From IMG/VR virus record IMGVR_UViG_3300045988_137393: 64,000 nucleotides of DNA, one strand, 5' to 3'. Origin of the DNA: a virus. Below the pieces are notes generated by a model. That model had not been told where the DNA came from, did not search any database, and saw nothing but the letters and a program-made list of their open reading frames with translations. Numbering within the stretch: position 1 is the stretch's first letter; the number at the start of each line of letters is the position of its first letter. Shown piece after piece: positions 1-64,000 of the stretch. Made by a program: the position numbers and the translations under genes.

Positions 1-590
1 TATTGAATACATTGATTAATGGTATCTTTTGACATAGAGAGTTCTTTTGACATAGATTCTATACTTCGCCAAAAAGCTTCTGGTTTAGTTTCAGGGTTAT
101 ACATAGTTTCTTCATTATCTTTATTTTTGGGACGAATGAAAATATACGAATTAATATAAAGAAAAGCCATTAATATATTCTCTTTATTAATACTAGATTC
201 ATTCATCATAATAAAATCAAGCTGAGAAGATGTGATTTTTGAGAACTTATCAACAGCATCAAAATTTTCAGGAATGATCTTAATTTCAATTCCAGTATCA
301 TATCCAAGCGTGTCAAGATCCTGTTGAACTTCAATCATTTTGTTGTTAATCATATATTCCAGTACATCAAGAATTTCTTGAACAGCTTTCGGTCTGCGTT
401 TGTGTGTCTTGTATCCGTAGAAATTTAGAACTTTTCTAAGAGTAATCCAACTATAGTCTTCGTAAGACCTATATTTATCAATAAGGATGTAAGTAATATA
501 GAATTTACGACTAACTCCATATTTAGTTTTAATGTTTCCTTGAATATAGTTATTTGGAAAACGAGTAAAGTATTCTGTTCTCTGTTGCAA
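1..590 (-). CDS. hypothetical HTH-like DNA-binding protein, N-terminal part only (continues past window start)
   Basis: Not in ORF track (no stop in window). Minus frame is open from TTG 590-588, 8 nt after AAGGAGG (complement of 599-605). Translation LQQRTEYFTRFPNNYIQG...SIESMSKELSMSKDTINQCIQ looks protein-like with an HTH-like end. Confidence 0.6.
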   Translation of the reverse strand, partial: MQQRTEYFTRFPNNYIQGNIKTKYGVSRKFYITYILIDKYRSYEDYSWITLRKVLNFYGYKTHKRRPKAVQEILDVLEYMINNKMIEVQQDLDTLGYDTGIEIKIIPENFDAVDKFSKITSSQLDFIMMNESSINKENILMAFLYINSYIFIRPKNKDNEETMYNPETKPEAFWRSIESMSKELSMSKDTINQCIQ

Positions 591-621
591 TAAAAATTCC
601 TCCTTTATAGGTGATATTTAT

Positions 622-641
622 TTATTCTCCATCTGAAATTA
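622..641. repeat. 20-bp direct repeat copy 1 (TTATTCTCCATCTGAAATTA)
   Basis: Perfect 20/20 match to 913-932. Confidence 0.9.
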
Positions 642-904
642 AGTGGAAGAGAACCTTGCGAGCGTTCAGTAAAGTAGGTCTGAACCCCCACCTGTTTGTT
701 TTATTTTTGAAATTGGTAGGGGGTGAAACCCACTTTGCCGAACTGAAAGAAGATATATAACATTATTAATAAGATAGACTATTACGCTTGTATTTCGCTT
801 ACGCTTCATACAAGCTCTTTAATTTTTTGTTTGATTGTTATTGGTTGATTTGGGTACATGGTGTTTTGGATTAATGGTTTCATTTGAGTACATGTGAGAT
901 CTAC

Positions 905-1174
905 CTATAGTGTTATTCTCCATCTGAAATTATAATTCTGTTTCAAATTAACGTACTTCTCTGTGAAGATATTATCTACAAAAAATACTGGTAGCTTATC
1001 ATGATACATTTTATAAATTTCTTCACCTGATAAACTTATCCAAAAATTACTACCTATTTGTCTTTGTTTCTGCAATGTTTCGATTTCTTCCTGATATTTA
1101 CTATTTTTAATTATTCCTCCAATTTTTCCACAGATAGTACAGTAACTGCATAATGATGTATGAATACGTTCTTT
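905..1174 (-). CDS. start-less 89-codon continuation of the 1175-1315 ORF (CxxCxxC motif); same frame, separated only by TAA
   Basis: Own translation: KERIHTSLCSYCTICGKIGG...NFRWRITL*. No ATG/GTG/TTG for the first 33 codons. In frame with the upstream ORF (411 nt = 137 codons in total). Confidence 0.45.
   Translation of the reverse strand, partial: KERIHTSLCSYCTICGKIGGIIKNSKYQEEIETLQKQRQIGSNFWISLSGEEIYKMYHDKLPVFFVDNIFTEKYVNLKQNYNFRWRITL
913..932. repeat. 20-bp direct repeat copy 2 (TTATTCTCCATCTGAAATTA)
   Basis: Perfect 20/20 match to 622-641. On the minus strand it encodes the last codons of the 905-1174 reading frame. Confidence 0.9.
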
Positions 1175-1315
1175 TTATACGTTACTTTTAAAATTCCATT
1201 TATATTGAATCAGACATTCTTCATAATGATGTTTGTGCTTTGATTTGCGGTTGCTCTTTGAGATATTACTTTCTGTTGACTTGAGATATTTTGGTATTTC
1301 GTTTTCATGTATCAT
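1175..1315 (-). CDS. small basic protein (46 aa) ending at an in-frame TAA
   Basis: ATG 1315-1313 lies 7 nt after AAAGGAGG on the minus strand. MIHENEIPKYLKSTESNISKSNRKSKHKHHYEECLIQYKWNFKSNV*. Confidence 0.6.
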   Translation of the reverse strand: MIHENEIPKYLKSTESNISKSNRKSKHKHHYEECLIQYKWNFKSNV

Positions 1316-1365
1316 ATTTAATTCCTCCTTTGATGTATTATTCTCTCTTTGTGAAAATGTGATTA

Positions 1366-1394
1366 TTGCACTATTGTTCTTTTGGTAGTAAAAT
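1366..1394 (+). promoter_or_regulatory. sigma-70-like promoter (TTGCAC-17 nt-TAAAAT)
   Basis: -35 TTGCAC at 1366-1371, 17-nt spacer, -10 TAAAAT at 1389-1394. Sits ~30 nt upstream of the SD of the Big_2 gene. Confidence 0.5.
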
Positions 1395-1426
1395 AAATAT
1401 ATATAATTTTAAAGGAGGAATTGTTT

Positions 1427-2323
1427 ATGAAAAAATTGAAGAGATTAAAGAGGATATTTAGTTTTGTGTTATGCATTGTAATGGTTATTACCGTTATTCA
1501 ATTAGTACCACAAAATGTTTATGCTGCCAATAAAGTTAAATTGAACTATACAAAGCTTACTTTGTATGTTGGCGAAGTAAAGAATTTGAAAATACATGAA
1601 GGAAAAACGGAAATATATTCTGCTAGATGGTCTTCTTCTAATAAAAATGTTGTGAAAGTTACTAATTATGGACATATAGAAGCATTAAAACATGGTTCTG
1701 TTAAAATAATCGCCAAATATAATAATAAAAATTATGTTTGTAAGGTTACTGTCAAGGATGCTTTAAAAGATCATGTAAGTTATGAGTTGATTGATATTCC
1801 TGAAAATGCATATTCGGGACAGTATAATAAAATGATTAAAATTGTAAACAATAATGATGTTACTGTTAATGTTAATATTTCTATTAAACAATACGATAAG
1901 GATGGATTTTATATTAGACAAAACACAAATGATTATATAGTAAATAAAAATACTTATATTATTGCATTAATGGAATATAATAATGGACGTGTAATAGATT
2001 TTAATAATCCAATACAATATGACGAACAGTTAAAGATATCTTTGAGAAGTGTAAATAGGGCAAATTCTATTGATATAAAATATAATATTTCTGATCAATA
2101 TATTGATAATGGTTGGATATATAGAGATATTGTTTTTACTTCACCTATTACTAAATCTGCAAAATATTCTGCGTTATGTTATAATAGTAGTGGAGAATTA
2201 ACGAGAATAGTTACCGATTATGTTTATGTTCCTGCTAATGAAAAAGTAAAAAAGAAAGATGGATATAATTTGAATTTTAAAGATAAATATGATATTCAAA
2301 AAATAAATATATATTTTTATTGA
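1427..2323 (+). CDS. secreted or membrane-anchored protein with bacterial Ig-like (Big_2) domain (298 aa)
   Basis: ATG 7 nt after AAAGGAGG. N-terminal signal/TM IFSFVLCIVMVITVIQLVPQNVYA. The segment KVKLNYTKLTLYVGEVKNLKI..WSSSNKNVVKVTNYGHIEALKHGSVKIIA matches the Big_2 pattern. Confidence 0.75.
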   Translation: MKKLKRLKRIFSFVLCIVMVITVIQLVPQNVYAANKVKLNYTKLTLYVGEVKNLKIHEGKTEIYSARWSSSNKNVVKVTNYGHIEALKHGSVKIIAKYNNKNYVCKVTVKDALKDHVSYELIDIPENAYSGQYNKMIKIVNNNDVTVNVNISIKQYDKDGFYIRQNTNDYIVNKNTYIIALMEYNNGRVIDFNNPIQYDEQLKISLRSVNRANSIDIKYNISDQYIDNGWIYRDIVFTSPITKSAKYSALCYNSSGELTRIVTDYVYVPANEKVKKKDGYNLNFKDKYDIQKINIYFY

Positions 2324-2340
2324 TCAAGTATTTGTTTATT

Positions 2341-2370
2341 GGACTATGGCTTTGGCTGTAGTCCTTTTTT
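2341..2370 (+). terminator. intrinsic terminator
   Basis: GGACTA..TAGTCC hairpin (2341-2364) followed by TTTTTT. Confidence 0.7.
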
Positions 2371-2429
2371 ATTGCTGTTTTATATATAGATATCTCTATT
2401 TAAAAGGTGATTTGTGATATGGTTTTAAT

Positions 2430-2760
2430 ATACCCCCCCTATAGGTTGAGATTCTTGAGTGTGGCTTTTGATGGAAAAATCGTTATCGGTGAAAACGCTT
2501 ATATATAAGGAAGAAAATAGGATTGTTGGTGTGATTTTTGGTAAGATAGAAGTTTGAAATTTAGGGGTTGAAGTGAGTGAAATGGTTGAAAAATAATGGT
2601 TTTGACGATATGGGGTACGATAAGTGGTTTGAGATGGTAAAATTGGGATTTTGCTTGATTTTGTTGGAAATTTTGATGATTGGGGAAGGATGGATTTTTG
2701 AGTTGGTGTATGGAATAACCAGCTATAGGGTTTACTGCATTTCCAGTCCATCTAATTAGT
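2430..2760. repeat. GT-rich degenerate iteron-like tract (GGTT(T)GA / GATTTTTG units)
   Basis: Repeated GGTTGAG, GGTTGAAG, GGTTGAAAA, GGTTTTGAC, GGTTTGAG, GATTTTTGG, GATTTTTGAG. The only ORFs here are low-complexity ones. Confidence 0.35.
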
Positions 2761-2780
2761 TTTAACTACCCCGGCTAGGC

Positions 2781-2820
2781 AAAAACAATGGATAATAGAT
2801 ATATATTATACATTGTTTTT
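2781..2820. repeat. 10-bp inverted repeat AAAAACAATG / CATTGTTTTT
   Basis: Arms at 2781-2790 and 2811-2820, with a 20-nt AT-rich loop. Confidence 0.7.
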
Positions 2821-3129
2821 CTGATCCGATTTTCACAACAAATAGTATTAAAAACTATGTGTAGTAGTAGTTATTGGTTCTATGACATATAGTTTAATAT
2901 TGTTATAATCCAATATAATCTTAATATCGTTTCCATTCACCACTTTTATATCAAAATCAATAATTTTTAGGTTCACATTCTCCACTTTATACCATAAAAC
3001 CTGTCTAAAAATGGGACAGTCCACCACCACACAAAACCAACCTATAATTCTATTGTTAAAATTTCACAATAACACACACCATAACCACACTAAAACTACA
3101 CATATTTCACAAAACTATAAAATCTTATG

Positions 3130-3800
3130 AAAAAGACTTGAATATCTCACAAAAAAGGACTATTATACAGTTGTCCGAAGGGATAGGACATAAAACAAGT
3201 CCCATTGTTAGCACATCTGTAAAGAGGACACCGAACCTCACTTGACATCATTAGTTAAGATAGAACCTATCCAAGAATGATGTAAAACCTCACGGCTACT
3301 TGTACAGCCATTCCAAAGCGGATTAAAAAAGCTATCATATATAGCAACGTACAGGGCACTTGATAGCAGTTATTAAGAGGTTGAATTGATACCTTAATGA
3401 AACAATTCAGTAAAGCCACACTATAGCAGGCACGTGAATAGTAGGAACGATAGAAACCTCATTAGTAGTCAAGTGGCTACTAATTACCATTCCGGCGATG
3501 TGTAACCGGCAAGACAGCAACTCATAAACGTATTAAATAATCTTTACAAGTGTATCACTTGTTTTGTGGTAAAAACATTAAATTACATAACAGGTTTATT
3601 ATACCACATTCAAAGAGGTTGTTTCAACCTAACAAGATTAAATAGTACAATACCGCTTTATATGTCAAGCGTTAAAAGTATGGCAATATGACATAAGTAT
3701 AGCAGGGTACGCAAGCTATACAGTGTAATTGTAAATTATTACAATAAGCACATTCCGCACATTACAATAATAAGCCACCAAGTAAACATGAAAAATGTTG
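3130..3800 (+). ncRNA. candidate large structured ncRNA (ROOL/GOLLD-like context); boundaries and strand uncertain
   Basis: ~0.7 kb without an ORF in a near gap-free genome. At least 8 stems of 6-8 bp: 3245-52/3276-83, 3461-68/3477-84, 3546-52/3556-62, 3616-21/3625-30, 3661-67/3689-95, 3697-3703/3715-21. Lies directly upstream of a tRNA-like element. Confidence 0.35.
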
Positions 3801-3808
3801 AATTATCC

Positions 3809-3896
3809 AGTCGCATTGAGCAGGCTCAGTCTACGCTTTTTTAAGCGGTTGTGAATTAAGCACATTTGAGAAGTGGTTCGATTCCACTTGCGACTT
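3809..3896 (+). ncRNA. tRNA-like element with perfect acceptor stem and T-arm but non-canonical core
   Basis: AGTCGCA/TGCGACT acceptor stem (7/7). T-arm AGTGG-TTCGATT-CCACT. The interior holds three hairpins: TGAG-cagg-CTCA, CGCTT-tttt-AAGCG and TGTG-AATTAAG-CACA. No standard anticodon arm and no CCA. Confidence 0.45.
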
Positions 3897-3950
3897 TACC
3901 AAAAAAATAATTATATTGCACTCATGCGTTAAATGAGAGAAGGAGACATT

Positions 3951-4748
3951 ATGTTAAAATCTGAAAAATTCTACTCAAAAACTAATTCTTTAAAGGACAC
4001 AACTTTCGACTTTGCAGGACACGTTAGAACTTTAGTTCGTAACACTGAATTATCACGGATGCAGGATAAAAAATCATTCAAGGATGGTAAAAAAGCATTA
4101 GAGGATGCACACGCTGATATTGACGTTATGACTTGTGACGCTAGTATTATCAATCAGACTTTAGGTAACGATGCAGGTCAATTCATCAAAGACCGTGAAG
4201 AGATTATTGCTTTAAAAGATGAAATTGCTACACTTTTACCGATTGACAACGTGACCGCACTTTGTCCAACTGACCGTGTACATATTACTTTGATGGCTCA
4301 TGCTATCTATAAAAATGTACAGCTGGATGCTGATATTTTCGACACTGAAAAAGGCGGTGTTGATATTTCTAAGGCAGTACAGGTTTACTATAACAAAGGT
4401 TCTATGAAAGACTTAAAAGATGCTTTACGTTCTGTATTTAATAAATTAATCGGTTCTGAAGGTGATCACTTCTACGGCATTAAAATAAAAAAGTCCGATT
4501 TTACAGATAAGGATCTGCGTAACTTCCTTGCAACTTTTGGCGGTTCTGCCAAACGTGAACAATCTAAGTCTAAGAAGGATGGAGTAGAAATTGTAAAATT
4601 TTCCGACTTTAACTATACAGACAAGTCAGGCAATAAAAAAGTACAGATTGCAGCTTTTACAACTCTTTGTGCAGTTGTTCTTGATAATGCGTCAAAACAT
4701 GAGGTTATTAAGCCGGAAACTACAGAAGAGAAAACCGAAACAAAATAG
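3951..4748 (+). CDS. hypothetical protein (265 aa) bracketed by tRNA-like elements
   Basis: ATG 5 nt after AGGAGA (3941-3946). The ORF-track start 3933 lies inside or before the SD. Confidence 0.75.
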   Translation: MLKSEKFYSKTNSLKDTTFDFAGHVRTLVRNTELSRMQDKKSFKDGKKALEDAHADIDVMTCDASIINQTLGNDAGQFIKDREEIIALKDEIATLLPIDNVTALCPTDRVHITLMAHAIYKNVQLDADIFDTEKGGVDISKAVQVYYNKGSMKDLKDALRSVFNKLIGSEGDHFYGIKIKKSDFTDKDLRNFLATFGGSAKREQSKSKKDGVEIVKFSDFNYTDKSGNKKVQIAAFTTLCAVVLDNASKHEVIKPETTEEKTETK

Positions 4749-4800
4749 GATGATACTGCATAAGTAGTAGGTGTGCAGGGTTCGACTCCCTGCTCATCCT
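4747..4800 (+). ncRNA. truncated tRNA-like element (acceptor + T-arm, 54 nt) / possible terminator
   Basis: AGGATGA/TCATCCT acceptor stem (7/7). GCAGGG-TTCGACT-CCCTGC T-arm. Only one short internal hairpin (TACTG-cataag-TAGTA). Overlaps the stop codon of the upstream CDS. Confidence 0.4.
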
Positions 4801-4859
4801 TTAACTTTTAAAGTGAAAAATTCAGGCTATAAGTATGCCCATTTTTAAGGAGGTTAATC

Positions 4860-5087
4860 ATGTTAAAGTTTAAAAAATCAGAAATTCATAAACTTGCAAA
4901 TCAGCTCACTTGTAACTCTGAACTTTTCGGGGATGAGGTTGCGTCTGTTATTGCACAACTTACATCACTGTCAAACTCTGCAAATGAGTTTGGTTGTACA
5001 ATGGAAGGTAAAATCTTTGATTGTTGGGGTTCTTCCGTTTCGGTAATTGCTTTACCTGATAAGGCAAAACATAGTTGGGAATTTTAG
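4860..5087 (+). CDS. hypothetical protein (75 aa)
   Basis: ATG 7 nt after AAGGAGG. Confidence 0.7.
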   Translation: MLKFKKSEIHKLANQLTCNSELFGDEVASVIAQLTSLSNSANEFGCTMEGKIFDCWGSSVSVIALPDKAKHSWEF

Positions 5088-5097
5088 GAGGTGTACT

Positions 5098-5577
5098 ATG
5101 CCAAAAATCAAACACGAACCAAAATTTTACATTCGACTTTGTAAGGGAACTATCATGCAATTTCCAGATAATTTCACAATCTATCCAGGCTCAATCTATG
5201 GACGTTTTACGGATAAGCAAGGTAAACGTATATTTTGGGTATGCAATGACTACAGGCTCACAAATGGCAAACTACCTGTAAATATTTTCAATGGAACACG
5301 TTGGACTTTGTGGCTAGTAAATGCAGATCATCCATGCTATAAGTGGGTAAAATCTGTCTGCGAAAAGTTGGGTTATATTCCTAAAATCCAAAGGGAAAAT
5401 TTATCCTTTGACGATTGCCAAAGTATGATGAAAAGCTATGCTTTACATAAAAAAGGAACAGGTTCACGGATCAACACGTATCAGATCAATAATCCTTTGC
5501 GTTGGAATGAAGTAACAGAAACTGCACACTGGTATGGTCACGGAAACGCAAGTGTTGTTGCATCAAATATTAGATAA
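5098..5577 (+). CDS. hypothetical protein (159 aa)
   Basis: ATG 7 nt after AGGAGGTG. The ORF-track start 5047 overlaps the upstream gene. Confidence 0.7.
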   Translation: MPKIKHEPKFYIRLCKGTIMQFPDNFTIYPGSIYGRFTDKQGKRIFWVCNDYRLTNGKLPVNIFNGTRWTLWLVNADHPCYKWVKSVCEKLGYIPKIQRENLSFDDCQSMMKSYALHKKGTGSRINTYQINNPLRWNEVTETAHWYGHGNASVVASNIR

Positions 5578-5593
5578 TAGTATGCAGTACCGA

Positions 5594-5623
5594 AAGGCAG
5601 AACGCACTAAAAGTCTGCCTTTT
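5594..5623 (+). terminator. intrinsic terminator
   Basis: AAGGCAGA..TCTGCCTT stem followed by TTT. Confidence 0.7.
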
Positions 5624-5697
5624 CATAGTGCATATTAGCACTAGAATGGAGGTTCGATAGTATGGTAAAATTATAAAGGCAAAATAGGAGGATTGCC

Positions 5698-5961
5698 ATG
5701 CTAAAAATTAATGAATGGTCTGTAAACCGTAGAATAGAGTCTTTGCGTCAGATGGATAAAATGCTGTCCGAAATGAACGTAGGCTCACGCTATACTATAT
5801 GGCAGGAATATGGCGGAGGACTAAAGGCAAACGCAGATGATACTCATGCAAATTGGAAACGTATTGCAGAAGATGACGAACTGTACCAAAATGCTATTTT
5901 CTGTTATATGTGTTGCACGTTGGAAAAGTATACTTTACAAAATTTCAATGTAAGGGAGTAG
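5698..5961 (+). CDS. hypothetical protein (87 aa)
   Basis: ATG 6 nt after AGGAGG. Confidence 0.7.
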   Translation: MLKINEWSVNRRIESLRQMDKMLSEMNVGSRYTIWQEYGGGLKANADDTHANWKRIAEDDELYQNAIFCYMCCTLEKYTLQNFNVRE

Positions 5962-5967
5962 TCTGCC

Positions 5968-5994
5968 AAGGGCAAGGGGTAACTTTGCCCTTTT
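5968..5994 (+). terminator. intrinsic terminator
   Basis: AAGGGCAA..TTGCCCTT stem followed by a T-run. Confidence 0.7.
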
Positions 5995-6032
5995 ACAAAA
6001 GCAAAATTATATGCTAAAATGAAAGGAGATGA

Positions 6033-6293
6033 ATGACATTGGAGGCATATAAGAAAATGAGAATAGAATACAACAGGCTTTTCGATAAGCTGAAGGAAAA
6101 TAAAATTACGCAAAAAGATTTTAGGGATAATGCTGGAATTAGTGGAGCAACTATGCAAAAACTACTTCATAACGGAAATATAACAACGGAAATTATTTGC
6201 CGCATCTGCGATTATTTTCAATGTATGCCTGATGAAATAATGGAATTTATCCCTGATAATGACTATATAGAATGCAAACAGTCAATGCCTTAA
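6033..6293 (+). CDS. XRE-family HTH transcriptional regulator (86 aa)
   Basis: ITQKDFRDNAGISGATMQKLLHNGNITTEIICRICDYFQCMPDEIMEFIP is a typical XRE/YozG-like HTH. Confidence 0.75.
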   Translation: MTLEAYKKMRIEYNRLFDKLKENKITQKDFRDNAGISGATMQKLLHNGNITTEIICRICDYFQCMPDEIMEFIPDNDYIECKQSMP

Positions 6294-6691
6294 CTCCAAA
6301 GCAGATCAGTATCACAAATGCAATTCCAATCTGTGACATTGCTGGTTATTTCTATGACAAATATGGATATCTCTGCTTTGAGCTTGGCGATACAACAAAG
6401 CAGTTCAATAAGGCAGATGGATATTCGTATTCAAAAATCTGTGAGAAACTTCCGCATCTTAAAGATTTAGATGAAAACAAAACATATCCTTTGACAGCGA
6501 AAGTAACAAAGGTAAACAAAAAGAAAAACTTTGTCACTGTACAGGATTATAGCGGAAACAAATGGAAATTTCGTGGCTGTGAAGACTATAAAGATGGAGA
6601 TGTAGTATCTATACTCATGGATAGTAATGGAACAGAAAAGGTAACTGATGATATTATCTTACAGGTCAGATACAGCGGTGCAGAGTGGTAA
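6272..6691 (+). CDS. hypothetical protein (139 aa)
   Basis: ORF-track ORF overlapping the upstream stop by 22 nt. No clear SD, so the start is uncertain. Confidence 0.55.
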   Translation: MQTVNALTPKQISITNAIPICDIAGYFYDKYGYLCFELGDTTKQFNKADGYSYSKICEKLPHLKDLDENKTYPLTAKVTKVNKKKNFVTVQDYSGNKWKFRGCEDYKDGDVVSILMDSNGTEKVTDDIILQVRYSGAEW

Positions 6692-6715
6692 ATAATAAGA
6701 AAGGAAGTAAAAACA

Positions 6716-6889
6716 ATGTCAGAGAAAGCAAAACAAATTCACGCAACCTATTGTGATTATGAAGTAGCAAAAGCAAGCAAACCATCACGGATTTACAGTG
6801 TCCGGACAGAAGTAAAACGAAACCATGGAATCAAAACCCATAATATGAGCAAAGCGATGTTAGCACAGACGTTAGCATCGCTTTTTTAG
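6716..6889 (+). CDS. hypothetical protein (57 aa)
   Basis: Below the ORF-track cutoff. ATG after AAGGAAG. MSEKAKQIHATYCDYEVAKASKPSRIYSV... A terminator overlaps its 3' end. Confidence 0.55.
   Translation: MSEKAKQIHATYCDYEVAKASKPSRIYSVRTEVKRNHGIKTHNMSKAMLAQTLASLF
6853..6887 (+). terminator. intrinsic terminator
   Basis: AGCGATG..CATCGCT stem followed by TTTTTT. Confidence 0.65.
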
Positions 6890-6913
6890 TACAGATACAA
6901 GGAGGAAATGCAA

Positions 6914-7090
6914 ATGATAATTATCATTAAGGATGGTTATGATGTTATTGATAATCGTCCAGAAGCAGAAATCGCACAGGCAGAACGTGATTATTACGAA
7001 GATCGATATAACCGTGATTTAAAACGCAAACTCGAAGCAAATAAACATCCATTTGCAAAGAAGTTATTATCTGCATGTGGATTACTTTAA
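6914..7090 (+). CDS. hypothetical protein (58 aa)
   Basis: Second ATG, 8 nt after AAGGAGG. The track start 6908 is too close to the SD. Confidence 0.65.
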   Translation: MIIIIKDGYDVIDNRPEAEIAQAERDYYEDRYNRDLKRKLEANKHPFAKKLLSACGLL

Positions 7091-7106
7091 AAAGGAGAAT
7101 AATACT

Positions 7107-7223
7107 ATGAACGAAACATTGAAAAATAACTACTATGCCTTATTAATAGCAATTACAAAAGGCAAAACAGCAAAAGAATCACTTTTAGCTATGGGAATTT
7201 GCCAGATAGCGAAAATAATTTAG
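7107..7223 (+). CDS. hypothetical small protein (38 aa)
   Basis: ATG 4 nt after the GGAGAATAA junction motif (7094-7102). Confidence 0.5.
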   Translation: MNETLKNNYYALLIAITKGKTAKESLLAMGICQIAKII

Positions 7224-7255
7224 CAAGAAGAGCAGAAAGAGAGGCGAAAAAATAG

Positions 7256-7369
7256 ATGAAAGGATATGAAGTACCGGATGGTTATATGGGTTGGATCAAT
7301 GGAAAATACCAGCTTTTTGAAAGCGAAAACGAATATTACGAAACACTTTTAGAAAGGGAAGAGATCTAA
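7256..7369 (+). CDS. hypothetical small protein (37 aa)
   Basis: Own translation MKGYEVPDGYMGWINGKYQLFESENEYYETLLEREEI*. Abuts the next ORF (TAAATG). Confidence 0.5.
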   Translation: MKGYEVPDGYMGWINGKYQLFESENEYYETLLEREEI

Positions 7370-7507
7370 ATGGAAAGAGAAATTAAAGGCGAATTATTCA
7401 ATGCATTGTGTAAAAGATGCGGAGAACGTAGAACTTGTCATGGGATCTGCGTTGACATGAACAATGCAATGGTAAAGGCAAATGAAATTAAAGCGACTGC
7501 AAAATAA
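7370..7507 (+). CDS. hypothetical small Cys-rich protein (45 aa)
   Basis: ATG immediately after the upstream TAA. MEREIKGELFNALCKRCGERRTCHGICVDM... Confidence 0.5.
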   Translation: MEREIKGELFNALCKRCGERRTCHGICVDMNNAMVKANEIKATAK

Positions 7508-7524
7508 TTGTGGTCGCTATTTTA
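7492..7524 (+). terminator. possible intrinsic terminator
   Basis: AGCGAC..GTCGCT stem followed by ATTTTAAT. Confidence 0.45.
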
Positions 7525-7552
7525 ATACAAAAAATTAAAACAAGAAAGGTAA

Positions 7553-8500
7553 ATGGTGAAAATTATGTGCAAAATGTTTGAAGTTGTAACAGGAAAGAAA
7601 TCAAAGGGAAGTGTAGACAAATTAGAAGGTCTTACAAAGATGTATACGGACATCAACGAAGAAATTGCGATTATTAAAATTCCTGTTGAATTAATGGAAG
7701 TTGATTCACGGTATCAGACAGATGAGAGAACGGAAAGAGATCTTCAGTATCTTGTACGGAATTGGGATGAACGGAAACTTATGCCACTTATGGGCGTTCC
7801 GCATTGGGAAGAAGGCAAAGTATACATTGTAGATGGTTATGGTCGTTGGATTGCAAGTCAGATTGTAAACAAAAAGAAATACAAAGATTTGAAAGTACAG
7901 ATGATCTTAAATGCACCAACCAACCCAGAAGAACGCCTTGAGTTTGAAGCAGAAATGTATGCATTCCAGAATAGAGATGTAAAGGATTTAACACCTATTC
8001 AGAAACATGGAGCAATGATGGTTTTACACGATCCATCAACAGAAACATTGGAGAATATGAGAAAAAAATATGGCTTTGAATATGTTGCAAGTAAGGGAAA
8101 CAGAGAAGCTTCTGTTCTTGGTTCGTATACAGAGACATTGCGGTTATGCAAGTTAGACAACGGAAAAGCTGCTGAATATGTATTTGATATTTGTGCAGGA
8201 GCTGGGTTTGATCGGAAACCAAACGGATACTCTACATATATTATGCGATCATTAAGAGATATTTATAAGCTCTATGCGAATGACCGTGAAGCAACAAAAG
8301 AATTTTTAATTGAAGAACTTAGACAGATTACACCTGTTGGATTAAAGGCAAAGGCAACTGTAAAATATCCAATGCTTGATATGAAAACTGCTGTATCTCT
8401 TTACACAGAAGATATGGTTGTTAAAAATCTTGGACTTGAACAATCAAGGGAAGTTTCTGGAACTAGAGTCGTTCCAATTAAAAGGACAAAGACGGTATAA
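7553..8500 (+). CDS. ParB N-terminal (ParB/Srx-like nuclease) domain protein (315 aa)
   Basis: IKIPVELMEVDSRYQTDERT...YIVDGYGRWIASQIV matches the ParB/Srx-fold pattern. Confidence 0.65.
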   Translation: MVKIMCKMFEVVTGKKSKGSVDKLEGLTKMYTDINEEIAIIKIPVELMEVDSRYQTDERTERDLQYLVRNWDERKLMPLMGVPHWEEGKVYIVDGYGRWIASQIVNKKKYKDLKVQMILNAPTNPEERLEFEAEMYAFQNRDVKDLTPIQKHGAMMVLHDPSTETLENMRKKYGFEYVASKGNREASVLGSYTETLRLCKLDNGKAAEYVFDICAGAGFDRKPNGYSTYIMRSLRDIYKLYANDREATKEFLIEELRQITPVGLKAKATVKYPMLDMKTAVSLYTEDMVVKNLGLEQSREVSGTRVVPIKRTKTV

Positions 8501-8622
8501 AACAGAGAACAACATATTAGAAATTGAGGTTATGAAAATGAAACATCAGTAAAAGCGAAACTAAGATGCGCTATCAGACTATACGGGCAAACACATTATA
8601 ATAAGGAAAGGATAGATGAATT

Positions 8623-8820
8623 ATGACATATAGAAAGACAAAACAGTTGAGAGAATTTGAACCCATTTTGTATAGAAATGGATACAGATTTGCACGGTGC
8701 AAGGGAAGTCATTTTATTTACATGAATCGAACTTCTCATAAAATTATCACCGTGAATAAGGACTTAAACAGAATGGTTCGTGAAAGACTTATAAAAGAGA
8801 ATAAGTTGCAGGAGGTATAA
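8623..8820 (+). CDS. hicA: HicA-family mRNA interferase toxin-like protein (65 aa)
   Basis: LYRNGYRFARCKGSHFIYMN...ITVNKDLNRMVRERLIKE carries the HicA KGSH signature. SD AAGGAAAGGA. Confidence 0.65.
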   Translation: MTYRKTKQLREFEPILYRNGYRFARCKGSHFIYMNRTSHKIITVNKDLNRMVRERLIKENKLQEV

Positions 8821-8823
8821 ATT

Positions 8824-8994
8824 ATGCAGACAAGAAATATTAAAGTGGGAACAAAATTTAAGCATATGAAAGAAGAATGGATCTGTACATCAAATGATGG
8901 ATTCATATTTGAGGCAGATTGTTTAAACAAAAATTGTCCAATGAAAGATTTAATGCTTATTGGATCAAGCGAAGAAGTAGAAGTGATTGAATAG
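8824..8994 (+). CDS. hypothetical protein (56 aa)
   Basis: ATG 4 nt after the hicA stop. Below the track cutoff. Not HicB-like by eye. Confidence 0.5.
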   Translation: MQTRNIKVGTKFKHMKEEWICTSNDGFIFEADCLNKNCPMKDLMLIGSSEEVEVIE

Positions 8995-9007
8995 GAGGTG
9001 TAAGAAC

Positions 9008-9415
9008 ATGAAATGGACAGAGTTATTACGGAAAGACAATTATGCTTTACTGCAAAGCGAAAGTGATACACAGTATGCGGTTGTAAGTGGCTACGATCCA
9101 ACGCAGCCTGAAGATCAGCAGTGGTCACACGGAACATATTTTGAATATTGGAATGATACAAAGCGAAAAGCAGATTGCTTACAGAATGCATTGGATTGTT
9201 TTAGAGGAAAAACGGAAGAACACTATGTAACTAAAGGACAGAAATACTTTGAAATCTACAGAGAAGATTATACAGAAGGCACATTCAACGAAATTGTTAC
9301 ATCGCTTGGAGTTGATAATGAAAGAGTTGGAGATGCACTTGGTTGTTACTGCATTGTAGATGAAGAGAGCTTGAAAGAGGCAGAAGAAAGCGAAGGGTAT
9401 AATTTATGCGATTAG
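9008..9415 (+). CDS. hypothetical protein (135 aa)
   Basis: ATG 8 nt after AGGAGGTG. Confidence 0.7.
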   Translation: MKWTELLRKDNYALLQSESDTQYAVVSGYDPTQPEDQQWSHGTYFEYWNDTKRKADCLQNALDCFRGKTEEHYVTKGQKYFEIYREDYTEGTFNEIVTSLGVDNERVGDALGCYCIVDEESLKEAEESEGYNLCD

Positions 9416-9612
9416 ATGATTTATTATCATATATAAGCGAAAATGAAAATGTCTATGTATGGTTGGATGGAAAAATTGTAGCTGAATACAATGGAAGAGA
9501 TAGTATTTTTCTTAAATATAATGATTTTGAGGTTGAAAAGGGAAGTCTTAGAAAGTATGAAAACGGAATCGAAGTTACATTAACAGGAAATTTAATTGTC
9601 CCTAAAAGATAA
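9406..9612 (+). CDS. hypothetical protein (68 aa)
   Basis: ORF-track ORF overlapping the upstream stop by 10 nt. Confidence 0.6.
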   Translation: MRLDDLLSYISENENVYVWLDGKIVAEYNGRDSIFLKYNDFEVEKGSLRKYENGIEVTLTGNLIVPKR

Positions 9613-9700
9613 TGAGCAAGAAGATAAGGATTTTATTATCTCGATGAATGTAATAGCAGAGTAAACAGATATTTCATAATGAAAGGTAAAGGGTAATAGC

Positions 9701-9853
9701 ATGAAAAAAGTAAAAGTAACAATGACCGTTGTTTTAAATGATAATGCAGATGTAAAAGAAATTAAAAAGTGGGAGCATCATATTGATTATGCGATTGATA
9801 TGGATAGTTATCCAGAGATTGAACATATTGAGAATGTTAAGGTTGAAGAATAG
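9701..9853 (+). CDS. hypothetical protein (50 aa)
   Basis: Own translation MKKVKVTMTVVLNDNADVKEIKKWEHHIDYAIDMDSYPEIEHIENVKVEE*. Weak SD. Confidence 0.45.
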   Translation: MKKVKVTMTVVLNDNADVKEIKKWEHHIDYAIDMDSYPEIEHIENVKVEE

Positions 9854-9887
9854 AAAATGGATATTTCACAAGAAGGAGGATAGAATC

Positions 9888-10064
9888 ATGAAGTACAGAT
9901 TAGGTTGTTATAACACAGATGGAAGTTTAGAGTGTCTTCGTGCTGTAGATAATAAAGAGAGTGCAAAACTTGCGTACAAACATCTGAAAGAAGAATATCA
10001 GTGTACGATTTGGGTTCAGAAGATAGAGTTTGTTGATCCAAAAGAGGAGTTTAAAGAAGCATAA
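9888..10064 (+). CDS. hypothetical protein (58 aa)
   Basis: ATG 8 nt after AAGGAGG. The track start 9783 overlaps the previous ORF. Confidence 0.65.
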   Translation: MKYRLGCYNTDGSLECLRAVDNKESAKLAYKHLKEEYQCTIWVQKIEFVDPKEEFKEA

Positions 10065-10107
10065 CAAATGCGTGTTTCATTGGATTTAATAAGAAGGAGT
10101 GATAAGT

Positions 10108-10359
10108 ATGGAATTTTTAGTACAGTATACTATTGAAGGAAGTGAAAAAATTATAAACAAGATTGTAAATTCTTGTTGGATTATTGAAGCAACAAATGAA
10201 AGCGATTTTAATGGAATTGAAGAAATGCATGTGTTTGATATAACAGATCTTGGAAAAATCAAACCGTTGCATTACAGAGGATGGCAGCCAGGATGCTTAA
10301 TTGAATATGTAGACGATAAAAACAATGTAGTTATTCATGGATATGGAACAGACCATTAA
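10108..10359 (+). CDS. hypothetical protein (83 aa)
   Basis: ATG 9 nt after AAGGAG. Confidence 0.7.
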   Translation: MEFLVQYTIEGSEKIINKIVNSCWIIEATNESDFNGIEEMHVFDITDLGKIKPLHYRGWQPGCLIEYVDDKNNVVIHGYGTDH

Positions 10360-10377
10360 ATTCGCATTTATTAGGGA

Positions 10378-10610
10378 ATGGAAAAGAGTTTACATATAAC
10401 TCACCAATACATGAGAACGATACATTATTCAGTGGTTTCTCATATAGAGAAATTATGGATGTTGTAATTGCAAATTATGGTCACGACATTACAGAAGAAC
10501 AGTTTGACAAGGCACTCAAAGAGTTTATGGATATGCGAATTGAGGATATGAAAGAGAACTTAATGATGTGTAAAACGAATATGTTAAAGGAAATTAGAAA
10601 GGCAGGTTGA
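10378..10610 (+). pseudogene. frameshifted ~80-codon ORF (ATG frame closes after 29 codons; the -1 frame is coding-like through 10610)
   Basis: The ATG 10378 frame gives MEKSLHITHQ..*. The overlapping frame gives GNGKEFTYNSPIHENDTLFSGFSYREIMDVVIANYGHDITEEQFDKALKEF..RKAG* with no start codon. The frames meet at the A-run 10382-10385. Confidence 0.45.
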
Positions 10611-10615
10611 TTAGT

Positions 10616-11650
10616 ATGAGAGAAATTAAAGTTCAGTTATATAGAGGCGAAGATGATAATTATGTTGAGCTTTGGAAAACAGTTGAAGAAATCGAAGGAA
10701 AGCACAGATATTATGGAAGATACAAATTTGGAAATAAGGGAACTTGGTATTCAGTATGTGATCCACTTGGTTATTGTGAATTAAATGCACCGATGGCAGA
10801 TGATGTAATGTTTATTTGCTGTGATGAAAATGGAAATGAAGTAATCAGATATTCAAATGCTGATGGAAATAAACTTCCGAAATTTGAAACAGTAATCAAA
10901 AGAGAATGGAATAAGGTAAAAGAAAAGCTTCAGCATAACACAGAAGATTTGACTAAAAACTTTTGGGCTGAGTGCTGGAACGGAGACACTACAATGAAAA
11001 TAAATCAGTGGTTGTTATCTTATAAAGATCCAGACTTATATCCTGAAAAGGCAAAAGATTATGATGAAAACTGGACAAATTGTTGGGCAGAAAAAGAAAT
11101 TGGATATGAACCTATTCCAGATACAGAATTTGAGTATTTAGGTCATAAATATCAGTTCACAAAGGTAAAACATAAACATGAATACTGTGGTGTTGAGTGG
11201 TACGAATTTGTATGTACCGATTCTCCTTATGTAATGCAGGATACACCTTGGGTAAAAGATAGGGCATGGATTCAGTCTTATATGTATCTTGGAAATTGGT
11301 TCAATGATAAGACTTATGGAACAATGTATGATCAAAGAACAGCAAGAGAAAGGGTAGTTGCAGCACTTATTAAAAAGTTCCCTATGAAAGAGAAATGGGA
11401 CAAGTTACTTTATGTAAAGAAGAGAACTGGAAATGAATTTTATAATTGTGATTGCTGTTATGAAAAGTCATATTCCGATATGGCAGATGTACTTATTAAC
11501 AGAAATTATCACAGAAAAGATGTTGACCATCTTTGTAAGTTCATTAACAAGGAAACAGAAGGAATTGTATTTGCAAGCAATAGAGGTAATAAGTACACAA
11601 TCAGACAGATTTATCCAGATATTTATGACTATGATAATTGTTTGATATAA
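10616..11650 (+). CDS. hypothetical protein (344 aa)
   Basis: Long ORF with a weak SD (AGGCAGG). Confidence 0.75.
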   Translation: MREIKVQLYRGEDDNYVELWKTVEEIEGKHRYYGRYKFGNKGTWYSVCDPLGYCELNAPMADDVMFICCDENGNEVIRYSNADGNKLPKFETVIKREWNKVKEKLQHNTEDLTKNFWAECWNGDTTMKINQWLLSYKDPDLYPEKAKDYDENWTNCWAEKEIGYEPIPDTEFEYLGHKYQFTKVKHKHEYCGVEWYEFVCTDSPYVMQDTPWVKDRAWIQSYMYLGNWFNDKTYGTMYDQRTARERVVAALIKKFPMKEKWDKLLYVKKRTGNEFYNCDCCYEKSYSDMADVLINRNYHRKDVDHLCKFINKETEGIVFASNRGNKYTIRQIYPDIYDYDNCLI

Positions 11651-11667
11651 GAAATGAGGTGACTGAT

Positions 11668-12033
11668 ATGCAGGTCATAGATAAAGTTGTTACACCAGAC
11701 GGAATAGAAATTGAGCTTAGAGATCTAAGTGGTGAACACAAACTACCAGATTATAACGGAATGGAAATTGTCTTCCGTACAATTGCAAAGAAAACATTTC
11801 CACCAAACAAAGGATGGTATGCACAGAAAGGAAAAGAATTTCATTCATGTATTTGTTACTATAAAAATTATACATCAGATATGTTGAAAGCAGATTATGA
11901 GGAGTTAAAAAATGGTACAAAAACTCTTGCAGATTTGAAATCATATTTCTGGAATGGTAAGAGAGACAGTTATGTACTTGGATTAGAAGGAAGTGAGAAT
12001 TATGCAGAAAACATTAATGGAAATGCTGATTGA
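11668..12033 (+). CDS. hypothetical protein (121 aa)
   Basis: ATG 6 nt after GAGGTG. Confidence 0.7.
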   Translation: MQVIDKVVTPDGIEIELRDLSGEHKLPDYNGMEIVFRTIAKKTFPPNKGWYAQKGKEFHSCICYYKNYTSDMLKADYEELKNGTKTLADLKSYFWNGKRDSYVLGLEGSENYAENINGNAD

Positions 12034-12235
12034 AGCAGGTTATCCGAAAGAAGAAATGTATCATCCTTCGTATGGATCTGATTTATATGTATATGTAATA
12101 CCACTCACAACAAAAGTAATTGAGGAATGGTGCAAAATACATAATTATAGAATGGCTTGGCATTGTCCTACATTCAAAGATCAGATAACAGGCAAAATGA
12201 TGTATGATTGTGCATTTCAGTGGTATGAAAATTAA
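12002..12235 (+). CDS. hypothetical protein (77 aa)
   Basis: ATG after GAAGTGAG. Overlaps the upstream gene by 32 nt. Confidence 0.6.
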   Translation: MQKTLMEMLIEAGYPKEEMYHPSYGSDLYVYVIPLTTKVIEEWCKIHNYRMAWHCPTFKDQITGKMMYDCAFQWYEN

Positions 12236-12254
12236 CAGATAGGAGCGTGATTAT

Positions 12255-12461
12255 ATGGCGAAACATATTATTGATAAAGATAATACATTAAAAGCGTTGG
12301 GAAGCATTAACACATTATTATCTCAATCGTTACAGATAATTAAAAAGGTAAACGAAGATGAACAATGGGATTTTTGTACAGATGATGTTTTGGCAAGACG
12401 AGTCAATGCTGCTGAAAGATTAATAAAAGAAATATCTGACATTGTATTTCAGAATAATTAA
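12255..12461 (+). CDS. hypothetical protein (68 aa)
   Basis: ATG 9 nt after AGGAG. Confidence 0.65.
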   Translation: MAKHIIDKDNTLKALGSINTLLSQSLQIIKKVNEDEQWDFCTDDVLARRVNAAERLIKEISDIVFQNN

Positions 12462-12561
12462 GCACAGGAAATTGTAATTTCTTGGTAGAATAATTACAAG
12501 ATATAGTAGTATATAAAACAAGAAACCACAATATATAGTATAAGAAAAGGAGATTAAAACT

Positions 12562-13038
12562 ATGAAACGTAATGAACAGAAAATAACAAAAGAAGTAACA
12601 GAAACTATTGTAACATTTATTGCAAGTGATGGAAAAGAATTTAAAAACGAGGAAGATTGTGCGAAATACGAGAAGTCTTATGTATGCACTATTAAGACTT
12701 GCTTTAAGAAAATTCCACACTTAGAGAAAGCAGCTTCGTCTTTATATATGCAGTATGGAAACGAGGAAGATGAAGCATATATGTTAATTCCAAGAAATAT
12801 TGAAGATGTGTGTGCTGTAAACAGAATCCTTGATTATTGCGATGGAATTTATGGAGCAATCGGTCAGACACCAGGAAGACTTACGCATGATGATATTGGC
12901 AAGACAATTCTTATTAACTTTGGATATGAAGGAATGGAAAGTGGATGGTATACAATGTTAAGAAAGGATGAATATCTCAAGAGAATTTCAGATGAGCTTA
13001 ATAAATATGAAACTGAAATTGCTAATCAGGAACAGTAA
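12562..13038 (+). CDS. hypothetical protein (158 aa)
   Basis: ATG 10 nt after AAGGAG. Confidence 0.7.
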   Translation: MKRNEQKITKEVTETIVTFIASDGKEFKNEEDCAKYEKSYVCTIKTCFKKIPHLEKAASSLYMQYGNEEDEAYMLIPRNIEDVCAVNRILDYCDGIYGAIGQTPGRLTHDDIGKTILINFGYEGMESGWYTMLRKDEYLKRISDELNKYETEIANQEQ

Positions 13039-13051
13039 TACAGAGAATAAT

Positions 13052-13087
13052 AAGGCAGACGCAAACAAATGTGTCTGTCTTATTTAT
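13052..13087 (+). terminator. intrinsic terminator
   Basis: AAGGCAGAC..GTCTGTCTT stem followed by ATTTATT. Confidence 0.6.
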
Positions 13088-13102
13088 TGGAAGGAGAACG
13101 AA

Positions 13103-13396
13103 ATGCAGTTGATGAAATTTGTAACAAAAGACACCAAAGACAAAAATAAAATTCTTGTATGGTGTACAACAAACAGACTAATTACATTCAGAGATTTCAT
13201 GCAGTATGTATTGGACAATGTGAAAAATCCAAAAGATTTTATGATTATTGATACGGAAAAGGATCTTGTTTATGACATGTATAAAGTTGCAACAGAAATG
13301 TATGGAATGAGAAAGAGAACCTTTGAAGAAAGAATGAATGGTGTGGCGACTGGTAAATGGAATAAATATTCTAACAGTGAAGTAAAAGGAATGTAA
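13103..13396 (+). CDS. hypothetical protein (97 aa)
   Basis: ATG 7 nt after AAGGAG. The track start 12968 overlaps the upstream gene and the terminator. Confidence 0.7.
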   Translation: MQLMKFVTKDTKDKNKILVWCTTNRLITFRDFMQYVLDNVKNPKDFMIIDTEKDLVYDMYKVATEMYGMRKRTFEERMNGVATGKWNKYSNSEVKGM

Positions 13397-13409
13397 AGGA
13401 GAATGTGAA

Positions 13410-13868
13410 ATGAATAAAAGTAATTTACGGATTAATTATCATATTGAGATTATCAATGATGCAAAAACATGGGATAAATTTGTAAAGGCAACGGAAAGTC
13501 TTAATGTTCCACATAGCGATGCACCCTGGGAGCTATACACAAATAGAGATTTTGACAGCTTTGAAAAAGCATTAGAATATTACATGGTTTGGTATGTAAG
13601 CGATGAATGCTTTGATATTAAAATGTGGGAACAGATTTTTATAGACAATGAAATGGTTTATGAAGAATATTGTGAACCGCATTGTTGTACTAAAAGCGAA
13701 ATGAGAAGAATCATAGACAGAGATACTTATGACAGATTGCGCAATTATGATATGCAAACAAAAGAACTTGAAGAATCCAATGAGTTGATGAGTGGATTTA
13801 TCAAGCGAATGGGAAAGCAGTTTGAAGAAATGTTTAACAAATATGTAAAGGAGATTGCAAATGAGTAA
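13410..13868 (+). CDS. hypothetical protein (152 aa)
   Basis: ATG 9 nt after AAGGAG. Confidence 0.7.
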   Translation: MNKSNLRINYHIEIINDAKTWDKFVKATESLNVPHSDAPWELYTNRDFDSFEKALEYYMVWYVSDECFDIKMWEQIFIDNEMVYEEYCEPHCCTKSEMRRIIDRDTYDRLRNYDMQTKELEESNELMSGFIKRMGKQFEEMFNKYVKEIANE

Positions 13869-14088
13869 TACAGAATATGTAAGACATAGTGCAGATAAAT
13901 ATGGGTGGAAAAAATATTATTCCACATTGCGTCCTGTAAGTATGGGGACGCAGCCTAAAGATGGATTTATGGATTTTATAAATTATGATGACAGAACGGA
14001 AGTTGACGGAAAAATGGTGTGGGCTGAGTTGTATTACAACAGGGAACTTACTGAAAAAGAAATGAGAGATTACGACTTAGTTAAATAG
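13861..14088 (+). CDS. hypothetical protein (75 aa)
   Basis: ATG 7 nt after AAGGAG. Confidence 0.65.
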   Translation: MSNTEYVRHSADKYGWKKYYSTLRPVSMGTQPKDGFMDFINYDDRTEVDGKMVWAELYYNRELTEKEMRDYDLVK

Positions 14089-14106
14089 AAAGTGAGGTTG
14101 ATTGAT

Positions 14107-14730
14107 ATGGTAGAAATCAAAATAGATAACACAGGCGATGGAACATGGTGGCTGTACAATAGTAATCATGGATGGAAAGATTATTGTGGTTGTGGAAACT
14201 TCGATGAACAGGTTGTTCTTACAGGTAATAGAGATTTTACAGGATGTACTGAGGCAGAATGGTATCAGAATGCAAAAAAGATTTTGGATGATATTGATTG
14301 TTATGACGAATATCCAACGGATGTATCTGATGAAGTGAATTCAAAATTAAAAGAAATGTATGATAAATGCAGATGTACAGAAGATATTCTGGTTGATGTA
14401 ATTAGGCTTCTTTATCCAGAAGACACCTTTAAAACCGGAACAATCAGAGGGTATAGCCAAGGAGATTGGCAAGATTACATTGTCATGGGAGATGTGGATA
14501 CAGATTTGCTTGAAGCAATGTATTTTGGAAAGATTTCTGATATTACTGTAACAACGGACGAAGAAGAATTTGGAGATGTAATCACTCATGATGAACTATG
14601 GAGAGCAGAAAGAGAAGAGGGGTTAAAAGAATTTTTCAGAAATCATTATGAACTTGATAAGAATGAAGAAATTCATATATTACAGGCAGACGGATATAAG
14701 CAGGTAGTTGATTGGAAAGAGGTGTCTTAA
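14107..14730 (+). CDS. hypothetical acidic protein (207 aa)
   Basis: ATG 9 nt after GAGG. Confidence 0.7.
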   Translation: MVEIKIDNTGDGTWWLYNSNHGWKDYCGCGNFDEQVVLTGNRDFTGCTEAEWYQNAKKILDDIDCYDEYPTDVSDEVNSKLKEMYDKCRCTEDILVDVIRLLYPEDTFKTGTIRGYSQGDWQDYIVMGDVDTDLLEAMYFGKISDITVTTDEEEFGDVITHDELWRAEREEGLKEFFRNHYELDKNEEIHILQADGYKQVVDWKEVS

Positions 14731-14964
14731 ATGAAAAGTGTAGTGATGTTATTCGATGCAAGAAAAGGTGAGTTTGTTAAAGAAGAAATCTACACATTAT
14801 CACCTATGAAAGCAATGATAAGTGCAGTTATGCAATATAAAGGAGATTTTAATACACAAAATTATCCTAGTAAGTTAGATGGAATATATAAGTCAAATGT
14901 TATTAAAGACAGGCTTTTATATAATTTATCTGATGATTTTATTATGTATAGTCAAAAGGCATAA
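14731..14964 (+). CDS. hypothetical protein (77 aa)
   Basis: ATG directly after the upstream TAA, with GAGGTG 6 nt upstream. Confidence 0.65.
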   Translation: MKSVVMLFDARKGEFVKEEIYTLSPMKAMISAVMQYKGDFNTQNYPSKLDGIYKSNVIKDRLLYNLSDDFIMYSQKA

Positions 14965-14988
14965 AACCAAAGGAAAGAACTGTTTATT

Positions 14989-15019
14989 GAGACTAGATTT
15001 TTCTAGTCTCTTTTATTTT
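14989..15019 (+). terminator. intrinsic terminator
   Basis: GAGACTAGA-tttt-TCTAGTCTC stem followed by TTTTATTTT. Confidence 0.8.
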
Positions 15020-15035
15020 GAAAAGGAGTATATAT

Positions 15036-15389
15036 ATGAGAGCATACAAGCTACTTAGAAAATTGTCTAATGGAAAATTGTACCCACTATTTATTCATAA
15101 AACATATTCGACTCCATTTAATGAATGGCTATATGCAGAATGCTATCCTACAAAGGGATTTGCAGTACGAAAGGGATATCATTGCTGCTTTAAACCTTTT
15201 GCTCCGCATCTTTCAATGCAACTTGCAAACGGAGAACAGAGAGTATGGGTTGAGTGTGAAGTTGAAGATTGGGATAGCTATAATAGGCCAGAAAGTCAGG
15301 GTGGTAGTTGGATTTTGGCACAGCAAATGAAAATTGTAAGGGAACTTACAGAAAATGAAGTTGAGCAGATATTGAAAGGAGCAGCTTAA
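15036..15389 (+). CDS. hypothetical protein (117 aa)
   Basis: ATG 8 nt after AAGGAG. Confidence 0.7.
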   Translation: MRAYKLLRKLSNGKLYPLFIHKTYSTPFNEWLYAECYPTKGFAVRKGYHCCFKPFAPHLSMQLANGEQRVWVECEVEDWDSYNRPESQGGSWILAQQMKIVRELTENEVEQILKGAA

Positions 15390-15390
15390 A

Positions 15391-15582
15391 ATGGAAAAAG
15401 ATATTAGAATTTGTCCAGTATGCAATAAAGAAGTAGAAAGAAATGATATGAATTTCACAAAAGACTGTCATGGAATTACATTCAGATTAGTGTGTAATGA
15501 TTGTTGGGAGAAATTAATGGAAAAGGGATATGATGGTGAGTATTACAGCGAAGCCGATGAATGTATTGATGAGGATTATTAG
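15391..15582 (+). CDS. small Zn-ribbon protein (63 aa)
   Basis: CPVCNK...CNDCW Cys pairs. SD AAGGAG. Confidence 0.65.
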   Translation: MEKDIRICPVCNKEVERNDMNFTKDCHGITFRLVCNDCWEKLMEKGYDGEYYSEADECIDEDY

Positions 15583-15595
15583 GAGGTAGCGTAAT

Positions 15596-16009
15596 ATGAC
15601 ATACTACGAAACAAAAATAGGAAAGATTATTGAAGAAGAGTTCGATTCACGAATGGGAAATGCAGTTATTTCTTACATTATGGATAAAGGTATGAGCAAC
15701 GTAAAGGAGATTACTGACGAGCAAATTGAAAAACTTGAAGGTAATGGATTAATGACTCATGATTTCGTTCAGTCATTAGTAAGGTGTGCAAGACGGATAT
15801 GCAATGAGTGTGAGTGGATTGAGTTGATTGAGTTCATTCGATTACATTTATGGTGTACTCCAACAGTACATGACGTGTATTTATATAAGGAAAATTTCAA
15901 CGATGAGTCATTTGCAGAGCTGCTTGATAATCTGGATCTTGATGAAAGCGAAGTCGGTGAAGAGATTAAGTTATTTGCAGTAGTTGATAAGGATTGTTTA
16001 AAGGAGTGA
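15596..16009 (+). CDS. hypothetical protein (137 aa)
   Basis: ATG 9 nt after AGGAGG. Confidence 0.7.
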   Translation: MTYYETKIGKIIEEEFDSRMGNAVISYIMDKGMSNVKEITDEQIEKLEGNGLMTHDFVQSLVRCARRICNECEWIELIEFIRLHLWCTPTVHDVYLYKENFNDESFAELLDNLDLDESEVGEEIKLFAVVDKDCLKE

Positions 16010-16014
16010 TTGAT

Positions 16015-16188
16015 ATGATGACAGAAGAGAGATTTAAAGAGACAAATTATAAAATGAGTTACGAGGAATATAAGAAATGTTGTTGTCACAGATGCATGAA
16101 GGAAGATTGCATTCACAGAGATACATATAGAAGATTACCTGAGATTGATGGTGGTCTTGGCTTGTGTCCTAATTTGAAGGGAGAGTGA
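16015..16188 (+). CDS. hypothetical Cys-rich protein (57 aa)
   Basis: ATG 9 nt after AAGGAG. Confidence 0.6.
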   Translation: MMTEERFKETNYKMSYEEYKKCCCHRCMKEDCIHRDTYRRLPEIDGGLGLCPNLKGE

Positions 16189-16193
16189 TTAAG

Positions 16194-16544
16194 ATGTATC
16201 AGCATATAGAATTTATTGATGGCAGTAATTCTTATATCAGCAAAACGGAAAAGGATTTCAAATGGATGTGTGAACATTATGTTCTCATTCCAATTGCAGA
16301 AAATTTCTGGAAGGCAACTGACAGAATTTATTATAAGGTGGTTGGCTTTGCGGATAAAAATAAGATGGCTACTTTTAATAGAAATTACAAATCAAAAGCA
16401 GGTGCAATGAGAGTAATTCGCAAGGCAATTAAAGAGAATAAATTTGAGTGTATTGTACTTAGAAAAGAGGTTGAAGATTTACGGAATGATGAACACTTTG
16501 ATATTTCAGTGAGTACACCTATTAAAACATGGAATTTAGCATAG
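16194..16544 (+). CDS. hypothetical protein (116 aa)
   Basis: ATG after GGGAGAG. Confidence 0.65.
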   Translation: MYQHIEFIDGSNSYISKTEKDFKWMCEHYVLIPIAENFWKATDRIYYKVVGFADKNKMATFNRNYKSKAGAMRVIRKAIKENKFECIVLRKEVEDLRNDEHFDISVSTPIKTWNLA

Positions 16545-16559
16545 ATTGGAGTGATGAAA

Positions 16560-16796
16560 ATGACAAAATTAGAAAGTATTAAATGTGAAAAGTTACTGAA
16601 TGAAGCTATTGAATATGCGATTGATGCAAAAGACAAATTGGATGTAGCTGCAAGACATCCTAATGCAACGGAAAGATATGTTCTGGAAAATACCGCACAT
16701 AATCACAGAGGATATGCAGAAGGAATTAATCAGGCTCTTGCAGTTATAGGTTTTAAGCATGAACAAATGGCAGAGTTAGGGAGACTGATAAGTTAA
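16560..16796 (+). CDS. hypothetical protein (78 aa)
   Basis: Third in-frame start, 8 nt after GGAG. The track start is 16551. Confidence 0.65.
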   Translation: MTKLESIKCEKLLNEAIEYAIDAKDKLDVAARHPNATERYVLENTAHNHRGYAEGINQALAVIGFKHEQMAELGRLIS

Positions 16797-16834
16797 GAAA
16801 TAGCAATTTCATTTTAAGATTGGAGGACAAGACT

Positions 16835-17053
16835 ATGGATAATATCACAGTAATTACATTAAATGCAAACGATGAACAAATAGAAACAGTCTTGACGGTG
16901 GATGAATTAATCTATGCTTGGCAGCACGATATAGATATTCCAACCAATGATGATACTGTTGTTAGTTGTGTATTAGGCAAAACACAGTTGTATTTTGAAA
17001 CATTTGGAGAGCTGATGCAAGCATTGACTGGAAGCGATAGGAAGGATGGTTGA
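16835..17053 (+). CDS. hypothetical protein (72 aa)
   Basis: ATG 8 nt after GGAGG. Confidence 0.65.
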   Translation: MDNITVITLNANDEQIETVLTVDELIYAWQHDIDIPTNDDTVVSCVLGKTQLYFETFGELMQALTGSDRKDG

Positions 17054-17057
17054 TTAT

Positions 17058-17531
17058 ATGGCAAGATATAAAATGATAATTAATACAGATACATATAAAT
17101 GCGGAAGATGTAGTAAAAAGAATTGGGAACCTGGTACACGGAATGATTACATGATTGCAATAAACGGAATAACGAGAACTCTTTATAATATGAGAGAAGT
17201 AATGTGGCAGCTTGAATTATTCCACGGAAATTCATTTGTTACGTCAGAATACAGTGATGATAACCCAGAAGAAAATTATGGATTATCTGATAGATATATT
17301 AAATTTCTAAAGAAAAATACAATCAAATATCATGACAGACTGTGTAATTTGGATAGACAACAGTATTTATCTGGCTATGGTTGGATGCAGGGCTATTTTT
17401 CTATTGGAGAAGTAATGGAAAAATTGAAAAAAGAGGGAACTGTTAAAGTTCCGTTTAGTTGGCTCTATGATATCAGACAGTATGATAAAGCTATGAATGG
17501 TTGCTATATGGAAATAACGAAGATTGGATAA
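17058..17531 (+). CDS. hypothetical protein (157 aa)
   Basis: ATG after AGGAAGGA. Confidence 0.7.
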   Translation: MARYKMIINTDTYKCGRCSKKNWEPGTRNDYMIAINGITRTLYNMREVMWQLELFHGNSFVTSEYSDDNPEENYGLSDRYIKFLKKNTIKYHDRLCNLDRQQYLSGYGWMQGYFSIGEVMEKLKKEGTVKVPFSWLYDIRQYDKAMNGCYMEITKIG

Positions 17532-17544
17532 GGAGTGATTGATT

Positions 17545-17781
17545 ATGACAGTAAGAGAATTAAATAGAGATCAGTTACACGAACTGAAACAGGCATATTA
17601 TTTAGAACTTGTAAATGAAGGTACTTTTGCAGAAGTGATTGGAGTTAATATCAATGAGCCATCATATGAAATGATTGCAAGTATTGATGAATATGTAAGT
17701 GATGAATTTATTTATGAACACTATGATGGATATAGTTTTACAGAAGATGATTTTTTCTGTAGTGCGGAAAGGAGTGCTTAA
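17545..17781 (+). CDS. hypothetical acidic protein (78 aa)
   Basis: ATG 9 nt after AAGGAG. Confidence 0.65.
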   Translation: MTVRELNRDQLHELKQAYYLELVNEGTFAEVIGVNINEPSYEMIASIDEYVSDEFIYEHYDGYSFTEDDFFCSAERSA

Positions 17782-17782
17782 A

Positions 17783-18103
17783 ATGTTAGATTATACAAAA
17801 ATTACATTTAATGAGTTAGATGACACAGGCAAGCCATTACAGGCATTTTACAATTATGATTTAAAAGAAAGCGAAATTGATAGCTTTTTGGAAGAGTACG
17901 CAACAGTCGAAGAAGTTCCAGAAGGTGTATCTATTCAGAAAGTAGAATTATGCTTAACAATTTACGCACAGCATGATTTCAAATTAGAAGCTTGTTGTAC
18001 AGATACAAATAACGAACAGTATTTGGTTGAAATCAATAAACAGTTTACAAACGCAGATGAATTTATTCAGATGACTCCCGATTATGGGAAGATAAAATTA
18101 TAA
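17783..18103 (+). CDS. hypothetical protein (106 aa)
   Basis: ATG 8 nt after AAGGAG. The track start 17699 overlaps the upstream gene. Confidence 0.7.
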   Translation: MLDYTKITFNELDDTGKPLQAFYNYDLKESEIDSFLEEYATVEEVPEGVSIQKVELCLTIYAQHDFKLEACCTDTNNEQYLVEINKQFTNADEFIQMTPDYGKIKL

Positions 18104-18116
18104 AGAGGTGATGATT

Positions 18117-18344
18117 ATGCTAGATATTACAAACTTATATGCTTACAGGATTGAAGAATTGGCTGTTGGAATTGTAAAGGCAGAGTCATATGAAGATGCA
18201 AGAGAAAAGGTGAAAGCAGCTTATTTGAAACACAACGATTGTTTTGATTCTGAAAGAGATGTTATTGAGTTAAATGAAATTGCAGAAGATGATTCGTGGT
18301 TTAGTGATAATCCTGATGTAGTTGAAGTCGATGAGTTAATATAG
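18117..18344 (+). CDS. hypothetical protein (75 aa)
   Basis: ATG 6 nt after AGAGGTG. Alternative starts at 18108 and 18111. Confidence 0.6.
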   Translation: MLDITNLYAYRIEELAVGIVKAESYEDAREKVKAAYLKHNDCFDSERDVIELNEIAEDDSWFSDNPDVVEVDELI

Positions 18345-18362
18345 AAATGGGATGATAACATA

Positions 18363-18698
18363 ATGAATGATGCTTATTTTAGAAATAGAATTGAAAGAAG
18401 TCCATTAGGAAATATGGGACTACATTTATTAGAAGCTCAAGAGAAATTAGTTTCTCAGGAATATGAAGTTGAGAATCTTAGAATTAAAGCAGCTATGTAT
18501 AAAGCATATTTCTTTCGTAATTTCATATTAGCAGAAAAATTAGAAAAACAAAGTAAAGAAAACAGAGATGCACTTATCGGAGAGTTTGATGGTTTTTCAT
18601 ATGCAAGTTGGAGAGCTAATGCTATATATAGAACGCTTGAAGATATGTGCGATGAAGGACTATTAACTGAAAAAGAATATAGAGAATGCAAAGTATGA
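18363..18698 (+). CDS. hypothetical protein (111 aa)
   Basis: ORF-track ORF with a weak SD. Confidence 0.6.
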   Translation: MNDAYFRNRIERSPLGNMGLHLLEAQEKLVSQEYEVENLRIKAAMYKAYFFRNFILAEKLEKQSKENRDALIGEFDGFSYASWRANAIYRTLEDMCDEGLLTEKEYRECKV

Positions 18699-18731
18699 AA
18701 CAAGAGTTTCTTTAGAAGAATGGAGGCAGAC

Positions 18732-18962
18732 ATGGAAAAAATTGATAATAATATTCAATTAGCTTTCTTAGGTGGTATGAAAGCTGGATTAGAAGCATTA
18801 ATTCATGGACTTGAAGTAGTAGCAGAGAATAATAACGGGCAAGTATCATTTGAGTTTGTTAAAATGGTTTCTGCTAGTACGATAGCTGATGTAGAATTAA
18901 AATTATCTAGTATAGAGAACGGGAAAGGTCTTATAGATGCTTTAAATAATAAAAGCAAATGA
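18732..18962 (+). CDS. hypothetical protein (76 aa)
   Basis: ATG 6 nt after GGAGG. Confidence 0.65.
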   Translation: MEKIDNNIQLAFLGGMKAGLEALIHGLEVVAENNNGQVSFEFVKMVSASTIADVELKLSSIENGKGLIDALNNKSK

Positions 18963-19009
18963 AAGATAATTTACAATGCTCAGGATTTGTTATAAAGGAG
19001 AGATGTATT

Positions 19010-19201
19010 ATGGTAAGAATTAAAGATGGAAATTATATAGCAATATTCCACGATAGAATGATTGAAGTAAAAGCAGATTCAAAAAAAGATGCTTATAATA
19101 AAGCAAAAAGATATTTTGAATCAAGAGAACATAGAGAATTATTTGATGGCGAACTAAAAGTGTGTCAGATACCATCTATGATAGGTGTTCTGGATGAGTG
19201 A
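19010..19201 (+). CDS. hypothetical protein (63 aa)
   Basis: ATG 9 nt after AAGGAG. Confidence 0.65.
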   Translation: MVRIKDGNYIAIFHDRMIEVKADSKKDAYNKAKRYFESREHRELFDGELKVCQIPSMIGVLDE

Positions 19202-19241
19202 AATAAATAGAAAAATATTTATTGGAAAGTAAGGTGGCTAC

Positions 19242-19412
19242 ATGAATATTGTATTAGAAATGGAAATTTGGATTGTTAATGATGAGTATTTTATCACACA
19301 AGGACTAAACGGATATGAAGTGTATGATTGTGGCGATGATACAAAAGAAGCAAAAGACTTATATACGGGTACATTTGAAGAATGTTTGACTTGGATATGG
19401 AATAGTATCTAA
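19242..19412 (+). CDS. hypothetical protein (56 aa)
   Basis: Below the track cutoff. ATG 5 nt after AAGGTGG. MNIVLEMEIWIVNDEYFITQGLNGYEVYDCGDD... Confidence 0.55.
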   Translation: MNIVLEMEIWIVNDEYFITQGLNGYEVYDCGDDTKEAKDLYTGTFEECLTWIWNSI

Positions 19413-19459
19413 GTCGAATGAAAGGATGATTTCTTGTTTTAGAAATGGAGGAAATAATT

Positions 19460-19720
19460 ATGAGCCAAACAGTATTTGATGAGAATGATTTTATAAAACG
19501 AGTACCAAAAAAGATTTTGGAACGTACAAGAGAAAATATGGAAGTGTATCATATGGATTTAGCAGATTCATTTCAGGAAGCAACAAGGGAATTAGCAAAG
19601 AAAGGTACAACTTTGTGGAAAGCATGGTATTATGATGATTTTAGAGAATATGTACCATGTATTTACTGCCCAGAATATTTGGATTTATCAAAATATCCAT
19701 TAAAATACAAAGGGAAATAA
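19460..19720 (+). CDS. hypothetical protein (86 aa)
   Basis: ATG 9 nt after GGAGG. Confidence 0.65.
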   Translation: MSQTVFDENDFIKRVPKKILERTRENMEVYHMDLADSFQEATRELAKKGTTLWKAWYYDDFREYVPCIYCPEYLDLSKYPLKYKGK

Positions 19721-19807
19721 TTCAATGAATCGGAAATTTACTTGGAGAATATGTAAGAGGTTGGAATATTCAATCTCTTATTTTTTTGGAAAGGAATGGT
19801 GAAAATT

Positions 19808-20032
19808 ATGTTTGATTACAAAGAATTTAAAAAGGAAATGTCTAAAAGAGGACATGAAGTACATAAGAATGGAAAGTATCTTATAATTATTCCTAATAAT
19901 AATTACGAAGGATACAATAAAGGATTTTTGTTTGCAACGGATATCATTAAAGGTTTTGAGGATGTATTGAAGTTACTAAATATGGATCATTTTAATACTT
20001 GGATATATAGTGCAAAATTTAAAGTCATGTGA
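19808..20032 (+). CDS. hypothetical protein (74 aa)
   Basis: ATG after GGAAAGGAATGGTG. Confidence 0.6.
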   Translation: MFDYKEFKKEMSKRGHEVHKNGKYLIIIPNNNYEGYNKGFLFATDIIKGFEDVLKLLNMDHFNTWIYSAKFKVM

Positions 20033-20082
20033 TAAAATTATAGTAATGATATTCAACAGTTGGAAAAACGGAGGTAATTATT

Positions 20083-20235
20083 ATGTCACAGTTAATCGGA
20101 TTTTTAATTGCAGGATACTTATGTATATATCTTCCATGGAGAGCGAACAAAAAGGAAGAATCTCGTAAGAGACAAGATATGTATAATAATCTCAACAAGA
20201 AGTCGGTAGATGAAATGGATAAATGGCGAAAATAA
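20083..20235 (+). CDS. small membrane protein (50 aa)
   Basis: ATG 8 nt after GGAGG. TM segment LIGFLIAGYLCIYL. Its TAA is in frame with the next ORF. Confidence 0.6.
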   Translation: MSQLIGFLIAGYLCIYLPWRANKKEESRKRQDMYNNLNKKSVDEMDKWRK

Positions 20236-20253
20236 TATAGAAGAGAAAAGAGG

Positions 20254-20883
20254 TTGACGAATATATTCGGTGGACTATTGGCATTCTTAGGAATTTATGC
20301 AGGAAGTGCTGCAAAGGCAGCTAAAGATAACTATGATATGAAGAAAACTACTCGCACTGTTGATAAAGATGGAAATATACATTACATGGACAGATTGTGC
20401 AATGATTACATCAATAGTGAGCGAGTAAAGAGGGTTGAAACTACTGATAGAAACGGAGTTAAGTTATATTCAACTGTTGGTGTGAATAGCAGTAAGGTGT
20501 ACGACACTTCTTATGGAAGGGGTACACAGCAATTATTCGAAATGAGTGAACATGATAAACAGGAAAATCTAAAATATGGAAAAAATGTATATAGTCAATA
20601 CAATCCATATTTCGGAAAAACTGTTACAACAGAAATTAGTTCGGGCAGAACAATTACCTGTTTGTTTAGCGGTAAAAATAGTAAGACTGGTAAAGAGTTC
20701 TATAGAGTATGGTATTTCCGTCCAGAATGTCAAGGAAAGCTTGATTACAATACTACTGTTGATGGCGATATGGGAATTGAAATTACAAAAGAAGAATTTA
20801 ATAAGTTGAATTTTGGAGCCTTGACATGTACATGTATGCCAAGTGATTATGATGTAGTCCATGCATTATGGGGTGATAGGTAA
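20254..20883 (+). CDS. hypothetical protein with N-terminal hydrophobic segment (209 aa)
   Basis: The TTG start abuts AGAGG (poor spacing), so the start is uncertain. Same frame as 20083-20235. Confidence 0.6.
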   Translation: MTNIFGGLLAFLGIYAGSAAKAAKDNYDMKKTTRTVDKDGNIHYMDRLCNDYINSERVKRVETTDRNGVKLYSTVGVNSSKVYDTSYGRGTQQLFEMSEHDKQENLKYGKNVYSQYNPYFGKTVTTEISSGRTITCLFSGKNSKTGKEFYRVWYFRPECQGKLDYNTTVDGDMGIEITKEEFNKLNFGALTCTCMPSDYDVVHALWGDR

Positions 20884-21131
20884 TGAATAATCAGAGAAGA
20901 GAAAAGATAAGGCAACTCAAAACTCAAATTGATTTGATTAAAACCGATTTGAAGAAAGTTTCAGGTGAGCTATCTTCTATATTAAACGAAGAACAGAATG
21001 CATTTGATAATATGCCAGCAGGATTACAGAGCAGCTATAGAGGAATGTGTTCTGAAGATGCAATTGATGATATGGAAGAAGCGAGTGAGAAACTTGACGA
21101 AGTAATTGAGTTGTTAAATGATATTGTGTAG
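20883..21131 (+). CDS. hypothetical coiled-coil protein (82 aa)
   Basis: TAATG overlap with the upstream stop. Confidence 0.65.
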   Translation: MNNQRREKIRQLKTQIDLIKTDLKKVSGELSSILNEEQNAFDNMPAGLQSSYRGMCSEDAIDDMEEASEKLDEVIELLNDIV

Positions 21132-21154
21132 AATGTAGAAAGGAGAATAGTATT

Positions 21155-21343
21155 ATGAATGATACGCCAATATATGAATGGGAAGATGCAATAAATTTTA
21201 TTGCAGAAAGATGTAATATTGACAAAGATACCATTGAGACAGTGCTTACGTTAGAAGAGGACTATATGAAAAGTATTGGAATTATCATGGAAGAACAATC
21301 TAATTTTGAGATTGATGGTCAACAAAGAGAACAAAGTAAATAA
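21155..21343 (+). CDS. hypothetical protein (62 aa)
   Basis: ATG 9 nt after AGGAG. Confidence 0.65.
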   Translation: MNDTPIYEWEDAINFIAERCNIDKDTIETVLTLEEDYMKSIGIIMEEQSNFEIDGQQREQSK

Positions 21344-21372
21344 TAGATTCATTGGAAAATTGGAGGTTAATT

Positions 21373-21630
21373 ATGAGTAAAGATGAAGTGAAATATTATA
21401 TAGATCATATGGACGCAAATGGTTTATTAAATTTGTGCAATGATATAAATGAATGGAAATATAAATACGGGAAACTTAAACCAGATTGTACATTAAATCA
21501 TCTAGCAGAAAATTTACAGTATTGGGAATTAAGAGATTTGGAAAAACTTATTCTTAATGCAGCTCATGAAAAATTTGGGAATTTAGTTAGTTTATTAATA
21601 AAGAGTGAACCAAGTATCTATATAAAATAA
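21373..21630 (+). CDS. hypothetical protein (85 aa)
   Basis: ATG 7 nt after GGAGG. Confidence 0.65.
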   Translation: MSKDEVKYYIDHMDANGLLNLCNDINEWKYKYGKLKPDCTLNHLAENLQYWELRDLEKLILNAAHEKFGNLVSLLIKSEPSIYIK

Positions 21631-21666
21631 GCCAATGAATCCAAGTTTTCGTTAGGAGATATGAAT

Positions 21667-21819
21667 ATGATTACATTTAAGTGTTTATATAAGTTAACAA
21701 AAGAAGAAGTAGCTGGAATTGTATTTGATATCAAAAATGGTAAATCTTATACTGTTCTAGGCTGGGAGAATTATTATGCTACAGATGCAGATATTATTAA
21801 GTATTATAATTCACTTTAA
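21667..21819 (+). CDS. hypothetical protein (50 aa)
   Basis: Below the track cutoff. ATG 8 nt after AGGAG. Confidence 0.5.
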   Translation: MITFKCLYKLTKEEVAGIVFDIKNGKSYTVLGWENYYATDADIIKYYNSL

Positions 21820-21867
21820 ATAAAAATTACAGACTAAGAAATCTAAGTTTCAGGAGGTAATATTAAA

Positions 21868-22104
21868 ATGATTAAATGGATTAGTGCAGAAACACCACCA
21901 ACCGAATATAGTATGACAAAAGAATACTTTGTCACTTGTGAATATAAGGGAGAAGGAAATGTGAATGGAAGATTAACTTTTGTTATGACTTATGAAGAGA
22001 AGGGAAGAAAGAAAGTTCCTACATGGTGCTGGAATGGAAGAATAGCAATTTGGAAAGTATTATTTTGGGCTGAGTTTCCAACACCATGTCAGGATGAAAT
22101 TTAA
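21868..22104 (+). CDS. DUF551-like phage protein (78 aa)
   Basis: MIKWISAETPP...WAEFPTP matches the DUF551 pattern (WIS..LP...W.PLP). SD AGGAGG. Confidence 0.6.
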   Translation: MIKWISAETPPTEYSMTKEYFVTCEYKGEGNVNGRLTFVMTYEEKGRKKVPTWCWNGRIAIWKVLFWAEFPTPCQDEI

Positions 22105-22181
22105 CTTTCAAAGGGGATGATTTTATAAAAAAGACTGAAAAATTAGAAATTATTAAGTGGTATATAAAACACAATATTAAT

Positions 22182-22439
22182 ATGACTAAATCAATAAATA
22201 TAGATTCTATAAGTGATTTGAAAAAACTTGAAGAAATAATTAGAACAAATAAAAATGTTTTTGAAAAAGTATCAAGATGTTACCAATGTACCTCTGACGG
22301 AAAGAGTTTTTGTAATAGATGTGCAAATTGTGTAGAATGGCATTGGGATTTTGATATTCCTGATGAGGAACGTGTGGATAATTATAGATTTAGATATCAA
22401 TACTGGAAGACATTTTATGATATTGAGAACAGGAAATAA
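22182..22439 (+). CDS. hypothetical Cys-rich protein (85 aa from ATG; frame open from 22098)
   Basis: The ATG has no SD. AAGGGGA at 22111-22117 is followed 7 nt later by in-frame ATA (22125), and the upstream codons look coding. Confidence 0.6.
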   Translation: MTKSINIDSISDLKKLEEIIRTNKNVFEKVSRCYQCTSDGKSFCNRCANCVEWHWDFDIPDEERVDNYRFRYQYWKTFYDIENRK

Positions 22440-22472
22440 ATAGAAATTCGACTTTCCTTTGGAGGTGATATT

Positions 22473-22652
22473 TTGAAAAAAGTTAGATATGCGATTGAAA
22501 AAGTAATAGAAGTTCCTGAAACAGAAGGAGAAAAATCTATTAATAATATAATCAATAAAAAGTGTAAAGAAGAAAATGGATTAAGTTATATTTATGTAAG
22601 AGAAGATGATATGAAGGAAAATGGATGGAATAGCCTTTTTGATGAAATGTAA
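22473..22652 (+). CDS. hypothetical protein (59 aa), TTG start
   Basis: TTG 5 nt after GGAGGTGA, preceded by the TTTCCTTTGG motif. Below the track cutoff. Confidence 0.55.
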   Translation: MKKVRYAIEKVIEVPETEGEKSINNIINKKCKEENGLSYIYVREDDMKENGWNSLFDEM

Positions 22653-22714
22653 TCAAAAAATATTAAAGCCAATGAATGAATGATTTACTCGGAAGATTGA
22701 AAGAGGTGATATAA

Positions 22715-22897
22715 ATGAAACAGTATGAAAAATTACAAACAGATATGCAACAGAATTTATCAATAGATGAAATATCTGGGTATTTATTTGCATTAAAAGA
22801 TGAATACGTTGCATATTGCAATCAAAATGATAAAAGAGTTGATGATATATATTCATTGGCTTCATTTTTAGACACTGAGTACAAAGAGGTACAATAA
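22715..22897 (+). CDS. hypothetical protein (60 aa)
   Basis: ATG 7 nt after AGAGGTGA. Confidence 0.6.
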   Translation: MKQYEKLQTDMQQNLSIDEISGYLFALKDEYVAYCNQNDKRVDDIYSLASFLDTEYKEVQ

Positions 22898-22900
22898 ATA

Positions 22901-23077
22901 ATGGAACAATGGGATATTACATGCTGTAAATGTGGGAAATTCATTCTAACAGAACAAAAGCAAGATGTGACAGGCAATATAAAATGTGTCAGAGGTAGTT
23001 ATGACAATGGATTCTATAATGGAATTGAGGATCAATTCTATTGTAAAAAATGTGCTGATAAATTAGGATTGAGGTGA
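22901..23077 (+). CDS. small Zn-ribbon protein (58 aa)
   Basis: CCKCGK...CKKC. Below the track cutoff. Confidence 0.55.
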   Translation: MEQWDITCCKCGKFILTEQKQDVTGNIKCVRGSYDNGFYNGIEDQFYCKKCADKLGLR

Positions 23078-23081
23078 TGTA

Positions 23082-23258
23082 ATGTACGAATTTTCAAAAG
23101 AGATTATCGAAAAAATCAATACAGCAAAATGTCTTACTGTAAAAGAATTAAGGATAACCGAAGTTGCATTAAGAATGTATGAATTAAATGAAGATATTTT
23201 AGATGAATCTACTGGATTATCGAATAACGATAAATACGAATTAAAATATAAGTGTTAA
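23082..23258 (+). CDS. hypothetical protein (58 aa)
   Basis: ATG 4 nt after GAGGTGA. Below the track cutoff. Confidence 0.55.
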   Translation: MYEFSKEIIEKINTAKCLTVKELRITEVALRMYELNEDILDESTGLSNNDKYELKYKC

Positions 23259-23298
23259 AATAAATGATTTACTTGGAAGATTAGAAGAGGTGGTATTG

Positions 23299-23454
23299 AT
23301 GGATAGAAAACGAAATAATTCTACATGGTGTTGTGATCAAATTGAAGAGAAAATTAAAGATTATAAAATATCTCTTACAGAAATTAAAGAAGAAGAGGTA
23401 AAGAGGCAGCTGAAAATTGTGATTGATGATTTAGAATCAATTCTATACAAGTAG
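23299..23454 (+). CDS. hypothetical protein (51 aa)
   Basis: ATG 6 nt after AGAGGTGG. Below the track cutoff. Confidence 0.55.
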   Translation: MDRKRNNSTWCCDQIEEKIKDYKISLTEIKEEEVKRQLKIVIDDLESILYK

Positions 23455-23474
23455 ATTAGAGGAGGTGATATAAA

Positions 23475-23711
23475 ATGACCAATGGCATTAAAGAGAAAGA
23501 CATTCGTGATATGCAAAAATGCTTTGATAAAATGGAATATATTCTAAAAAGGATTCAGGTGTATAATCCTGAAGCACGAATTATTTGTATTGAAAGTGAT
23601 ACAATAGCTCTAGTTAATTTCAATGGTGAGTTTATTGATTCAGCTCCACAAATAAAAGATGAACATATTGTTGCAAGTCAAGACATACCAGCAATGGATA
23701 ACTATTGTTAA
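23475..23711 (+). CDS. hypothetical protein (78 aa)
   Basis: ATG 7 nt after GGAGGTGA. Confidence 0.65.
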   Translation: MTNGIKEKDIRDMQKCFDKMEYILKRIQVYNPEARIICIESDTIALVNFNGEFIDSAPQIKDEHIVASQDIPAMDNYC

Positions 23712-23739
23712 AAGAAATGACGATTTCTTGGTAAATAGA

Positions 23740-24288
23740 ATGGAGATGATAAAAGTGAAAATAACCAAATTTAAAGATATTCCACAATTGACAAGAGCTG
23801 GATCATACAACACGAATATTCCATTAACTCACATGTTAAAAACGATTTCAGAATGGGAACAAGATGAATATTATCAGTTACAATTGAATCCTAATTTTCA
23901 GCGTGGACATGTATGGACGGAAAAACAACAAATAGCATTTGTTGAATTTTTACTTCGAGGAGGAAAATCAGCGAGGGTAATTTATTTTAATAAACCAAGT
24001 TGGCAAATGACGAAAACCGTAAATGATTATGATGATTTTGTATGTGTTGATGGTTTACAGAGAATTACAGCGGTAACTAAATTCTTAAAAAATGAAATTA
24101 AAGTTTTTGGTAGTTATTACAAAGATTTTGAAGATAAAATACCACTAAGTATAGATTTAATTTTCAATGTAAATGATTTAAAAACTGAAAAAGAGGTTCT
24201 TCAGTGGTATGTGGATATGAATGCAGGAGGTACTCCTCATACAAGTGAAGAAATTAACAGGATTAAGAAGATGATTGAGGAATTATAA
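23740..24288 (+). CDS. DUF262 (ParB-like/GmrSD N-terminal type) domain protein (~180 aa)
   Basis: LQLNPNFQRGHVWTEKQQIAFVEFLLRGG...VCVDGLQRITAV carries the DUF262 core with DGxQR. The start is ambiguous (ATG 23740/23746 or GTG 23755). Confidence 0.65.
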   Translation: MEMIKVKITKFKDIPQLTRAGSYNTNIPLTHMLKTISEWEQDEYYQLQLNPNFQRGHVWTEKQQIAFVEFLLRGGKSARVIYFNKPSWQMTKTVNDYDDFVCVDGLQRITAVTKFLKNEIKVFGSYYKDFEDKIPLSIDLIFNVNDLKTEKEVLQWYVDMNAGGTPHTSEEINRIKKMIEEL

Positions 24289-24330
24289 AGCAAATGAAAA
24301 ATTGCATTTATATAAGGGAGGTGAATAATA

Positions 24331-24489
24331 ATGAATGAACGTGTCTTATATAATGCGCAAAAATCTGTTATTGAGGAAGTAAAACAAGAGTTGCTTAAAA
24401 AAGCAGAAACAGAAAGACAGAGAAATGTTATCAAAGAAGTATGCAGAGCCGTGGCTAGAAAACATAAATTTGATGATTTGAAAACCTGA
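24331..24489 (+). CDS. hypothetical protein (52 aa)
   Basis: ATG 7 nt after GGGAGGTGA. Below the track cutoff. Confidence 0.55.
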   Translation: MNERVLYNAQKSVIEEVKQELLKKAETERQRNVIKEVCRAVARKHKFDDLKT

Positions 24490-24515
24490 TGAAACAGACA
24501 TTTGGAGGGGAAATT

Positions 24516-24782
24516 ATGATAAATTTGGACTTGTTAAAAAATAAACTATCTACAATTGAGGTTGTTTGGGATAAAATCCGAATGTACGGAGAGGAGGAAC
24601 ATCAATTCGACTATTGGATAATGGCAGACATCTCTACGGATAACAAGATAGATTGGTATGTAAAAAATACGGCTATTGACGAAGTTATTTTCGAAGGAAA
24701 GACATATGATTCATGTGTTGATTTTCTTGAAAAACTTATAAATAAGTTGGTTGAAACTGGAAAATATAAATACTTGGAGTAA
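24516..24782 (+). CDS. hypothetical protein (88 aa)
   Basis: ATG 5 nt after GGAGGGG. The track start is 24489. Confidence 0.65.
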   Translation: MINLDLLKNKLSTIEVVWDKIRMYGEEEHQFDYWIMADISTDNKIDWYVKNTAIDEVIFEGKTYDSCVDFLEKLINKLVETGKYKYLE

Positions 24783-24790
24783 ATAAAAGT

Positions 24791-24822
24791 AGAAGCAGAA
24801 AATAAACTGCTTCTTTTATTTT
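24791..24822 (+). terminator. intrinsic terminator
   Basis: AGAAGCAG-aaaataaa-CTGCTTCT stem followed by TTTATTTT. Confidence 0.8.
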
Positions 24823-24912
24823 ACTTATAAATATGGTAAAATAGATACAATTATAAACCATAACATGAGATGTGCCGTTTTGCGGAAATAATTATAACAG
24901 GAGGTTCAAAAT

Positions 24913-25299
24913 ATGAATTACGATGAAAAGAAAGATCTACTTAAAAGAGTAAAAGAAGGTGCAGAAAAGAAAGAACTCCGTGTAAACAACATCGAAGAAT
25001 GGGGATTTATTTGTGGCGCATGGGTGGAATATGTTTTAAAGAACAGTAAATTACCAGATAGAATTTACAAAGGTAGAGAAACATGGATGGTGAAAGAACT
25101 TAATGGGAATAATATAGAGCCTTTTAAACAAAAATTGATGGAAACTTTCACAAAACAGTATATGGAAAATGTTGGAGAAACTGAATTTTTAAATGGAGTT
25201 TTTCTTGCAGTTATTAGCTATGATCTTGAAGATGGCGAGAAATGGTCTGATGCGGCTGAGATGTTTTCTGTTGGATTGGTTTCGGAAGTAAATTGGTAA
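24913..25299 (+). CDS. hypothetical protein (128 aa)
   Basis: ATG 8 nt after AGGAGG. Confidence 0.7.
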   Translation: MNYDEKKDLLKRVKEGAEKKELRVNNIEEWGFICGAWVEYVLKNSKLPDRIYKGRETWMVKELNGNNIEPFKQKLMETFTKQYMENVGETEFLNGVFLAVISYDLEDGEKWSDAAEMFSVGLVSEVNW

Positions 25300-25385
25300 T
25301 TGAAATATAAATTTAATATTATAGTAAACAAATCAACTAGATTAATGTCTGGTTGCTTTTTTGTTGCAGAAAAGGAGTGATAGTA

Positions 25386-25652
25386 ATGAATATGGGAAAT
25401 CCAAAACGTAGTAGTCAATTTCTCTGTCTCCATTGCATGAAGATTAATCAGTTAGGATCTGGTATACAGAGAAATGGAAATCAACGTAAGAAGAAACATA
25501 TCAAAAACTTAACATGTTTTAATGAAGGTTGCAACGGAGAAATTACGAAAAACGTAGAAATTCGTTGGTGTGATGATTATTTGGAAATGTTGGATTATGC
25601 TCAACGAATTAGATCACGTTATTATACGGATAAAGTAGAGAATAATATGTAG
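25386..25652 (+). CDS. Zn-ribbon protein (88 aa)
   Basis: CLHC...CFNEGC. ATG 9 nt after AAGGAG. Confidence 0.6.
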   Translation: MNMGNPKRSSQFLCLHCMKINQLGSGIQRNGNQRKKKHIKNLTCFNEGCNGEITKNVEIRWCDDYLEMLDYAQRIRSRYYTDKVENNM

Positions 25653-25668
25653 GAAGGTGGAACATAGC

Positions 25669-25938
25669 ATGGAAAATTATAAAATTAGTTATAATGGTGA
25701 TACTCAAATAAAAAATATTCACCATATAGGTATTGATTATAATGGAAATTATTATAGTGTGATTTTCGGAGAATATGTAAATGGAGGATTCTTTAGTATT
25801 CCGAATTGGAATTGCGGTGGTGAGTTAGCTGGACTTAGCGATGTGTTTTGGAATACTGAATCTATTCAGAGATCATTAAAAAGTAAAAGAGCTTCTAAAG
25901 CTATTGCAAAAGCGATAGCAGATTATGTAAAGGAGTGA
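25669..25938 (+). CDS. hypothetical protein (89 aa)
   Basis: ATG after GGAAGGTGG. Confidence 0.6.
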   Translation: MENYKISYNGDTQIKNIHHIGIDYNGNYYSVIFGEYVNGGFFSIPNWNCGGELAGLSDVFWNTESIQRSLKSKRASKAIAKAIADYVKE

Positions 25939-25943
25939 TTGGT

Positions 25944-26963
25944 ATGTGTTATAAGATAGAAGTGCAAAATAGAAATGCAGAGAAACTTAATAGAAAGTTA
26001 GATGAGTTAAACGCACCACAGTTTTTAAGAGGTTATTTGAATGAGTTGGAAAGTAAAAGCGGAGCGTTAAATTATTTAGTGGCAATTAAAGATTTTTTAC
26101 AGTGGTTGATTGAAAGCAATATTATCAAAAAGAAATCAATTTCTGAAATAGAAGTTTCTGATTTTAGTGACCTGCGACCACAAAATGTTAGTTCATATCT
26201 TAGATATAAGGAAATGAATGGGATGTCACCGACTACAACGGAGACAAGAAAGAATATTATAAAAAGTTTTATAAAAAATGTATATTCGTATAGAGAATGT
26301 TTATTGAGAGAACTCTATAACAGTATGGAAGATTTTAGTAAACAAATAAAATATAAAGGAATATCCTCTAAAAACAACTTAACACAAAAACTTCCAACAG
26401 AAAAACAACTTAATGATATGGAAGAGAAAATAATGTGGAAAAAGGATGAATGTGTAAGAAATAGGAATATTGCAATCTTTCAAGTGTTAAGGGGAACTGG
26501 AATAAGAGAATCTGAACTTGCTGGCTTGGATTTATCAGATTTACATTTAGATGAAAATAGTGAATGTATTGATCTTAATGATATGTCACATATTATGGTT
26601 TTACCAAAAGGATATCAAAGAGAAACTGAAAAAAGATCTGTATATCTTACTGGATCTGCTCTGAAAGCATTAAGAGAATGGCTAGAATACAGAAATACAT
26701 TAGATAACATTGTAGATACGGAAGCTGTATTTATTAATAAAAACGGAACTCGTACAACGGAAAGAAATATCAAACAGATATTTGAGAATTATGGAAATGG
26801 TATTACTCCACATATGATGCGACATTATTATGCTAGTATAATGAACAGAAATGGAAATCTTGCATTTGTTCAGCAGCAGTTGGGGCATAGTAGTGTAAAT
26901 ACAACAGTTAATAATTATGCAAACGGAGCTGTTGGTATGAGAGAAAAATTGATGGAGATGTGA
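25944..26963 (+). CDS. tyrosine recombinase / phage integrase family protein (339 aa)
   Basis: Catalytic pattern RGTGIRESEL ... HMMRHYYAS ... LGHSSVNTTVNNY (R, HxxR, H, Y). Confidence 0.8.
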   Translation: MCYKIEVQNRNAEKLNRKLDELNAPQFLRGYLNELESKSGALNYLVAIKDFLQWLIESNIIKKKSISEIEVSDFSDLRPQNVSSYLRYKEMNGMSPTTTETRKNIIKSFIKNVYSYRECLLRELYNSMEDFSKQIKYKGISSKNNLTQKLPTEKQLNDMEEKIMWKKDECVRNRNIAIFQVLRGTGIRESELAGLDLSDLHLDENSECIDLNDMSHIMVLPKGYQRETEKRSVYLTGSALKALREWLEYRNTLDNIVDTEAVFINKNGTRTTERNIKQIFENYGNGITPHMMRHYYASIMNRNGNLAFVQQQLGHSSVNTTVNNYANGAVGMREKLMEM

Positions 26964-26965
26964 TT

Positions 26966-27160
26966 ATGGTTGAATATATTGGAAAGAAAATCAGAACCGA
27001 AAAGAGAATAACGCTAAGAGGGTTAGCGAAAATGGCTGATATTGCACCAAGTACAATTAGCAAATGGGAAAATGGAAGTGCTGTTCCTGATTTAGCTGTA
27101 CTTGATTTGGTTGCTAAGGCAATGGAAGTGAATCCGTTCGATCTTGTTAAATTTGTGTAA
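26966..27160 (+). CDS. XRE-family HTH regulator (64 aa)
   Basis: ITLRGLAKMADIAPSTISKWENGSAVPDLAVLDLVAKAMEVNPFDL. Confidence 0.75.
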   Translation: MVEYIGKKIRTEKRITLRGLAKMADIAPSTISKWENGSAVPDLAVLDLVAKAMEVNPFDLVKFV

Positions 27161-27168
27161 TATGTATA

Positions 27169-27189
27169 CGACACTATTTCTTAGTGTCG
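27169..27189. terminator. bidirectional hairpin between convergent XRE genes
   Basis: CGACACTA-tttct-TAGTGTCG, an 8-bp stem. Confidence 0.5.
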
Positions 27190-27377
27190 CAGATAAAAAT
27201 ATCATTTGGTGTGCAATTTAACGCCTGACATATTTTCTCTATGGTATCAAAACGAATGCTTTTTGTTTTTCCATTACAAATGTCACCAATATTATTACTA
27301 GAAATTCCAGTAGTTTTAGATAACCAATATTGAGTTTTTTCTTGATTGTCAAGAATTTGTTTAAGGTTTATTTTCAT
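27174..27377 (-). CDS. XRE-family (Cro/CI-like) HTH regulator (67 aa)
   Basis: KTQYWLSKTTGISSNNIGDICNGKTKSIRFDTIEKICQALNCTPNDIF. The only clear minus-strand gene in the long plus-strand arm. Confidence 0.75.
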   Translation of the reverse strand: MKINLKQILDNQEKTQYWLSKTTGISSNNIGDICNGKTKSIRFDTIEKICQALNCTPNDIFICDTKK

Positions 27378-27448
27378 ATTTATTTTCCTCCTTATAAACT
27401 ACCTATTGGTATAATAGCAAAAAATATTATATTTTTCAATGATATATC

Positions 27449-27477
27449 TTGACATATGATATGTATAAGTATATAAT
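27449..27477 (+). promoter_or_regulatory. consensus sigma-70 promoter (TTGACA-17 nt-TATAAT)
   Basis: TTGACA 27449-27454, exact 17-nt spacer, TATAAT 27472-27477. Sits ~70 nt upstream of the MazF-like gene. Confidence 0.75.
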
Positions 27478-27546
27478 GCAAAGCATAAGAAGTAGACAAA
27501 AGATAAAAACGTAGGACATTACATAAGAAGAAAGGAGGTAAAAGGA

Positions 27547-27912
27547 ATGACTGTAAACTTTGGGGATGTTATGATGATTGACTTTGGAGAAGACAAAATT
27601 AATTCGGTTCAAGTAGGAGTAAGACCAGGTGTGATCATTCAGAACGACATCGGGAACAAATATTCTCCAACCTCAATAGCTGTTCCTTTGACCAGTGAAA
27701 TCAAGAAATTAAATATGCCATGTCATAAAGTCCTACATATGAATGAACAAAATGGCTTGACGGAAGATTCAATGGTGCTTGGAGAGCAAGTAAGGGTAAT
27801 TGACAAAAATTCGATATTATACAAAATGGGCACTTTAAACGATGGTGAATGTGATCTTGTCGTTAAAGCATATTTTGCAAATGTACCTAGAAGGAGGGTT
27901 AGTTGTGGCTGA
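27547..27912 (+). CDS. PemK/MazF-family toxin-like endoribonuclease (121 aa)
   Basis: GDVMMIDFGEDKINSVQVGVRPGVIIQNDIGNKYSPTSIAVPLTSEIKK matches the MazF/PemK N-terminal signature. SD AAAGGAGG. Confidence 0.75.
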   Translation: MTVNFGDVMMIDFGEDKINSVQVGVRPGVIIQNDIGNKYSPTSIAVPLTSEIKKLNMPCHKVLHMNEQNGLTEDSMVLGEQVRVIDKNSILYKMGTLNDGECDLVVKAYFANVPRRRVSCG

Positions 27913-28207
27913 ATATAAGACTATCACAAAGAAAGAATTGACAGAATTGTTAGATAAATATCCAGAAGATAAAGAGTTTAGTATTATCCAAACTCAACTT
28001 GGAATGACAATTATTCCATTAGGAGAGAGGATAGCAAATAAAGTAGATATTTTGGAAATTGCGAATGCAGCAAAAACAATGATTTATTCAGAGAATAAAT
28101 TTATGTCACAGGTTGATATGCACAGTGTAAGACAGGATATATTTAATATAGAAAGAAATGGAATAATGGATACGTTGTTGCTACCGAGATTTTCTAATAA
28201 GGAATAA
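27905..28207 (+). CDS. hypothetical protein (100 aa) overlapping the MazF-like 3' end; candidate downstream partner
   Basis: GTG 6 nt after AGGAGGG, overlapping the toxin gene by 8 nt. Confidence 0.55.
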   Translation: MAEYKTITKKELTELLDKYPEDKEFSIIQTQLGMTIIPLGERIANKVDILEIANAAKTMIYSENKFMSQVDMHSVRQDIFNIERNGIMDTLLLPRFSNKE

Positions 28208-28247
28208 CTTTAGTGTCCTGATTATAGGACACAATACATATTAAAAT

Positions 28248-28261
28248 GCAAACATGAACAA
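28248..28261. repeat. target-site duplication, left copy (GCAAACATGAACAA)
   Basis: Identical 14-mer at 30000-30013, immediately outside the IS inverted repeats. Confidence 0.8.
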
Positions 28262-29999
28262 CCTAAAATGAAAAATTAAACCTGTACTTTGACAACTGAA
28301 AATGGCTATAAAAGGTCTAGTTTACTTTTTCTACAGCCCTTTCCAAGGCATGATATATTGGTTATATCGATTACTATCTGCTGGGAAAGGAGCAGATATG
28401 AATTATTACAATGCTAGCGGACAAATGGATCTGTCAGATCGAATAGCAATAGAAACTGGGATATGCATCGGGGAGTCATTCAAAAAAATAGCAAAAAGAC
28501 TTCGCAGACATCCATCTACTATTGCACATGAAGTTAAAGAAAACAGAACCTTCATTAAAGGTAATTACCCGAATGGAAAAGATTGCCGCATGGCAAGACA
28601 ATTCACAGTAAGGAATTTGTGCGGCTGTGATGAAGAAGCCTGTAATACAAAGTGTAGACTTTGCAGAGGAGTGGATTGTACCAAGGTATGCGATAGATAT
28701 GTATCAGTTGCTTGCCATAAGTTTGATTCGCCTCCGTATGTTTGTAATAACTGTAAGGATAAAAAGCTTTGCAACAAAGATAAGTATATTTACAGTGCGA
28801 AATTCGCTGATGCAGCTGTAACTCGTCGTAGATCGGAGAGTCGACAAGGAGTTAGACTTTCTGATGAAAAGAAGGAAGAATTGGATGAACTTGTGACTCG
28901 ACTTGTTAAGAAAGGCCAGCCTTTAACACACATATATGCAGAACATGAAAATGAAATGCCAGTGTGTTTGAGAACACTTTATAACTATATCGATGAAGGT
29001 GCCTTATCTATTAAAAACATAGATTTAAGAAGAAAGACAGGCTACAAACCACGAAAGAAAAAGTACAACGATATCAATGGATTTCACTCAATGGAGTATA
29101 GACAGTGTAGGACATATGAGGATTTTGAGTATGCGATGAAATTCAAATATTCAGAAGATGAAGTAACAGAAATGGATACTGTAAAAGGCGTTAGAGAATC
29201 TGGAAAGCGTTTGCTTACAATGATCTTTAGAAAGAACAACGTAATGCTACTATTCCTGATGCCAGATGGAAAAGCAGAATCCGTAAAAAGGGTTCTGGAC
29301 TATCTCGAGACAGGATTGGGAATAGATGTTTTTAGACGGTTGTTTCCGGTTATATTAACTGACAACGGCAGCGAATTCAAGAAGGTAGATGAGTTAGAAC
29401 TTACGCTGGATGAGGATGGCTTCCTAGTTTATAGAACAAGCCTTTATTACTGTGATCCAATGGCTTCATGGCAAAAAGGGTGTATCGAGAAGAATCATGA
29501 ATTTATTCGTTATGCCGTGCCAAAAGGAAAAAGCTTAAACCCATACACGCAAGAAGATATGACTTTATTAATGAATCATATCAATAGTGTAAAACGTCCT
29601 GGACTTGGAAATAAAAGTCCATACGAGCTCGTAGAAGAGGATGATGAAGATTTCAAAGCATTAATGTCATTATTAAAAATGCACCTCATCCCGCCAGATG
29701 AAGTGCATTTAATGCCAGATTTATTCGTTAAAAAGTAATTAGACCGAAGCTGCAGATAGTAATCGATTTGTCAATAGGTATTAAATAGACGGGTCGCATT
29801 TACTTTTGCATAACAAGTAGCCAGCCGTCTGTTAATCATGCAAACAAATATATACCTGCTATCTGGAATGCCTTAATTATAGCATGATATTTGAATTTGA
29901 ACATCCATTATTAGGGCTTTATTTGACCTTTATTTGACCTCAGAACAGAATTTTGATTATTAGACGTATTTTCAGTTGGGTTTTAGTTTTTCATTCAAG
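28262..29999 (+). mobile_element. IS30-family insertion sequence (~1.74 kb)
   Basis: Imperfect terminal inverted repeats: IRL CCTAAAATGAAAAATTAAACC..CAACTGAAAAT (28262-28303) against the reverse complement of 29966-30000, CCTTGAATGAAAAACTAAAACC-CAACTGAAAATAC. One DDE transposase ORF. Flanked by 14-bp direct repeats. Confidence 0.85.
28398..29738 (+). CDS. IS30-family DDE transposase (446 aa)
   Basis: N-terminal HTH LSDRIAIETGICIGESFKKIAKRLRRHPSTIAHEVKEN. TDNGSEF and WQKGCIEKNHEFIRYAVPKGKSL match IS30 catalytic-region signatures. ATG 7 nt after AAAGGAG. Confidence 0.85.
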   Translation: MNYYNASGQMDLSDRIAIETGICIGESFKKIAKRLRRHPSTIAHEVKENRTFIKGNYPNGKDCRMARQFTVRNLCGCDEEACNTKCRLCRGVDCTKVCDRYVSVACHKFDSPPYVCNNCKDKKLCNKDKYIYSAKFADAAVTRRRSESRQGVRLSDEKKEELDELVTRLVKKGQPLTHIYAEHENEMPVCLRTLYNYIDEGALSIKNIDLRRKTGYKPRKKKYNDINGFHSMEYRQCRTYEDFEYAMKFKYSEDEVTEMDTVKGVRESGKRLLTMIFRKNNVMLLFLMPDGKAESVKRVLDYLETGLGIDVFRRLFPVILTDNGSEFKKVDELELTLDEDGFLVYRTSLYYCDPMASWQKGCIEKNHEFIRYAVPKGKSLNPYTQEDMTLLMNHINSVKRPGLGNKSPYELVEEDDEDFKALMSLLKMHLIPPDEVHLMPDLFVKK

Positions 30000-30013
30000 G
30001 CAAACATGAACAA
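30000..30013. repeat. target-site duplication, right copy (GCAAACATGAACAA)
   Basis: Identical to 28248-28261. Confidence 0.8.
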
Positions 30014-30040
30014 GAAATCGAACAAACGTTTGCTTTACAC

Positions 30041-30069
30041 TTGACACAAACACATGTTTGGACTATGAT
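30041..30069 (+). promoter_or_regulatory. sigma-70-like promoter (TTGACA-17 nt-TATGAT)
   Basis: TTGACA 30041-30046, 17-nt spacer, TATGAT 30064-30069. Upstream of the tRNA cluster. Confidence 0.55.
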
Positions 30070-30266
30070 TATTGTTGTAAGAGAAATAATGGAAATAAAA
30101 AACAGTCCGAATGACGTGGCTGCAACCACATATGTCACTCAGACTGTAACTCAACCAACCAAGATTAAGTCATTACATATTTTGGCATAATTTTCCAGTT
30201 ATGTCAAGTTCAGTATGGCTAAAATCATAGCCTATTTCCAATATTTTATCAAAATTTAATATTTAT

Positions 30267-30339
30267 AGGGCATTCGCCAAGCGGAGAAGGCATTGCACTT
30301 TGATTGCAAAATTCATCAGTTCGAATCTGATATGCCCTG
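30267..30339 (+). tRNA. tRNA-Gln (anticodon UUG), no encoded CCA
   Basis: AGGGCAT-TC-GCCAAGCGGAGAAGGC-A-TTGCA-CTTTGAT-TGCAA-AATTC-ATCAG-TTCGAAT-CTGAT-ATGCCCT-G. The D-arm is near-identical to that of E. coli tRNA-Gln. Confidence 0.9.
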
Positions 30340-30498
30340 CTTTGTGACATTCCACCCGGTATGTTACAGAACGCAAGAGATTTCCTTGTAAGAGCAAAAT
30401 GTGTAGTTGCTAAAGTTCTACCATAGTTTAATCCACTAACGGATTACAAGCTGATACTATAGAACTTCCTGATAAACTTGCGATAGTGTCAGCTACTT

Positions 30499-30572
30499 GG
30501 ATCATTAGCACAATTGGTTAGTGCATTCGGCTCATAACCGAAAGGCTCAGAGTTCAAGTCTCTGATGATCCA
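30499..30572 (+). tRNA. tRNA with CAU anticodon (elongator Met or Ile2), no encoded CCA
   Basis: GGATCAT-TA-GCAC-AATTGGTTA-GTGC-A-TTCGG-CTCATAA-CCGAA-AGGCT-CAGAG-TTCAAGT-CTCTG-ATGATCC-A. Lacks the three G-C pairs of an initiator anticodon stem. Confidence 0.9.
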
Positions 30573-30597
30573 TTGCTAAATCAAACAAAGAGAGGAG

Positions 30598-31215
30598 ATG
30601 ATTACGTTGGCACAATATGTAATTACAGACGGTTCTCGTTGGATTATGAGAAATCGTAATGGTAAATATGTTCCAACATCTTGCGAGGCATTGGCTGATA
30701 CATTTTCAAATAAAGCAGCCAATAATCTATATAATAACTCGCTACCTAAAGCCTTGAAATCAGTATTTCATATCCAGAAAATTGATACCCCACCCGATAA
30801 TGTAAAGCAGATTACACAATCAGAAGTGGAAAATAATACCGAAAAAGTTATGGTTGCTGAAAATATCCAGAAATGGATTGACAAAATAACTGATCTTAAT
30901 GGATTAGCAACAGATGCATTACATAGAAAAGAAGAGTTGTGTGAAGAACTTAGCTTTGTAGACAGGGAATTATCCGATATCAATCATTATATAGAATTTT
31001 GTAATCTTAATGCAGCACAAGGATGGAAAGCATATAAGATGATAAAGGAACGGAGAATAAAAAGAAGAAGTATTAAAAATGAGATACAAATTCTTAACAT
31101 TATTCTTGATAAAAAGATTTCTGACACAGTTACAAATGAGATTTTGGAATCCATGTCGAAAATGGATAAGCGTACATATGAACCACGAGTAATGAACGAG
31201 CTGTTTGATTTGTAA
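30598..31215 (+). CDS. hypothetical coiled-coil protein (205 aa)
   Basis: ORF-track ORF. The ATG is very close to GAGGAG; alternative TTG at 30607. Confidence 0.65.
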   Translation: MITLAQYVITDGSRWIMRNRNGKYVPTSCEALADTFSNKAANNLYNNSLPKALKSVFHIQKIDTPPDNVKQITQSEVENNTEKVMVAENIQKWIDKITDLNGLATDALHRKEELCEELSFVDRELSDINHYIEFCNLNAAQGWKAYKMIKERRIKRRSIKNEIQILNIILDKKISDTVTNEILESMSKMDKRTYEPRVMNELFDL

Positions 31216-31228
31216 AGGAAGGATATAT

Positions 31229-31411
31229 ATGGTGATTTGTAAAAATTGTTATATTCCGATGATTGGAGTTATGTCGTTCTCAAAGGACAAGCATGAGAAA
31301 TTCTGTCGTTGTTCGAAATGTTGTTCAGAGACACGACATATAAAAATCAATGATAATGAGTTGAGTTTTGGAGAATATTTGTATAGAGAGTTAGACAGAA
31401 AAAGGAAATGA
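31229..31411 (+). CDS. small Zn-ribbon protein (60 aa)
   Basis: CKNC...CRCSKCC. ATG 8 nt after AAGGAAGG. Confidence 0.6.
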   Translation: MVICKNCYIPMIGVMSFSKDKHEKFCRCSKCCSETRHIKINDNELSFGEYLYRELDRKRK

Positions 31412-31421
31412 AGTAAGGCAG

Positions 31422-33629
31422 GTGCATGAAGTGAAAGACGAAATATTGCGTGAAAAATTAAATAATCTTTCATCACAACAGTTGGAATGGATTAATGAAT
31501 ACTGTGTAAATGATATGTCAAAATTGAAGAAAATTAGTTACAATGCATTTTTCAGGTATGGGATTCCAGCACATGAACATGACGAATTGTACGATGATGC
31601 AATGAATGTTCTGATGGAAAGTGTTATCAACTTTGATTCATCTCAAGGTGCGAGTTTTAAAACTTACCTTATTAATAATATTAAAAAATCTGTTATTGAC
31701 TGGTATAGAGACAACTATCAGAGATGTAAAAGAAAAAATCTATTAACTGATAAAAATGGAAAGATAGTAAAGGTTGATAAAAATGGAAATGTAACAGATG
31801 ACGATAAAGGAAAACCAGTTATTATTCCAGATACTTCATTTGATGCACCTACTGAAGAAGATAATGATTTAGTAGAAAAAATTGCATCTGACTTTAACGT
31901 AGAAGACAAGAGTGAGTTCGATTTTAGTGCCGATGAAAAAGTTGATAATTTTATTGATTCTTTGCCGAGGATACAAAAAAATATTTTGCTGATGCGGATG
32001 GAGAATGTTCCTGCTGATAATATAAAACAAAAATTGAATATATCAGACAGAGAATATAGTAGTGCTATGAAGTCAATTAAGATAAATAAAGGACTTTCAG
32101 TATTTTCAAAGAATAAAAATGATGGGAATTATGATGTGGAGGTAAATAATATGGAAGACAGAATTATTGAAATTAGCGAATCTGAAAATTACAGGACGGA
32201 CAAGTATAGCATGTATTCGTTGTTACAGGATAAGAAAAATGGAGACGTGAACTGCAACTACATCTTGCAACGTGAACCTTTTCAGTGGACTACAGAAGAA
32301 GCGAATAGATATTTTTGTCGTATTCTTAGTAATCTTCCTATTCCAGAAATTATTCTTTGTGAACAGAAGAAAAAGGGATTGACAATCTCTCATTTAATTG
32401 ACGGATTGCAGAGACTTTCATATGCTGAGGCATTCAAGGAAAATCGTATTAAGATTGGTTCAGCAGGAGCAGAGAGACATTTAATTCAGTATAGAGATTA
32501 TGTCTTAGATGATAATGGAAATCGTGTACTTGATGAAGATGGCTTACCAGAATATGAGATGAAAATATTTGATGTTATAGGGAAATATTATAAAGATCTT
32601 CCTGATGAGTTAAAGAAACGATTCAATAATTTCAATATAAACGTAACAAAATTCTTTGATTGTACAGATGAGCAGATTGCAGATCATATTCGTGATTATA
32701 ACAATCATGCGAGTATGAATAAGGAACAGGGTGGTTTTCTTAATGTATCTGCACAGACAGCGGGATATATTAAAAATATTTCACAGAAAAACACATTCTT
32801 TAAAAATTGTGGGAAGTTTACAGATAATAATGTTATTAAGGGAAAGTTGGAACGTGTTGTTGCAGAATCAATAATGTTAATGTTCTTCCGTGATTCATGG
32901 AAAGCAAAACTTGATACAATTTACAAATATGTTGATGAAAATGCAACAGAACAGCAGTTCTTAAAACTTAATTCACATTTTAATAGATTGGAATTAGCAT
33001 TAGGCGATGACAATAAAGACTTGAAGTCATTACTTACTCCAACTACAATGCCAATGTGGATTGCAGTATTTGATAAATTTACTACATATAATATTGAAGA
33101 TTCAAGATTCATTGATTTCTTAAGAGCATATAATACAGAACTTAAAGATAAAGAAGTTGATGGTGTATCTATGGCAGATTTTAAAGACCAACAGACAAAG
33201 AAAAAGGCAACTATTACAGGTAAAATTGATTTACTTATAAAACTGATGAATGAATTTTTACATATTGGTACAAGAGAAGTAAATAACACAGAATTGGAGA
33301 ATAACAATACGAAAGAAAGTGCTGAAGAAAATACGGAAGAAAGTGTTCTTTCCTTTGTTCAAGAAAATGCAAATCCAAATGTGACAGACGAAGATATAAA
33401 CCTTTACACAGACATGGTAGAAGATTGTGTTAAGATTGACGATCCAGTTTATAAAGAGTGTGGAATGGCATTAGTAGCACTCATGGCATATGCTTGTCAA
33501 AATGATAAGGATCAGGATTTTGAAAAATGGATTGAGAATTACAGAAATAAATCTGATTTTAGTTCATCACAGAAAGTTAATTATACATATATGAAACGCA
33601 GCTTTGATAATTTTATAGCAAATGCGTAA
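31422..33629 (+). CDS. sigma-70-family-like N-terminal module fused to a DUF262 (ParB-like) domain (735 aa)
   Basis: Region-2-like DELYDDAMNVLMESVINFDSSQGASFKTYLINNIKKSVIDWYRD. Region-4-like LPRIQKNILLMRMENVPADNIKQKLNISDREYSSAMKSI. Then the DUF262 core LQREPFQWTTEEANRYFCRIL...SHLIDGLQRLSYA. Confidence 0.65.
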   Translation: MHEVKDEILREKLNNLSSQQLEWINEYCVNDMSKLKKISYNAFFRYGIPAHEHDELYDDAMNVLMESVINFDSSQGASFKTYLINNIKKSVIDWYRDNYQRCKRKNLLTDKNGKIVKVDKNGNVTDDDKGKPVIIPDTSFDAPTEEDNDLVEKIASDFNVEDKSEFDFSADEKVDNFIDSLPRIQKNILLMRMENVPADNIKQKLNISDREYSSAMKSIKINKGLSVFSKNKNDGNYDVEVNNMEDRIIEISESENYRTDKYSMYSLLQDKKNGDVNCNYILQREPFQWTTEEANRYFCRILSNLPIPEIILCEQKKKGLTISHLIDGLQRLSYAEAFKENRIKIGSAGAERHLIQYRDYVLDDNGNRVLDEDGLPEYEMKIFDVIGKYYKDLPDELKKRFNNFNINVTKFFDCTDEQIADHIRDYNNHASMNKEQGGFLNVSAQTAGYIKNISQKNTFFKNCGKFTDNNVIKGKLERVVAESIMLMFFRDSWKAKLDTIYKYVDENATEQQFLKLNSHFNRLELALGDDNKDLKSLLTPTTMPMWIAVFDKFTTYNIEDSRFIDFLRAYNTELKDKEVDGVSMADFKDQQTKKKATITGKIDLLIKLMNEFLHIGTREVNNTELENNNTKESAEENTEESVLSFVQENANPNVTDEDINLYTDMVEDCVKIDDPVYKECGMALVALMAYACQNDKDQDFEKWIENYRNKSDFSSSQKVNYTYMKRSFDNFIANA

Positions 33630-33663
33630 TCAATTTGGTAATAAGCAATAGCTTTTACATAAA

Positions 33664-33704
33664 AGATGGGCAACGATATGTCGTGAAGTTGCTGTTGCCC
33701 ATCT
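33664..33704 (+). terminator. strong hairpin (11-bp stem) downstream of the sigma-DUF262 gene
   Basis: AGATGGGCAAC..GTTGCCCATCT. No clear T-run. Confidence 0.5.
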
Positions 33705-33895
33705 CGCATATCAACTAGGAATAATCCAGAAGTCGATATACATATATAGTATCTCATTTCTATGGCTGAATCAATATCCAAATGACATTCTTCTCGTTCT
33801 GAGTTGGATTATTCCATTATTAAAAATGGTAAATGAACAGAAATTAAAATAGAAATATCAAAATAAAGTTCGTTTCTTTAGAAGAGAGGTGAAAG

Positions 33896-34306
33896 ATGAA
33901 AATTATGGGAACAATTCGTAGATTTGACGACTTAGGTAGAATAGTAATTCCAAAGGAAATTAGAAGACTGGTGTTTGGAAAAGCAGACGCAATTGGTGAG
34001 CCAATGGAAATATTTATTGACGGAGGAAATGTTGTACTCCGAAGATACGAGGAAATACAAACTTGTAAATGGATAAAATACGATTATAGAACGATTTGCC
34101 CGAAAGAACATGACGATGCTGATGATCCATATTGGAGGATACCTGAAAATATGGCAAATTTAAAATATTGTCCTTATTGTGGCAAAGAGATAGTTGTTGT
34201 AAATAAAATCACAGTAAAACTTCGTTTCATTGTAAAAAATTTCTGGGCAATTCAGCTCAATAAAATTCCCAAATTAAAAAGAGAATATAGATATGTAACC
34301 AATTAA
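33896..34306 (+). CDS. AbrB/SpoVT-type DNA-binding domain protein with C-terminal Zn-ribbon (136 aa)
   Basis: GTIRRFDDLGRIVIPKEIRRLVF is the AbrB/MazE swapped-hairpin signature. CPYCGK near the C-terminus. Confidence 0.7.
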   Translation: MKIMGTIRRFDDLGRIVIPKEIRRLVFGKADAIGEPMEIFIDGGNVVLRRYEEIQTCKWIKYDYRTICPKEHDDADDPYWRIPENMANLKYCPYCGKEIVVVNKITVKLRFIVKNFWAIQLNKIPKLKREYRYVTN

Positions 34307-34346
34307 CATTCATATATAAAAATTATAGAAAAGGATAGTAAAACAG

Positions 34347-36947
34347 ATGAATGGATTGAGTAGTAAAGAAGTTCTCAAAAGTAGAGAGCTTCATGGAAGT
34401 AATAAGCTTCCTGAACCAAAGTTGGACAAGTGGTATGACTTCGCAAAGGAGGCATTAAGTGAGAAAATCACAATGATTCTTATTGCAATTGCAGTATTAC
34501 AGTTATTCCTTGGAGTCATGGGATTAATGGATTTATCAGATCCAATTATGATTCTTGTTGTATTAGCAATTGTAACATGTATTGCTGTTAAGACTGGACT
34601 TGGTGTTCAAAAATCAGCAGCAGAGTTGAGAGCCAAAACATCAGTCAGGTATTGTGACGTAATTCGTGATGGCAAAGTTCAAACAATTAATAAGGATGAA
34701 TTGGTAGTTGGTGATATTGTTTGTGTAGGAATGGGACAAGAGATTTTTGCAGATGGATATCTCATTGAAGGTAAGATTTCTGTAAACAATGCAGCTATTA
34801 ATGGAGAAACAAAAGAGTGTAAGAAAACACCAATTGAAGGATACGTTCATAAGAAAACTACTTCAACAGATGCTTATACGAATAAGAATTGCTTATTTGC
34901 TGGCACAACAGTAATGTCAGGCGAAGGAAAAATGATTGTTACTGATGTAGGTGTGAATACAGTAAATGGTGATACACTTGTTAAAATGCAAACACTTGAA
35001 GCACCAAAGACAGCACTTGATATTGCACTTGATAATCTGAGTGACTTCATTTCTAAGTGGGGAACAATCGCAGCCGTTATTACATTTGCGGTACTTACAA
35101 TTTCAGGAATTGTGCAGGTTGGATTTGGAGAATATTTTAGCGGTGGCGTTCTGAATATTATTCAGAAAATTGCACAGAACTTCTCAGTAGCATTAACAAT
35201 TATTGTAGCTGCTGTTCCCGAAGGATTGCCTCTTATTGTAAAACTTGTAACAAAACAGAATGTAAAGACAATGGAGAAATTCAATATTCTTGCTAAGAAT
35301 CCTGGTAAAATTCCAGAGTTAGCATATGTTGATATTATCTGTACTGATAAGACAGGTACTCTTACGACAGGTGTTATGACTCCAAAGAAGATTATTGATG
35401 GCTTTGGTAACGATGTAAATAAGGATTCAGTTCTTTGGAATAATATCAAGGCAAACATTTCTTTAAATAATAGTGCAACATTTGATTCAGAAAACAATAT
35501 TACAGGTGGTAATTCAATTGATAGAGCAGTTCTTAGCCTTGTAAATCCTGAAACATATGCTGACATTCAGAAAAAATATCCAGTTAAGTTAAAGCAGGTA
35601 TTTAATAGTAGTAATAAGTATTCAGCTTTTACGACAAAGGATGGAATTACATACTATAAGGGTGCACCTGAGAAACTGATTGAGCATTGCACAAAAGTAA
35701 TGGACTCAAGTGATAAAATTGTAGACAATAACGACAATGACACATTAAGTAATGCAATTACAGCAATGACAAGTAATGCAATGAGATGTATTGCAGTTAC
35801 AATGGCAGATGGTGATTTAGTAGAGAATGAAATACCGAATGATATGACATTCCTTGGAATTATTGGTGTTGTAGATCCTGTAAGAGATGAAGTACCGAGT
35901 GCAGTAAAAACAGCACATAAGGCTGGTATTCAAGTTATTGAAATTACAGGCGATTGTATTGAGACAGCAGTTGCAGTTGCTACAGAGTGTGGAATTTACA
36001 AAGATGGAGATTTAGCACTTACAAATGATGAATTTGAAGCGATGTCAGATGATGAAGTAAAGAGTATAATTCCTCGATTGAGAGTTATTTCAAGGTGTTC
36101 ACCAAACACAAAACTCAGACTTGTCACATTAGCACAGGAGATTGGAAAATCAGTTGCAATGACAGGTGATGGAGTAAATGATAGTCCTGCTTTAAAGAGA
36201 GCCGATGTTGGTTTTGGTATGCAAGGTGGTTCAGATGTTGCAAAAGAAGCATCAGATATTGTATTAACAGATGATAACTTTGCAAGCGTTGTAAAGGCAG
36301 TAGAACTTGGAAGAACATTTATGCACAATATTATGATGTTCCTTGAATTCCAGTTACCTATCAATATTTCACTTCTGATTCTCAGTGTTATCTATCCAAT
36401 GATTGTAACAGGTGCATTGCTCGCTTCAGTTCAGATTCTGATTGTAAATATCATTATGGATTCCCTTAATTCACTATCATTCGGTGGCGAACCACCAAAA
36501 GATGAGTATATGACAGAGAAACCTATCAAGAAGGGTTCTGGCTTATTCATTAGAGGAGCAAAGAAACGTATTGCAATTAGTACAGTAGCATTTATTGTAC
36601 TCTATGGAATTATTACATTTAGTCCAATTTCAGATATGTTTGCAACTGAAACAGAGGCTATAACAGCGAGATTTGCATTATTATGTTTCATGGCTGTATT
36701 TAATGGATTTAACATTCGTACAGAGCATATTAATTTATTCAATGGTATTGGAAAGAACAAGTTATTTTCAGCCATTGCAATCGGAATTTTTGTAATGACG
36801 ATTGCTCTTTGTAGCTTTGCGGAAAATCTTATTAAGGTCACAGCTTTAGATTTCAAACATTGGGTAGTAGTTGTAATTTTAGCCTTTATGGTTATTCCAA
36901 TTGATCTTATCAGAAAGATTATTGAGAAGAAAAGAGAGAATAAGTAA
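34347..36947 (+). CDS. P-type (P2-like) cation-transporting ATPase, probably Ca2+ (866 aa)
   Basis: N-terminal LSSKEVLKSRELHGSNKLPEPK. Phosphorylation site ICTDKTGTLT. Hinge MTGDGVNDSPALKRADVGFGM. PEGLP in M4. Multiple TM segments. Confidence 0.9.
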   Translation: MNGLSSKEVLKSRELHGSNKLPEPKLDKWYDFAKEALSEKITMILIAIAVLQLFLGVMGLMDLSDPIMILVVLAIVTCIAVKTGLGVQKSAAELRAKTSVRYCDVIRDGKVQTINKDELVVGDIVCVGMGQEIFADGYLIEGKISVNNAAINGETKECKKTPIEGYVHKKTTSTDAYTNKNCLFAGTTVMSGEGKMIVTDVGVNTVNGDTLVKMQTLEAPKTALDIALDNLSDFISKWGTIAAVITFAVLTISGIVQVGFGEYFSGGVLNIIQKIAQNFSVALTIIVAAVPEGLPLIVKLVTKQNVKTMEKFNILAKNPGKIPELAYVDIICTDKTGTLTTGVMTPKKIIDGFGNDVNKDSVLWNNIKANISLNNSATFDSENNITGGNSIDRAVLSLVNPETYADIQKKYPVKLKQVFNSSNKYSAFTTKDGITYYKGAPEKLIEHCTKVMDSSDKIVDNNDNDTLSNAITAMTSNAMRCIAVTMADGDLVENEIPNDMTFLGIIGVVDPVRDEVPSAVKTAHKAGIQVIEITGDCIETAVAVATECGIYKDGDLALTNDEFEAMSDDEVKSIIPRLRVISRCSPNTKLRLVTLAQEIGKSVAMTGDGVNDSPALKRADVGFGMQGGSDVAKEASDIVLTDDNFASVVKAVELGRTFMHNIMMFLEFQLPINISLLILSVIYPMIVTGALLASVQILIVNIIMDSLNSLSFGGEPPKDEYMTEKPIKKGSGLFIRGAKKRIAISTVAFIVLYGIITFSPISDMFATETEAITARFALLCFMAVFNGFNIRTEHINLFNGIGKNKLFSAIAIGIFVMTIALCSFAENLIKVTALDFKHWVVVVILAFMVIPIDLIRKIIEKKRENK

Positions 36948-36963
36948 TTGAGGAGATGAGAGC

Positions 36964-37167
36964 ATGGTAAGGAGAGATAAAAGTTATAAAAAAGTAGAGA
37001 TTATTACTATTATATGCTTTTCAATTAGTGTTATTACAGTATGTATTACACGCTTTATTCCATTTATTTTTCTGACGTTACTCACATTCCCAATTTCTTT
37101 TAAATTATTAAAAGGGAAGGTTGACAGCCTTCCCAAGAATAAGGAGGACAAACAATATGTCAATTAG
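36964..37167 (+). CDS. small membrane protein (67 aa)
   Basis: ATG 8 nt after AGGAG. Two hydrophobic segments. Confidence 0.55.
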   Translation: MVRRDKSYKKVEIITIICFSISVITVCITRFIPFIFLTLLTFPISFKLLKGKVDSLPKNKEDKQYVN

Positions 37168-37735
37168 TTTAGTTAAAGGTCAGAAGATTGACCTTACAAA
37201 AGGTAATGCAGGTTTAAACAAAGTCGTATTTGGTCTTGGATGGGATACAAATAGATACGATGGTAATGCAGATTTCGATTTGGATGTATCAGCATTTTTT
37301 ACTGATGATTCAGGAAAGGTAACAGGCGAACAGGATTTTGTATTTTATGGTCAGCCACAGCATCCAAGCGGAGCATTGATTTATTCTGGCGATAATAGAA
37401 CAGGTGTAGGTGATGGCGATGACGAGACAATGATTGTTGAGTTAAATAAGATTCCATCTAATATTACAAAGATTAGCTTCTCAGCGACAATTTATGATGC
37501 AGAAAATCGTTTACAGAATTTCGGAATGGTTGATAATTCGTACATTAGAGCATACAACGCTGATACAAATGAGGAACTTTTCAAATATGAACTTAATGAG
37601 GATTTCTCATTAGAGACAGGTGTTATTGCAGGTGAGTTGTATCGTAAGAACGGTGAATGGAAGTTTAATGCAGTTGGTTCAGGTTACAATGGTGGTTTAG
37701 CTGCTATTGGTAGAAATTTTGGTCTTGATTTATAA
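37157..37735 (+). CDS. terD: TerD-family (tellurium-resistance/Ca2+-binding) protein, paralog 1 (192 aa)
   Basis: MSISLVKGQKIDLTK..GLGWD..DFDLDVSAF..GDNRTGVGDGDDE..GEWKFNAVGSGY. ATG 8 nt after AAGGAGG. Confidence 0.9.
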   Translation: MSISLVKGQKIDLTKGNAGLNKVVFGLGWDTNRYDGNADFDLDVSAFFTDDSGKVTGEQDFVFYGQPQHPSGALIYSGDNRTGVGDGDDETMIVELNKIPSNITKISFSATIYDAENRLQNFGMVDNSYIRAYNADTNEELFKYELNEDFSLETGVIAGELYRKNGEWKFNAVGSGYNGGLAAIGRNFGLDL

Positions 37736-37753
37736 AATGGAAGGAGAATATAT

Positions 37754-38329
37754 ATGTCAGTAAATTTAGTAAAAGGACAGAAAATTAATTTATCTAAGGA
37801 AGTAGCAGGTGGTCTTACAAAGATTATGGTAGGACTTGGATGGGATGCTGCTAAGAAAGGATTATTTGGTTCTAAGCCAAACATTGATTGCGATGCTTCA
37901 GCAATTATTTTAGGAAAAGATGATAAGTATCGCACATGTGTTTATTATGGTGACAGATCAGCGGAAGACAGATGTGTGTATCATCATGGCGACAACCTCA
38001 CAGGAGATGGAGACGGTGATGATGAGCAGATTACAGTTGATCTTGCGAATATTACAAATAAGGTTGAGAAGATTGTATTTGTAGTAAATATCTATGATTG
38101 TATTTCAAGAAAGCAGGATTTTGGACTTATCAAGAATGCGTACATTAGACTTGTTGATGAGTCAACTGGTAAGGAAATTTGTAAATACAATCTTTCAGAT
38201 GATTATGCTGGCAAGACAGCAATGATATTTGCAGAGGTTTATAAGAAAGACGGAGAGTGGAAATTTAACGCTATCGGTCAGGGAACAAATGATTCAAGTG
38301 TTAGCGAATTAACAAGAAGATACAAATAG
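37754..38329 (+). CDS. terD: TerD-family protein, paralog 2 (191 aa)
   Basis: MSVNLVKGQKINLSK..GLGWD..GDNLTGDGDGDDE..GEWKFNAIGQG. Confidence 0.9.
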   Translation: MSVNLVKGQKINLSKEVAGGLTKIMVGLGWDAAKKGLFGSKPNIDCDASAIILGKDDKYRTCVYYGDRSAEDRCVYHHGDNLTGDGDGDDEQITVDLANITNKVEKIVFVVNIYDCISRKQDFGLIKNAYIRLVDESTGKEICKYNLSDDYAGKTAMIFAEVYKKDGEWKFNAIGQGTNDSSVSELTRRYK

Positions 38330-38341
38330 GAGGATTTAATT

Positions 38342-38923
38342 ATGTCAGTTTCGTTAAGTAAAGGACAGAGAGTAGATTTAACAAAGGGTAGACCGTCATT
38401 AAAAAACATTCTTGTTGGACTTGGATGGGATATTAATCATTATGATGGAGAAGCAGATTTTGACCTCGATGCATCCGTGTTTATGACAAAAGAGAATGGT
38501 AAGGTTGGCAAGGATGAGGATTTCATTTTCTATGGTAATCTTGAACATAGTTCAAAGAGTGTAAAGCATATGGGAGATAACCGTACAGGTGAGGGAGATG
38601 GAGATGATGAGGTTATTAAGATTAAACTTGATAAAATCCCATCAGACTACGAGACTCTTGCTGTGACGGTCACAATTTATGATGCTGAGAGTAGACTTCA
38701 GAACTTCGGTATGGTTGGAAATGCATATGTGCGTGTAGTAGACGAAGAGACAGGCGAGGAACTTATTCGTTTTGATTTAAGTGAAGACTTCTCTACCGAG
38801 ACTGCGTTAGTCGTAGCTGAAATTTATAAACATAATGGTGAATGGAAGTTTAAGGCTGTAGGAAGTGGCTATAACGGTGGATTAAAAGCATTATGTAATC
38901 AGTATAGAATTGATGCAGAGTAG
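38342..38923 (+). CDS. terD: TerD-family protein, paralog 3 (193 aa)
   Basis: MSVSLSKGQRVDLTK..GLGWD..GDNRTGEGDGDDE..GEWKFKAVGSGYNGGLKALC. Very close to the B. subtilis YceD pattern. Confidence 0.9.
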   Translation: MSVSLSKGQRVDLTKGRPSLKNILVGLGWDINHYDGEADFDLDASVFMTKENGKVGKDEDFIFYGNLEHSSKSVKHMGDNRTGEGDGDDEVIKIKLDKIPSDYETLAVTVTIYDAESRLQNFGMVGNAYVRVVDEETGEELIRFDLSEDFSTETALVVAEIYKHNGEWKFKAVGSGYNGGLKALCNQYRIDAE

Positions 38924-38932
38924 GAGGATTGT

Positions 38933-39682
38933 ATGACAAATTTTATGTTTATTATAATTGTGGCGATTGTATTAATTGCACTGATCCTTTTCTTTACTCC
39001 TTTTGGTAAACAGCTTCGAGTAAAATTTAAAGGAAGAACGGATGAAGTGATGCGTCAGGATGCACAGACACCAGAAGGTGCTAGAGATTATTACAATGCA
39101 GCCATTAGAGAAAAGGAAGACTTTTATAACAAGGCATCTGCTACATATGCTGAAATTTCAGGAAAGCGTGATACAGCAGAAAAAGACTTATATCAGGCGA
39201 ATAAAGATATTATGCGTGTTACACAGCAGATTAATGCTTGTCTTGATGAAAATAAAGAAAATGAAGCAATGCAGTATGCAATGAAGAAGTCTACTTTGGA
39301 GAATAAGATTAATGTACTAAAAGATACAATTGAAGAGATGAAAGAAGCACAGGTTCACCAAAAAGACATTCGTGATCAGGTAGCCGAAGAATTGCAGAAA
39401 CTTAAAGAGGAAAAGGAACAGGTTCTTTTTCAGATGGAAGCTGATAGTCAGATTATCGAACTTCATCAGAGTATGGATAGTCTTAATACGAATAATGAGA
39501 GCGATAGAATGCTTGAAAGAGTTCGTGAAGGAGCAAGAAAGACAAGAGAACGTGCAGAAGGAAGTAGAATTGCATATGATTCTAGCGCACAGGCTAATGA
39601 GAGAAGACTTGCTAATTCTGAAAGAGAGCGCAATGCTCGTCAGATCCTTGATGATATGAAGAGACAGAGGGGTAATAAGTAA
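38933..39682 (+). CDS. membrane-anchored coiled-coil protein, PspA/IM30-like (249 aa)
   Basis: N-terminal TM FMFIIIVAIVLIALILFF, then long heptad-rich helices resembling PspA/LiaH. TelA-like is not excluded. Confidence 0.5.
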   Translation: MTNFMFIIIVAIVLIALILFFTPFGKQLRVKFKGRTDEVMRQDAQTPEGARDYYNAAIREKEDFYNKASATYAEISGKRDTAEKDLYQANKDIMRVTQQINACLDENKENEAMQYAMKKSTLENKINVLKDTIEEMKEAQVHQKDIRDQVAEELQKLKEEKEQVLFQMEADSQIIELHQSMDSLNTNNESDRMLERVREGARKTRERAEGSRIAYDSSAQANERRLANSERERNARQILDDMKRQRGNK

Positions 39683-39774
39683 TGATTGTATTAAACATTG
39701 GAGTTTTCGTAATCTGTCTTGGAGTATGCTTTGGAGCAGGTTTTATTGTAGGAAAACGTAAAAAGAATAAATAA
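39682..39774 (+). CDS. small membrane peptide (30 aa)
   Basis: TAATG overlap with the upstream stop. MIVLNIGVFVICLGVCFGAGFIVGKRKKNK*. Confidence 0.45.
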   Translation: MIVLNIGVFVICLGVCFGAGFIVGKRKKNK

Positions 39775-39879
39775 TTCAAGAGTTAGTAGGTGTCATAGCC
39801 TACTGACTCTATCAATACACCATATGTAGTGATTGGAGAATGTAATATATACTTTATATGGTGTATAAATTGCATTAGA

Positions 39880-39914
39880 AAGAAACGCACATTTCTTGCG
39901 GATTTTTGGAGGTG
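39880..39914 (+). promoter_or_regulatory. AAGAAA-loop-TTTCTT hairpin followed by GGAGGTG SD (recurrent motif, exemplar)
   Basis: AAGAAA 39880-85 pairs with TTTCTT 39892-97. SD at 39908-14, TTG start at 39922. Confidence 0.5.
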
Positions 39915-39921
39915 AAATCTT

Positions 39922-40170
39922 TTGAAAGTTGTTGGAAACAAAGAAGATGTTAATCGAATAGAATTGTCACATAAAGGTTTGAATGTCAGTTTTAATTGTT
40001 CTATGAAGCCATTGCCTTATGATTATAATATTGATATATCTAAACCTAAAACAATTGAGATAATATTCAAAGATTCTTACGAAATAGAAGCTTTGATAGA
40101 TGTATTAGAAAAATTTAAAAAAGAGTGTTTTGGGCTTATTGGAGAATGGAGACAATATTATGACGAATAA
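39922..40170 (+). CDS. hypothetical protein (82 aa), TTG start
   Basis: TTG 7 nt after GGAGGTG. Overlaps the Tpt1 start by 11 nt. Confidence 0.6.
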   Translation: MKVVGNKEDVNRIELSHKGLNVSFNCSMKPLPYDYNIDISKPKTIEIIFKDSYEIEALIDVLEKFKKECFGLIGEWRQYYDE

Positions 40171-40702
40171 AGAGCAAAATAATTTAAGCAAATACATAGC
40201 ATTAATTCTTAGACATAGACCTGATGTTGTTGGCATCACATTAGACGAACATGGCTGGGCTAATGTATCAGATTTATTAAAGGGAATCAATAAAACTCAG
40301 ACAATTACAATGAAAATGCTTGAAAAAATTGTAGAAGAAGATTCTAAACAGAGATATTCATTTAATCGAGAGAAGACGCTTATCAGAGCAAATCAAGGTC
40401 ATTCTGTAAAAGTCGATGTAGAATTGAAAGAGTGTATGCCACCAGATATTTTATATCATGGAACAGGTGTTAAATATTGCTCTTCAATCAATAAACAAGG
40501 GTTAATATCCAAGAGTCGTTTATATGTCCATCTATCAAAAGATATTGAAACAGCAACAAATGTTGGCAGTAGACATGGAGAACCGTTTATTTATAAGGTT
40601 AGAGCAAAAGATATGTATAATGACGGATATAAATTCTTTTTATCTCAAAATGATGTATGGCTTACAAAAGAAGTACCAATCTGTTATTTAGAAGGAGAAT
40701 AA
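40160..40702 (+). CDS. kptA: RNA 2'-phosphotransferase, Tpt1/KptA family (180 aa)
   Basis: LSKYIALILRHRPDVVGITLDEHGWANVSDLL..IRANQGHSV..LYHGT..SRLYVHLS reproduces the Tpt1 R-H-R-R motif context. Confidence 0.85.
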   Translation: MTNKEQNNLSKYIALILRHRPDVVGITLDEHGWANVSDLLKGINKTQTITMKMLEKIVEEDSKQRYSFNREKTLIRANQGHSVKVDVELKECMPPDILYHGTGVKYCSSINKQGLISKSRLYVHLSKDIETATNVGSRHGEPFIYKVRAKDMYNDGYKFFLSQNDVWLTKEVPICYLEGE

Positions 40703-40706
40703 TACA

Positions 40707-41255
40707 ATGTCAAATTTATATGTATATTTAATTCGTTCTCGTAACAAGGATAATAAGGATATTCCAAATTTTAAGCAACGAGATAAGACAATTCTTGAAT
40801 ATAAAGAGAATGAAGACGAAATAATTGAAGAATTTAAAAGTTTTGCAACTAAAGGAGTTCCTGGTGAACAGACAAGATTATATAGATCAGTTAATTCTAG
40901 GAACGAAGAGAAAATCAGGGAAGAATTTATTATTCGTCTGCTGAGAGACAAGCCAAGTATGACACAGCTTAATCGTACATTAGCTTCAGTTGCACAGCAA
41001 GTACAAAATCGTGACGAGAGTAAATGGTTGTTTGACTTTGATGTGGACAATGAAGAAAAAGTAGAAGATTTTATTGACGATATTTATTTTTATTCAGAAT
41101 TGGATAATCACGAATTGCATAAGACTCCACATGGCTATGCAATCATTGTTCCGCATAGATTTGATACAAGAGAGTTGATGGAAAAGTGGAAAGATTATGA
41201 TATCACATTGAAGAAAGATGAGTTGTTGTTTTTGGATATGATAACGAATAAGTGA
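40707..41255 (+). CDS. hypothetical protein (182 aa) embedded in the Tpt1-CCA-DHH operon
   Basis: ATG 4 nt after the GGAGAATAA junction. No family recognised by eye. Confidence 0.7.
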   Translation: MSNLYVYLIRSRNKDNKDIPNFKQRDKTILEYKENEDEIIEEFKSFATKGVPGEQTRLYRSVNSRNEEKIREEFIIRLLRDKPSMTQLNRTLASVAQQVQNRDESKWLFDFDVDNEEKVEDFIDDIYFYSELDNHELHKTPHGYAIIVPHRFDTRELMEKWKDYDITLKKDELLFLDMITNK

Positions 41256-41292
41256 TATTTTATTGATATACCAAAAATTGAGGTGAATTTGG

Positions 41293-42702
41293 ATGAAAAG
41301 ATTGAAAATTGAAATTCCATCTGGTGCAAATGAAATTATCCATAGTCTACAAAACAATGGATATGAAGCTTTCTTAGTTGGAGGGTGCGTAAGAGATAGT
41401 ATTCTTGGCAGAATAATTCACGATTATGACATTACAACTTCTGCCACACCAGATGAAATGATGGAAGTATTTAAGGATAAAAGAATTATTGAAACTGGAT
41501 TACAACATGGAACTATTACCATTATAATTGACGGTGAAGGATATGAATGTACCACTTACAGAATTGACGGTAATTACTCAGATAGTCGTAGACCTGATAG
41601 CATAACATTTACACGAAATCTTAAAGAAGATTTAAAGCGTAGAGATTTTACAATCAATGCGATGGCATACAATGATGAAGTTGGACTTGTAGATCCGTTT
41701 AATGGCATGGAAGATATTGAGCATTATAAAATCAGATGTGTTGGTAGAGCAGAGGATAGATTTTCAGAAGATGCTTTAAGGATTTTACGTGCTATTCGGT
41801 TTGCTTCACAACTGGGATTTGTCCTTGAACCTGATACAGATTGGAATATCTCTAAAATGTATAAGAATTTGGAGAATATATCTATTGAAAGGATCAATAG
41901 TGAGTTCTGTAAAATTGCTGCATCGAGTGATTTCTGTGTACAAATGGTCTTATATCACGAAGTATTCTCATTGTTCATTCCTGAAATTAAAGATATGTTT
42001 GGCTTTCAACAGAATAATCCATATCACATGTATGATGTATGGAATCATACCGTACATGCAGTACAAGCATATTCTTGTGATTGTGAAGAAGACTTAAATC
42101 CAATAGATTTAATTACGTCATTAGCGGTGTTCTTTCATGACATAGGAAAGCCACACTGTTATCAAGACGGTGAGGATGGCATTAGACATTTTAAAGGGCA
42201 TGGAAAAGTCAGTGCTGATATGACTGATACAATTATGAAAAGACTTCGTTTTGATAATGATACAAGAGAAAAAGTAGTGCAGCTTGTTTATTATCATGAT
42301 GCAACTTTTGAAGTGGGTGAAAAGTATATCAAGAGATGGCTCAATAAGATTGGAGAAGAACAATTTAGAAGATTACTGAATGTTCGTAGAGCTGATATTA
42401 AAGCGCAGGCTTATACAGAGCAAGAGAGTAGGCTTCAGAAAATTGACAATATCGAATATATCTTAGAGGAAGTTTTACAGAAAGACGAATGTTTCTCACT
42501 GAAAGATTTGGCTGTTAATGGCAATGATTTGATTGAGATTGGATATAAGCCAGGAAAAGAAATAGGGAATACACTGAATTGTCTTTTACAGTTAGTAATT
42601 GAAGGTGTATATCTAAACGAGAAAAGTGAGTTACTTAAATATGTTGAGACAACAAAAGAATGGATGAAGTTAGGAGAGAATTATAATGGTAAGATTATTT
42701 AG
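41293..42702 (+). CDS. cca: CCA-adding enzyme (class II tRNA nucleotidyltransferase with HD domain) (469 aa)
   Basis: GGCVRDSILGR, HDYDITT, EDLKRRDFTINAMAY, and the C-terminal HD motif FFHDIGKPH. Confidence 0.88.
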   Translation: MKRLKIEIPSGANEIIHSLQNNGYEAFLVGGCVRDSILGRIIHDYDITTSATPDEMMEVFKDKRIIETGLQHGTITIIIDGEGYECTTYRIDGNYSDSRRPDSITFTRNLKEDLKRRDFTINAMAYNDEVGLVDPFNGMEDIEHYKIRCVGRAEDRFSEDALRILRAIRFASQLGFVLEPDTDWNISKMYKNLENISIERINSEFCKIAASSDFCVQMVLYHEVFSLFIPEIKDMFGFQQNNPYHMYDVWNHTVHAVQAYSCDCEEDLNPIDLITSLAVFFHDIGKPHCYQDGEDGIRHFKGHGKVSADMTDTIMKRLRFDNDTREKVVQLVYYHDATFEVGEKYIKRWLNKIGEEQFRRLLNVRRADIKAQAYTEQESRLQKIDNIEYILEEVLQKDECFSLKDLAVNGNDLIEIGYKPGKEIGNTLNCLLQLVIEGVYLNEKSELLKYVETTKEWMKLGENYNGKII

Positions 42703-43609
42703 CCACAGTGATTTAGACGGAATCGGTTGTGCAGTTTTGGCAAAACTTGCATTTGGTAAAGATGTAGATATTTCATACTGTGATTACGACAATATTGATT
42801 CAACTGTAAAGGAATATTTGGAAACAGAACAGGACGACACAATCCCAATTTATATTACCGATATTCGTGTCAATGAAGAAACTGCTGAGTTGCTAAATAA
42901 AAGAGGCAATGTTCAGTTATTAGATCATCATCCAACAGCTCTTGGATTAAATAAGTATGATTGGTGTGATGTAGTTATCGAAGATTCCAAAGGAATTAAA
43001 ACATCGGGAACTATGTTGTTTTATCATTGGTTAGGTATGAATGGTAGCCTGAGTGAAGAGTTAGAGAATAATAATGCGTTAGAGAGATTTGCTGAATTAG
43101 TGAGAGATTATGACACTTGGAGATGGTCAGAACTTGGTGAAGATGGAGTTATTTGTAAGCAGGTGAACGATTTACTTTATCTGTATGGTCGAGATGATTT
43201 TATTCATTGGTGTATTTCGGAGATACGTGGTGAAATATTCCCATTGTTATCTGCTAAAGATGAGGTTGTTCTGAAGATTAAGCAGGATGAAATTGATAGA
43301 TATATCAAGGAGAAGAATGAAACCATGTTTACCAGTCCTATGTGTGGTAAGGTTTGTGGTTTTGTATTTGCAGATAGGTTTGTTAGTGAATTAGGTAATA
43401 GACTTTGTAAAATGCATCCTGAAATTGATTTTGTGGCAATGATTGATATTGATGGTTGTACGGTATCTTATAGAACCGTTAAAGAAGATATTGATCTTGG
43501 TAAAGATGTAGCAAGTTTATTTGGTGGCGGTGGTCATCCAAAAGCTGCTGGTTCAGAATTTGGTCAGAGTATTAAGTTGAAAATTATTGGGGAAATCTTT
43601 GGACAGTGA
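42686..43609 (+). CDS. DHH/DHHA1-family phosphoesterase (NrnA-like) (307 aa)
   Basis: SHSDLDGIGCA (motif I), ITDIR (II), LDHHP (III), GGGGHPKAAG (DHHA1). Overlaps cca by 17 nt. Confidence 0.8.
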   Translation: MVRLFSHSDLDGIGCAVLAKLAFGKDVDISYCDYDNIDSTVKEYLETEQDDTIPIYITDIRVNEETAELLNKRGNVQLLDHHPTALGLNKYDWCDVVIEDSKGIKTSGTMLFYHWLGMNGSLSEELENNNALERFAELVRDYDTWRWSELGEDGVICKQVNDLLYLYGRDDFIHWCISEIRGEIFPLLSAKDEVVLKIKQDEIDRYIKEKNETMFTSPMCGKVCGFVFADRFVSELGNRLCKMHPEIDFVAMIDIDGCTVSYRTVKEDIDLGKDVASLFGGGGHPKAAGSEFGQSIKLKIIGEIFGQ

Positions 43610-43622
43610 GGTGAGAGAATAA

Positions 43623-43829
43623 TTGGAATGGATTAAATGTGTCGAAGGACAAATGCCCGAAGATGATAAAAGATACGAAGGTAAGAAAGTAATTAATGTA
43701 CTTGTTACTACGAATAGAGGCATGGTAACAAAAGTACAAAGACAACGCTATGATGGGACATGGTTTTGGGGAAGAATTAATGGTGGCATGAAAGCTTGGA
43801 TGCCGTTGCCTGAACCATACAGAGAATAA
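43623..43829 (+). CDS. DUF551-like phage protein (68 aa), TTG start
   Basis: MEWIKCVEGQMPEDD...WMPLPEPYRE. Second DUF551-like copy in the window. Confidence 0.6.
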   Translation: MEWIKCVEGQMPEDDKRYEGKKVINVLVTTNRGMVTKVQRQRYDGTWFWGRINGGMKAWMPLPEPYRE

Positions 43830-43841
43830 GCGAGGTAAAAT

Positions 43842-44039
43842 ATGAGAAAAAGTAAATTTACATATCCAAAATGTCCATATTGCAAGAAAGAATATCAAGA
43901 TGGATTTATGGAATATGGTTTGATGAATTTGGTAACACAAGGTTGGTGTGAAGAAGTAAAAGTAAAATGTCATAATTGTGGTGAGTATTTCAAAGTGAAG
44001 GTACACATCACATATTATGGTTCAAAGTTGGCGAGGTGA
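43842..44039 (+). CDS. small Zn-ribbon protein (65 aa)
   Basis: CPYCKK...CHNCG. SD GAGGT. Confidence 0.6.
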   Translation: MRKSKFTYPKCPYCKKEYQDGFMEYGLMNLVTQGWCEEVKVKCHNCGEYFKVKVHITYYGSKLAR

Positions 44040-44043
44040 GAGA

Positions 44044-44337
44044 GTGAAAATAACAATTGATATTCCGAGAGAATATGAACGAGATTTTAGCGCTGGCAAG
44101 TTCAAGGATTTCTTTTCAAGAGTAATTGCAGATATTGATTTCAAAGGTATATGTGGTAATTATGAAAAGGAAATTGCAGAAATGTTTTTAGAAGCGTTTG
44201 ACAAAGCTATTATTGGTGATGTTAATCTAAATGCAAAAGTTATTCCAGTTGCAAATATATCTTTTGACAAAGAAGATATGCAGAAGATGATTCAAGATGA
44301 ATTAAAAAAGTTTCAAATAGAGAATAATCTAATATAG
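44044..44337 (+). CDS. hypothetical protein (97 aa), GTG start
   Basis: GTG after GAGGTGAGAGA. The track start 44017 overlaps the upstream gene. Confidence 0.6.
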   Translation: MKITIDIPREYERDFSAGKFKDFFSRVIADIDFKGICGNYEKEIAEMFLEAFDKAIIGDVNLNAKVIPVANISFDKEDMQKMIQDELKKFQIENNLI

Positions 44338-44385
44338 AAGTAATTCTATTCACGGCTGATCAGCCAAATTAAGCGAGGTGATAAA

Positions 44386-44685
44386 GTGAAGAAATATTGG
44401 GAAACAGGTGAAAAGAATGACTTTGGTAAGGAATGTTACAGGTTACATTTTAGTCAATTTTATGAAGAAGATGATGAAAATGTAGTAGCTGGTTTTGTAC
44501 AAGATGAGACAGACGAAAACATATTTATATATGTATCAAAAGAACTAAATGTTGAATATGATACGTTGTTTGCAGACAGTATAGAAGATGCAAAGCATCA
44601 AATCGAAGACATGCTAATAGACCATTGGAATGATGAGATTGATTATTTAGAAAATCGAATTAAATCATTTCAAGACGAAGAATAA
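44386..44685 (+). CDS. hypothetical acidic protein (99 aa), GTG start
   Basis: GTG 6 nt after GAGGTGA. Confidence 0.65.
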   Translation: MKKYWETGEKNDFGKECYRLHFSQFYEEDDENVVAGFVQDETDENIFIYVSKELNVEYDTLFADSIEDAKHQIEDMLIDHWNDEIDYLENRIKSFQDEE

Positions 44686-44956
44686 TCATACATAGAAATT
44701 TCTATCTTGGCGACTCAGCCAAATTTCCCAAAAGTAAAAGTAACAAGAAATATTTTTTTTATTATTCTCTGTCAAAATACACTATTTTACAGAGGTTACG
44801 TAACCATAATTACCTAGGAGTTACTGCTTAATTCCTTTCTTCTTAATTATTTTGTTGTAAAATCCTATGGAATTTGCACGTCTGCAAAAACCATAAGAAA
44901 AAAATAATTCTCAAGGGCTACGAGTATTAAGTTTATGTGGTGGCGTTGAAACAGGA

Positions 44957-45805
44957 TTGTATGCGTTACAGCAGCTCGGAATATTTATAAGAGAATATCA
45001 TACATATGAAATTTTGCCAGAAGCCATAGCAGTTTCTCAGTACCATTTTCCGTTTGTGGTACATCATGGCGATTTATATGAAGCGGATTTTGAACAGTTC
45101 AAAGGATTTGATTTACTGTTGGCAGGAACTTGTTGCCAGTCACTTTCAAGAGTGCGAATTGAAAGCAAAGAGGTTAATAATGGGCTTGATGGTAAGTCAG
45201 GAATTTTCTTTAAAGCAGTTGAGTGTCTCAGGGCAATTCAGCCCAAATATTTCATGTTTGAAAATGTAATACCAAGTAGTGATGAAGACCTGAAGACAAT
45301 GACAGAATGCATTGGTGTAGAACCTATTTTGATTGATTCAGGAAGATTTTCGTCTCAAAATCGTGAAAGATATTATTGGACAAACATACCATTAGGTAAA
45401 TTACCCGATGAATCTCCATTAGTTTTGAAGGATATTATGGAGAATGGTGTAGATGAGAAATATTTTTATAAGAAAGATTTTGAAATCTTGGATATGAGTA
45501 AACGTGTATGTGCAGAGTTGAAAGTTAATACAACTGAGATGTGCAAACGTATTTTTAATCCCGATTTCAAAATGTCTACATTAACTTGCGTGTCAGGTGG
45601 ATATCAGGAAAAGAAGGTATTAGATAGGGGTAGACCACGAAAACTTACAGAAGTTGAATATGAAAGATTACAGGGATTGCCTGATAATTTTACAAAAATT
45701 CAGCTTAACAATCGTTGGTTATCATACTCAAAAAGATGTAGTTTGATGGGCAATGGATGGAATGAACCTACTGTTGAATGGATTTTGAGTGGGTTAAAAG
45801 AATAA
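44957..45805 (+). CDS. dcm: DNA (cytosine-5)-methyltransferase; first canonical start (TTG) lies after motif I, frame open from 44897
   Basis: Motifs TCCQSLS (IV), FMFENV (VI), QNRERYYW (VIII), GNGWN (X). Motif I (LRVLSLCGGVETG) is encoded at 44918-44956, upstream of any ATG/GTG/TTG. Confidence 0.75.
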   Translation: MYALQQLGIFIREYHTYEILPEAIAVSQYHFPFVVHHGDLYEADFEQFKGFDLLLAGTCCQSLSRVRIESKEVNNGLDGKSGIFFKAVECLRAIQPKYFMFENVIPSSDEDLKTMTECIGVEPILIDSGRFSSQNRERYYWTNIPLGKLPDESPLVLKDIMENGVDEKYFYKKDFEILDMSKRVCAELKVNTTEMCKRIFNPDFKMSTLTCVSGGYQEKKVLDRGRPRKLTEVEYERLQGLPDNFTKIQLNNRWLSYSKRCSLMGNGWNEPTVEWILSGLKE

Positions 45806-45853
45806 CATAATATGAAGTTCGCAGGAATGCGGAATTTCTTTGAGGAGGTTTAA

Positions 45854-46039
45854 ATGGGATTAATTGAAAAATATGAAAAAAGAAAACTAAGGTATGAGAA
45901 GCAGCTTTCTCAGATGTCAGATGATAGTGAACTATCAGAGTATGGATTTTGGGATAAAGGATATCTGCGTGGGGAAATTGCAATATGTGATGACATTATA
46001 GACGATTTGAATAAGATTTTAGTTGGGGAAGGAGAATAA
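45854..46039 (+). CDS. hypothetical protein (61 aa)
   Basis: ATG 6 nt after GAGGAGG. Ends in the GGAGAATAA junction. Confidence 0.65.
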   Translation: MGLIEKYEKRKLRYEKQLSQMSDDSELSEYGFWDKGYLRGEIAICDDIIDDLNKILVGEGE

Positions 46040-46040
46040 T

Positions 46041-46301
46041 ATGGCAGGATTTGTATCAAAGCAACCGAACGGATTATATTGTAGATTTTCGACTGTCACA
46101 GATTGTCCTACTGCATGGAATATGACACGAGAAGATTATATCAATATGAAAATGCAGGAAGCAAAAGAAGATGCTGAAGATGTGTTGGATAATTATTTGA
46201 AGCCGTTTGATATGGTGTTGGATATGTATTATCCAAACAATATGACAAAAGAGGAATTTGATAAATTCCTTGAAGAGACTGGATATAGCAAAGGAGAATA
46301 A
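46041..46301 (+). CDS. hypothetical protein (86 aa)
   Basis: ATG 1 nt after the junction TAA. Ends in GGAGAATAA. Confidence 0.65.
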   Translation: MAGFVSKQPNGLYCRFSTVTDCPTAWNMTREDYINMKMQEAKEDAEDVLDNYLKPFDMVLDMYYPNNMTKEEFDKFLEETGYSKGE

Positions 46302-46306
46302 ACAAC

Positions 46307-46579
46307 ATGAAGAAGAAAATTTTAGCAGTTGCATTAGGATTAACATTGTGTTTTGGAATGACTGGATGCCAGTCTGTTACAAAAGATTTTGGTGGATCGA
46401 CAACAATTAAGCTTGAACCAAACCAGAAACTTGAAGAGATTACATGGAAAGATGATTCATTATGGTATCTTACAAGACCTATGACAGATGACGACATTGC
46501 GGAGACACATACATTTCAACAGTCATCAAATTTTGGAGTGTTTGAGGGTACTGTAACTATTATTGAAAAGAAGGAGTAG
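46307..46579 (+). CDS. putative lipoprotein (90 aa)
   Basis: MKKKILAVALGLTLCFGMTGC: signal peptide with a lipobox-like Cys. Confidence 0.65.
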   Translation: MKKKILAVALGLTLCFGMTGCQSVTKDFGGSTTIKLEPNQKLEEITWKDDSLWYLTRPMTDDDIAETHTFQQSSNFGVFEGTVTIIEKKE

Positions 46580-46723
46580 TATGATAGACAACGAATTACG
46601 TCAGCAATATAGACAATCTGCTGATGATTTAAAATAGCATTTAAGAAGACTTGTTTGTACAGATTTTGCGAAGAAGTTGTGAAGAGATTAAGTAAGATTT
46701 TGAGATAGTAAGGAGATTAATAT

Positions 46724-47050
46724 ATGATATATAAACATAGCAAAATAACAATGCCACGAATGAATTTATTTCAGAGTAATGCATTTAGATTGAAAAATGG
46801 AGCAATTTACGAATCTATTAAATTAGCATATGTTTCAGAAAATGGTCTTGTAGAAAAAGAAATTACTAACTATGAGTATGATACGGAATCAAGAATTGTA
46901 TATCTTCCAGATTATGAGAAAGAAAATGTATCTGTTAATCGAAGAGTTCTTGTTAGATACGAAGTAGAAGTAGATTGTGTAAGACATTCAGATAGTTTTA
47001 CAGATGGTAATTTTGTATCATTTCAGATTACTAAAGATAGAACACAGTAA
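46724..47050 (+). CDS. hypothetical protein (108 aa)
   Basis: ATG 8 nt after AGGAG. Confidence 0.65.
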   Translation: MIYKHSKITMPRMNLFQSNAFRLKNGAIYESIKLAYVSENGLVEKEITNYEYDTESRIVYLPDYEKENVSVNRRVLVRYEVEVDCVRHSDSFTDGNFVSFQITKDRTQ

Positions 47051-47176
47051 ACCGAAGTTTCTTTGGAAAATCTAAGAGCAAGTCGCTCAAAAAATCACAA
47101 CAATTAAGAGAATAAGAATAATGAAAGGAGACGAGGTTCGTGTACACAAGAAGGAATTCCTTACTCCAAGTAATTT

Positions 47177-47899
47177 ATGAAATACGTTGGTAGCAAAAAT
47201 AGATTAAGTAAAGATTTAGCACCAATTATTCAATCATATATAACTAATGAGACGGAAGGATATTTAGAGCCTTTTGTCGGAGGTGCTAATATGATTGATA
47301 AAATTAAATGTAATAAAAGGATAGGTACAGACAATCATAAATATTTAATTGCTGTACTTAAAAAGTTATCAGAAGGTTGGATACCGCCAGAAGAAATTAC
47401 AGAAGAAAAATATCAAGATATTAAGAACAATAAAGAAAAATATCCAGATTATTTAGTTGGGTATGTTGGTTTTCAGCTTTCATATGGTGGTAAGTGGTTT
47501 GGTGGATACAGAAGAGATAAGGTTGGAAAACGTAATTATTCCTTAGAGGCATATAAAAATACTATCAAACAAATCCCAAATCTTAAAAATATTCAATTTG
47601 AAGTATTCGACTTCAGAGATATCCCATTAGATAAAATTAAAAATTATGTTATTTATTGTGACATTCCGTATCGTGATACAACAAAGTATTCAACTGGAGG
47701 CTTCCCATATGAAGAATTTTACGAATGGGTTAAGAAGGCAAGTGCAAATAATACTGTTTTAATTAGTGAATATAACATGCCTGATGATTTTAAGTGCATT
47801 TGGCAGAAAGAAACAAAAACACTTTTAGATAGTAATAAAGAAAAAAGTGATAATAAGAATATTAGAATTGAGAAGTTGTTTACATATAACGGAGAATAA
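47177..47899 (+). CDS. dam: DNA N6-adenine methyltransferase, D12/Dam class (240 aa)
   Basis: MKYVGSKNRL...EPFVGGANM (FxGxG) ... YCDIPY (DPPY-type). ATGA overlap with an 18-codon upstream ORF. Confidence 0.8.
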   Translation: MKYVGSKNRLSKDLAPIIQSYITNETEGYLEPFVGGANMIDKIKCNKRIGTDNHKYLIAVLKKLSEGWIPPEEITEEKYQDIKNNKEKYPDYLVGYVGFQLSYGGKWFGGYRRDKVGKRNYSLEAYKNTIKQIPNLKNIQFEVFDFRDIPLDKIKNYVIYCDIPYRDTTKYSTGGFPYEEFYEWVKKASANNTVLISEYNMPDDFKCIWQKETKTLLDSNKEKSDNKNIRIEKLFTYNGE

Positions 47900-47903
47900 T
47901 AAA

Positions 47904-48062
47904 ATGTTTAATATTAAAGATTTGGTAATAGAAAAAATTATTTCTTGTAATGTTTGTGATGCAGAAGGAAAGATAATTGGCAAAACAACACGATCTCTCG
48001 ATAATAATGAGCCTATTTATCACGATTATAAAAGCAATGACAACATAATAAAAATAAAATAA
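47904..48062 (+). CDS. hypothetical protein (52 aa)
   Basis: ATG 4 nt after the GGAGAATAA junction. Confidence 0.5.
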   Translation: MFNIKDLVIEKIISCNVCDAEGKIIGKTTRSLDNNEPIYHDYKSNDNIIKIK

Positions 48063-48105
48063 CAAAAACTATCAAGAAATTTTGGTTTCCTATGGAGGTG
48101 GTCTG

Positions 48106-48312
48106 TTGGAATTAGACAGAGCAATAAGAATCATAAATCATGATATTGATGAAAATGCGTCAGAATCAGAACAATTAGAAGCATTTAAAGTATTCTTTAA
48201 AGAATTATTTGATACAGATATACAAAATAGTGATGGTGGATATAGAAGTATCTATGATGTATTTTCAGAAGCAAGCAAAAAATACAATCAAAAAAACGAC
48301 AAAGGTGATTGA
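48106..48312 (+). CDS. hypothetical protein (68 aa), TTG start
   Basis: TTG 7 nt after GGAGG. Confidence 0.55.
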   Translation: MELDRAIRIINHDIDENASESEQLEAFKVFFKELFDTDIQNSDGGYRSIYDVFSEASKKYNQKNDKGD

Positions 48313-48314
48313 TT

Positions 48315-48506
48315 ATGAGAATTGAAGAAGGAGAATATATTGAACCAGAGTCCATAAATGAAGACATCATAAATGCTATAAATACAGTTAAAGAGTATTG
48401 TAGCGCACATGAAGAATATGAAGATTGTAGAAGATGTGTTCTTGGAGACGGTATTCATAATTGTGGATGTAGCAGTCCTTATTTATGGAGCATTAGAAAG
48501 AAGTAA
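48315..48506 (+). CDS. hypothetical Cys-rich protein (63 aa)
   Basis: ATG after AAAGGTGA. Confidence 0.6.
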   Translation: MRIEEGEYIEPESINEDIINAINTVKEYCSAHEEYEDCRRCVLGDGIHNCGCSSPYLWSIRKK

Positions 48507-48594
48507 CAGAGAATATAACAAAGTAATTACAATTAAGGAAAGGAAAATGTTCACATGTGAGTAAAGCTGCGCAGCTACTATCGGTGAACGAATA

Positions 48595-49137
48595 TTGGCA
48601 TTAAATATTGGATATTTAACATCAGATAAGGAAGATAATGAGTTATACACGCCCTATTACGCAACAGATCACATTATTAAATATCTTCCAAAGGATAAAA
48701 TTATATGGTGTCAATTTGATGAAGACTGGTCTGCTTTCTATAACAGGCTAAAAGAGGAAGGATACAATGTAGTCAGAAGTTCATTAGCTGAAGGTCAGGA
48801 TTTCTTCAATTACGAACCTGAAAAATGGGATATCATAGTTAGCAATCCACCCTTCTCAATCAAAGATAAAGTCTTAGAAAGACTCTATTCATTCAATAAA
48901 CCATTTGCGGTTCTTCTACCGCTTAATTCCCTACAAGGTAAAACAAGATATAAATATTTCAAAGATGGTATTCAGATCCTTAGTTTTGATGCAAGAATTT
49001 GCTATCACAATAAAGAGCATATGGACTCTGTAGTAAAGGGTAGTCCATTTGCAACGGCATATTTCTGTAGAGATTTATTACCAAAGGATCTAATTGTTGA
49101 AAAATTGGTTACATATGAAAGACCATTAGGAGAATAA
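48595..49137 (+). CDS. putative NPPF-motif (N6-adenine/N4-cytosine type) methyltransferase (180 aa), TTG start
   Basis: DIIVSNPPFSIKDK catalytic-type motif. The start is unclear: an in-frame ATG at 48547 with an SD is followed by TAA at 48562. Confidence 0.55.
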   Translation: MALNIGYLTSDKEDNELYTPYYATDHIIKYLPKDKIIWCQFDEDWSAFYNRLKEEGYNVVRSSLAEGQDFFNYEPEKWDIIVSNPPFSIKDKVLERLYSFNKPFAVLLPLNSLQGKTRYKYFKDGIQILSFDARICYHNKEHMDSVVKGSPFATAYFCRDLLPKDLIVEKLVTYERPLGE

Positions 49138-49141
49138 AAGT

Positions 49142-49342
49142 ATGAGAATGTATGAATGTACCAAAGAATTTAAAACAACCTTATTTGATAAAAATGAGGT
49201 AGAAAGAATAAAAATAGAAATTGGTTCTATTTGGTTCGTAGCACAGAAATTATCAGATGGCAGATATATTCTCAGTAATAACAAAATAGAACTTACTCTA
49301 TGTGAAAATTTATTAAAAAGTAATTTTGAGAAATATGGATAG
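49142..49342 (+). CDS. hypothetical protein (66 aa)
   Basis: ATG 4 nt after the GGAGAATAA junction. Confidence 0.6.
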   Translation: MRMYECTKEFKTTLFDKNEVERIKIEIGSIWFVAQKLSDGRYILSNNKIELTLCENLLKSNFEKYG

Positions 49343-49439
49343 TTTTATTAAAATCTCAATTTCTGAAACGCCCTAAAATCAAGGCTTTCAGAGGTTGAAA
49401 AAGGCAATGAAAACCACGTTTCATTCGAGGAGGTAAATT

Positions 49440-49964
49440 ATGGGTAAATCATTAAAATTTGTAAAAGAACGAATTGCATCAGGTCAGTGCAATGGTTTGG
49501 AAAATAATAAATATGAATATATGATTGAACAGGATATACGAGAGTTATTTACAGTTGTTAGTTGCACAAAAGATGGAACAATTTTAGCAGATATTCCTTA
49601 TCTTAAAGCAGATGTTCCTTATCTTAAGGGCGACAAACCTTATTTTAATGTAATTATTAAGCGTGATCCAGATGCAGATTTTGAATATTTCACAATGCAG
49701 CGTTGTAATTGTGATGGAACGTTTGTATTCTTTCAAGATTTAATGGATGAGTGCATAGATAAAATGATTCATCTTAAAACATGTAATGTAAATAAAGAGA
49801 TTCCAAAAGATTTAACTGGATATTCTATCATCTATACTGTTGGAGATTTTGTATTGGCAGAAGAGTTTGGAGATGAATTTGCAACAAAAGAAAAACCTTG
49901 GATGAAGAGTAGATTCACTGCTATGTTGCCAATTAAGTTTGATGTAATAAGGAATGGAGAATAA
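49440..49964 (+). CDS. hypothetical protein (174 aa)
   Basis: ATG 7 nt after GAGGAGG. Contains an in-frame 18-nt duplication (IPYLKADVPYLKG). Confidence 0.7.
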   Translation: MGKSLKFVKERIASGQCNGLENNKYEYMIEQDIRELFTVVSCTKDGTILADIPYLKADVPYLKGDKPYFNVIIKRDPDADFEYFTMQRCNCDGTFVFFQDLMDECIDKMIHLKTCNVNKEIPKDLTGYSIIYTVGDFVLAEEFGDEFATKEKPWMKSRFTAMLPIKFDVIRNGE

Positions 49965-50350
49965 TGTATTTTGATTTAAATATTGGAGAATGGGAGTTTG
50001 AAAATAATTATGAAGACATCTACTTTCTGCTTCATTGTTTATACAATGCAAAAACTGAGTTATACGACAGAACTCTTACTGATATGAAAAGTAGATATGA
50101 TCCGACTGAAGCATTTATTGATGGCTGGAATAAAAGTAAATCGAATTTGTATTCCAGGAAACTATATGATAAATGTGTGAAGTGCATTGAGTTAAAAACA
50201 AAAAGTCGTTTTATACACAGATACTGGAAAGAATGTGTTTGGAAGTTTCAAAGTCTTTCTGCACAAGAATGGATAAATTTATATCAGCAGTTGATTAAAG
50301 AAAATAAATACGATAGTTGGATAATGAAATATATAGAAATTGGAGAATAA
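49964..50350 (+). CDS. hypothetical protein (128 aa)
   Basis: TAATG overlap within the GGAGAATAA junction. Confidence 0.65.
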   Translation: MYFDLNIGEWEFENNYEDIYFLLHCLYNAKTELYDRTLTDMKSRYDPTEAFIDGWNKSKSNLYSRKLYDKCVKCIELKTKSRFIHRYWKECVWKFQSLSAQEWINLYQQLIKENKYDSWIMKYIEIGE

Positions 50351-50354
50351 CAAT

Positions 50355-50789
50355 TTGAAAAACGCACTATTAGATGTAGCTCAGAACTTTGATAAGATGA
50401 GTGATTCAGAAAAAGCAGAAGTAAACGATAATGTCAGAAAACAATTTGACAATATTATTCATGGTAAACCTCCGAAAACGGAACGAGAAAAAGAGATTGA
50501 CAAGCTTGCAAGAGAAGAATTAGAAGAGTACAGACGAAAGAAGAAAGCTTTTTATGACAATCCTATCCATTGGAATAACAACAAGCGTAGAAGGCACGGA
50601 CTTCCTGTATTAAGAGGTAGTGTTAATAAATATCGTTTAAAAAAATATCCAGGATTCTTTCCATCTGTACGATTCTTTTGTATGATGGAAGATTTATTTG
50701 ATGAGATATTGATTACAACTATGGAAGATAATCTAAATTCTTTTGTAGAAGTAAAAGATTTGGCAGTTGGTGATGCGAAGGTGTTTTAG
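50355..50789 (+). CDS. hypothetical protein (144 aa), TTG start
   Basis: TTG 4 nt after the GGAGAATAA junction. Confidence 0.6.
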   Translation: MKNALLDVAQNFDKMSDSEKAEVNDNVRKQFDNIIHGKPPKTEREKEIDKLAREELEEYRRKKKAFYDNPIHWNNNKRRRHGLPVLRGSVNKYRLKKYPGFFPSVRFFCMMEDLFDEILITTMEDNLNSFVEVKDLAVGDAKVF

Positions 50790-50814
50790 AGTGAGCGAAT
50801 AGGAGAATAACAGT

Positions 50815-51066
50815 ATGGAGTTATCACAAGATGAAAGACAAAGATTTTTAGAGTTAATAGATAAAGTAAGTCCATGTGCTGCAATTTCTGAAAAAGAAAA
50901 TCTTGAAAAGTTTAAAGAGTGGCTGGATAGTGATAGATCAAAAAGAGTTACATTTGTTGAAGCTCCAAAAATATTTAAAGATCAGGTTGGAGCTGACAAA
51001 GTGATTCTTATACCAACAAATGACGAAACTATAAAGCCAATAAGAGTAATATTCGAAGGAGAATAA
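50815..51066 (+). CDS. hypothetical protein (83 aa)
   Basis: ATG 4 nt after GGAGAATAA. Confidence 0.65.
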   Translation: MELSQDERQRFLELIDKVSPCAAISEKENLEKFKEWLDSDRSKRVTFVEAPKIFKDQVGADKVILIPTNDETIKPIRVIFEGE

Positions 51067-51070
51067 CAGT

Positions 51071-51370
51071 ATGAAAAGATACAAATTAACCAGAAGTCCT
51101 AATCCAGAAACTCATGCATCTGGTGAAGTAATATTTATAAAAGATGAAAATGGTAATGAGCTTAATGTCGGATTTGGTGATCAATGTGATGCATTTGATT
51201 ATATAAAATTGCAAGTAGAAAACGACAAAGAGTATACTGACTGTCTTAATAATCCAAGCAAACATATTATGGATATGTATAATTCATTGGATGAGTTTGA
51301 TAAAAAGATGATCGAACAGAGTTTAATACAAAAATATAGAAACGAATGCATGTATCAATATTTTAGGTAG
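51071..51370 (+). CDS. hypothetical protein (99 aa)
   Basis: ATG 4 nt after GGAGAATAA. Confidence 0.65.
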   Translation: MKRYKLTRSPNPETHASGEVIFIKDENGNELNVGFGDQCDAFDYIKLQVENDKEYTDCLNNPSKHIMDMYNSLDEFDKKMIEQSLIQKYRNECMYQYFR

Positions 51371-51379
51371 GTGAGAAAT

Positions 51380-51661
51380 ATGAATAAGAGACAGAGAAAG
51401 AAATCATTTAAACAGACACTTATTAAGGTTAGAAAACTGCATCCACAGAAGGGTGATGTGATTTGTTTTCAGCCTAATTTTGATTATGTTGACTTGGGAA
51501 CTATGTGTGATTTTTTGAGAGTATATGAAGATAATAAGATTTTTGGAGAAGCTAAACTTACTATTATTCCGTCAGATATTAGACATATATATGGGGGTAA
51601 AGAATCAGCACAAGTCTTTGTTGACAAGTTACAGAGTATTGTAGATCAGATGGGAGAATAA
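51380..51661 (+). CDS. hypothetical protein (93 aa)
   Basis: ATG 5 nt after AGGTGAG. Confidence 0.65.
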   Translation: MNKRQRKKSFKQTLIKVRKLHPQKGDVICFQPNFDYVDLGTMCDFLRVYEDNKIFGEAKLTIIPSDIRHIYGGKESAQVFVDKLQSIVDQMGE

Positions 51662-51665
51662 AACT

Positions 51666-51944
51666 ATGGGGTTGACAAAAGATCAACAGATATATGCAGC
51701 CATAGACTTATTAAAACATCATGGATACAAAGTATATAAAGATTATTCAATGTTGATTGGTAAGTGGGTTGCATTTTGGCAGGAAGGAATGACACATATT
51801 TTGCATGGAAAAGTCATAGAAGTTTGTGGTGAAGATAATACATATTTTAAAGTTAAATGTAAGAATTCTTATTATAGATATGTTGCTATGATCGATGTAA
51901 TTGAGTTCTGCGACAATAAAAGTGATTGTTATGCGATAAGATGA
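51666..51944 (+). CDS. hypothetical protein (92 aa)
   Basis: ATG 4 nt after GGAGAATAA. Confidence 0.65.
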   Translation: MGLTKDQQIYAAIDLLKHHGYKVYKDYSMLIGKWVAFWQEGMTHILHGKVIEVCGEDNTYFKVKCKNSYYRYVAMIDVIEFCDNKSDCYAIR

Positions 51945-52019
51945 AAGAAGCATTTCCTTCGAATTTTTGAACGATAAAGAGAGAATAAATACATAGAAAA
52001 TAGAAAGAGAGGTACTGAA

Positions 52020-53183
52020 ATGGCAGAAAGAGCATTAGCACATGTAGAAAAGATTGAGTGGATCAGACCGATTGAAGGAGCTGATAATATTGAACTTATT
52101 GGAGTTTTAGGGTGGGTTTGTATCGCTAAGAAGGGTGAGTTTAATGTAGGAGATATGGCTGTTTATATTGAAATTGACAGCAAGTGTCCTGAAACAGATG
52201 AGAGGTTTGCATTTTTGGCAAATAAGAAATTCAAAGTTAAAACTATGAAACTTGGCAAGTTCAAGGTAATTAGCCAGGGATTAGCCCTACCATTATCACT
52301 TTTCCCAGAATTACAGGATAGAAATATTGGTGATGATGTTACAGAAGCTTTGAAGATTACATATGCTTCTGAAGAAGATGCTGCAAGAAAGACCAATAAG
52401 GTTGATCCAAATGCTAAATATAAGTTAATGGCAAAGCGTAGACCAAAGTTATTTGCTAACCCAATTGTAAGAAGGATTATGAGATACAGCATTGGTCGTA
52501 AGATTATGTTTTTATTGTTTGGTCGCAAGAAAGATAATCCAAAGAAGTTCCCAGATTGGATTGTCAAAACAGATGAGACGAGAATTGAGAATGCACCATT
52601 TTATCTTCAGAGTACCGAAAAGTGGATTAAGACTGAGAAATGCGATGGTACAAGCTGCACATTTGCAGTTGATAGATTGAAGAAGGACAAGAACAAATTT
52701 GATTTTATTGTATGCAGTAGAAATGTAAGACAGGCTGATAGAGAACAGGCTTGTTATCACGAGTCAAATATTTATTGGGAATTGGCTGACAAATATGACA
52801 TTGAAAAGATTCTTACACAGTTTGCAACAGAGAATAATTATAACAGAGTTGTGTTACAAGGTGAAGGAGTTGGCTTAGTTCATGGCAATCCATATAAATT
52901 TACGGAGAATAAGTTATTTGTATTCAATCTGATTATTGATGGTACAAGACTTGGAACTGTAGAAATGGCTGATTTCTGTAAGAGTCATGGATTAACAAGT
53001 GTGCCAATTATTGATACGGCTTATGAGTTACCTAAGACTATGGAAGAAATGAAACTTGAAGCTGATGGATATAGTGAATTAAATCCAAAGGTTAAGAGAG
53101 AGGGGTTTGTATATCGCAGTATTAATGGTCAGCAGAGTTTTAAAAATGTAAGCCGAGAGTATTTATTAAAACACAACGGATAG
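52020..53183 (+). CDS. ATP-dependent RNA ligase, Rnl5-like (DraRnl/NgrRnl type) (387 aa)
   Basis: N-terminal OB-like module VEKIEWIRPIEGADNIELIGVLGWVCIAKKGEFNVGDMAVYIEIDS. Nucleotidyltransferase motif I EKCDGTS, then LQGEGVG and SFKNVS (motifs IV/V type). Confidence 0.75.
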   Translation: MAERALAHVEKIEWIRPIEGADNIELIGVLGWVCIAKKGEFNVGDMAVYIEIDSKCPETDERFAFLANKKFKVKTMKLGKFKVISQGLALPLSLFPELQDRNIGDDVTEALKITYASEEDAARKTNKVDPNAKYKLMAKRRPKLFANPIVRRIMRYSIGRKIMFLLFGRKKDNPKKFPDWIVKTDETRIENAPFYLQSTEKWIKTEKCDGTSCTFAVDRLKKDKNKFDFIVCSRNVRQADREQACYHESNIYWELADKYDIEKILTQFATENNYNRVVLQGEGVGLVHGNPYKFTENKLFVFNLIIDGTRLGTVEMADFCKSHGLTSVPIIDTAYELPKTMEEMKLEADGYSELNPKVKREGFVYRSINGQQSFKNVSREYLLKHNG

Positions 53184-53192
53184 GAGTTATTT

Positions 53193-54077
53193 ATGAATAA
53201 ACCTACATTGTATATCATGTGCGGTTTGAGTGGTAGTGGCAAGTCAACTATTGCCGCTCAGATTGCCAATGAGAATCCAAATACAATAATCGTATCATCA
53301 GACGCAATTCGTGAAGAATTGACTGGTAATTACGAAGACCAAGAACATAATGAAGAAGTATTTAAAATTTTTCACAATAGAATCCGCAAGAATTTAGAGA
53401 ATAAAAAGAATGTAATTGCAGACGCAACTAACCTGACTATGAAATCTCGTAGAGCAATTATGATGAAAGTAAATTGGTTAAATATCAGAAAAGTGTGTGT
53501 AATTATACCAAAGCCGTTTGAACAGTGTAAAGAAGATAATTTACATAGAGAACACCCTGTACCTGACTTTGTGTTGGATAAGCAGATTAGAAAATTCCAG
53601 ATTCCGTTCTATGAGGAAGGATTCGATGAGATTATCATTCATAATTTATTAAATAATTATGAACCAAATGATATTCCAGATATAAGAGGATTTGACCAGA
53701 AAAACCCACATCACACAATGGATTTATTTGAACACTGTAAATATGCATCGAGATTATTTTGTACAAAATATTCTTATCCTGCAAGATTCAGAATAGGTGC
53801 TTTGTATCATGATTTAGGCAAATTGAGTACACAAACATTTGATGAAAATGGAATAGCTCATTATTATCAGCATCATTGTTATGGTTCATACCAATATATG
53901 ACAGCTATGTATCATGTTGATTCTGATGTTGTTTTAGATACATGTTTCCTTATCAATTATCATATGATGCCTTTTAATTGGGATACTGATAAAGCAAAAC
54001 AGCGTTGGAAAGAAAGGTTTGGAGAATACAAATACAAGATGCTTTTAGATTTTAATGAATGTGATAGAGCGAGGTAG
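53193..54077 (+). CDS. bifunctional polynucleotide 5'-kinase (P-loop) / HD-domain phosphoesterase (Pnk-HD) (294 aa)
   Basis: Walker A CGLSGSGKST plus SSDAIRE (T4 Pnk-like). C-terminal HHTMDLFEH ... YHDLGK HD motifs. Confidence 0.7.
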   Translation: MNKPTLYIMCGLSGSGKSTIAAQIANENPNTIIVSSDAIREELTGNYEDQEHNEEVFKIFHNRIRKNLENKKNVIADATNLTMKSRRAIMMKVNWLNIRKVCVIIPKPFEQCKEDNLHREHPVPDFVLDKQIRKFQIPFYEEGFDEIIIHNLLNNYEPNDIPDIRGFDQKNPHHTMDLFEHCKYASRLFCTKYSYPARFRIGALYHDLGKLSTQTFDENGIAHYYQHHCYGSYQYMTAMYHVDSDVVLDTCFLINYHMMPFNWDTDKAKQRWKERFGEYKYKMLLDFNECDRAR

Positions 54078-54223
54078 TTATATAAGTAGTATTTCAGTTG
54101 GTGATTTAAAATCTATTCTCTAAAGAAGAAGGTCTTAAAGATTGGTGTGCTTATATCAATGGCGTAAAAGCCGATGACGATTTTAGAGAGATTAGGTTGG
54201 TGAATTAAGTTAGGAGAATAAAT

Positions 54224-54637
54224 ATGTATAAACAGATTATTATTGCAAGAAAAGACCTCGTAATGTCGTCAGGAAAGCTTGCGGCTCAAGTCAGTCACGG
54301 CTCTATGGCATTTCTCAGTTGGTTTATTAGAAATAATTCCGATTTAGATGGTCATGTCGATGGCTATATTGACGAAGATATTCTTCACAATTGGATTGAG
54401 GGCGAATTTACAAAATGTGTTCTTCAAGCCAAAAATAAGAATCAGTTGCTAAAAGCTAAGACTATGGCAGAAGAATTAAGAATGGTTGAAGGTAAAGATT
54501 TCTGGCTTATAAAGGATAACTGTCACACTGAATTGGAACCTGAAGAGGATGGTAGGACACTTACTGTAATTGGTTTTAGACCAATGGACAGTGAGATTAT
54601 TGATCAGATTGGAAGAAAATATCATTTGTATATGTAG
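54224..54637 (+). CDS. peptidyl-tRNA hydrolase, PTH2 family (137 aa)
   Basis: IIARKDLVMSSGKLAAQVSHGSMAF ... TVIGFRP is the PTH2 signature. ATG after the GGAGAATAA motif. Confidence 0.75.
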   Translation: MYKQIIIARKDLVMSSGKLAAQVSHGSMAFLSWFIRNNSDLDGHVDGYIDEDILHNWIEGEFTKCVLQAKNKNQLLKAKTMAEELRMVEGKDFWLIKDNCHTELEPEEDGRTLTVIGFRPMDSEIIDQIGRKYHLYM

Positions 54638-54671
54638 AAAAGGAGAATATTAAAGCAAGGAGGTAAGAAAA

Positions 54672-55322
54672 ATGTCGTATTGGACTTATATCAACGGTAC
54701 AATAACAGTTCGTCCTATGGGTAGAACACAGCCTGAGAAGAGATATATTCTTGAAACAGTGCTAAATCATCTGCCAAGAGTAACAGGTTCTGAAGGTGAC
54801 ATGAATACATATATCATTCAGAAAAATGGTTATAACAGTTCATGCTCATGTGATGAATTTGGCGAAGTGACAAATAATTTAGTAGATAGATACGGATATA
54901 AGAGTCGTAGTAGAGGATGGTTACAAACACAGGACGAATATATCCTTGTGGTAAATGCAGCTTTAAGAGACAGAGAATTTGAAGAAACCTATAGAGAATT
55001 TATGAAGTGGTTTGTAAGACTCTGTAAGAGAGTAGGTTGTGAAGATGTTCTTGTAGAAATAAAAGGATATGACAAATCAACTATTATCAAAGACAGAAAT
55101 ATTCAGAGAAAAAAGTATTCTTGGAAGAGTGTTTTTGATGGCTTATTTGAAGATCCAAGCTGGTGTAATGACAGTAAAGAAGGGTATAAAGAGCCGAACT
55201 GGTGCGAATTTATGATATACGACAGAGCAAAGGATTCTGATTATCCTATGACACTTGCTTACAAATATTTCAACGATGAAGAAAATGATAAGGAAGTTGA
55301 GAGAAGAATGAATTATAGATAA
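54672..55322 (+). CDS. hypothetical protein (216 aa)
   Basis: ATG 9 nt after AAGGAGG. Confidence 0.7.
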   Translation: MSYWTYINGTITVRPMGRTQPEKRYILETVLNHLPRVTGSEGDMNTYIIQKNGYNSSCSCDEFGEVTNNLVDRYGYKSRSRGWLQTQDEYILVVNAALRDREFEETYREFMKWFVRLCKRVGCEDVLVEIKGYDKSTIIKDRNIQRKKYSWKSVFDGLFEDPSWCNDSKEGYKEPNWCEFMIYDRAKDSDYPMTLAYKYFNDEENDKEVERRMNYR

Positions 55323-55371
55323 TTTCAAAAGAATGCAACATATCCTTGAATTATTGAAAAGAGGTGATTAA

Positions 55372-55872
55372 GTGTTAGTACCTGCAATTCTGTATAAAGA
55401 GCAGATCAAGAAAGAATTTCAGAAATATTACTATACAACAGATATGATGTATGAAACTGGTTGCATGTGCAATTGGAGTCCTGAAATTGCAGAATGTCCA
55501 AATGAGAGTCAATTCCAATATGCAATAGTTAATAAGAACGAAAAACTCATTGGCTACTTAGGATATTCCGTTGATTGGTATGCATCTAAAGCATATAACT
55601 TTGGGTTGTTCTCATTTGACAGAGGGAATGTTCTGGTTGGTAAGGACGTATTCGATAAATTAGAAGAGCTGATTAAAACATTACATAGAGTTGAATGGAG
55701 AGCTGTTGGTGGCAATCCTGCTTGTAGATGTTATGATAGCTTTATCGAGAGACACAATGGAACGAAACATATTCTGAAAGATTCAATTAAAGATAAGAAT
55801 GGTGAATATCACGATGATATTATTTATGAAATTGTGAGTGAGAATAATACATTGGAGGTGAAAAAAATATGA
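55372..55872 (+). CDS. hypothetical protein (166 aa), GTG start; GNAT-like fold only suspected
   Basis: GTG 5 nt after GAGGTGA. Confidence 0.6.
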   Translation: MLVPAILYKEQIKKEFQKYYYTTDMMYETGCMCNWSPEIAECPNESQFQYAIVNKNEKLIGYLGYSVDWYASKAYNFGLFSFDRGNVLVGKDVFDKLEELIKTLHRVEWRAVGGNPACRCYDSFIERHNGTKHILKDSIKDKNGEYHDDIIYEIVSENNTLEVKKI

Positions 55873-56090
55873 GAAAATGTAAAGGAAAAGTAAATATTTA
55901 CACAAATGGAATGCAGCAAGAACAGACTTTTGATATTGGGTATTTCCATGAGTGGGGATGTAACTATGAAGAATTTGAAACTAATGCAGGAAACTATTCG
56001 GTAGCCATTGTAGAATTACCAGATGGGAAAATTATAACTCCATCACCAAATGATATTGAATTTATTGATAAGATTGTGAGTGAAGAATAA
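55869..56090 (+). CDS. hypothetical protein (73 aa)
   Basis: ATG 8 nt after GGAGGTG, with a 4-nt overlap. Confidence 0.65.
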   Translation: MRKCKGKVNIYTNGMQQEQTFDIGYFHEWGCNYEEFETNAGNYSVAIVELPDGKIITPSPNDIEFIDKIVSEE

Positions 56091-56108
56091 TATATTGGAG
56101 GTGAAAAT

Positions 56109-56531
56109 ATGTATCAAAATTGTTGTAAGAAATGTGGAAGCGTTTCGCTACATACAGAAGTAAAAGGCAATAACACAGGACTTTATTGTGATGATTGCGG
56201 TGCATGGATCAAATGGCTTGGTAAAGATGAATTGAGAGCTTTTGAACATGCAAAACAGATAGAAAAACAAATAGAAAAGAAAATATACATAAACAGTTAT
56301 GGATTTCAAGATAATAAAGCAGACATTGAACTTGGTAGATTATGTTGTTTTAAGCCATTGGACAAAGATGAGATTTATTTTGGTCATATGGCTGGAAAAG
56401 TTGTTGATGATTTTGAAAACATGACTTTTATGTATGTTTTAAATATTGATAGTAGATATTTCTTTTCTCGCAATGTAATCATAAAACCAGAAGATGTACA
56501 TACATCTAACGATGCAAAGAGATATTTCTAA
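56109..56531 (+). CDS. hypothetical protein with N-terminal Zn-ribbon (140 aa)
   Basis: CCKKCGS..CDDCG. ATG 5 nt after GGAGGTG. Confidence 0.65.
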   Translation: MYQNCCKKCGSVSLHTEVKGNNTGLYCDDCGAWIKWLGKDELRAFEHAKQIEKQIEKKIYINSYGFQDNKADIELGRLCCFKPLDKDEIYFGHMAGKVVDDFENMTFMYVLNIDSRYFFSRNVIIKPEDVHTSNDAKRYF

Positions 56532-56655
56532 GTAAACCAATCTTTCTTGTGAAAATTTTTAATCATATCTAAGCCATTCGGCTATGGGAATCCCGACAAA
56601 TAAGAGAATAGTACAGTGTAACTAATAAAAATATTACATATAAAGGAGATTTTAA

Positions 56656-57207
56656 ATGAAGAACACAAATTGGAAAGTGCCAGTAATTATTGGCGTAGGA
56701 GTATTAGCAGTTATTTTAATGATTGTATTTGGTGTACAGAGTTCGCAGAATAAAGCTATTGCACTTGAGGAGCAGGTAAATACAGCGTCATCAGATATTA
56801 AGGTACAGGAAAAGCGAAGAGTTGATCTTGTATATAACCTTGCTGATTGTGTAAAACAGTATGACAAACATGAAGCTGATACATTGACAGCAGTTGCAGA
56901 TGGTCGTGGATCAACAGGAGATATTGAGAATGTAACAACAGCTATTACAGCAGTTGCAGAAGCATATCCTGAGCTGAAGTCCAATGAGAACTATAAGACT
57001 CTTATGAATGAGTTATCTATGACAGAGAATATGATTGCAGAGTATCGCAGCAATTACAATAAGCAGATTAAGGAATACAAGAGATATGTAAGAAAGTTCC
57101 CTACAAGACAGTTCCTTGGATTACTTGGATATGAAGTGCAGGAATATGAGTATTTAGATTACAATGCGCCAGTTGACGCTCCACAGTCGTTATTCAAAGA
57201 GGATTAG
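56656..57207 (+). CDS. lemA: LemA-family membrane protein (183 aa)
   Basis: N-terminal TM, then ALEEQVNTASSDIKVQEKRRVDLVYNL...AYPELKSNENYKTLMNELSMTENMIAEYRSNYNKQIKEYKRYVRKFPTRQF. Confidence 0.8.
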   Translation: MKNTNWKVPVIIGVGVLAVILMIVFGVQSSQNKAIALEEQVNTASSDIKVQEKRRVDLVYNLADCVKQYDKHEADTLTAVADGRGSTGDIENVTTAITAVAEAYPELKSNENYKTLMNELSMTENMIAEYRSNYNKQIKEYKRYVRKFPTRQFLGLLGYEVQEYEYLDYNAPVDAPQSLFKED

Positions 57208-57210
57208 TCT

Positions 57211-57972
57211 ATGAGATATGGTAGAAAAGGTTTTGATTTTGGCGATTTTGAAATAACAAAACGTGAAATTTTGGCTAGTATTTCTATCATTGCAGTTATG
57301 ATTCTGTTTGGTATTCTGATTTTTTCCAAGATTTCAGAACAACAAATGGATAAAAATGAGATTTATAACAAGGCTGTTAAGATAGAAAGTCAAGAAATGT
57401 TCCAATATGGAATGGATACAAATGTTGGTAATGCGTTTGTATATGGTGATTTGAAAGCAGTAGATACAGTTACATATCCTGAAATTGGTGGAGAATATAT
57501 GTATGTAGAGAAAGTCAAAGAGCGATATACGATGCATACAAGACAAGTAGCTCATACAAGAACTGTTAATGGCAAATCACAAACTTATTATACAACAGAA
57601 ACATATTGGACTTGGGATAGAGTTGGAAGTGAAGATATTAAGTGCAAAGAAATATCATTTTGTGGAGTGAATTTCGCAAGTAATAAGATTGATTTACCTG
57701 GTACTGATTATATTAACACAGTTAAAGAGTCAAGTAATGTGAGGTATAAATATTATGGTGTTGGTACTGAATATAAAGGAACAATTTTTACAGATTTGAG
57801 AGATAAAACCATTTCAGATAATACATCATTTTATAATGATTCGACTATTGATGATACGATAGAAAGACTAGAATCTGATTTTCCAATTATTATTTTCTGG
57901 ATCTTTTGGGTTATTTTAATCGGTGGAATGGTATTTGGGTTCTACTATTTGGATAATAGGTGGTTAGATTAG
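57211..57972 (+). CDS. membrane protein (253 aa), LemA-associated
   Basis: N-terminal TM ILASISIIAVMILFGILIF and C-terminal TM IIIFWIFWVILIGGMVFGFYY. 3-nt gap after lemA. Confidence 0.65.
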   Translation: MRYGRKGFDFGDFEITKREILASISIIAVMILFGILIFSKISEQQMDKNEIYNKAVKIESQEMFQYGMDTNVGNAFVYGDLKAVDTVTYPEIGGEYMYVEKVKERYTMHTRQVAHTRTVNGKSQTYYTTETYWTWDRVGSEDIKCKEISFCGVNFASNKIDLPGTDYINTVKESSNVRYKYYGVGTEYKGTIFTDLRDKTISDNTSFYNDSTIDDTIERLESDFPIIIFWIFWVILIGGMVFGFYYLDNRWLD

Positions 57973-58007
57973 CAAGAAATTTTTCTTTCCTTTGGAGGTG
58001 ACTGAAA

Positions 58008-58202
58008 ATGAATAATGGAGTAAATTACACAATCATAAGTAGACCTTCTTATATTACATTTAAGTGTCCATTTTGTCATGAAGAAGTAGAAGTGAATTTT
58101 GATGAAGTTGATTTCAATAGTGATTATTGGGGAGATGGTGCTTGGTGTGATTGTCCTGAATGTGGTGAGAAAGTGGAACTTGATGATTATGAGTACGATT
58201 AG
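58008..58202 (+). CDS. small Zn-ribbon protein (64 aa)
   Basis: CPFCHE..CPECGE. Preceded by TTTCTTTCCTTTGGAGGTG. Confidence 0.65.
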   Translation: MNNGVNYTIISRPSYITFKCPFCHEEVEVNFDEVDFNSDYWGDGAWCDCPECGEKVELDDYEYD

Positions 58203-58214
58203 GAGAATAATTAT

Positions 58215-58499
58215 ATGGGACAATTGATAGATAAAACAATCCTACGAAAAGAATTATCTAAGCTGCCATCTGAAATGGGATTTGTAAGGAAGTCTGATGT
58301 AATGCAGATTCTTGGCAGTCAGAACTGTGCTTACAATATAGATAAAGTCGTGAAAGAATTAGAAGAAACACATAAACGATTCTGTAATTCAGTAGTTTGT
58401 GGTGGAAAGGGTAATTCATATTTATGCGAAGATTGTGAGGAATACATTTTAGTAAGCCATTATATAAAAGCAGTTAAGGATGGTGGAACATGTCAATAG
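58215..58499 (+). CDS. hypothetical protein (94 aa)
   Basis: ATG 4 nt after GGAGAATAA. Confidence 0.65.
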   Translation: MGQLIDKTILRKELSKLPSEMGFVRKSDVMQILGSQNCAYNIDKVVKELEETHKRFCNSVVCGGKGNSYLCEDCEEYILVSHYIKAVKDGGTCQ

Positions 58500-58780
58500 G
58501 TGATGGAAGAAAAACATATTCCGACAGTACATTAAAATCTATGACAAAAGATGAGCTGATTGATATTATTCGTTGCTTAGAAAGTAATCTTAGAAATGCT
58601 CGTGAGACAAATAATATTCAGTATGAGAATTGTAAGAGATTGTTGAGTGGAAATGAGACAATTCAAGATAAGTATAAGAAGAAAATTGATGAACAGACAG
58701 AAGCTTGGATTAAAGCAGGATTGACATTACCAGAATCAGAAAAAGAAGAATTGATGAGAATGTCGCAGTTAAGAGAATAA
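58490..58780 (+). CDS. hypothetical protein (96 aa)
   Basis: ORF-track ORF with a 10-nt overlap. Confidence 0.6.
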   Translation: MSIGDGRKTYSDSTLKSMTKDELIDIIRCLESNLRNARETNNIQYENCKRLLSGNETIQDKYKKKIDEQTEAWIKAGLTLPESEKEELMRMSQLRE

Positions 58781-58799
58781 GTATCTGTGAGGTGATGAA

Positions 58800-59702
58800 G
58801 TGAAATATATAGAACGAAAAGATTATAACAAGGTGATAACAGTTAAACTTGTGATTCCAGGTGGTTGTAATGCGAAATGTCCGTTTTGTTACAATAAAGA
58901 TAAAGATAAAGATATGTCGTGTGATAAGCAACAGTTTTTAGATAATTTCATCGAATCACTTGATGATATTATAACAAGAATAGGTGATAAAAATCCTATA
59001 TCAGTTGATATAACTGGTGGTGAACCAACTTTAGATCCTGAATATTTATCAAAAGTGTTTATCAAATTGAAAGAGTTCAATATTAAATCAAAGGTTCTTA
59101 GAGTAACTATGACAACAAATGGCACTCATCTAAAAGAAGTAATCCCATATATGAAAGATGTTGTTGATTATGTAAATATTTCAATTCATGATTGGCGACC
59201 AATAAGAAGAGAAGAAATACTTGGATTTTGTTTCAATAGAATTGGCTATAAAGATATGATTCAGCAGCTTAACAATATCGGAATTACAGTATCAGCGTGT
59301 GCAGTTATATTTAAGAAAATTCCAAACTTTGTAAAGTGGAGAGACTTCTTTATTGATTGGGCGAAAGGAATAGGGTTCATTGCGGTAAGATTTAGATGTG
59401 ATGTATTCTGGAACGATTCTGATGTGTTTGATTCCTATTTAACAGAGTCGATGAGTGAGGCTGATAAATTTGATGTTATAGATTATGAAAACACAACGGA
59501 TTCTCATTGGTGTAGACTTCGCAGAAAAGATAAGATGAGAGTATTTTTCTTGCATGGTGTTTTAGACACCTCAATCAAGACAAAAGGTATTGAATATGTA
59601 ATAGATACTGATGGTCACTGTTATTGCGATTATTACAGAAGAACAAAAGTAGAAGATTATCAATATGAAATTGGAAAGATTTATGATGCAGTGAGTGATT
59701 AA
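58800..59702 (+). CDS. radical SAM enzyme of unknown specificity (300 aa), GTG start
   Basis: IPGGCNAKCPFCYN (CxxxCxxC cluster) and ITGGEPTLDP (SAM-binding GGE). GTG 5 nt after GAGGTG. Confidence 0.75.
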   Translation: MKYIERKDYNKVITVKLVIPGGCNAKCPFCYNKDKDKDMSCDKQQFLDNFIESLDDIITRIGDKNPISVDITGGEPTLDPEYLSKVFIKLKEFNIKSKVLRVTMTTNGTHLKEVIPYMKDVVDYVNISIHDWRPIRREEILGFCFNRIGYKDMIQQLNNIGITVSACAVIFKKIPNFVKWRDFFIDWAKGIGFIAVRFRCDVFWNDSDVFDSYLTESMSEADKFDVIDYENTTDSHWCRLRRKDKMRVFFLHGVLDTSIKTKGIEYVIDTDGHCYCDYYRRTKVEDYQYEIGKIYDAVSD

Positions 59703-59769
59703 ACAGAGAATAAATTAACAGTAAAGATTCGTTTCTTTTGGAAATAAGACTAAGAAAGGTGTGTACTGA

Positions 59770-60069
59770 ATGAGAAGAAAATTAAAAACGATTGCAAGAA
59801 AAGTACATAATTTTATTGAACGAGCGAGGATGTCTGAATCGGATTATTTAACTATGAAAGAACAGTCAAATAAGTTTGAAAATATGATGTCATCTTGTGA
59901 ATTTAAGTTAGACGAACCAGAATATACAGATGTTAAAGATGCAGATGGAAATATCCTGCATAGATTTAAAAAGTCTCAGTCTGCAAGTCTTAATATTAAC
60001 ATAGATGAAATGTTGAAAAACGGTGGAATTTTATATGATAAAGAAAGAGTCAAGTTAAATATTGAGTAA
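59770..60069 (+). CDS. hypothetical protein (99 aa)
   Basis: ATG after AAAGGTG. Confidence 0.6.
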   Translation: MRRKLKTIARKVHNFIERARMSESDYLTMKEQSNKFENMMSSCEFKLDEPEYTDVKDADGNILHRFKKSQSASLNINIDEMLKNGGILYDKERVKLNIE

Positions 60070-60087
60070 AAAGAGGAGAATAAATAT

Positions 60088-60609
60088 ATGAACACAAAAA
60101 TTATTAGTGTGTTTCATGCTTGTGGTAAGACATATGCTTTTAAAAAATTAAATGAAAAAGGTTATAAGATTCTCGATAGCGATAGCAGTCAGTTTAGTTG
60201 GTGCTATGATTATAATCTGGTTAATTCAGATAAAATTGAAAAGTATCGTAATCCTGAATTTCCAAAAAATTATATTCAGCACATTAAAGAGAATATTGGG
60301 AAAGTTGATTATATCTTTGTAAGCAGCCATAAAGAAGTTAGAGACGCTTTGATTGAAAATGGAATTTATTTCACATTAGTTTATCCTGGCAGAAAGATGA
60401 AAGCTGAATGGGTTGGCAGATGTTTCTTGCGTGGAAGTGGCGAAAAGTTCTGTCAGCTAATTGCAGACAATTGGGATAAATGGATTGATGAAATGGAAGA
60501 AGTAGAAGGTTGTGATAGATATATTCTTGGCGAAGACGACTCTATTGATCCAGATGACTTAGATAGATATTACTACTTAGGAGAATTAATCGAAAAAGGA
60601 TTGATTTAA
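60088..60609 (+). CDS. P-loop NTPase/kinase-like protein (173 aa)
   Basis: ISVFHACGKTYAFKKL is Walker-A-like, followed by ILDSDSS. ATG 4 nt after GGAGAATAA. Confidence 0.55.
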   Translation: MNTKIISVFHACGKTYAFKKLNEKGYKILDSDSSQFSWCYDYNLVNSDKIEKYRNPEFPKNYIQHIKENIGKVDYIFVSSHKEVRDALIENGIYFTLVYPGRKMKAEWVGRCFLRGSGEKFCQLIADNWDKWIDEMEEVEGCDRYILGEDDSIDPDDLDRYYYLGELIEKGLI

Positions 60610-60682
60610 AGAGCGAATAACAATAAGTAGGAAGTATTCTGAAAGAGTAATCAATCAGGAAAAGAAAGGAGAAGACAACAGA

Positions 60683-61822
60683 ATGAACAGTAGCATTTTT
60701 GTTCCTAAAACGATAAATGTTGGATATCAAAATCGTTCAGGAACATACACAGGGAAGCTTGCTTATGTAATTTACTATGACGAAAAGGGAAAGCTGCGAA
60801 AAGAGACTTCATGGAATGGTTGGCGAGACAAGGATATTCCGAATGATGAATTTGATAATGTCCCAACAGAAGGATTTGTATTGAATAAGAAAGCTGGCGA
60901 TTACTCTACAGGATGGGATCACAGACATGCTTATTGTAGAGTATATGATCCAAGAGGATTTGAGTTTGAAATTACTATTGAAAATTTATTATACATTCTC
61001 GAAAATGCGAATTGTATCAAGGGTAAGGGACTTGAGGGAGAATTTATATATGGATGGGATGGTAAGGATTTAGTTCTTATGCCAGTTGAGTCACCTGACT
61101 ATAAGCAGATTAGTGAGTTTAATAAAATTATCCATAATAATGAAACCATTAAAGCAAAAGATTTAATTATCGGTGCTACATATCTCACAAAAGATAATGA
61201 GAATTGGATTTATATGGGTAAATTTGAAGCTTTTGACTATTGGGAAGGAACAAATAAAGGTAAACATTTTTGGTTTTGGCATAATGGTATTTTTGAACAT
61301 TATAAATCTTTACCAAAGAATAAATTTATCAAATGTATTGATAACAAATGCAGTGAAAAATATGCAAATATCTACAATAATTTAGAAAGAAACTGTGAGT
61401 ATTCTCCATACGACAGTTCAAAAAATGAATATAAATATTTCACCTTTGATGAATTTAAGGAAACGCCAAACACAGACTATTGGATAAGAGGGAATTTTAT
61501 AAGCGAATATTACAATGGTTGTAAATATGAGTTTGATGTTCAGCCAATAGAAAAAGGTAAAGATCTATTTATTGTTCGTCAAAAGGAGAACATATCAAAT
61601 AATACTTATTGGGGTTCTTATACAGAATATGTTGAAGTAACCGATATTTTTCCGACTACATCTAAAATGGTTAAATCAAACCGTTATCCATATAAAGACA
61701 TAGAAGAAAAGCATATGATTCCAGTTACGTTAGAAAAGATTTTTGAAGTGATGAAGCCGATGTATATTCAAAAATATTTAGCAAATGGTAGAGAATATAA
61801 AAAGGAGTACGAAATTAAATGA
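60683..61822 (+). CDS. hypothetical protein (379 aa)
   Basis: Long ORF with SD AAGGAG. Confidence 0.75.
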   Translation: MNSSIFVPKTINVGYQNRSGTYTGKLAYVIYYDEKGKLRKETSWNGWRDKDIPNDEFDNVPTEGFVLNKKAGDYSTGWDHRHAYCRVYDPRGFEFEITIENLLYILENANCIKGKGLEGEFIYGWDGKDLVLMPVESPDYKQISEFNKIIHNNETIKAKDLIIGATYLTKDNENWIYMGKFEAFDYWEGTNKGKHFWFWHNGIFEHYKSLPKNKFIKCIDNKCSEKYANIYNNLERNCEYSPYDSSKNEYKYFTFDEFKETPNTDYWIRGNFISEYYNGCKYEFDVQPIEKGKDLFIVRQKENISNNTYWGSYTEYVEVTDIFPTTSKMVKSNRYPYKDIEEKHMIPVTLEKIFEVMKPMYIQKYLANGREYKKEYEIK

Positions 61823-62226
61823 GTAAAAACGATGACAGAATTTTAGAATTAAAGAAACAGATTGAGACAAAAAAGAAATCAATTTCTGAGAAGAAAATCA
61901 GATTTATTCCTGAAACAAATTGTGTTCTTAATATGGATGGAATGACAATTAATCTCAACGTGTGTTCAGATGATGCGTTGTTGTTACTTTTGATTAGATT
62001 GAATTCATATTTAATGTCTGCTAAGGATCTTAATATGACTGATTTTGAAATTTCAGGATACAGTGTGACAGCATGGATTAAAGATATTAAGAGTAAGTTA
62101 GAGGTATCTGGTCTAAAGAAAGAAGAGTCTGATTTGAAGAAAATGGAGAGCAAGCTGGACAAATTACTTTCTGATGATAAGAAAACAGAGCTGGAAATTG
62201 ATGAGATTGCTGCTTTATTGAAGTAA
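61819..62226 (+). CDS. hypothetical coiled-coil protein (135 aa)
   Basis: ATGA overlap with the upstream stop. Confidence 0.65.
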   Translation: MSKNDDRILELKKQIETKKKSISEKKIRFIPETNCVLNMDGMTINLNVCSDDALLLLLIRLNSYLMSAKDLNMTDFEISGYSVTAWIKDIKSKLEVSGLKKEESDLKKMESKLDKLLSDDKKTELEIDEIAALLK

Positions 62227-62269
62227 AAGAGAGAATAATACAATAGGTAGTATATTTCATAAAAATACA

Positions 62270-62314
62270 TACTATATATAGTAGTTAAATAAATTTAAAC
62301 TACTATATATAGTA
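62270..62314. repeat. 17-bp perfect inverted repeat (TACTATATATAGTAGTT / AACTACTATATATAGTA)
   Basis: Arms at 62270-62286 and 62298-62314, with an 11-nt loop. Downstream of 61819-62226. Confidence 0.85.
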
Positions 62315-62326
62315 ATAAAAAAGGAC

Positions 62327-62353
62327 AAGAAATATCGGTTTCTTTTGGAGGTG
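62327..62353 (+). promoter_or_regulatory. AAGAAA-tatcgg-TTTCTT hairpin fused to GGAGGTG SD (recurrent motif)
   Basis: AAGAAA 62327-32 pairs with TTTCTT 62339-44. SD at 62347-53, TTG start at 62359. Confidence 0.5.
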
Positions 62354-62358
62354 AAGTA

Positions 62359-62742
62359 TTGGGGCGATTATGGAAAGAAGTAGAAAATAAACTGAATAAT
62401 AGTGGGCGAAAGTGGGGAGAAACCGATTATATGCCATATAGATGTGCTGAACTATTTTGCGAAAAATGCGGTAAGAGTATGGGAGTGCAAGATATTGTAT
62501 GCACTGATTTACGAACACTTATGTACTGTAATGATTGCGTTAAACCATATATACGACAAGTACCATATAATTTGGCAGACGATAAAGAAATAGTTTGTGA
62601 TAATGGATTAACAGTAGAAATTAAATATAAGGACAATTATTATCATGAACTAACTTGTAATAAGATTTGTTATTTTAATAAAAAGGGAAGATATATAAAA
62701 ATTAAAGGAAAAACTTATTACTTGAATATTAATCAAGAATAA
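62359..62742 (+). CDS. hypothetical Cys-rich protein (127 aa), TTG start
   Basis: TTG 5 nt after GGAGGTGA. Confidence 0.6.
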   Translation: MGRLWKEVENKLNNSGRKWGETDYMPYRCAELFCEKCGKSMGVQDIVCTDLRTLMYCNDCVKPYIRQVPYNLADDKEIVCDNGLTVEIKYKDNYYHELTCNKICYFNKKGRYIKIKGKTYYLNINQE

Positions 62743-62778
62743 GCACAAAAATTATTAATTTTCCTTGGAGGTGAAAAA

Positions 62779-63063
62779 GTGAGAATAGAAGAAATTGCTT
62801 TAAGGCAAGAAGCAAGACAAATGTTATGTGAAGCTGGTTTAAGTAAAGAGGAACTTAAAGAACTGGTATTAAAAGATATAGATGATAAGGTAATTCAAGC
62901 AATTGAAAGTAAAATCAAGGGTGTTGATTTTGAACAAATGATTATGGATAGAGTTGATAAAGCTTTAACCAAAGCAATTGATGATATTGTTCGAAGAGAA
63001 GTAGAGGGATATTTTTATAACAGAAGGCTCAACATTCATGCAACTGCTTCATTTGAAGAATAA
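62779..63063 (+). CDS. hypothetical protein (94 aa), GTG start
   Basis: GTG 5 nt after GGAGGTGA. Confidence 0.6.
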   Translation: MRIEEIALRQEARQMLCEAGLSKEELKELVLKDIDDKVIQAIESKIKGVDFEQMIMDRVDKALTKAIDDIVRREVEGYFYNRRLNIHATASFEE

Positions 63064-63105
63064 AAAATTGCAGTAAATTTCGATTTCTTGCGAGGAGGTG
63101 AAATC

Positions 63106-63219
63106 TTGGAGAAAGTAATTAAATATAGATGTTCTGAATGTGGAGAATTATTTGATACATCTGAAGATGCTTTGGATGAATTAAAAACGGGTAAGTCGTT
63201 TTTAGTTAAATGGAATTAA
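63106..63219 (+). CDS. small Zn-ribbon-like protein (37 aa), TTG start
   Basis: TTG 5 nt after GGAGGTGA. MEKVIKYRCSECGELFDTSEDALDELKTGKSFLVKWN*. Confidence 0.45.
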   Translation: MEKVIKYRCSECGELFDTSEDALDELKTGKSFLVKWN

Positions 63220-63244
63220 TAAGAATAGAGAATATATAAGTGAG

Positions 63245-63562
63245 GTGAAAAAAATAGAGGATTTTATAAACTTATCAGATATTATTATTGATAAATTATA
63301 TAATATACATATAGATGCAAAAGGTACTATTAAAGACAAATCAGAAAGTATAAATATCAGAATTGATATTTCGAATTTAAATGACGCAAAGATAGAAATT
63401 ACTTGTTGTGATGAAAAGAATCCTATAACTGGGAAAATAGAACATAAGGAAAAAGCAACAATTAGTTTCGAAGATATGAAATGGACTTATAAATTCCAAG
63501 ATAAAAACAAAACTAATATATTAGAATGTTTATGGAAAGCAAGTAAGACAGAGAATACATAA
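63245..63562 (+). CDS. hypothetical protein (105 aa); start ambiguous (GTG inside the SD, or ATA 63254)
   Basis: The GTG is part of GAGGTGA. In-frame ATA lies 6-7 nt downstream, where sibling genes carry GTG/TTG. Confidence 0.55.
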   Translation: MKKIEDFINLSDIIIDKLYNIHIDAKGTIKDKSESINIRIDISNLNDAKIEITCCDEKNPITGKIEHKEKATISFEDMKWTYKFQDKNKTNILECLWKASKTENT

Positions 63563-63578
63563 TTAAGAGGTGATAAAC

Positions 63579-64000
63579 TTGGATACGCAGCTATGTAAAG
63601 CAAAATTACTAAATTCTAACACATGGGTTACAGGATTTTATGCGAGTAAACAAGAGACTACATATTGTTTTAAAGAAGATTATGATAGAAATCCTGTTCA
63701 GACACATCATTATATCATCCGTGATGAGATGACAGATTGGGGATTACCAAATGTGTTTAGAGAATATGAAATAGATCCAAAGACATTGTGTAGATGTACA
63801 GACAGTCATGATAAGAATGGTAAGTTAATCTTTGAAAACGACATTCTAAACGGAGAATTATGTAATGTGGTCTCTTATGGAAATGGTGAGAATGAATTTC
63901 TCGGAATGAATGTTGGTTGGTATGTTCAGAGAGATAACTTTGAATCATGGTGCGAATTAAATGATTTGGAAATGTATGAAGTAACAGGAAATATCTTAGA
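63579..64000 (+). CDS. YopX-family phage protein, N-terminal part (runs off window end), TTG start
   Basis: Not in ORF track (no stop). TTG 5 nt after GAGGTGA. CRCTDSHDKNGKLIFENDIL...GWYVQ...YEVTGNIL matches the YopX pattern. Confidence 0.65.
   Translation, partial: MDTQLCKAKLLNSNTWVTGFYASKQETTYCFKEDYDRNPVQTHHYIIRDEMTDWGLPNVFREYEIDPKTLCRCTDSHDKNGKLIFENDILNGELCNVVSYGNGENEFLGMNVGWYVQRDNFESWCELNDLEMYEVTGNIL

Follow-up and report, generated by a model that had tools for sequence, protein, structure and literature searches.

A 64,000-nucleotide stretch of phage DNA (IMG/VR virus record IMGVR_UViG_3300045988_137393, here called the window) carries a structured RNA, whose presence within positions 3031–3808 is confirmed by comparison with homologous sequences. 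Members of the RNA family occur only in a single clade of ~165-kb human-gut phages. We tentatively read 3172–3808 as a new, clade-specific, large structured non-coding RNA of the plus strand, which would be matured by RNase P and act in trans early in infection; this reading stays somewhat short of probable. For its function there are two leading candidates, a stable RNA that is processed and acts in trans, and a sense/antisense control RNA linked to an origin. Control DNA resembling an origin lies on one side of the RNA locus and a tRNA-like element on the other (Table 1).

Table 1. Features of the RNA locus and its surroundings (window coordinates).
Feature	Position	Strand	Description
AT-rich palindrome (40 bp)	2781–2820		Centre of the intergenic control region; inverted repeat, 20-nt arms 90% complementary, no spacer
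Near-consensus sigma-70-type promoter	2882–2909	+	ATGACA-16-TATAAT, preceded by TG; located in the AT-rich centre; score 12, consensus match only
Two direct repeats	2929–2988	+	CATTC(A/T)CCACTTT(T)ATA; position of relatives' perfect DnaA boxes TTATCCACA
C/A-only spacer	2990–3137	+	GC skew −0.67; small inverted repeat 3051–3056/3066–3071
Promoter P1	3138–3166	+	TTGAAT-17-TATTAT; position kept across divergent groups; predicted start near 3172
Domain A of structured RNA	3172–3565	+	16 helices and a pseudoknot, on comparative evidence
Exchangeable middle cassette	3183–3514	+	Type 1 in this window
Core motif	3359–3409	+	Hairpin 3359–65/3371–77 (loop AGNAGUU) and H-type pseudoknot 3378–81/3391–94 interleaved with hairpin 3382–88/3403–09
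Terminal hairpin	3546–3570	+	ACAAGUG-UAU-CACUUGU, then UUUUGUGGU; weak terminator-like site
Domain B	3566–3808	+	Hairpins 3616–30 and 3697–3721; structural support weak
Near-consensus antisense promoter	3598–3627	−	TTGAAA-18-TGgTATAAT; directed into domain A; predicted start near 3591
tRNA-like element	3809–3896	+	ARAGORN 'tRNA-???' and covariation
Gene X	3951–4748	+	Conserved 265-aa protein; downstream of RNA and tRNA-like element in every case
Second, reduced tRNA-like element	4748–4800	+	Has an acceptor stem and a T arm with a single short hairpin; abuts the gene X stop codon on its 3′ side

A non-coding region with a covarying fold

A first-pass annotation had singled out 3031–3808 as a gene-free, hairpin-dense stretch and a candidate for a large RNA of the ROOL or GOLLD kind. 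The region is non-coding as claimed: ORFs of at least 60 aa are absent from both strands, and the gene-poor stretch is wider than had been noted, at about 2324–3950, the few ORFs within it being composition artefacts that all lie in A-poor sequence. Codon periodicity is absent in 3173–3565 (variable sites 57/60/60, p = 0.95) and in 3566–3808 (22/27/17), while the same check on the adjacent CDS, 3951–4745, gives 50/22/164 (p = 6e-32). A protein-coding reading of 3031–3808 is rejected because this periodicity is missing. The claimed extent is not supported: the RNA occupies the region from about 3172, and the first ~140 nt (3031–3170) consist of promoter and origin-like DNA. Structure across the region is likewise uneven, being strongly supported in 3173–3565, while 3566–3808 is conserved in sequence and shows little covariation.

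Single-sequence folding only moderately beats chance, and hairpin density alone is therefore not convincing. The folding z score of 3031–3808 is −3.4 on the plus strand (20 shuffles) and −2.4 on the minus strand; for 3173–3565 it is −2.1, an equally good fold appearing in 5 of 100 shuffles. The evidence that points to a structured RNA is comparative, not thermodynamic.

Covariation analysis, which the first-pass annotation had proposed as a check, supports the structure in 3170–3570 across 21 distinct homologues of that segment. The proposed structure has 76 pairs, in 16 helices and an H-type pseudoknot, and pairing across these homologues reaches 97.7%. Both-sided changes occur at 43 of the 76 pairs, against 27.8 ± 2.4 in shuffles; none of 500 shuffles reached 43, and slid-partner controls gave 2–9. 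On the plus strand of domain A, G·U is more frequent than A·C by 88 to 15, which identifies this strand as the folded one. A folded minus-strand RNA is disfavoured by the same counts and by its lower pairing (93.0%). The T loop of the adjoining tRNA-like element is also strand-specific and supports the plus strand. Domain A combines covarying stems with invariant loops and junctions, which is the signature of tertiary or protein contacts and not of a bare antisense target.

Individual stems proposed from the single sequence fared differently in this comparison. Those at 3461–68/3477–84 and 3546–52/3556–62 agree with the covariation-supported consensus. The pseudoknot-like pairs suspected around 3375–3412 proved real, 3378–3381 pairing with 3391–3394 in interleaved fashion; the first pair of this pseudoknot is A-U, C-G or G-C, depending on lineage. 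The stem at 3245–52/3276–83 is not conserved, two of its pairs forming in only 7 and 10 of the 21 homologues, and its place is taken by smaller covarying hairpins (3241–46/3254–59 and 3268–71/3279–82). A possible closing helix, 3178–81/3542–45, shows one-sided changes only.

The stretch of about 3349–3435, which holds the core motif, is the sole part of domain A recognisable in distant relatives by nhmmer. A 23-base pattern drawn from this motif has 19 matches in IMG/VR, every one on contigs of the clade; GTDB genomes have none. As a probe, the 17-base motif GCAACT(N)ATAAACGTATT was rejected, its matches outside the clade being mostly due to chance. At the 3′ end of domain A, the hairpin 3546–3562 covaries and closes the well-supported domain. 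Together with its U-tract, which is missing in group D, this terminator-like site (3546–3570) may, in this lineage, stop the RNA after about 400 nt.

The domain A consensus consists mostly of local, short hairpins of 3–8 bp, and a supported multistem junction is absent. Such a layout would also suit an array of short elements that work separately (promoters, operators, terminators, small RNAs), or hairpins that function in single-stranded DNA, such as those of a site for packaging or initiation. Mosaic exchange, which is seen down to single hairpins, is compatible with an array, as are the retention of only the core 3349–3435 and the tRNA-like element in distant groups and the several distant-relative contigs that end inside the region. 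Nevertheless, an array is very unlikely, since a pseudoknot with three different Watson–Crick pairs at one position and the G·U excess speak for folding as RNA. Helix density is continuous, the single-stranded linkers are invariant, and one conserved promoter leads to one terminal hairpin; pac-, cos- or iteron-type repeats were not found within 3172–3808.

Exchangeable cassettes and domain B

The middle of domain A behaves as an exchangeable cassette. In other phages, type 1 is replaced between near-identical flanks by a second type, which exceeds the first by about 125 nt in length and can hardly be aligned to it. One locus, L074, is a hybrid. The type 2 cassette covaries too, with 17 pairs changed on both sides among six sequences.

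Domain B, the link between domain A and the tRNA-like element, shows 94–100% identity across groups A and C, which in the identity profile is at least that of the neighbouring CDS. Its covariation term is about 0, with 5 of 47 pairs compensated. Two covarying pairs support the earlier stem 3697–3703/3715–21. The stem 3616–21/3625–30 lies within the predicted consensus but is nearly invariant, with one compensated pair, and 3661–67/3689–95 is invariant. That the domain connecting domain A to the tRNA-like element is almost without covariation counts against a processed RNA.

tRNA-like elements and the proposed processing

The tRNA-like element that the first-pass annotation placed at the end of the stretch is real, as judged by an ARAGORN match and by covariation at 12 of 17 pairs, including all 7 acceptor pairs. 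Its acceptor stem is 7 bp long, its D-like hairpin is short, its variable arm is long and its T arm canonical; CCA is not encoded, and a U-rich hairpin, with a loop of 4–8 nt across relatives, replaces the anticodon arm. The acceptor and T arms are canonical and covarying; the element lacks an anticodon loop of 7 nt, and its D loop is not canonical. The ARAGORN 'anticodon' has 2 bases, and the Rfam covariance model RF00005 gave no match at E ≤ 10. Further copies in the window were sought and rejected, as model R1 of the element finds exactly one there (3808–3899); additional copies occur in distant loci. The element stays beside the RNA down to about 44% gene X identity.

On the preferred reading, transcription from P1 would pass through the weak hairpin at 3546–3570, and RNase P would cut at 3808/3809, the 5′ edge of the tRNA-like element, to leave a stable RNA of ~640 nt. 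Stable RNAs that are co-transcribed with tRNAs mature by such RNase P cleavage. In the c4 RNA of phages P1 and P7, the CI RNA of phage P4 and MALAT1–mascRNA, an adjoining tRNA-like structure is the RNase P signal that creates the RNA end. The element here differs from these in its long variable arm and U-rich pseudo-anticodon loop, and the start, the end and the cleavage are all predicted. Early in infection, the folded RNA would then work in trans, either as a scaffold with tertiary structure or as a protein partner, and the conserved convergent minus-strand transcript from near 3591 probably modulates its level or activity.

The second, reduced element has a T stem compensated in 3 pairs, and its acceptor stem, read by eye from the alignment, compensates as GGATGA/TCATCC, GGATAA/TTATCC and GGTATAG/CTATACC. 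Gene X is therefore bracketed by tRNA-like elements, which bears on another reading. The RNA could be a cis-acting 5′ leader of the rightward early operon, serving as a processive antiterminator or as a processing or stability element for gene X and more than 60 kb of co-directional genes, in which case the elements at 3809 and 4748 would punctuate the transcript for RNase P/Z and free the gene X mRNA. The RNA always lies 5′ of gene X, all called genes from 3951 to the window end are on the plus strand, and weak terminator-like hairpins lie in the path. Even so, a leader is unlikely: at 640 nt and at least 16 helices, the RNA is far above the size of known antiterminator RNAs (about 70 nt for HK022 put and about 120 nt for EAR), exchangeable cassettes would be unexpected in an element that contacts host RNA polymerase, and there is no riboswitch-like expression platform beside the ribosome-binding site at 3940.

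An origin-like control region upstream

A replication origin, which the first-pass annotation had raised as its own alternative, finds partial support in the DNA immediately upstream of the RNA, where relatives have DnaA-box clusters. In about 29 relatives, two to three perfect DnaA boxes lie 130–200 bp upstream of P1, accompanied there by more near-perfect boxes and found almost nowhere else in the loci. The equivalent of 2929–2988 holds two to three perfect boxes in 16 of 32 IMG/VR loci and 13 of 38 metagenome loci. Because direct repeats occupy this site in the window, its DnaA boxes are regarded as degenerate, and no box with one mismatch or fewer was found in 2300–3200. Inverted DnaA-like boxes (TGTGGATGA) lie to the left of the AT-rich palindrome, which is kept in relatives and matches itself in reverse. 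Across this centre, the C/A-only spacer mirrors a G/T-rich block at 2400–2760, and there is a sharp local flip in GC skew in the intergenic region. A mirror-image structured RNA in the G/T-rich block (2440–2780) was considered and rejected, with a consensus of −8 kcal/mol and 5 of 32 pairs compensated.

The promoters of this region differ in conservation. The −35 element of the promoter at 2882–2909 is not kept in all relatives. P1, by consensus match a candidate sigma-A-type promoter preceding the RNA, has its GACTTGNAA and −10 box conserved in the alignment of groups A, C and D, and an equivalent is also present in L021 and L029. The antisense promoter recurs at the equivalent place in L001, L014, L021, L025, L029, L031, L103 and L107, its −10 box being invariant in 19 of 20 distinct sequences. 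P1 and the minus-strand promoter (3627→3598) are thus convergent and, as consensus matches, both conserved across groups.

These features suggest a possible, if doubtful, alternative in which 2780–3600 is a replication origin or early control region and the RNA part of an origin-linked sense/antisense pair, as known from ColE1 or the lactococcal phage c2. The minus-strand transcript would head towards the AT-rich DnaA-box centre and be G/U-rich over 3130–2990 on a C-rich template, favouring an R-loop. The plus-strand RNA would be a regulatory partner or origin transcript, because it is complementary to the first ~420 nt of the antisense and ends about 20 nt from the antisense start. The two cassette types would then be specificity groups, for incompatibility or immunity. 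In ColE1, the origin-bound RNA II is overlapped in its 5′ part by a folded opposite-strand RNA, RNA I, which ends near the RNA II start. Overlapping sense and antisense promoters, and a G-rich RNA on a C-rich template ahead of an origin, would be the points of likeness; the overlap is 108 nt in ColE1 and would be about 400 nt here, where the host replicon is a ~165-kb phage.

The Ceduovirus (c2-type) origin provides a phage precedent. It is non-coding, lies between divergent modules with two flanking promoters, replicates plasmids without phage proteins, and exists in three types, whose members are >90% identical to each other and share no identity with those of another type (PMC7150918). The present region is similarly non-coding and bracketed by promoters, with discrete sequence types swapped between flanks. 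The flanking genes diverge in most relatives, whereas in this window the left neighbour is on the plus strand. Moreover, both c2 promoters face early genes, while those here converge, and neither DnaA boxes nor a tRNA-like element, which is present here, is described for the c2 origin. ParB-like, Cro/CI-type HTH and integrase genes downstream would also suit an origin.

Several observations nevertheless weigh against an origin-linked control RNA. The window and its closest relatives keep the RNA without a DnaA box at one mismatch or fewer, and type 1 RNA is found in loci that have perfect boxes as well as in loci that lack them. Variation within a type falls in the stems and spares the loops, which is the opposite of loop-determined antisense specificity; in contrast to ColE1, loops are conserved and not type-specific, and the G·U excess indicates selection on the fold of the plus-strand RNA only. 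A tRNA-like 3′ neighbour is foreign to known origin RNAs, and a conserved minus-strand terminator was not found. The leftward neighbour was rejected as a replication initiator, since this position holds variable accessory genes (DUF3825, RelA/SpoT, P22 Ant-N, HTH) and no rep gene.

Processing into a trans-acting RNA does not predict the antisense promoter, the DnaA-box cluster of relatives or the exchangeable cassettes. All three fit a replication or early-control RNA better.

Relation to known large RNAs

Homology to ROOL or GOLLD, which the first-pass annotation had raised as a possibility, is not borne out. Neither the window nor any of 11 relatives matches an Rfam family at its gathering score, and ROOL and GOLLD give no match at E ≤ 10 with lax filters in window positions 2200–5000 and 3150–3900, in L001 or in L021 (three divergent versions). 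At these thresholds, readings as ROOL, GOLLD, tRNA, tmRNA, RNase P, riboswitch or ribozyme are rejected, the only matches being chance-level ones to snoRNAs and CRISPR repeats. What stands of the original comparison is the kind of object: a large, multi-helix, pseudoknotted plus-strand ncRNA beside a tRNA-like element in a phage.

In GOLLD, one half varies between members. ROOL and GOLLD both occur near tRNAs and in phages (PMC5737381), and they form homo-oligomeric RNA-only cages (PMC12286853). The RNA here resembles ROOL (RF03087), whose function is unknown, in its length of hundreds of nucleotides, multiple helices, pseudoknot, phage setting and proximity to tRNA genes; it resembles GOLLD (RF01998) as a large ncRNA tied to phages and tRNAs, although it is smaller (PMC5737381). 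ROOL has six junctions and three pseudoknots, whereas the RNA here has one pseudoknot. As its consensus is a string of short hairpins without a supported multistem junction, it is less ornate than ROOL or GOLLD. ROOL is distributed over three bacterial phyla, compared with a single gut-phage clade for this RNA.

We know of no conserved structure reported for the long non-coding RNAs of phage K. Phage K (Kayvirus), a large Firmicute phage, produces two such abundant RNAs, lnc001 and lnc002, by its tRNA genes and from an early promoter; lnc001 is the most abundant transcript, with its own early promoter, and adjoins tRNA genes (PMC9241854). No sequence similarity links them to the RNA described here (blastn, 50,697 phage records). 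The processed RNA would resemble ROOL, GOLLD and the phage K RNAs in kind, and is not homologous to ROOL or GOLLD.

Gene X, phage context and significance

Large, intricately folded RNAs of bacteria and phages are rare, and new classes (OLE, GOLLD, ROOL, raiA) have each opened new biology, such as RNA-only cages. This locus offers a well-supported fold, with its 43 both-sided pairs in a 390-nt domain, and a defined promoter. Two interchangeable middle domains constitute a natural experiment, with a tRNA-like element and a conserved antisense promoter alongside, and the locus lies beside an apparent DnaA-dependent origin of an abundant, uncultured human-gut phage group. It therefore provides a handle on the early use of structured RNA by large phages and on whether RNAs of the ROOL and GOLLD type are linked to replication or tRNA biology, though its narrow phylogenetic range limits its reach.

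A broader proposal, which is speculative and on balance doubtful, is that the locus represents a new RNA class, with a tRNA-like 3′ module that would set its end and a swappable central domain in at least two structural versions, tied to a convergent antisense promoter and to the novel-fold gene X. Placed at the replication-origin region of a widespread ~165-kb human-gut phage clade, these parts would together make up an early control or ribonucleoprotein system centred on RNA.

Gene X occurs in about 80 clusters, of which 8 were used here, and has no Pfam, PHROG or PDB sequence match. Its AlphaFold2 model (pLDDT 88.8) has no fold match in the PDB and matches two uncharacterised viral proteins only. 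Searches of 50,697 phage records by blastn and tblastn returned no match, protein-pattern and RNA-pattern scans found no relatives in 185,579 species genomes, and a P-type ATPase query gave distant matches only. Two further observations favour the processed-RNA reading. In all distant loci examined, gene-free stretches of 850–1860 nt lie upstream of gene X, and the phage has genes for a CCA-adding enzyme (41293–42702), for an RNA ligase and for a polynucleotide kinase.

Evidence for a structured RNA

The stretch from about 3172 to 3808 is a large structured RNA locus, new and confined to one clade, whose regulatory anatomy is unusual. It is neither ROOL nor GOLLD, and it is real and worth following. 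The first-pass annotation had described 3031-3808 as ORF-free and hairpin-dense. The first point holds, with no ORF of 60 aa or more in that interval, and variable alignment columns lack the three-base periodicity (57/60/60 in 3173-3565, 22/27/17 in 3566-3808) that marks the control, the coding sequence adjoining the RNA region (50/22/164, p = 6e-32). Hairpin density was insufficient by itself as a sign of structure, as folding energies are just modestly better than those of shuffles (3031-3808, z = -3.4 on the plus and -2.4 on the minus strand; 3173-3565, z = -2.1), and comparative evidence settled the matter. The extent contracts at its left end. Promoter P1 is conserved across groups of relatives (alignment A2) as GACTTGNAA, followed after ~17 nt by TATTAT or TATAAT, and two small 5' hairpins directly after it covary between groups. 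Together these place the predicted RNA start near 3172, so that 3031-3170 is control DNA.

Features of the RNA locus and of other parts of the window
Feature	Position	Strand	Remarks
Ig-like (Big_2) protein	1421-2323	plus	left flank
Terminator of the Big_2 gene	2341-2364
G/T-rich block	2400-2760	plus	almost no A or C; GC skew up to +0.9
Repeats CATTC(A/T)CCACTTT	2929-2988		two copies; homologous to relatives' DnaA boxes
C/A-rich block	2990-3130	plus	almost no G or T; skew -0.67
Promoter P1	3138-3166	plus
Domain A	3172-3565
Domain B	3566-3808
Antisense promoter TTGAAA-18-TGgTATAAT	3627→3598	minus	near-consensus, extended -10; inside domain B, points into domain A
tRNA-like element	3809-3896		ARAGORN 'tRNA-???'
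Gene X	3951-4748		directly downstream of RNA region and tRNA-like element
Second, reduced tRNA-like element	4748-4800		directly after gene X stop codon; 7-bp acceptor stem, one short hairpin, canonical T arm, ~53 nt
Transposase-like ORF	28302-29738		478 aa; phrog_4646, E=1.7e-63
tRNA-Gln	30267-30340
tRNA-Met	30498-30573
tRNA-repair-type genes	41293-43609, 52020-54077		CCA-adding enzyme, DHH phosphoesterase, RNA ligase, polynucleotide kinase

For domain A, RNAalifold and an explicit pair count on 21 distinct sequences of 3170-3570 (alignment A7) gave a consensus of 76 pairs in 16 helices, with 97.7% of cells paired. Both sides have changed in 43 of the 76 pairs. Column shuffles give 27.8±2.4 such pairs, with none of 500 attaining the observed count, and sliding the partners by 1-3 columns leaves 2-9. 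The covariation score is 0.423 versus 0.172. What had been noted as a pseudoknot-like spot is an H-type pseudoknot joining 3378-3381 to 3391-3394, interleaved with hairpin 3382-88/3403-09, and its first pair is A-U, C-G or G-C depending on lineage (alignment A5). Among six stems proposed earlier, three are supported by covariation, one is predicted and nearly invariant, and one is invariant, but 3245-52/3276-83 is refuted. That the region is a collection of independent elements or DNA hairpins is improbable, and less likely than either a trans-acting or an origin-linked RNA.

While the stems vary, loops and linkers such as ACACCGAA, AGNAGUU and GAAAC are invariant, a pattern typical of RNA that makes tertiary or protein contacts. 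There are 88 G·U cells to 15 A·C cells (57 to 14 among minority states), an excess that identifies the plus strand as the selected one; read on the minus strand, the fold is paired in 93.0% of cells. The invariant hairpin loops at 3228-3235 (ACACCGAA) and 3496-3505 ((A/U)UGUGUAA) hold complementary ACAC and GUGU, and could make a loop-loop contact. An ACCGAAC motif recurs in all divergent groups.

Conservation spans 3050-3932 in group A and, at ~78% identity, 3205-3932 in group B; 3183-3514 is replaced in group C, and distant groups retain just ~3349-3435 and the tRNA-like element. For the middle of domain A there are two barely alignable types, exchanged between near-identical flanks, with hybrids and mosaicism down to single hairpins. 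The type 2 middle, the version other than the window's, is structured too (17 compensated pairs among six sequences). Domain A ends in a hairpin at 3546-3562 that covaries, group D included. In the window lineage it is followed by UUUUGUGGU, a weak terminator-like site, and the absence of a U-tract after the equivalent hairpin of group D argues for read-through. Domain B, beyond it, shows 94-100% identity among groups A and C, matching or exceeding the neighbouring coding sequence in conservation, with almost no covariation (term +0.37; 5 of 47 pairs compensated). A cis-acting leader or antiterminator is an improbable account of the region, again less likely than a trans-acting or origin-linked RNA.

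Family assignment and the tRNA-like elements

Membership of ROOL or GOLLD, raised at first as one possibility, is not borne out: the window and 11 relatives contain no Rfam match at gathering score, and nothing matched ROOL, GOLLD or any large RNA at E<=10 with lax filters on three divergent versions (the window and relatives L001 and L021). Like those RNAs, this one is large, structured, phage-borne and tRNA-adjacent; its consensus strings short hairpins together with a single pseudoknot. The missing Rfam match and this consensus make it an RNA of the same kind that belongs to neither family.

The tRNA-like element reported to adjoin the RNA region is called by ARAGORN and its stems covary, but the Rfam tRNA model finds no match there at E<=10. 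Across 16 diverse sequences, covariation covers 7/7 pairs of the acceptor stem and 3/5 of the T stem. In the 'anticodon' hairpin the loop is U-rich and varies in length; the variable arm is either long or deleted. R1, a covariance model built from this element, has one copy in the window, and also matches upstream of gene X where the encoded protein shares only 44-52% identity. With the second, reduced element, gene X is bracketed by tRNA-like elements, which may serve as RNase P/Z processing signals, a form of 'punctuation' around the gene. The window's tRNA-repair-type genes, the U-rich pseudo-anticodon loop, and an ARAGORN call of tRNA-Lys(UUU) for the element in one relative (L031) raise the idea that the element upstream of gene X might be a decoy for anticodon nucleases.

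The best explanation, held tentatively, is a stable, processed, trans-acting structured RNA. In its favour are the pseudoknot, loops that do not vary, a G·U excess specific to one strand and a long-standing association with the tRNA-like element. The RNA would be transcribed from P1, and cleavage at 3808/3809, at presumed RNase P/Z signals, would release an upstream RNA of ~640 nt matured at the tRNA-like element. Phage K produces an abundant early lncRNA adjoining tRNA genes (PMC9241854), and the mature RNA would act in trans as a functional analogue of that lncRNA, ROOL and GOLLD.

A possible link to a replication origin

A cluster of DnaA boxes (TTATCCACA, all on the plus strand), with two to three perfect and further near-perfect copies, lies 130-200 bp upstream of P1 in 16/32 IMG/VR and 13/38 metagenome loci (4932-4992 in L001); elsewhere in those loci such boxes are nearly absent. 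Across a 40-bp AT-rich palindrome from this cluster are inverted DnaA-like boxes. No DnaA box with one mismatch or fewer occurs in the window between 2300 and 3200; both homologous repeats there have changed alike, to TTC(A/T)CCACT, which hints at altered binding specificity rather than random decay. Blocks of mirrored composition flank the AT-rich centre: transcripts leaving the centre would be rich in C and A, and transcripts entering it rich in G and U. The G/T-rich block has conserved sequence islands and no RNA structure.

An antisense promoter comparable to that in domain B occurs at the equivalent place in 8 of 10 divergent loci scanned, and its -10 box is unchanged across 19 of 20 distinct sequences. 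An origin-linked sense/antisense RNA with ColE1-like geometry is possible, though on the unlikely side: the minus-strand transcript would run toward the AT-rich, DnaA-box centre and be G/U-rich just before it, and the folded plus-strand RNA would overlap its 5' part, ending ~20 nt from its start. The discrete RNA types also recall lactococcal Ceduovirus phages, whose origin, a non-coding, promoter-flanked region between divergent modules, occurs in three types (PMC7150918). Against this stand the degenerate DnaA boxes of the window itself, the conserved loops and the lack of a conserved minus-strand terminator. The trans-acting and origin-linked readings are not mutually exclusive.

Phage clade, gene X and distant loci

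The window comes from a large uncultured phage, with PHROG/Pfam matches to tRNA nucleotidyltransferase, RNA ligase, polynucleotide kinase, DHH phosphoesterase, integrase, a ParB-like protein and a Cro/CI-type HTH protein. Its strong, AGGAGG-type ribosome-binding sites suggest a Firmicute-like host. The gene X protein as query retrieved 32 IMG/VR and 38 metagenome loci; where the record names of the latter are descriptive, they denote human-gut assemblies. One 327-kb contig (OCSG01000004.1) has two copies of the locus (L072/L073) separated by 163,563 bp, indicating a concatemeric assembly and a genome of ~164 kb. A 23-base pattern of the RNA core motif recovered 19 IMG/VR loci, all on contigs of this clade and with no chance matches elsewhere. 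Neither this motif nor the gene X protein was found in representative genomes of 185,579 bacterial and archaeal species, and 50,697 deposited phage genomes gave no nucleotide matches.

The relatives' left flank consists of hypervariable minus-strand accessory genes (DUF3825, RelA/SpoT-like synthetase, P22 Ant-N, HTH proteins), forming an island 1-2 kb left of the non-coding region (e.g. L001 3383-4360, L010 3213-4271, L007 3643-4500); the window has instead the Big_2 gene with its own terminator.

Homologues of gene X form 80 clusters, down to 38% identity, with no named member. Its AlphaFold2 model is confident (pLDDT 88.8), has no PDB counterpart and resembles only two uncharacterised viral proteins. 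Every distant locus examined has 850-1860 nt of gene-free DNA upstream of gene X, one such region folding at z=-3.1, which implies that the alignable RNA sequence is younger than the module formed by RNA region, (reduced) tRNA-like element and gene X. Four contigs of distant gene X homologues (L115-L118) break off within the non-coding region, at 840-1260 nt upstream of gene X; on a fifth, L119, nothing but a cut 43-aa ORF lies between that region and the end of the contig. The cause may be a physical end of the genome or a break in assembly from mosaic variability. The gene immediately left of the non-coding region in the distant relative L120 (620-802) has a precomputed Pfam match to PF10723 (RepB-RCR_reg), a replication-regulatory ribbon-helix-helix family, which would fit a replication-control region.

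Elsewhere in the window, Rfam detected no guide-RNA family associated with the transposase-like ORF. This ORF lies just upstream of tRNA-Gln and tRNA-Met, the window's sole canonical tRNA genes.

Follow-up and report, generated by a model that had tools for sequence, protein, structure and literature searches.

The open reading frame at positions 31422-33629 (+ strand) of the window, by which we mean the whole stretch of 64,000 nucleotides of viral DNA analyzed here, is one intact gene of 735 aa that unites a sigma-70-family factor with a nuclease-less ParB/DUF262 module. It begins with a GTG codon; an alternative GTG at 31431, 9 nt downstream and behind AAGGCAGG, is used by gene callers in near-identical contigs and gives a protein of 732 aa. 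A sequence-only reading of this DNA had proposed the fusion from its motifs, and both halves score above the curated Pfam cut-offs (Sigma70_r2 and GmrSD_N). The carrier belongs to an uncultured phage lineage of the human gut with genomes of about 150-176 kb, which is very common and abundant in human-gut viromes. Among metagenomic proteins the sigma::DUF262 family comprises 709 clusters at 50% identity. Phage and plasmid collections searched by megablast with a 25-kb part of the window returned no match, nor did cultured phages when searched by tblastn with just the sigma half, and a scan of GTDB species-representative genomes yielded no relative. Public records name proteins of the family 'sigma factor' or 'DUF262 protein' and never carry both names. 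We searched the literature for a sigma-DUF262 or sigma-ParB fusion and found no description, in agreement with the earlier remark that none was known for this architecture. Each part is well studied alone; for their dedicated, obligate partnership no description was found.

The N-terminal part of the protein is a genuine minimal sigma-70-family module, made of sigma2, a linker resembling region 3.2, and sigma4. The sigma2 domain (regions 2.1-2.4; about aa 18-104; 31473..31733, this and all following features being on the + strand) was delimited by Pfam, by structural matches to the sigma2 domains of SigE and RpoS, and by conservation of the family motifs DDxYSxAxxVL...YD and F..L..I..K. Sigma70_r2 matched aa 43-98 of the window protein with 28.3 bits (curated cut-off 24) and was matched at E <= 1e-3 by 24 of 68 diverse relatives. 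An AlphaFold model of the window protein built with 131 homologues (pLDDT 90.2; a single-sequence model reached 36.7 and was unusable) recovered the SigE sigma2 domain in Foldseek with a TM score of 0.76 and an rmsd of 2.5 A. The linker that follows (aa 105-171; 31734..31934) was defined by conservation and by alignment to SigA (7l7b). It contains a lineage-specific DKNG-repeat insertion together with a conserved SLD..G..D.I.S.F segment, which this alignment places at the junction of SigA regions 3.2 and 4.1. The sigma4 helix-turn-helix (HTH) domain (about aa 172-228; 31935..32105), which in sigma factors serves -35 recognition and flap binding, was recognized from Pfam, the family profile and conservation, and bears the motif YLxSLSxxQRxI...GY..EI..L.I. 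On the window protein alone the Pfam Sigma70_r4_2 match was weak (aa 173-210, 12.4 bits), and relatives matched Sigma70_r4_2 or GerE at 1e-5 to 1e-6.

Models that span more of the module concurred. The NCBIfam sigma70-ECF model TIGR02937 covered aa 43-218 with 41.6 bits, slightly below its cut-off of 42.9, Pfam Sigma70_ECF was matched by 7 of the 68 relatives, and the window protein matched phrog_351, 'RNA polymerase sigma factor', at E 5e-12. When the family profile was compared with solved structures, the best hit was sigma-H (3mzy, E 2e-10), spanning sigma2 to sigma4, accompanied by many SigA and RpoS chains, including SigA over its 'SLD.P...L.D.I' segment. The sigma motifs are kept across 95 N-terminal modules, and with them the full sigma2-linker-sigma4 layout. 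These combined lines of evidence (Pfam, profile, Foldseek and conserved motifs) uphold the earlier assignment of sigma regions 2 and 4 and exclude a generic HTH fold. A single member of this sigma family was found in the window and likewise in the 176-kb relative MT835469, a count that refers to this family only. Sigma2 and region-3.2-type elements contact RNA polymerase, and no function of theirs beyond the holoenzyme is known.

A flexible interdomain linker (aa 229-256; 32106..32189), with pLDDT below 50 at residues 235-244, leads into the second half of the protein and marks the point at which split relatives divide the gene. The DUF262 domain, a putative NTP-binding domain of ParB/Srx fold (aa 257-440; 32190..32741), was delimited by Pfam, PADLOC, conservation and Foldseek. 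GmrSD_N/DUF262 matched aa 281-422 of the window protein with 34.2 bits (cut-off 33.2) and 47 of the 68 diverse fused relatives. Residues Q283, R284, E314, D327, G328, Q330 and R331 (the last four within the DGxQR motif) and N427 are invariant or nearly so; conservation of the QR pair, the glutamate and DGxQR is 90% or higher, and R284, G328 and N427 do not vary in the fused set. Judged from these residues, the motifs of the nucleotide pocket appear retained, and the domain may bind NTP and DNA. Foldseek applied to the remainder of the model retrieved BrxU, SspE and ParB, with BrxU as top fold match in the PDB; matches to ParB-CDP/CTP and Noc had probabilities of 0.3-0.5 and low TM scores with this multi-domain query. 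Sequence searches of the PDB, with the protein alone or as a profile, returned no DUF262 entry, whereas the fold search did find them.

As the sequence-only reading had described, the DUF262 core continues into a long tail, which is almost entirely helical in the model. The middle domain (aa 441-615; 32742..33266) is modeled as all-helical with high confidence, and its identity tracks that of DUF262 (r = 0.98). Given PMC12065111 and the long Foldseek alignments to BrxU and SspE, this domain probably corresponds to the DNA-binding domain named 'ParBDB' in NsnA, DndB, GmrSD and SspE. An acidic, disordered linker (aa 616-641, with a low-confidence model segment at 621-638) precedes the C-terminal helical domain (aa 642-735; 33345..33626), which was delimited by the model and by its independent exchange between phages.

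Related loci establish how the two halves are arranged in nature. Among 91 loci examined, 51 carry the fusion as the same uninterrupted reading frame found in the window, 38 carry its halves as adjacent genes, and 2 retain the C-terminal half only, one on a contig that is truncated and the other as a distant DUF262 protein of a Bacillus phage. No case of a long DUF262 module without a sigma gene was found among examined loci with intact flanks. The sigma half of split loci is an ordinary stand-alone sigma factor of 193-228 aa, one of which (locus L060) scored 32.3 bits on Sigma70_r2, and the second gene either possesses a Shine-Dalgarno sequence (AGGAGG) of its own or overlaps the stop of the first gene by 4 nt. 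This arrangement indicates functional coupling and not an artefact of assembly, and the adjacency and coupling of the same halves in sister phages define one functional unit. The two halves evidently work together, and their pairing is obligate. A neighbor-joining tree of the DUF262 core implied at least 12 changes between fused and split states, and among the clusters at 50% identity roughly one in two is fused, the fusion recurring in hundreds of metagenomic protein clusters. That assembly or annotation had joined two neighboring genes could be argued from the 38 related loci in which the halves are separate. This explanation is effectively refuted by the recurrence of the intact reading frame across many independent samples: one exact fusion sequence is present on 94 contigs, fused forms spread over 23-100% identity to the window protein, and the junction is a plain flexible linker in the AlphaFold model. 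The earlier concern that the parts might be separate genes in all relatives is answered by the 51 fused loci.

The gene stands at the end of a string of conserved elements. A sigma-70-type promoter-like site, TTGACA-17-TATGAT (30041..30069), agrees with the consensus at 11 of 12 positions, a consensus match only, and lies upstream of two tRNA genes and the U1-U2-fusion gene string; it is likely an early promoter for host RNA polymerase, a function read from its sequence. The tRNA-Gln (UUG; 30267..30340) lies between this site and the module, and the tRNA-Met (CAU; 30498..30573) ends 24 nt upstream of U1. The two small genes noted earlier directly before the fusion, at 30598-31411, are both present. 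U1 (30598..31215) encodes a conserved partner of 205 aa with invariant residues D122, D127, H130, K160, Y194 and R197 and matches phrog_32601, a group with no assigned function. At most loci its homologues directly adjoin the sigma module on the 5' side. U2 (31229..31411) encodes a zinc-ribbon protein of 60 aa (CxxC...CxxC) preceded by the ribosome-binding site AAGGAAGGA. Both precede the module in 74 of the 84 loci with sufficient upstream flank. The suggestion that these genes encode anti-sigma-like partners is unsupported apart from the conserved synteny: U1 and U2 had no family match in Pfam, NCBIfam, PADLOC or the PDB (with profile-based Pfam and PDB searches covering U1), and the identity of U2 co-varies with the C-terminal domain of the fusion (r = 0.78) and not with sigma.

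The surroundings are those of an accessory region: besides genes for an integrase and an HTH protein they include a MazF/PemK-like toxin, an insertion of IS30, and TerD and PspA as cargo. Genes downstream of the fusion (AbrB-like, P-type ATPase, TerD genes and others) vary between loci, and no conserved ATPase or effector adjoins the module across loci. Even at 27% identity, the value for the copy in one phage, the module occupies its syntenic position. Two further proteins singled out by the sequence-only reading were recovered elsewhere in the window: a small stand-alone DUF262 protein (ORF 23659-24288; GmrSD_N, E 2e-11) and a ParB-type protein (7553-8500; PHROG 1033, E 7e-9, with no Pfam match at E <= 0.01). 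A search of the window for a DNA hypermodification pathway found none, only methyltransferases and a radical-SAM protein without assignment.

Sequence comparisons revealed that sigma, DUF262 plus the middle domain, and the C-terminal domain are separately exchanged blocks in otherwise near-identical phages. Between phages with flanks 90-98% identical, the sigma part is 24-26% and DUF262 about 30% identical, and the C-terminal part reaches about 97-100% identity in comparisons that put sigma at 26%. Nucleotide identity to one such phage (L052) resumes at 33221, at 98%. This pattern is awkward for an essential middle or late sigma factor because promoters throughout the genome would have to keep up. 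Allelic mosaicism this extreme is seen more typically in genes of conflict or specificity.

No candidate for a cognate promoter motif was found, enrichment of 8-mers in intergenic DNA being weak. The motif AGAGAATAW is strongly over-represented and strand-specific (33 observed against 5.2 expected); since its flanks are not conserved and it is frequent at gene ends as Arg-Glu-stop, we do not tie it to the sigma factor. The idea that the fusion reads the recurrent intergenic motifs of this genome is thus left unsupported. No convincing parS-like palindrome or repeat array was found in or beside the exchanged cassette, and the interval 30000-34400 holds just two weak inverted repeats, one within U1 and one within the coding sequence of the fusion.

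We tentatively favor the view that the protein is an early-expressed sigma factor of the phage and that a ParB-like partner, binding NTP and DNA, gates its activity or targeting. We infer that the fusion binds RNA polymerase, recognizes promoters, and binds NTP and DNA. As the sequence-only reading conjectured, promoter recognition may be coupled to the sensing of nucleotides or DNA modification. Under this proposal the string of tRNAs, U1, U2 and fusion would be transcribed early by host RNA polymerase from the host-type promoter, and the sigma part would bind the core of the host enzyme through sigma2, the 3.2-like linker and sigma4. DUF262 and the middle domain would bind DNA and nucleotide, NTP binding or hydrolysis driving dimerization, clamping or release of autoinhibition, and this switch would set when, or on which DNA, the sigma factor is active, the target possibly being the phage's own methylated or replicating genome. 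The C-terminal domain would dock a conserved partner, for which the U2 zinc ribbon is the first candidate. Precedents exist for the parts of this scheme, namely ECF sigma factors to which regulatory domains are fused C-terminally (PMC3426412, PMC8999054), transcription-controlling NTP switches of the ParB family in KorB (PMC11790492), VirB (PMC10770331) and BisD (PMC12409273), and DUF262 as a DNA sensor (PMC12065111). A more specific version, which we consider doubtful, has sigma physically tethered to a ParB-like sensor or clamp for DNA, itself gated by NTP, such that the identity of the DNA or its state (phage or host, methylated or unmethylated, loaded or unloaded) would determine which promoters host RNA polymerase uses. 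Exchangeable sigma, DUF262 and C-terminal blocks would then set specificity between competing phages.

Should DUF262 indeed gate or target sigma, the module would represent a new viral way to control host RNA polymerase, and the DUF262 branch, otherwise familiar from restriction and defence, would gain its first role in transcription. If the tethered sensor or clamp were true, it would be a one-polypeptide counterpart of the sigma, co-activator and sliding-clamp logic of phage T4. The natural fused and split versions and the domain-swap alleles make the family experimentally tractable, and annotation is concerned as well, as either half now lends its name to the whole in public records.

The module could be a phage-borne conflict system serving superinfection exclusion, defence or counter-defence, in which DUF262 and the helical part, in the manner of NsnA, sense DNA that is foreign or modified, U1 and U2 are accessory, and the sigma-like part provides the output, for example by capturing the host RNA polymerase core and shutting down or redirecting transcription. 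We regard this as rather unlikely, even with several observations in its favor. The closest match in the defence library was Menshen NsnA (PADLOC, E 1.6e-10), and NsnA proteins bear many alternative N-terminal DNA-binding sensor domains (PMC12065111). The gene lies within the accessory region described above, its block-wise allelic replacement among near-identical phages is strong, and a homing-endonuclease-like gene is inserted in one split locus (L082). However, no NsnB ATPase, NsnC effector or recognizable toxic effector adjoins the module in any locus, and the full sigma2-linker-sigma4 layout is conserved when it would be superfluous for a mere DNA sensor. Furthermore, synteny is kept at 27% identity, and the gene therefore resembles a core gene and not a dispensable island gene.

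The protein might instead be a DNA-bound regulator or maintenance factor akin to ParB, KorB or DndB (a repressor, anti-silencer, partition or immunity factor acting at few sites), its sigma-derived domains serving as HTH modules that do not engage RNA polymerase. ParB-family NTP switches that are not sigma factors do regulate transcription (PMC11790492, PMC10770331, PMC12409273), the phage encodes a ParB-like protein and an integrase as signs of a temperate or plasmid-like lifestyle, and the cassette-like exchange is reminiscent of phage immunity regions. The conservation of both the RNA polymerase-contacting sigma2 and the 'SLD' segment, and the failure to find a parS-like palindrome or repeat array at the cassette, make this improbable. 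A further reading is a modification-dependent restriction nuclease of the GmrSD/BrxU/SspE type with an N-terminal DNA-binding extension, which we judge very improbable. DUF262 does exceed its Pfam cut-off, and the best structural matches include BrxU and SspE. But the absence of a DUF1524/HNH motif, remarked upon from the sequence, extends to the whole family sample: none was matched in the window protein (E <= 1), and none of the 68 diverse fused relatives gave a match. The helical tail shows no conserved His or Asn catalytic pattern, with no histidine among columns conserved in at least 90% of sequences, and no PADLOC model for GmrSD, BrxU or SspE was matched.

The gated sigma factor that we favor can be set beside several known systems. 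ECF41, ECF42 and ECF56 (PMC3426412, PMC8999054) similarly combine a minimal sigma2-sigma4 and a large C-terminal domain in one polypeptide, and in these proteins the C-terminal domain regulates sigma in cis, replacing a separate anti-sigma factor. Their extensions are SnoaL-like, TPR or zinc-finger domains, whereas the fusion has a ParB/DUF262 NTPase and two helical domains. In addition, the fusion is phage-encoded, alternates between fused and split states, scores slightly below the TIGR02937 cut-off, and retains in its linker an 'SLD' segment of group-1/3-like type. Menshen NsnA, above all type II with its N-terminal sensor domains (PMC12065111), appears to share with it a ParB-DUF262 domain, a helical domain, the lack of a nuclease and an N-terminal DNA-binding module, the PADLOC match being confined to the DUF262 part (aa 238-419). 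Identity with a Menshen system was rejected, as genes for the NsnB ABC ATPase and NsnC effector are not adjacent to the fusion, which also has an extra C-terminal domain. The N-terminus of the fusion is a full sigma2-linker-sigma4 module, while the only sigma part listed among the NsnA N-terminal domains in the passages of PMC12065111 consulted is a sigma-70 region-1.1-like domain.

GmrSD, BrxU and SspE have the DUF262 fold and the QRxxxW and DGxQR motifs in common with the fusion and are its top structural neighbors, yet the DUF1524 His-Me nuclease that defines them is missing from it. We know of no CTP-gated sliding clamps in the DUF262 branch. KorB, VirB, BisD and DndB resemble the fusion in placing a domain of ParB/Srx fold, putatively nucleotide-binding in the fusion, beside an HTH, in a mobile element and in the service of transcription regulation; however, KorB, VirB and BisD are not sigma factors, act from parS-like loading sites of a kind not found here, and differ in domain order.

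Late transcription in T4 depends on the gp55 sigma factor, the gp33 co-activator and the gp45 sliding clamp. Together with Alc, which lets only modified phage DNA be transcribed (cited in PMC7824862), it offers a conceptual analogy only, that of phage transcription dependent on a DNA-bound or DNA-state-reading partner of sigma, with no relationship in sequence or fold. The partner in the present fusion is a ParB-like NTPase and not a PCNA-like clamp.

The open reading frame at 31422-33629 (+), read from the sequence alone as a sigma-like module joined to a DUF262 domain, starts with GTG and encodes 735 aa, and both domains were matched by Pfam above cut-off: Sigma70_r2 at aa 43-98 (28.3 bits, cut-off 24) and GmrSD_N/DUF262 at aa 281-422 (34.2 bits, cut-off 33.2). 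An alternative GTG at 31431, used by gene callers in near-identical contigs, gives 732 aa and has a AAGGCAGG ribosome-binding site ahead of it. The window has a G+C content of ~32% and carries almost all genes on the + strand. Other genes pointed out in the sequence-only reading were recovered as well, including a small stand-alone DUF262 protein (coordinates 23659-24288) and a ParB-like protein at 7553-8500 (PHROG 1033, E 7e-9; no Pfam match).

The N-terminus of the fusion is a bona fide sigma-family module. Sigma70_r4_2 matched weakly at aa 173-210 (12.4 bits), the general sigma70-ECF model of NCBIfam spanned aa 43-218 at 41.6 bits, slightly below its cut-off of 42.9, and phrog_351 'RNA polymerase sigma factor' matched with E 5e-12. 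When a profile of the fusion protein and 130 relatives was searched against all PDB sequences, the significant matches were sigma factors only, the best being sigma-H 3mzy (E 2e-10), which covers sigma2 to sigma4, followed by dozens of SigA, RpoS and RpoD chains. The SigA alignment passes through the conserved family segment 'SLD.P...L.D.I', which in cellular sigma factors is the region 3.2/4.1 junction. The positions conserved across 95 N-modules are those expected of sigma factors: DDxYSxAxxVL...YD and F..L..I..K in sigma2, NRxKR and SLD..G..D.I.S.F in the linker, and YLxSLSxxQRxI...GY..EI..L.I in sigma4. Foldseek against PDB returned the SigE sigma2 domain (TM 0.76 over target, rmsd 2.5 A, probability 0.99), with further matches to RpoS sigma2, SigH and SigB; the profile and fold matches thus contradict the possibility, entertained earlier, that this is not a sigma fold. 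The sigma linker also contains a tandem 27-nt repeat (31748-31801, aa 110-127) encoding DKNGKIVKV/DKNGNVTDD, a lineage-specific insertion that the split sigma gene of relative L052 does not have.

Structure prediction from the single sequence was useless (pLDDT 36.7), and with the alignment it reached pLDDT 90.2 and pTM 0.69, with low-confidence segments at aa 155-160, 235-244 and 621-638. For the remainder of the protein Foldseek gave BrxU as top match (E 1e-3, probability 0.91), then SspE and ParB/Noc nucleotide complexes; whole-chain TM values were low because the query consists of several flexibly linked domains. Conservation is complete or at least 90% at Q283, R284, E314, D327, G328, Q330, R331 (DGxQR motif) and N427, and the DUF262 motifs of the superfamily's nucleotide pocket, whose role is described in PMC12065111, are thus retained. 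The tail is helical in the model. In agreement with the initial reading, DUF1524/HNH was undetectable in the window protein and in all 68 diverse fused relatives, of which 47 matched GmrSD_N and 24 Sigma70_r2. The sole match in the PADLOC defence library was NsnA of the Menshen system (E 1.6e-10), a ParB-DUF262 protein that also lacks a nuclease and whose helical 'ParBDB' domain binds DNA (PMC12065111), and the partners NsnB and NsnC were missing from every locus examined. Given the absence of the nuclease and of these partners, we rejected both a GmrSD-type enzyme and a Menshen system.

Proteins matching the fusion are widespread in metagenomes and form 925 clusters at 90% identity (E ≤ 1e-3) and 709 at 50%, one exact sequence occurring on 94 metagenomic contigs, and the IMG/VR viral contigs that carry them are mostly 90-160 kb. 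In the GenBank phage collection the sole record was MT835469, an unannotated 176-kb human-faecal phage with a homologue of 765 aa (27% identity) of the same architecture and neighbours; a single member of this sigma family was found in it and in the window alike. Far from its main locus, this phage carries a further paralogue of the DUF262-tail module that lacks the sigma part (MT835469.1 154203-155195, - strand, inside locus L095; 330 aa, E 2e-40 against the C-module HMM).

The 50%-identity clusters divide about equally into long (~680-780 aa) and short (~460-560 aa) forms, the short forms matching query residues 255-735 only. By HMMs of the two halves, 91 loci, short-form loci included, were classified: 51 are fused, 38 are split, and 2 are 'C-only', one of these being a distantly related DUF262 protein of a Bacillus phage and the other a truncated contig. 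All split loci carry a sigma-like gene (~160-230 aa) upstream of the gene for the DUF262 tail, and the two genes abut except in two loci, frequently with a 4-nt overlap or with a second gene that has its own AGGAGG site (e.g., L052 and L054). These sigma genes match Pfam Sigma70_r2 by themselves (32.3 bits in L060), and the split point falls at aa 229-256, in the linker that the model of the fused protein places with low confidence. A tree of the DUF262 core built by neighbour joining requires at least 12 fused/split changes, the tree being approximate and some short forms possibly truncated gene calls. This alternation is a classic 'Rosetta stone' pattern: both halves act jointly and the fusion is biological, and the earlier concern about an assembly-derived fusion is dispelled by the number of fused loci and the coupling of neighbouring genes in split ones. 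In L082 a 178-aa GIY-YIG-like homing-endonuclease ORF (4185-4721) lies between the split genes, and the gap is also enlarged in L089; mobile-element insertion may be one route from fused to split genes.

Relatives L052 and L054 match the window at 88-98% nucleotide identity on both flanks. Similarity ends at 31374, at the 3' end of the upstream gene U2, and returns at 33221 (~codon 600 of the fusion). Within this gap, identity is 24-26% for the sigma halves and ~30% for the DUF262 and middle domains; the last ~130 residues of the protein are ~97-100% identical. Across loci, whose data points are not phylogenetically independent, identity to the window correlated strongly between DUF262 and middle domain (r = 0.98) and between sigma and DUF262 (r = 0.85), while the C-terminal domain correlated with U2 (r = 0.78) and with U1, the gene before it (r = 0.53), and hardly with DUF262 (r = 0.08) or the middle domain (r = 0.18). 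These data divide the gene into at least three exchangeable blocks, and the C-terminal domain probably contacts some nearby-encoded product, with U2 as first candidate. Overall, the sigma module has obligate partners: a DUF262 NTP-pocket domain that lacks a nuclease, a helical domain that co-evolves with it, and a separate C-terminal domain.

The two small genes expected ahead of the fusion are U1 (30598-31215, 205 aa) and the zinc ribbon U2 (31229-31411, ~60 aa), and their homologues directly precede the sigma module in 74 of the 84 loci with enough flank. U1 has invariant residues D122, D127, H130, K160, Y194 and R197, no family match in Pfam, PDB or PADLOC, and a single library match, phrog_32601, whose function label is unknown; nothing was found in support of the anti-sigma-like role suggested for the two genes. 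A near-consensus host-type promoter, TTGACA-17-TATGAT (30041-30069), lies upstream of tRNA-Gln, tRNA-Met and the U1-U2-fusion string. The sigma-DUF262 pair is thus part of an operon-like gene string that is conserved and follows a promoter-like site of host type, which suggests that the string is probably transcribed early by host RNA polymerase. Directly 3' of the fusion, 33896-34306 encodes an AbrB/SpoVT-like N-terminal domain and a zinc-ribbon-like C-terminus, and is called shorter (104 aa) in relatives.

The idea that the fusion reads recurrent intergenic motifs found no support, and no cognate promoter motif for its sigma was found in the window. AGAGAATAW occurs 33 times in the whole window against 5.2 expected, 30 of these on the + strand (e.g., 36935, 43614, 43821, 58772, 59705 and 62230), and was rejected as such a motif on account of its unconserved flanks and the many copies at gene ends (Arg-Glu-stop) or shortly past them. 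The exchanged cassette has no parS-like site, and the window no hypermodification pathway. An AGAAAT-N6-TTTCYTTTGGAGGTGA element, a small GAAA/TTTC stem-loop adjoining the ribosome-binding site, lies directly 5' of start codons (22442-22475, 48065-48108, 57965-58008, 62318-62361 and 62738-62775) and may be a signal for RNA processing or for control of translation.

Several further features of the window deserve record. An IS30-family transposase insertion (28262-29996; ORF 28302-29738, HTH_38 and a weak rve match) separates a MazF-like toxin pair from the tRNA/sigma string; relatives that are otherwise nearly identical lack it, their sequence being joined across the gap. Within 27449-27912, the MazF/PemK-like toxin gene (27547-27912) is directly preceded by a sigma-70 promoter of perfect consensus (TTGACA-17-TATAAT) and followed by an overlapping 121-aa ORF. 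Cargo unusual for a phage occupies 34347-39682 (a P-type cation ATPase of 866 aa, three tandem TerD-family genes and a PspA/IM30-like gene), replaced in some relatives by OrfB_IS605/Cas12f-like, DUF8224 or other genes. An RNA/tRNA repair or maintenance set (41293-43609 and 52020-54637) comprises a CCA-adding/poly(A) polymerase-family enzyme, a DHH phosphoesterase, an RNA ligase (PHA02142 OB and RNA_ligase), a polynucleotide-kinase-like P-loop kinase and the peptidyl-tRNA hydrolase PTH2, and suggests defence against host tRNA-cleaving systems. ARAGORN called an odd tRNA at 3809-3896, anticodon undetermined; tRNA-like 3' ends (GGTTCGAnTCC...) lie just upstream of the ORF starts 3933 (this same call) and 4860, the latter end at about 4780-4800, where no tRNA was reported. 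Both could represent extra tRNA genes or degenerate ones.

As to function, we tentatively favor a joint role in which the sigma half would bind host core polymerase and the ParB-like half would bind DNA and nucleotide, serving as a switch or targeting device; this is a reasonable possibility rather than an expectation. Its main difficulty is the allelic replacement seen between near-identical genomes, as a general late sigma should not swap among them unless its alleles have the same specificity or act at a small number of sites that are transferred with them. Because replacement of the sigma/DUF262 blocks sits badly with such a factor, two other explanations that it favors were kept: a phage-borne conflict module acting in superinfection exclusion, defence or counter-defence, which we regard as unlikely, and a DNA-bound regulator using sigma-derived domains as DNA-binding modules away from RNA polymerase, which seems rather improbable.

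We found no published description of a sigma2-sigma4 factor fused to or paired with DUF262 or ParB; public labels for such proteins are 'sigma-70 family' (JGI), 'ECF sigma/anti-sigma complex' (GenBank third-party annotation) or 'DUF262 domain-containing protein' (UniProt/BFVD). The nearest published item, in the available text of PMC12065111, is a domain resembling sigma-70 region 1.1 that occurs among the variable NsnA N-termini. Each half of the proposed sigma/ParB switch has published precedents: fused C-terminal domains regulate ECF sigma factors in cis (PMC3426412, PMC8999054), the ParB-family NTP switches KorB, VirB and BisD regulate transcription on mobile elements (PMC11790492, PMC10770331, PMC12409273), SspE, GmrSD and NsnA use DUF262 to sense DNA (PMC12065111), and T4 Alc, as cited in PMC7824862, makes transcription dependent on DNA modification.
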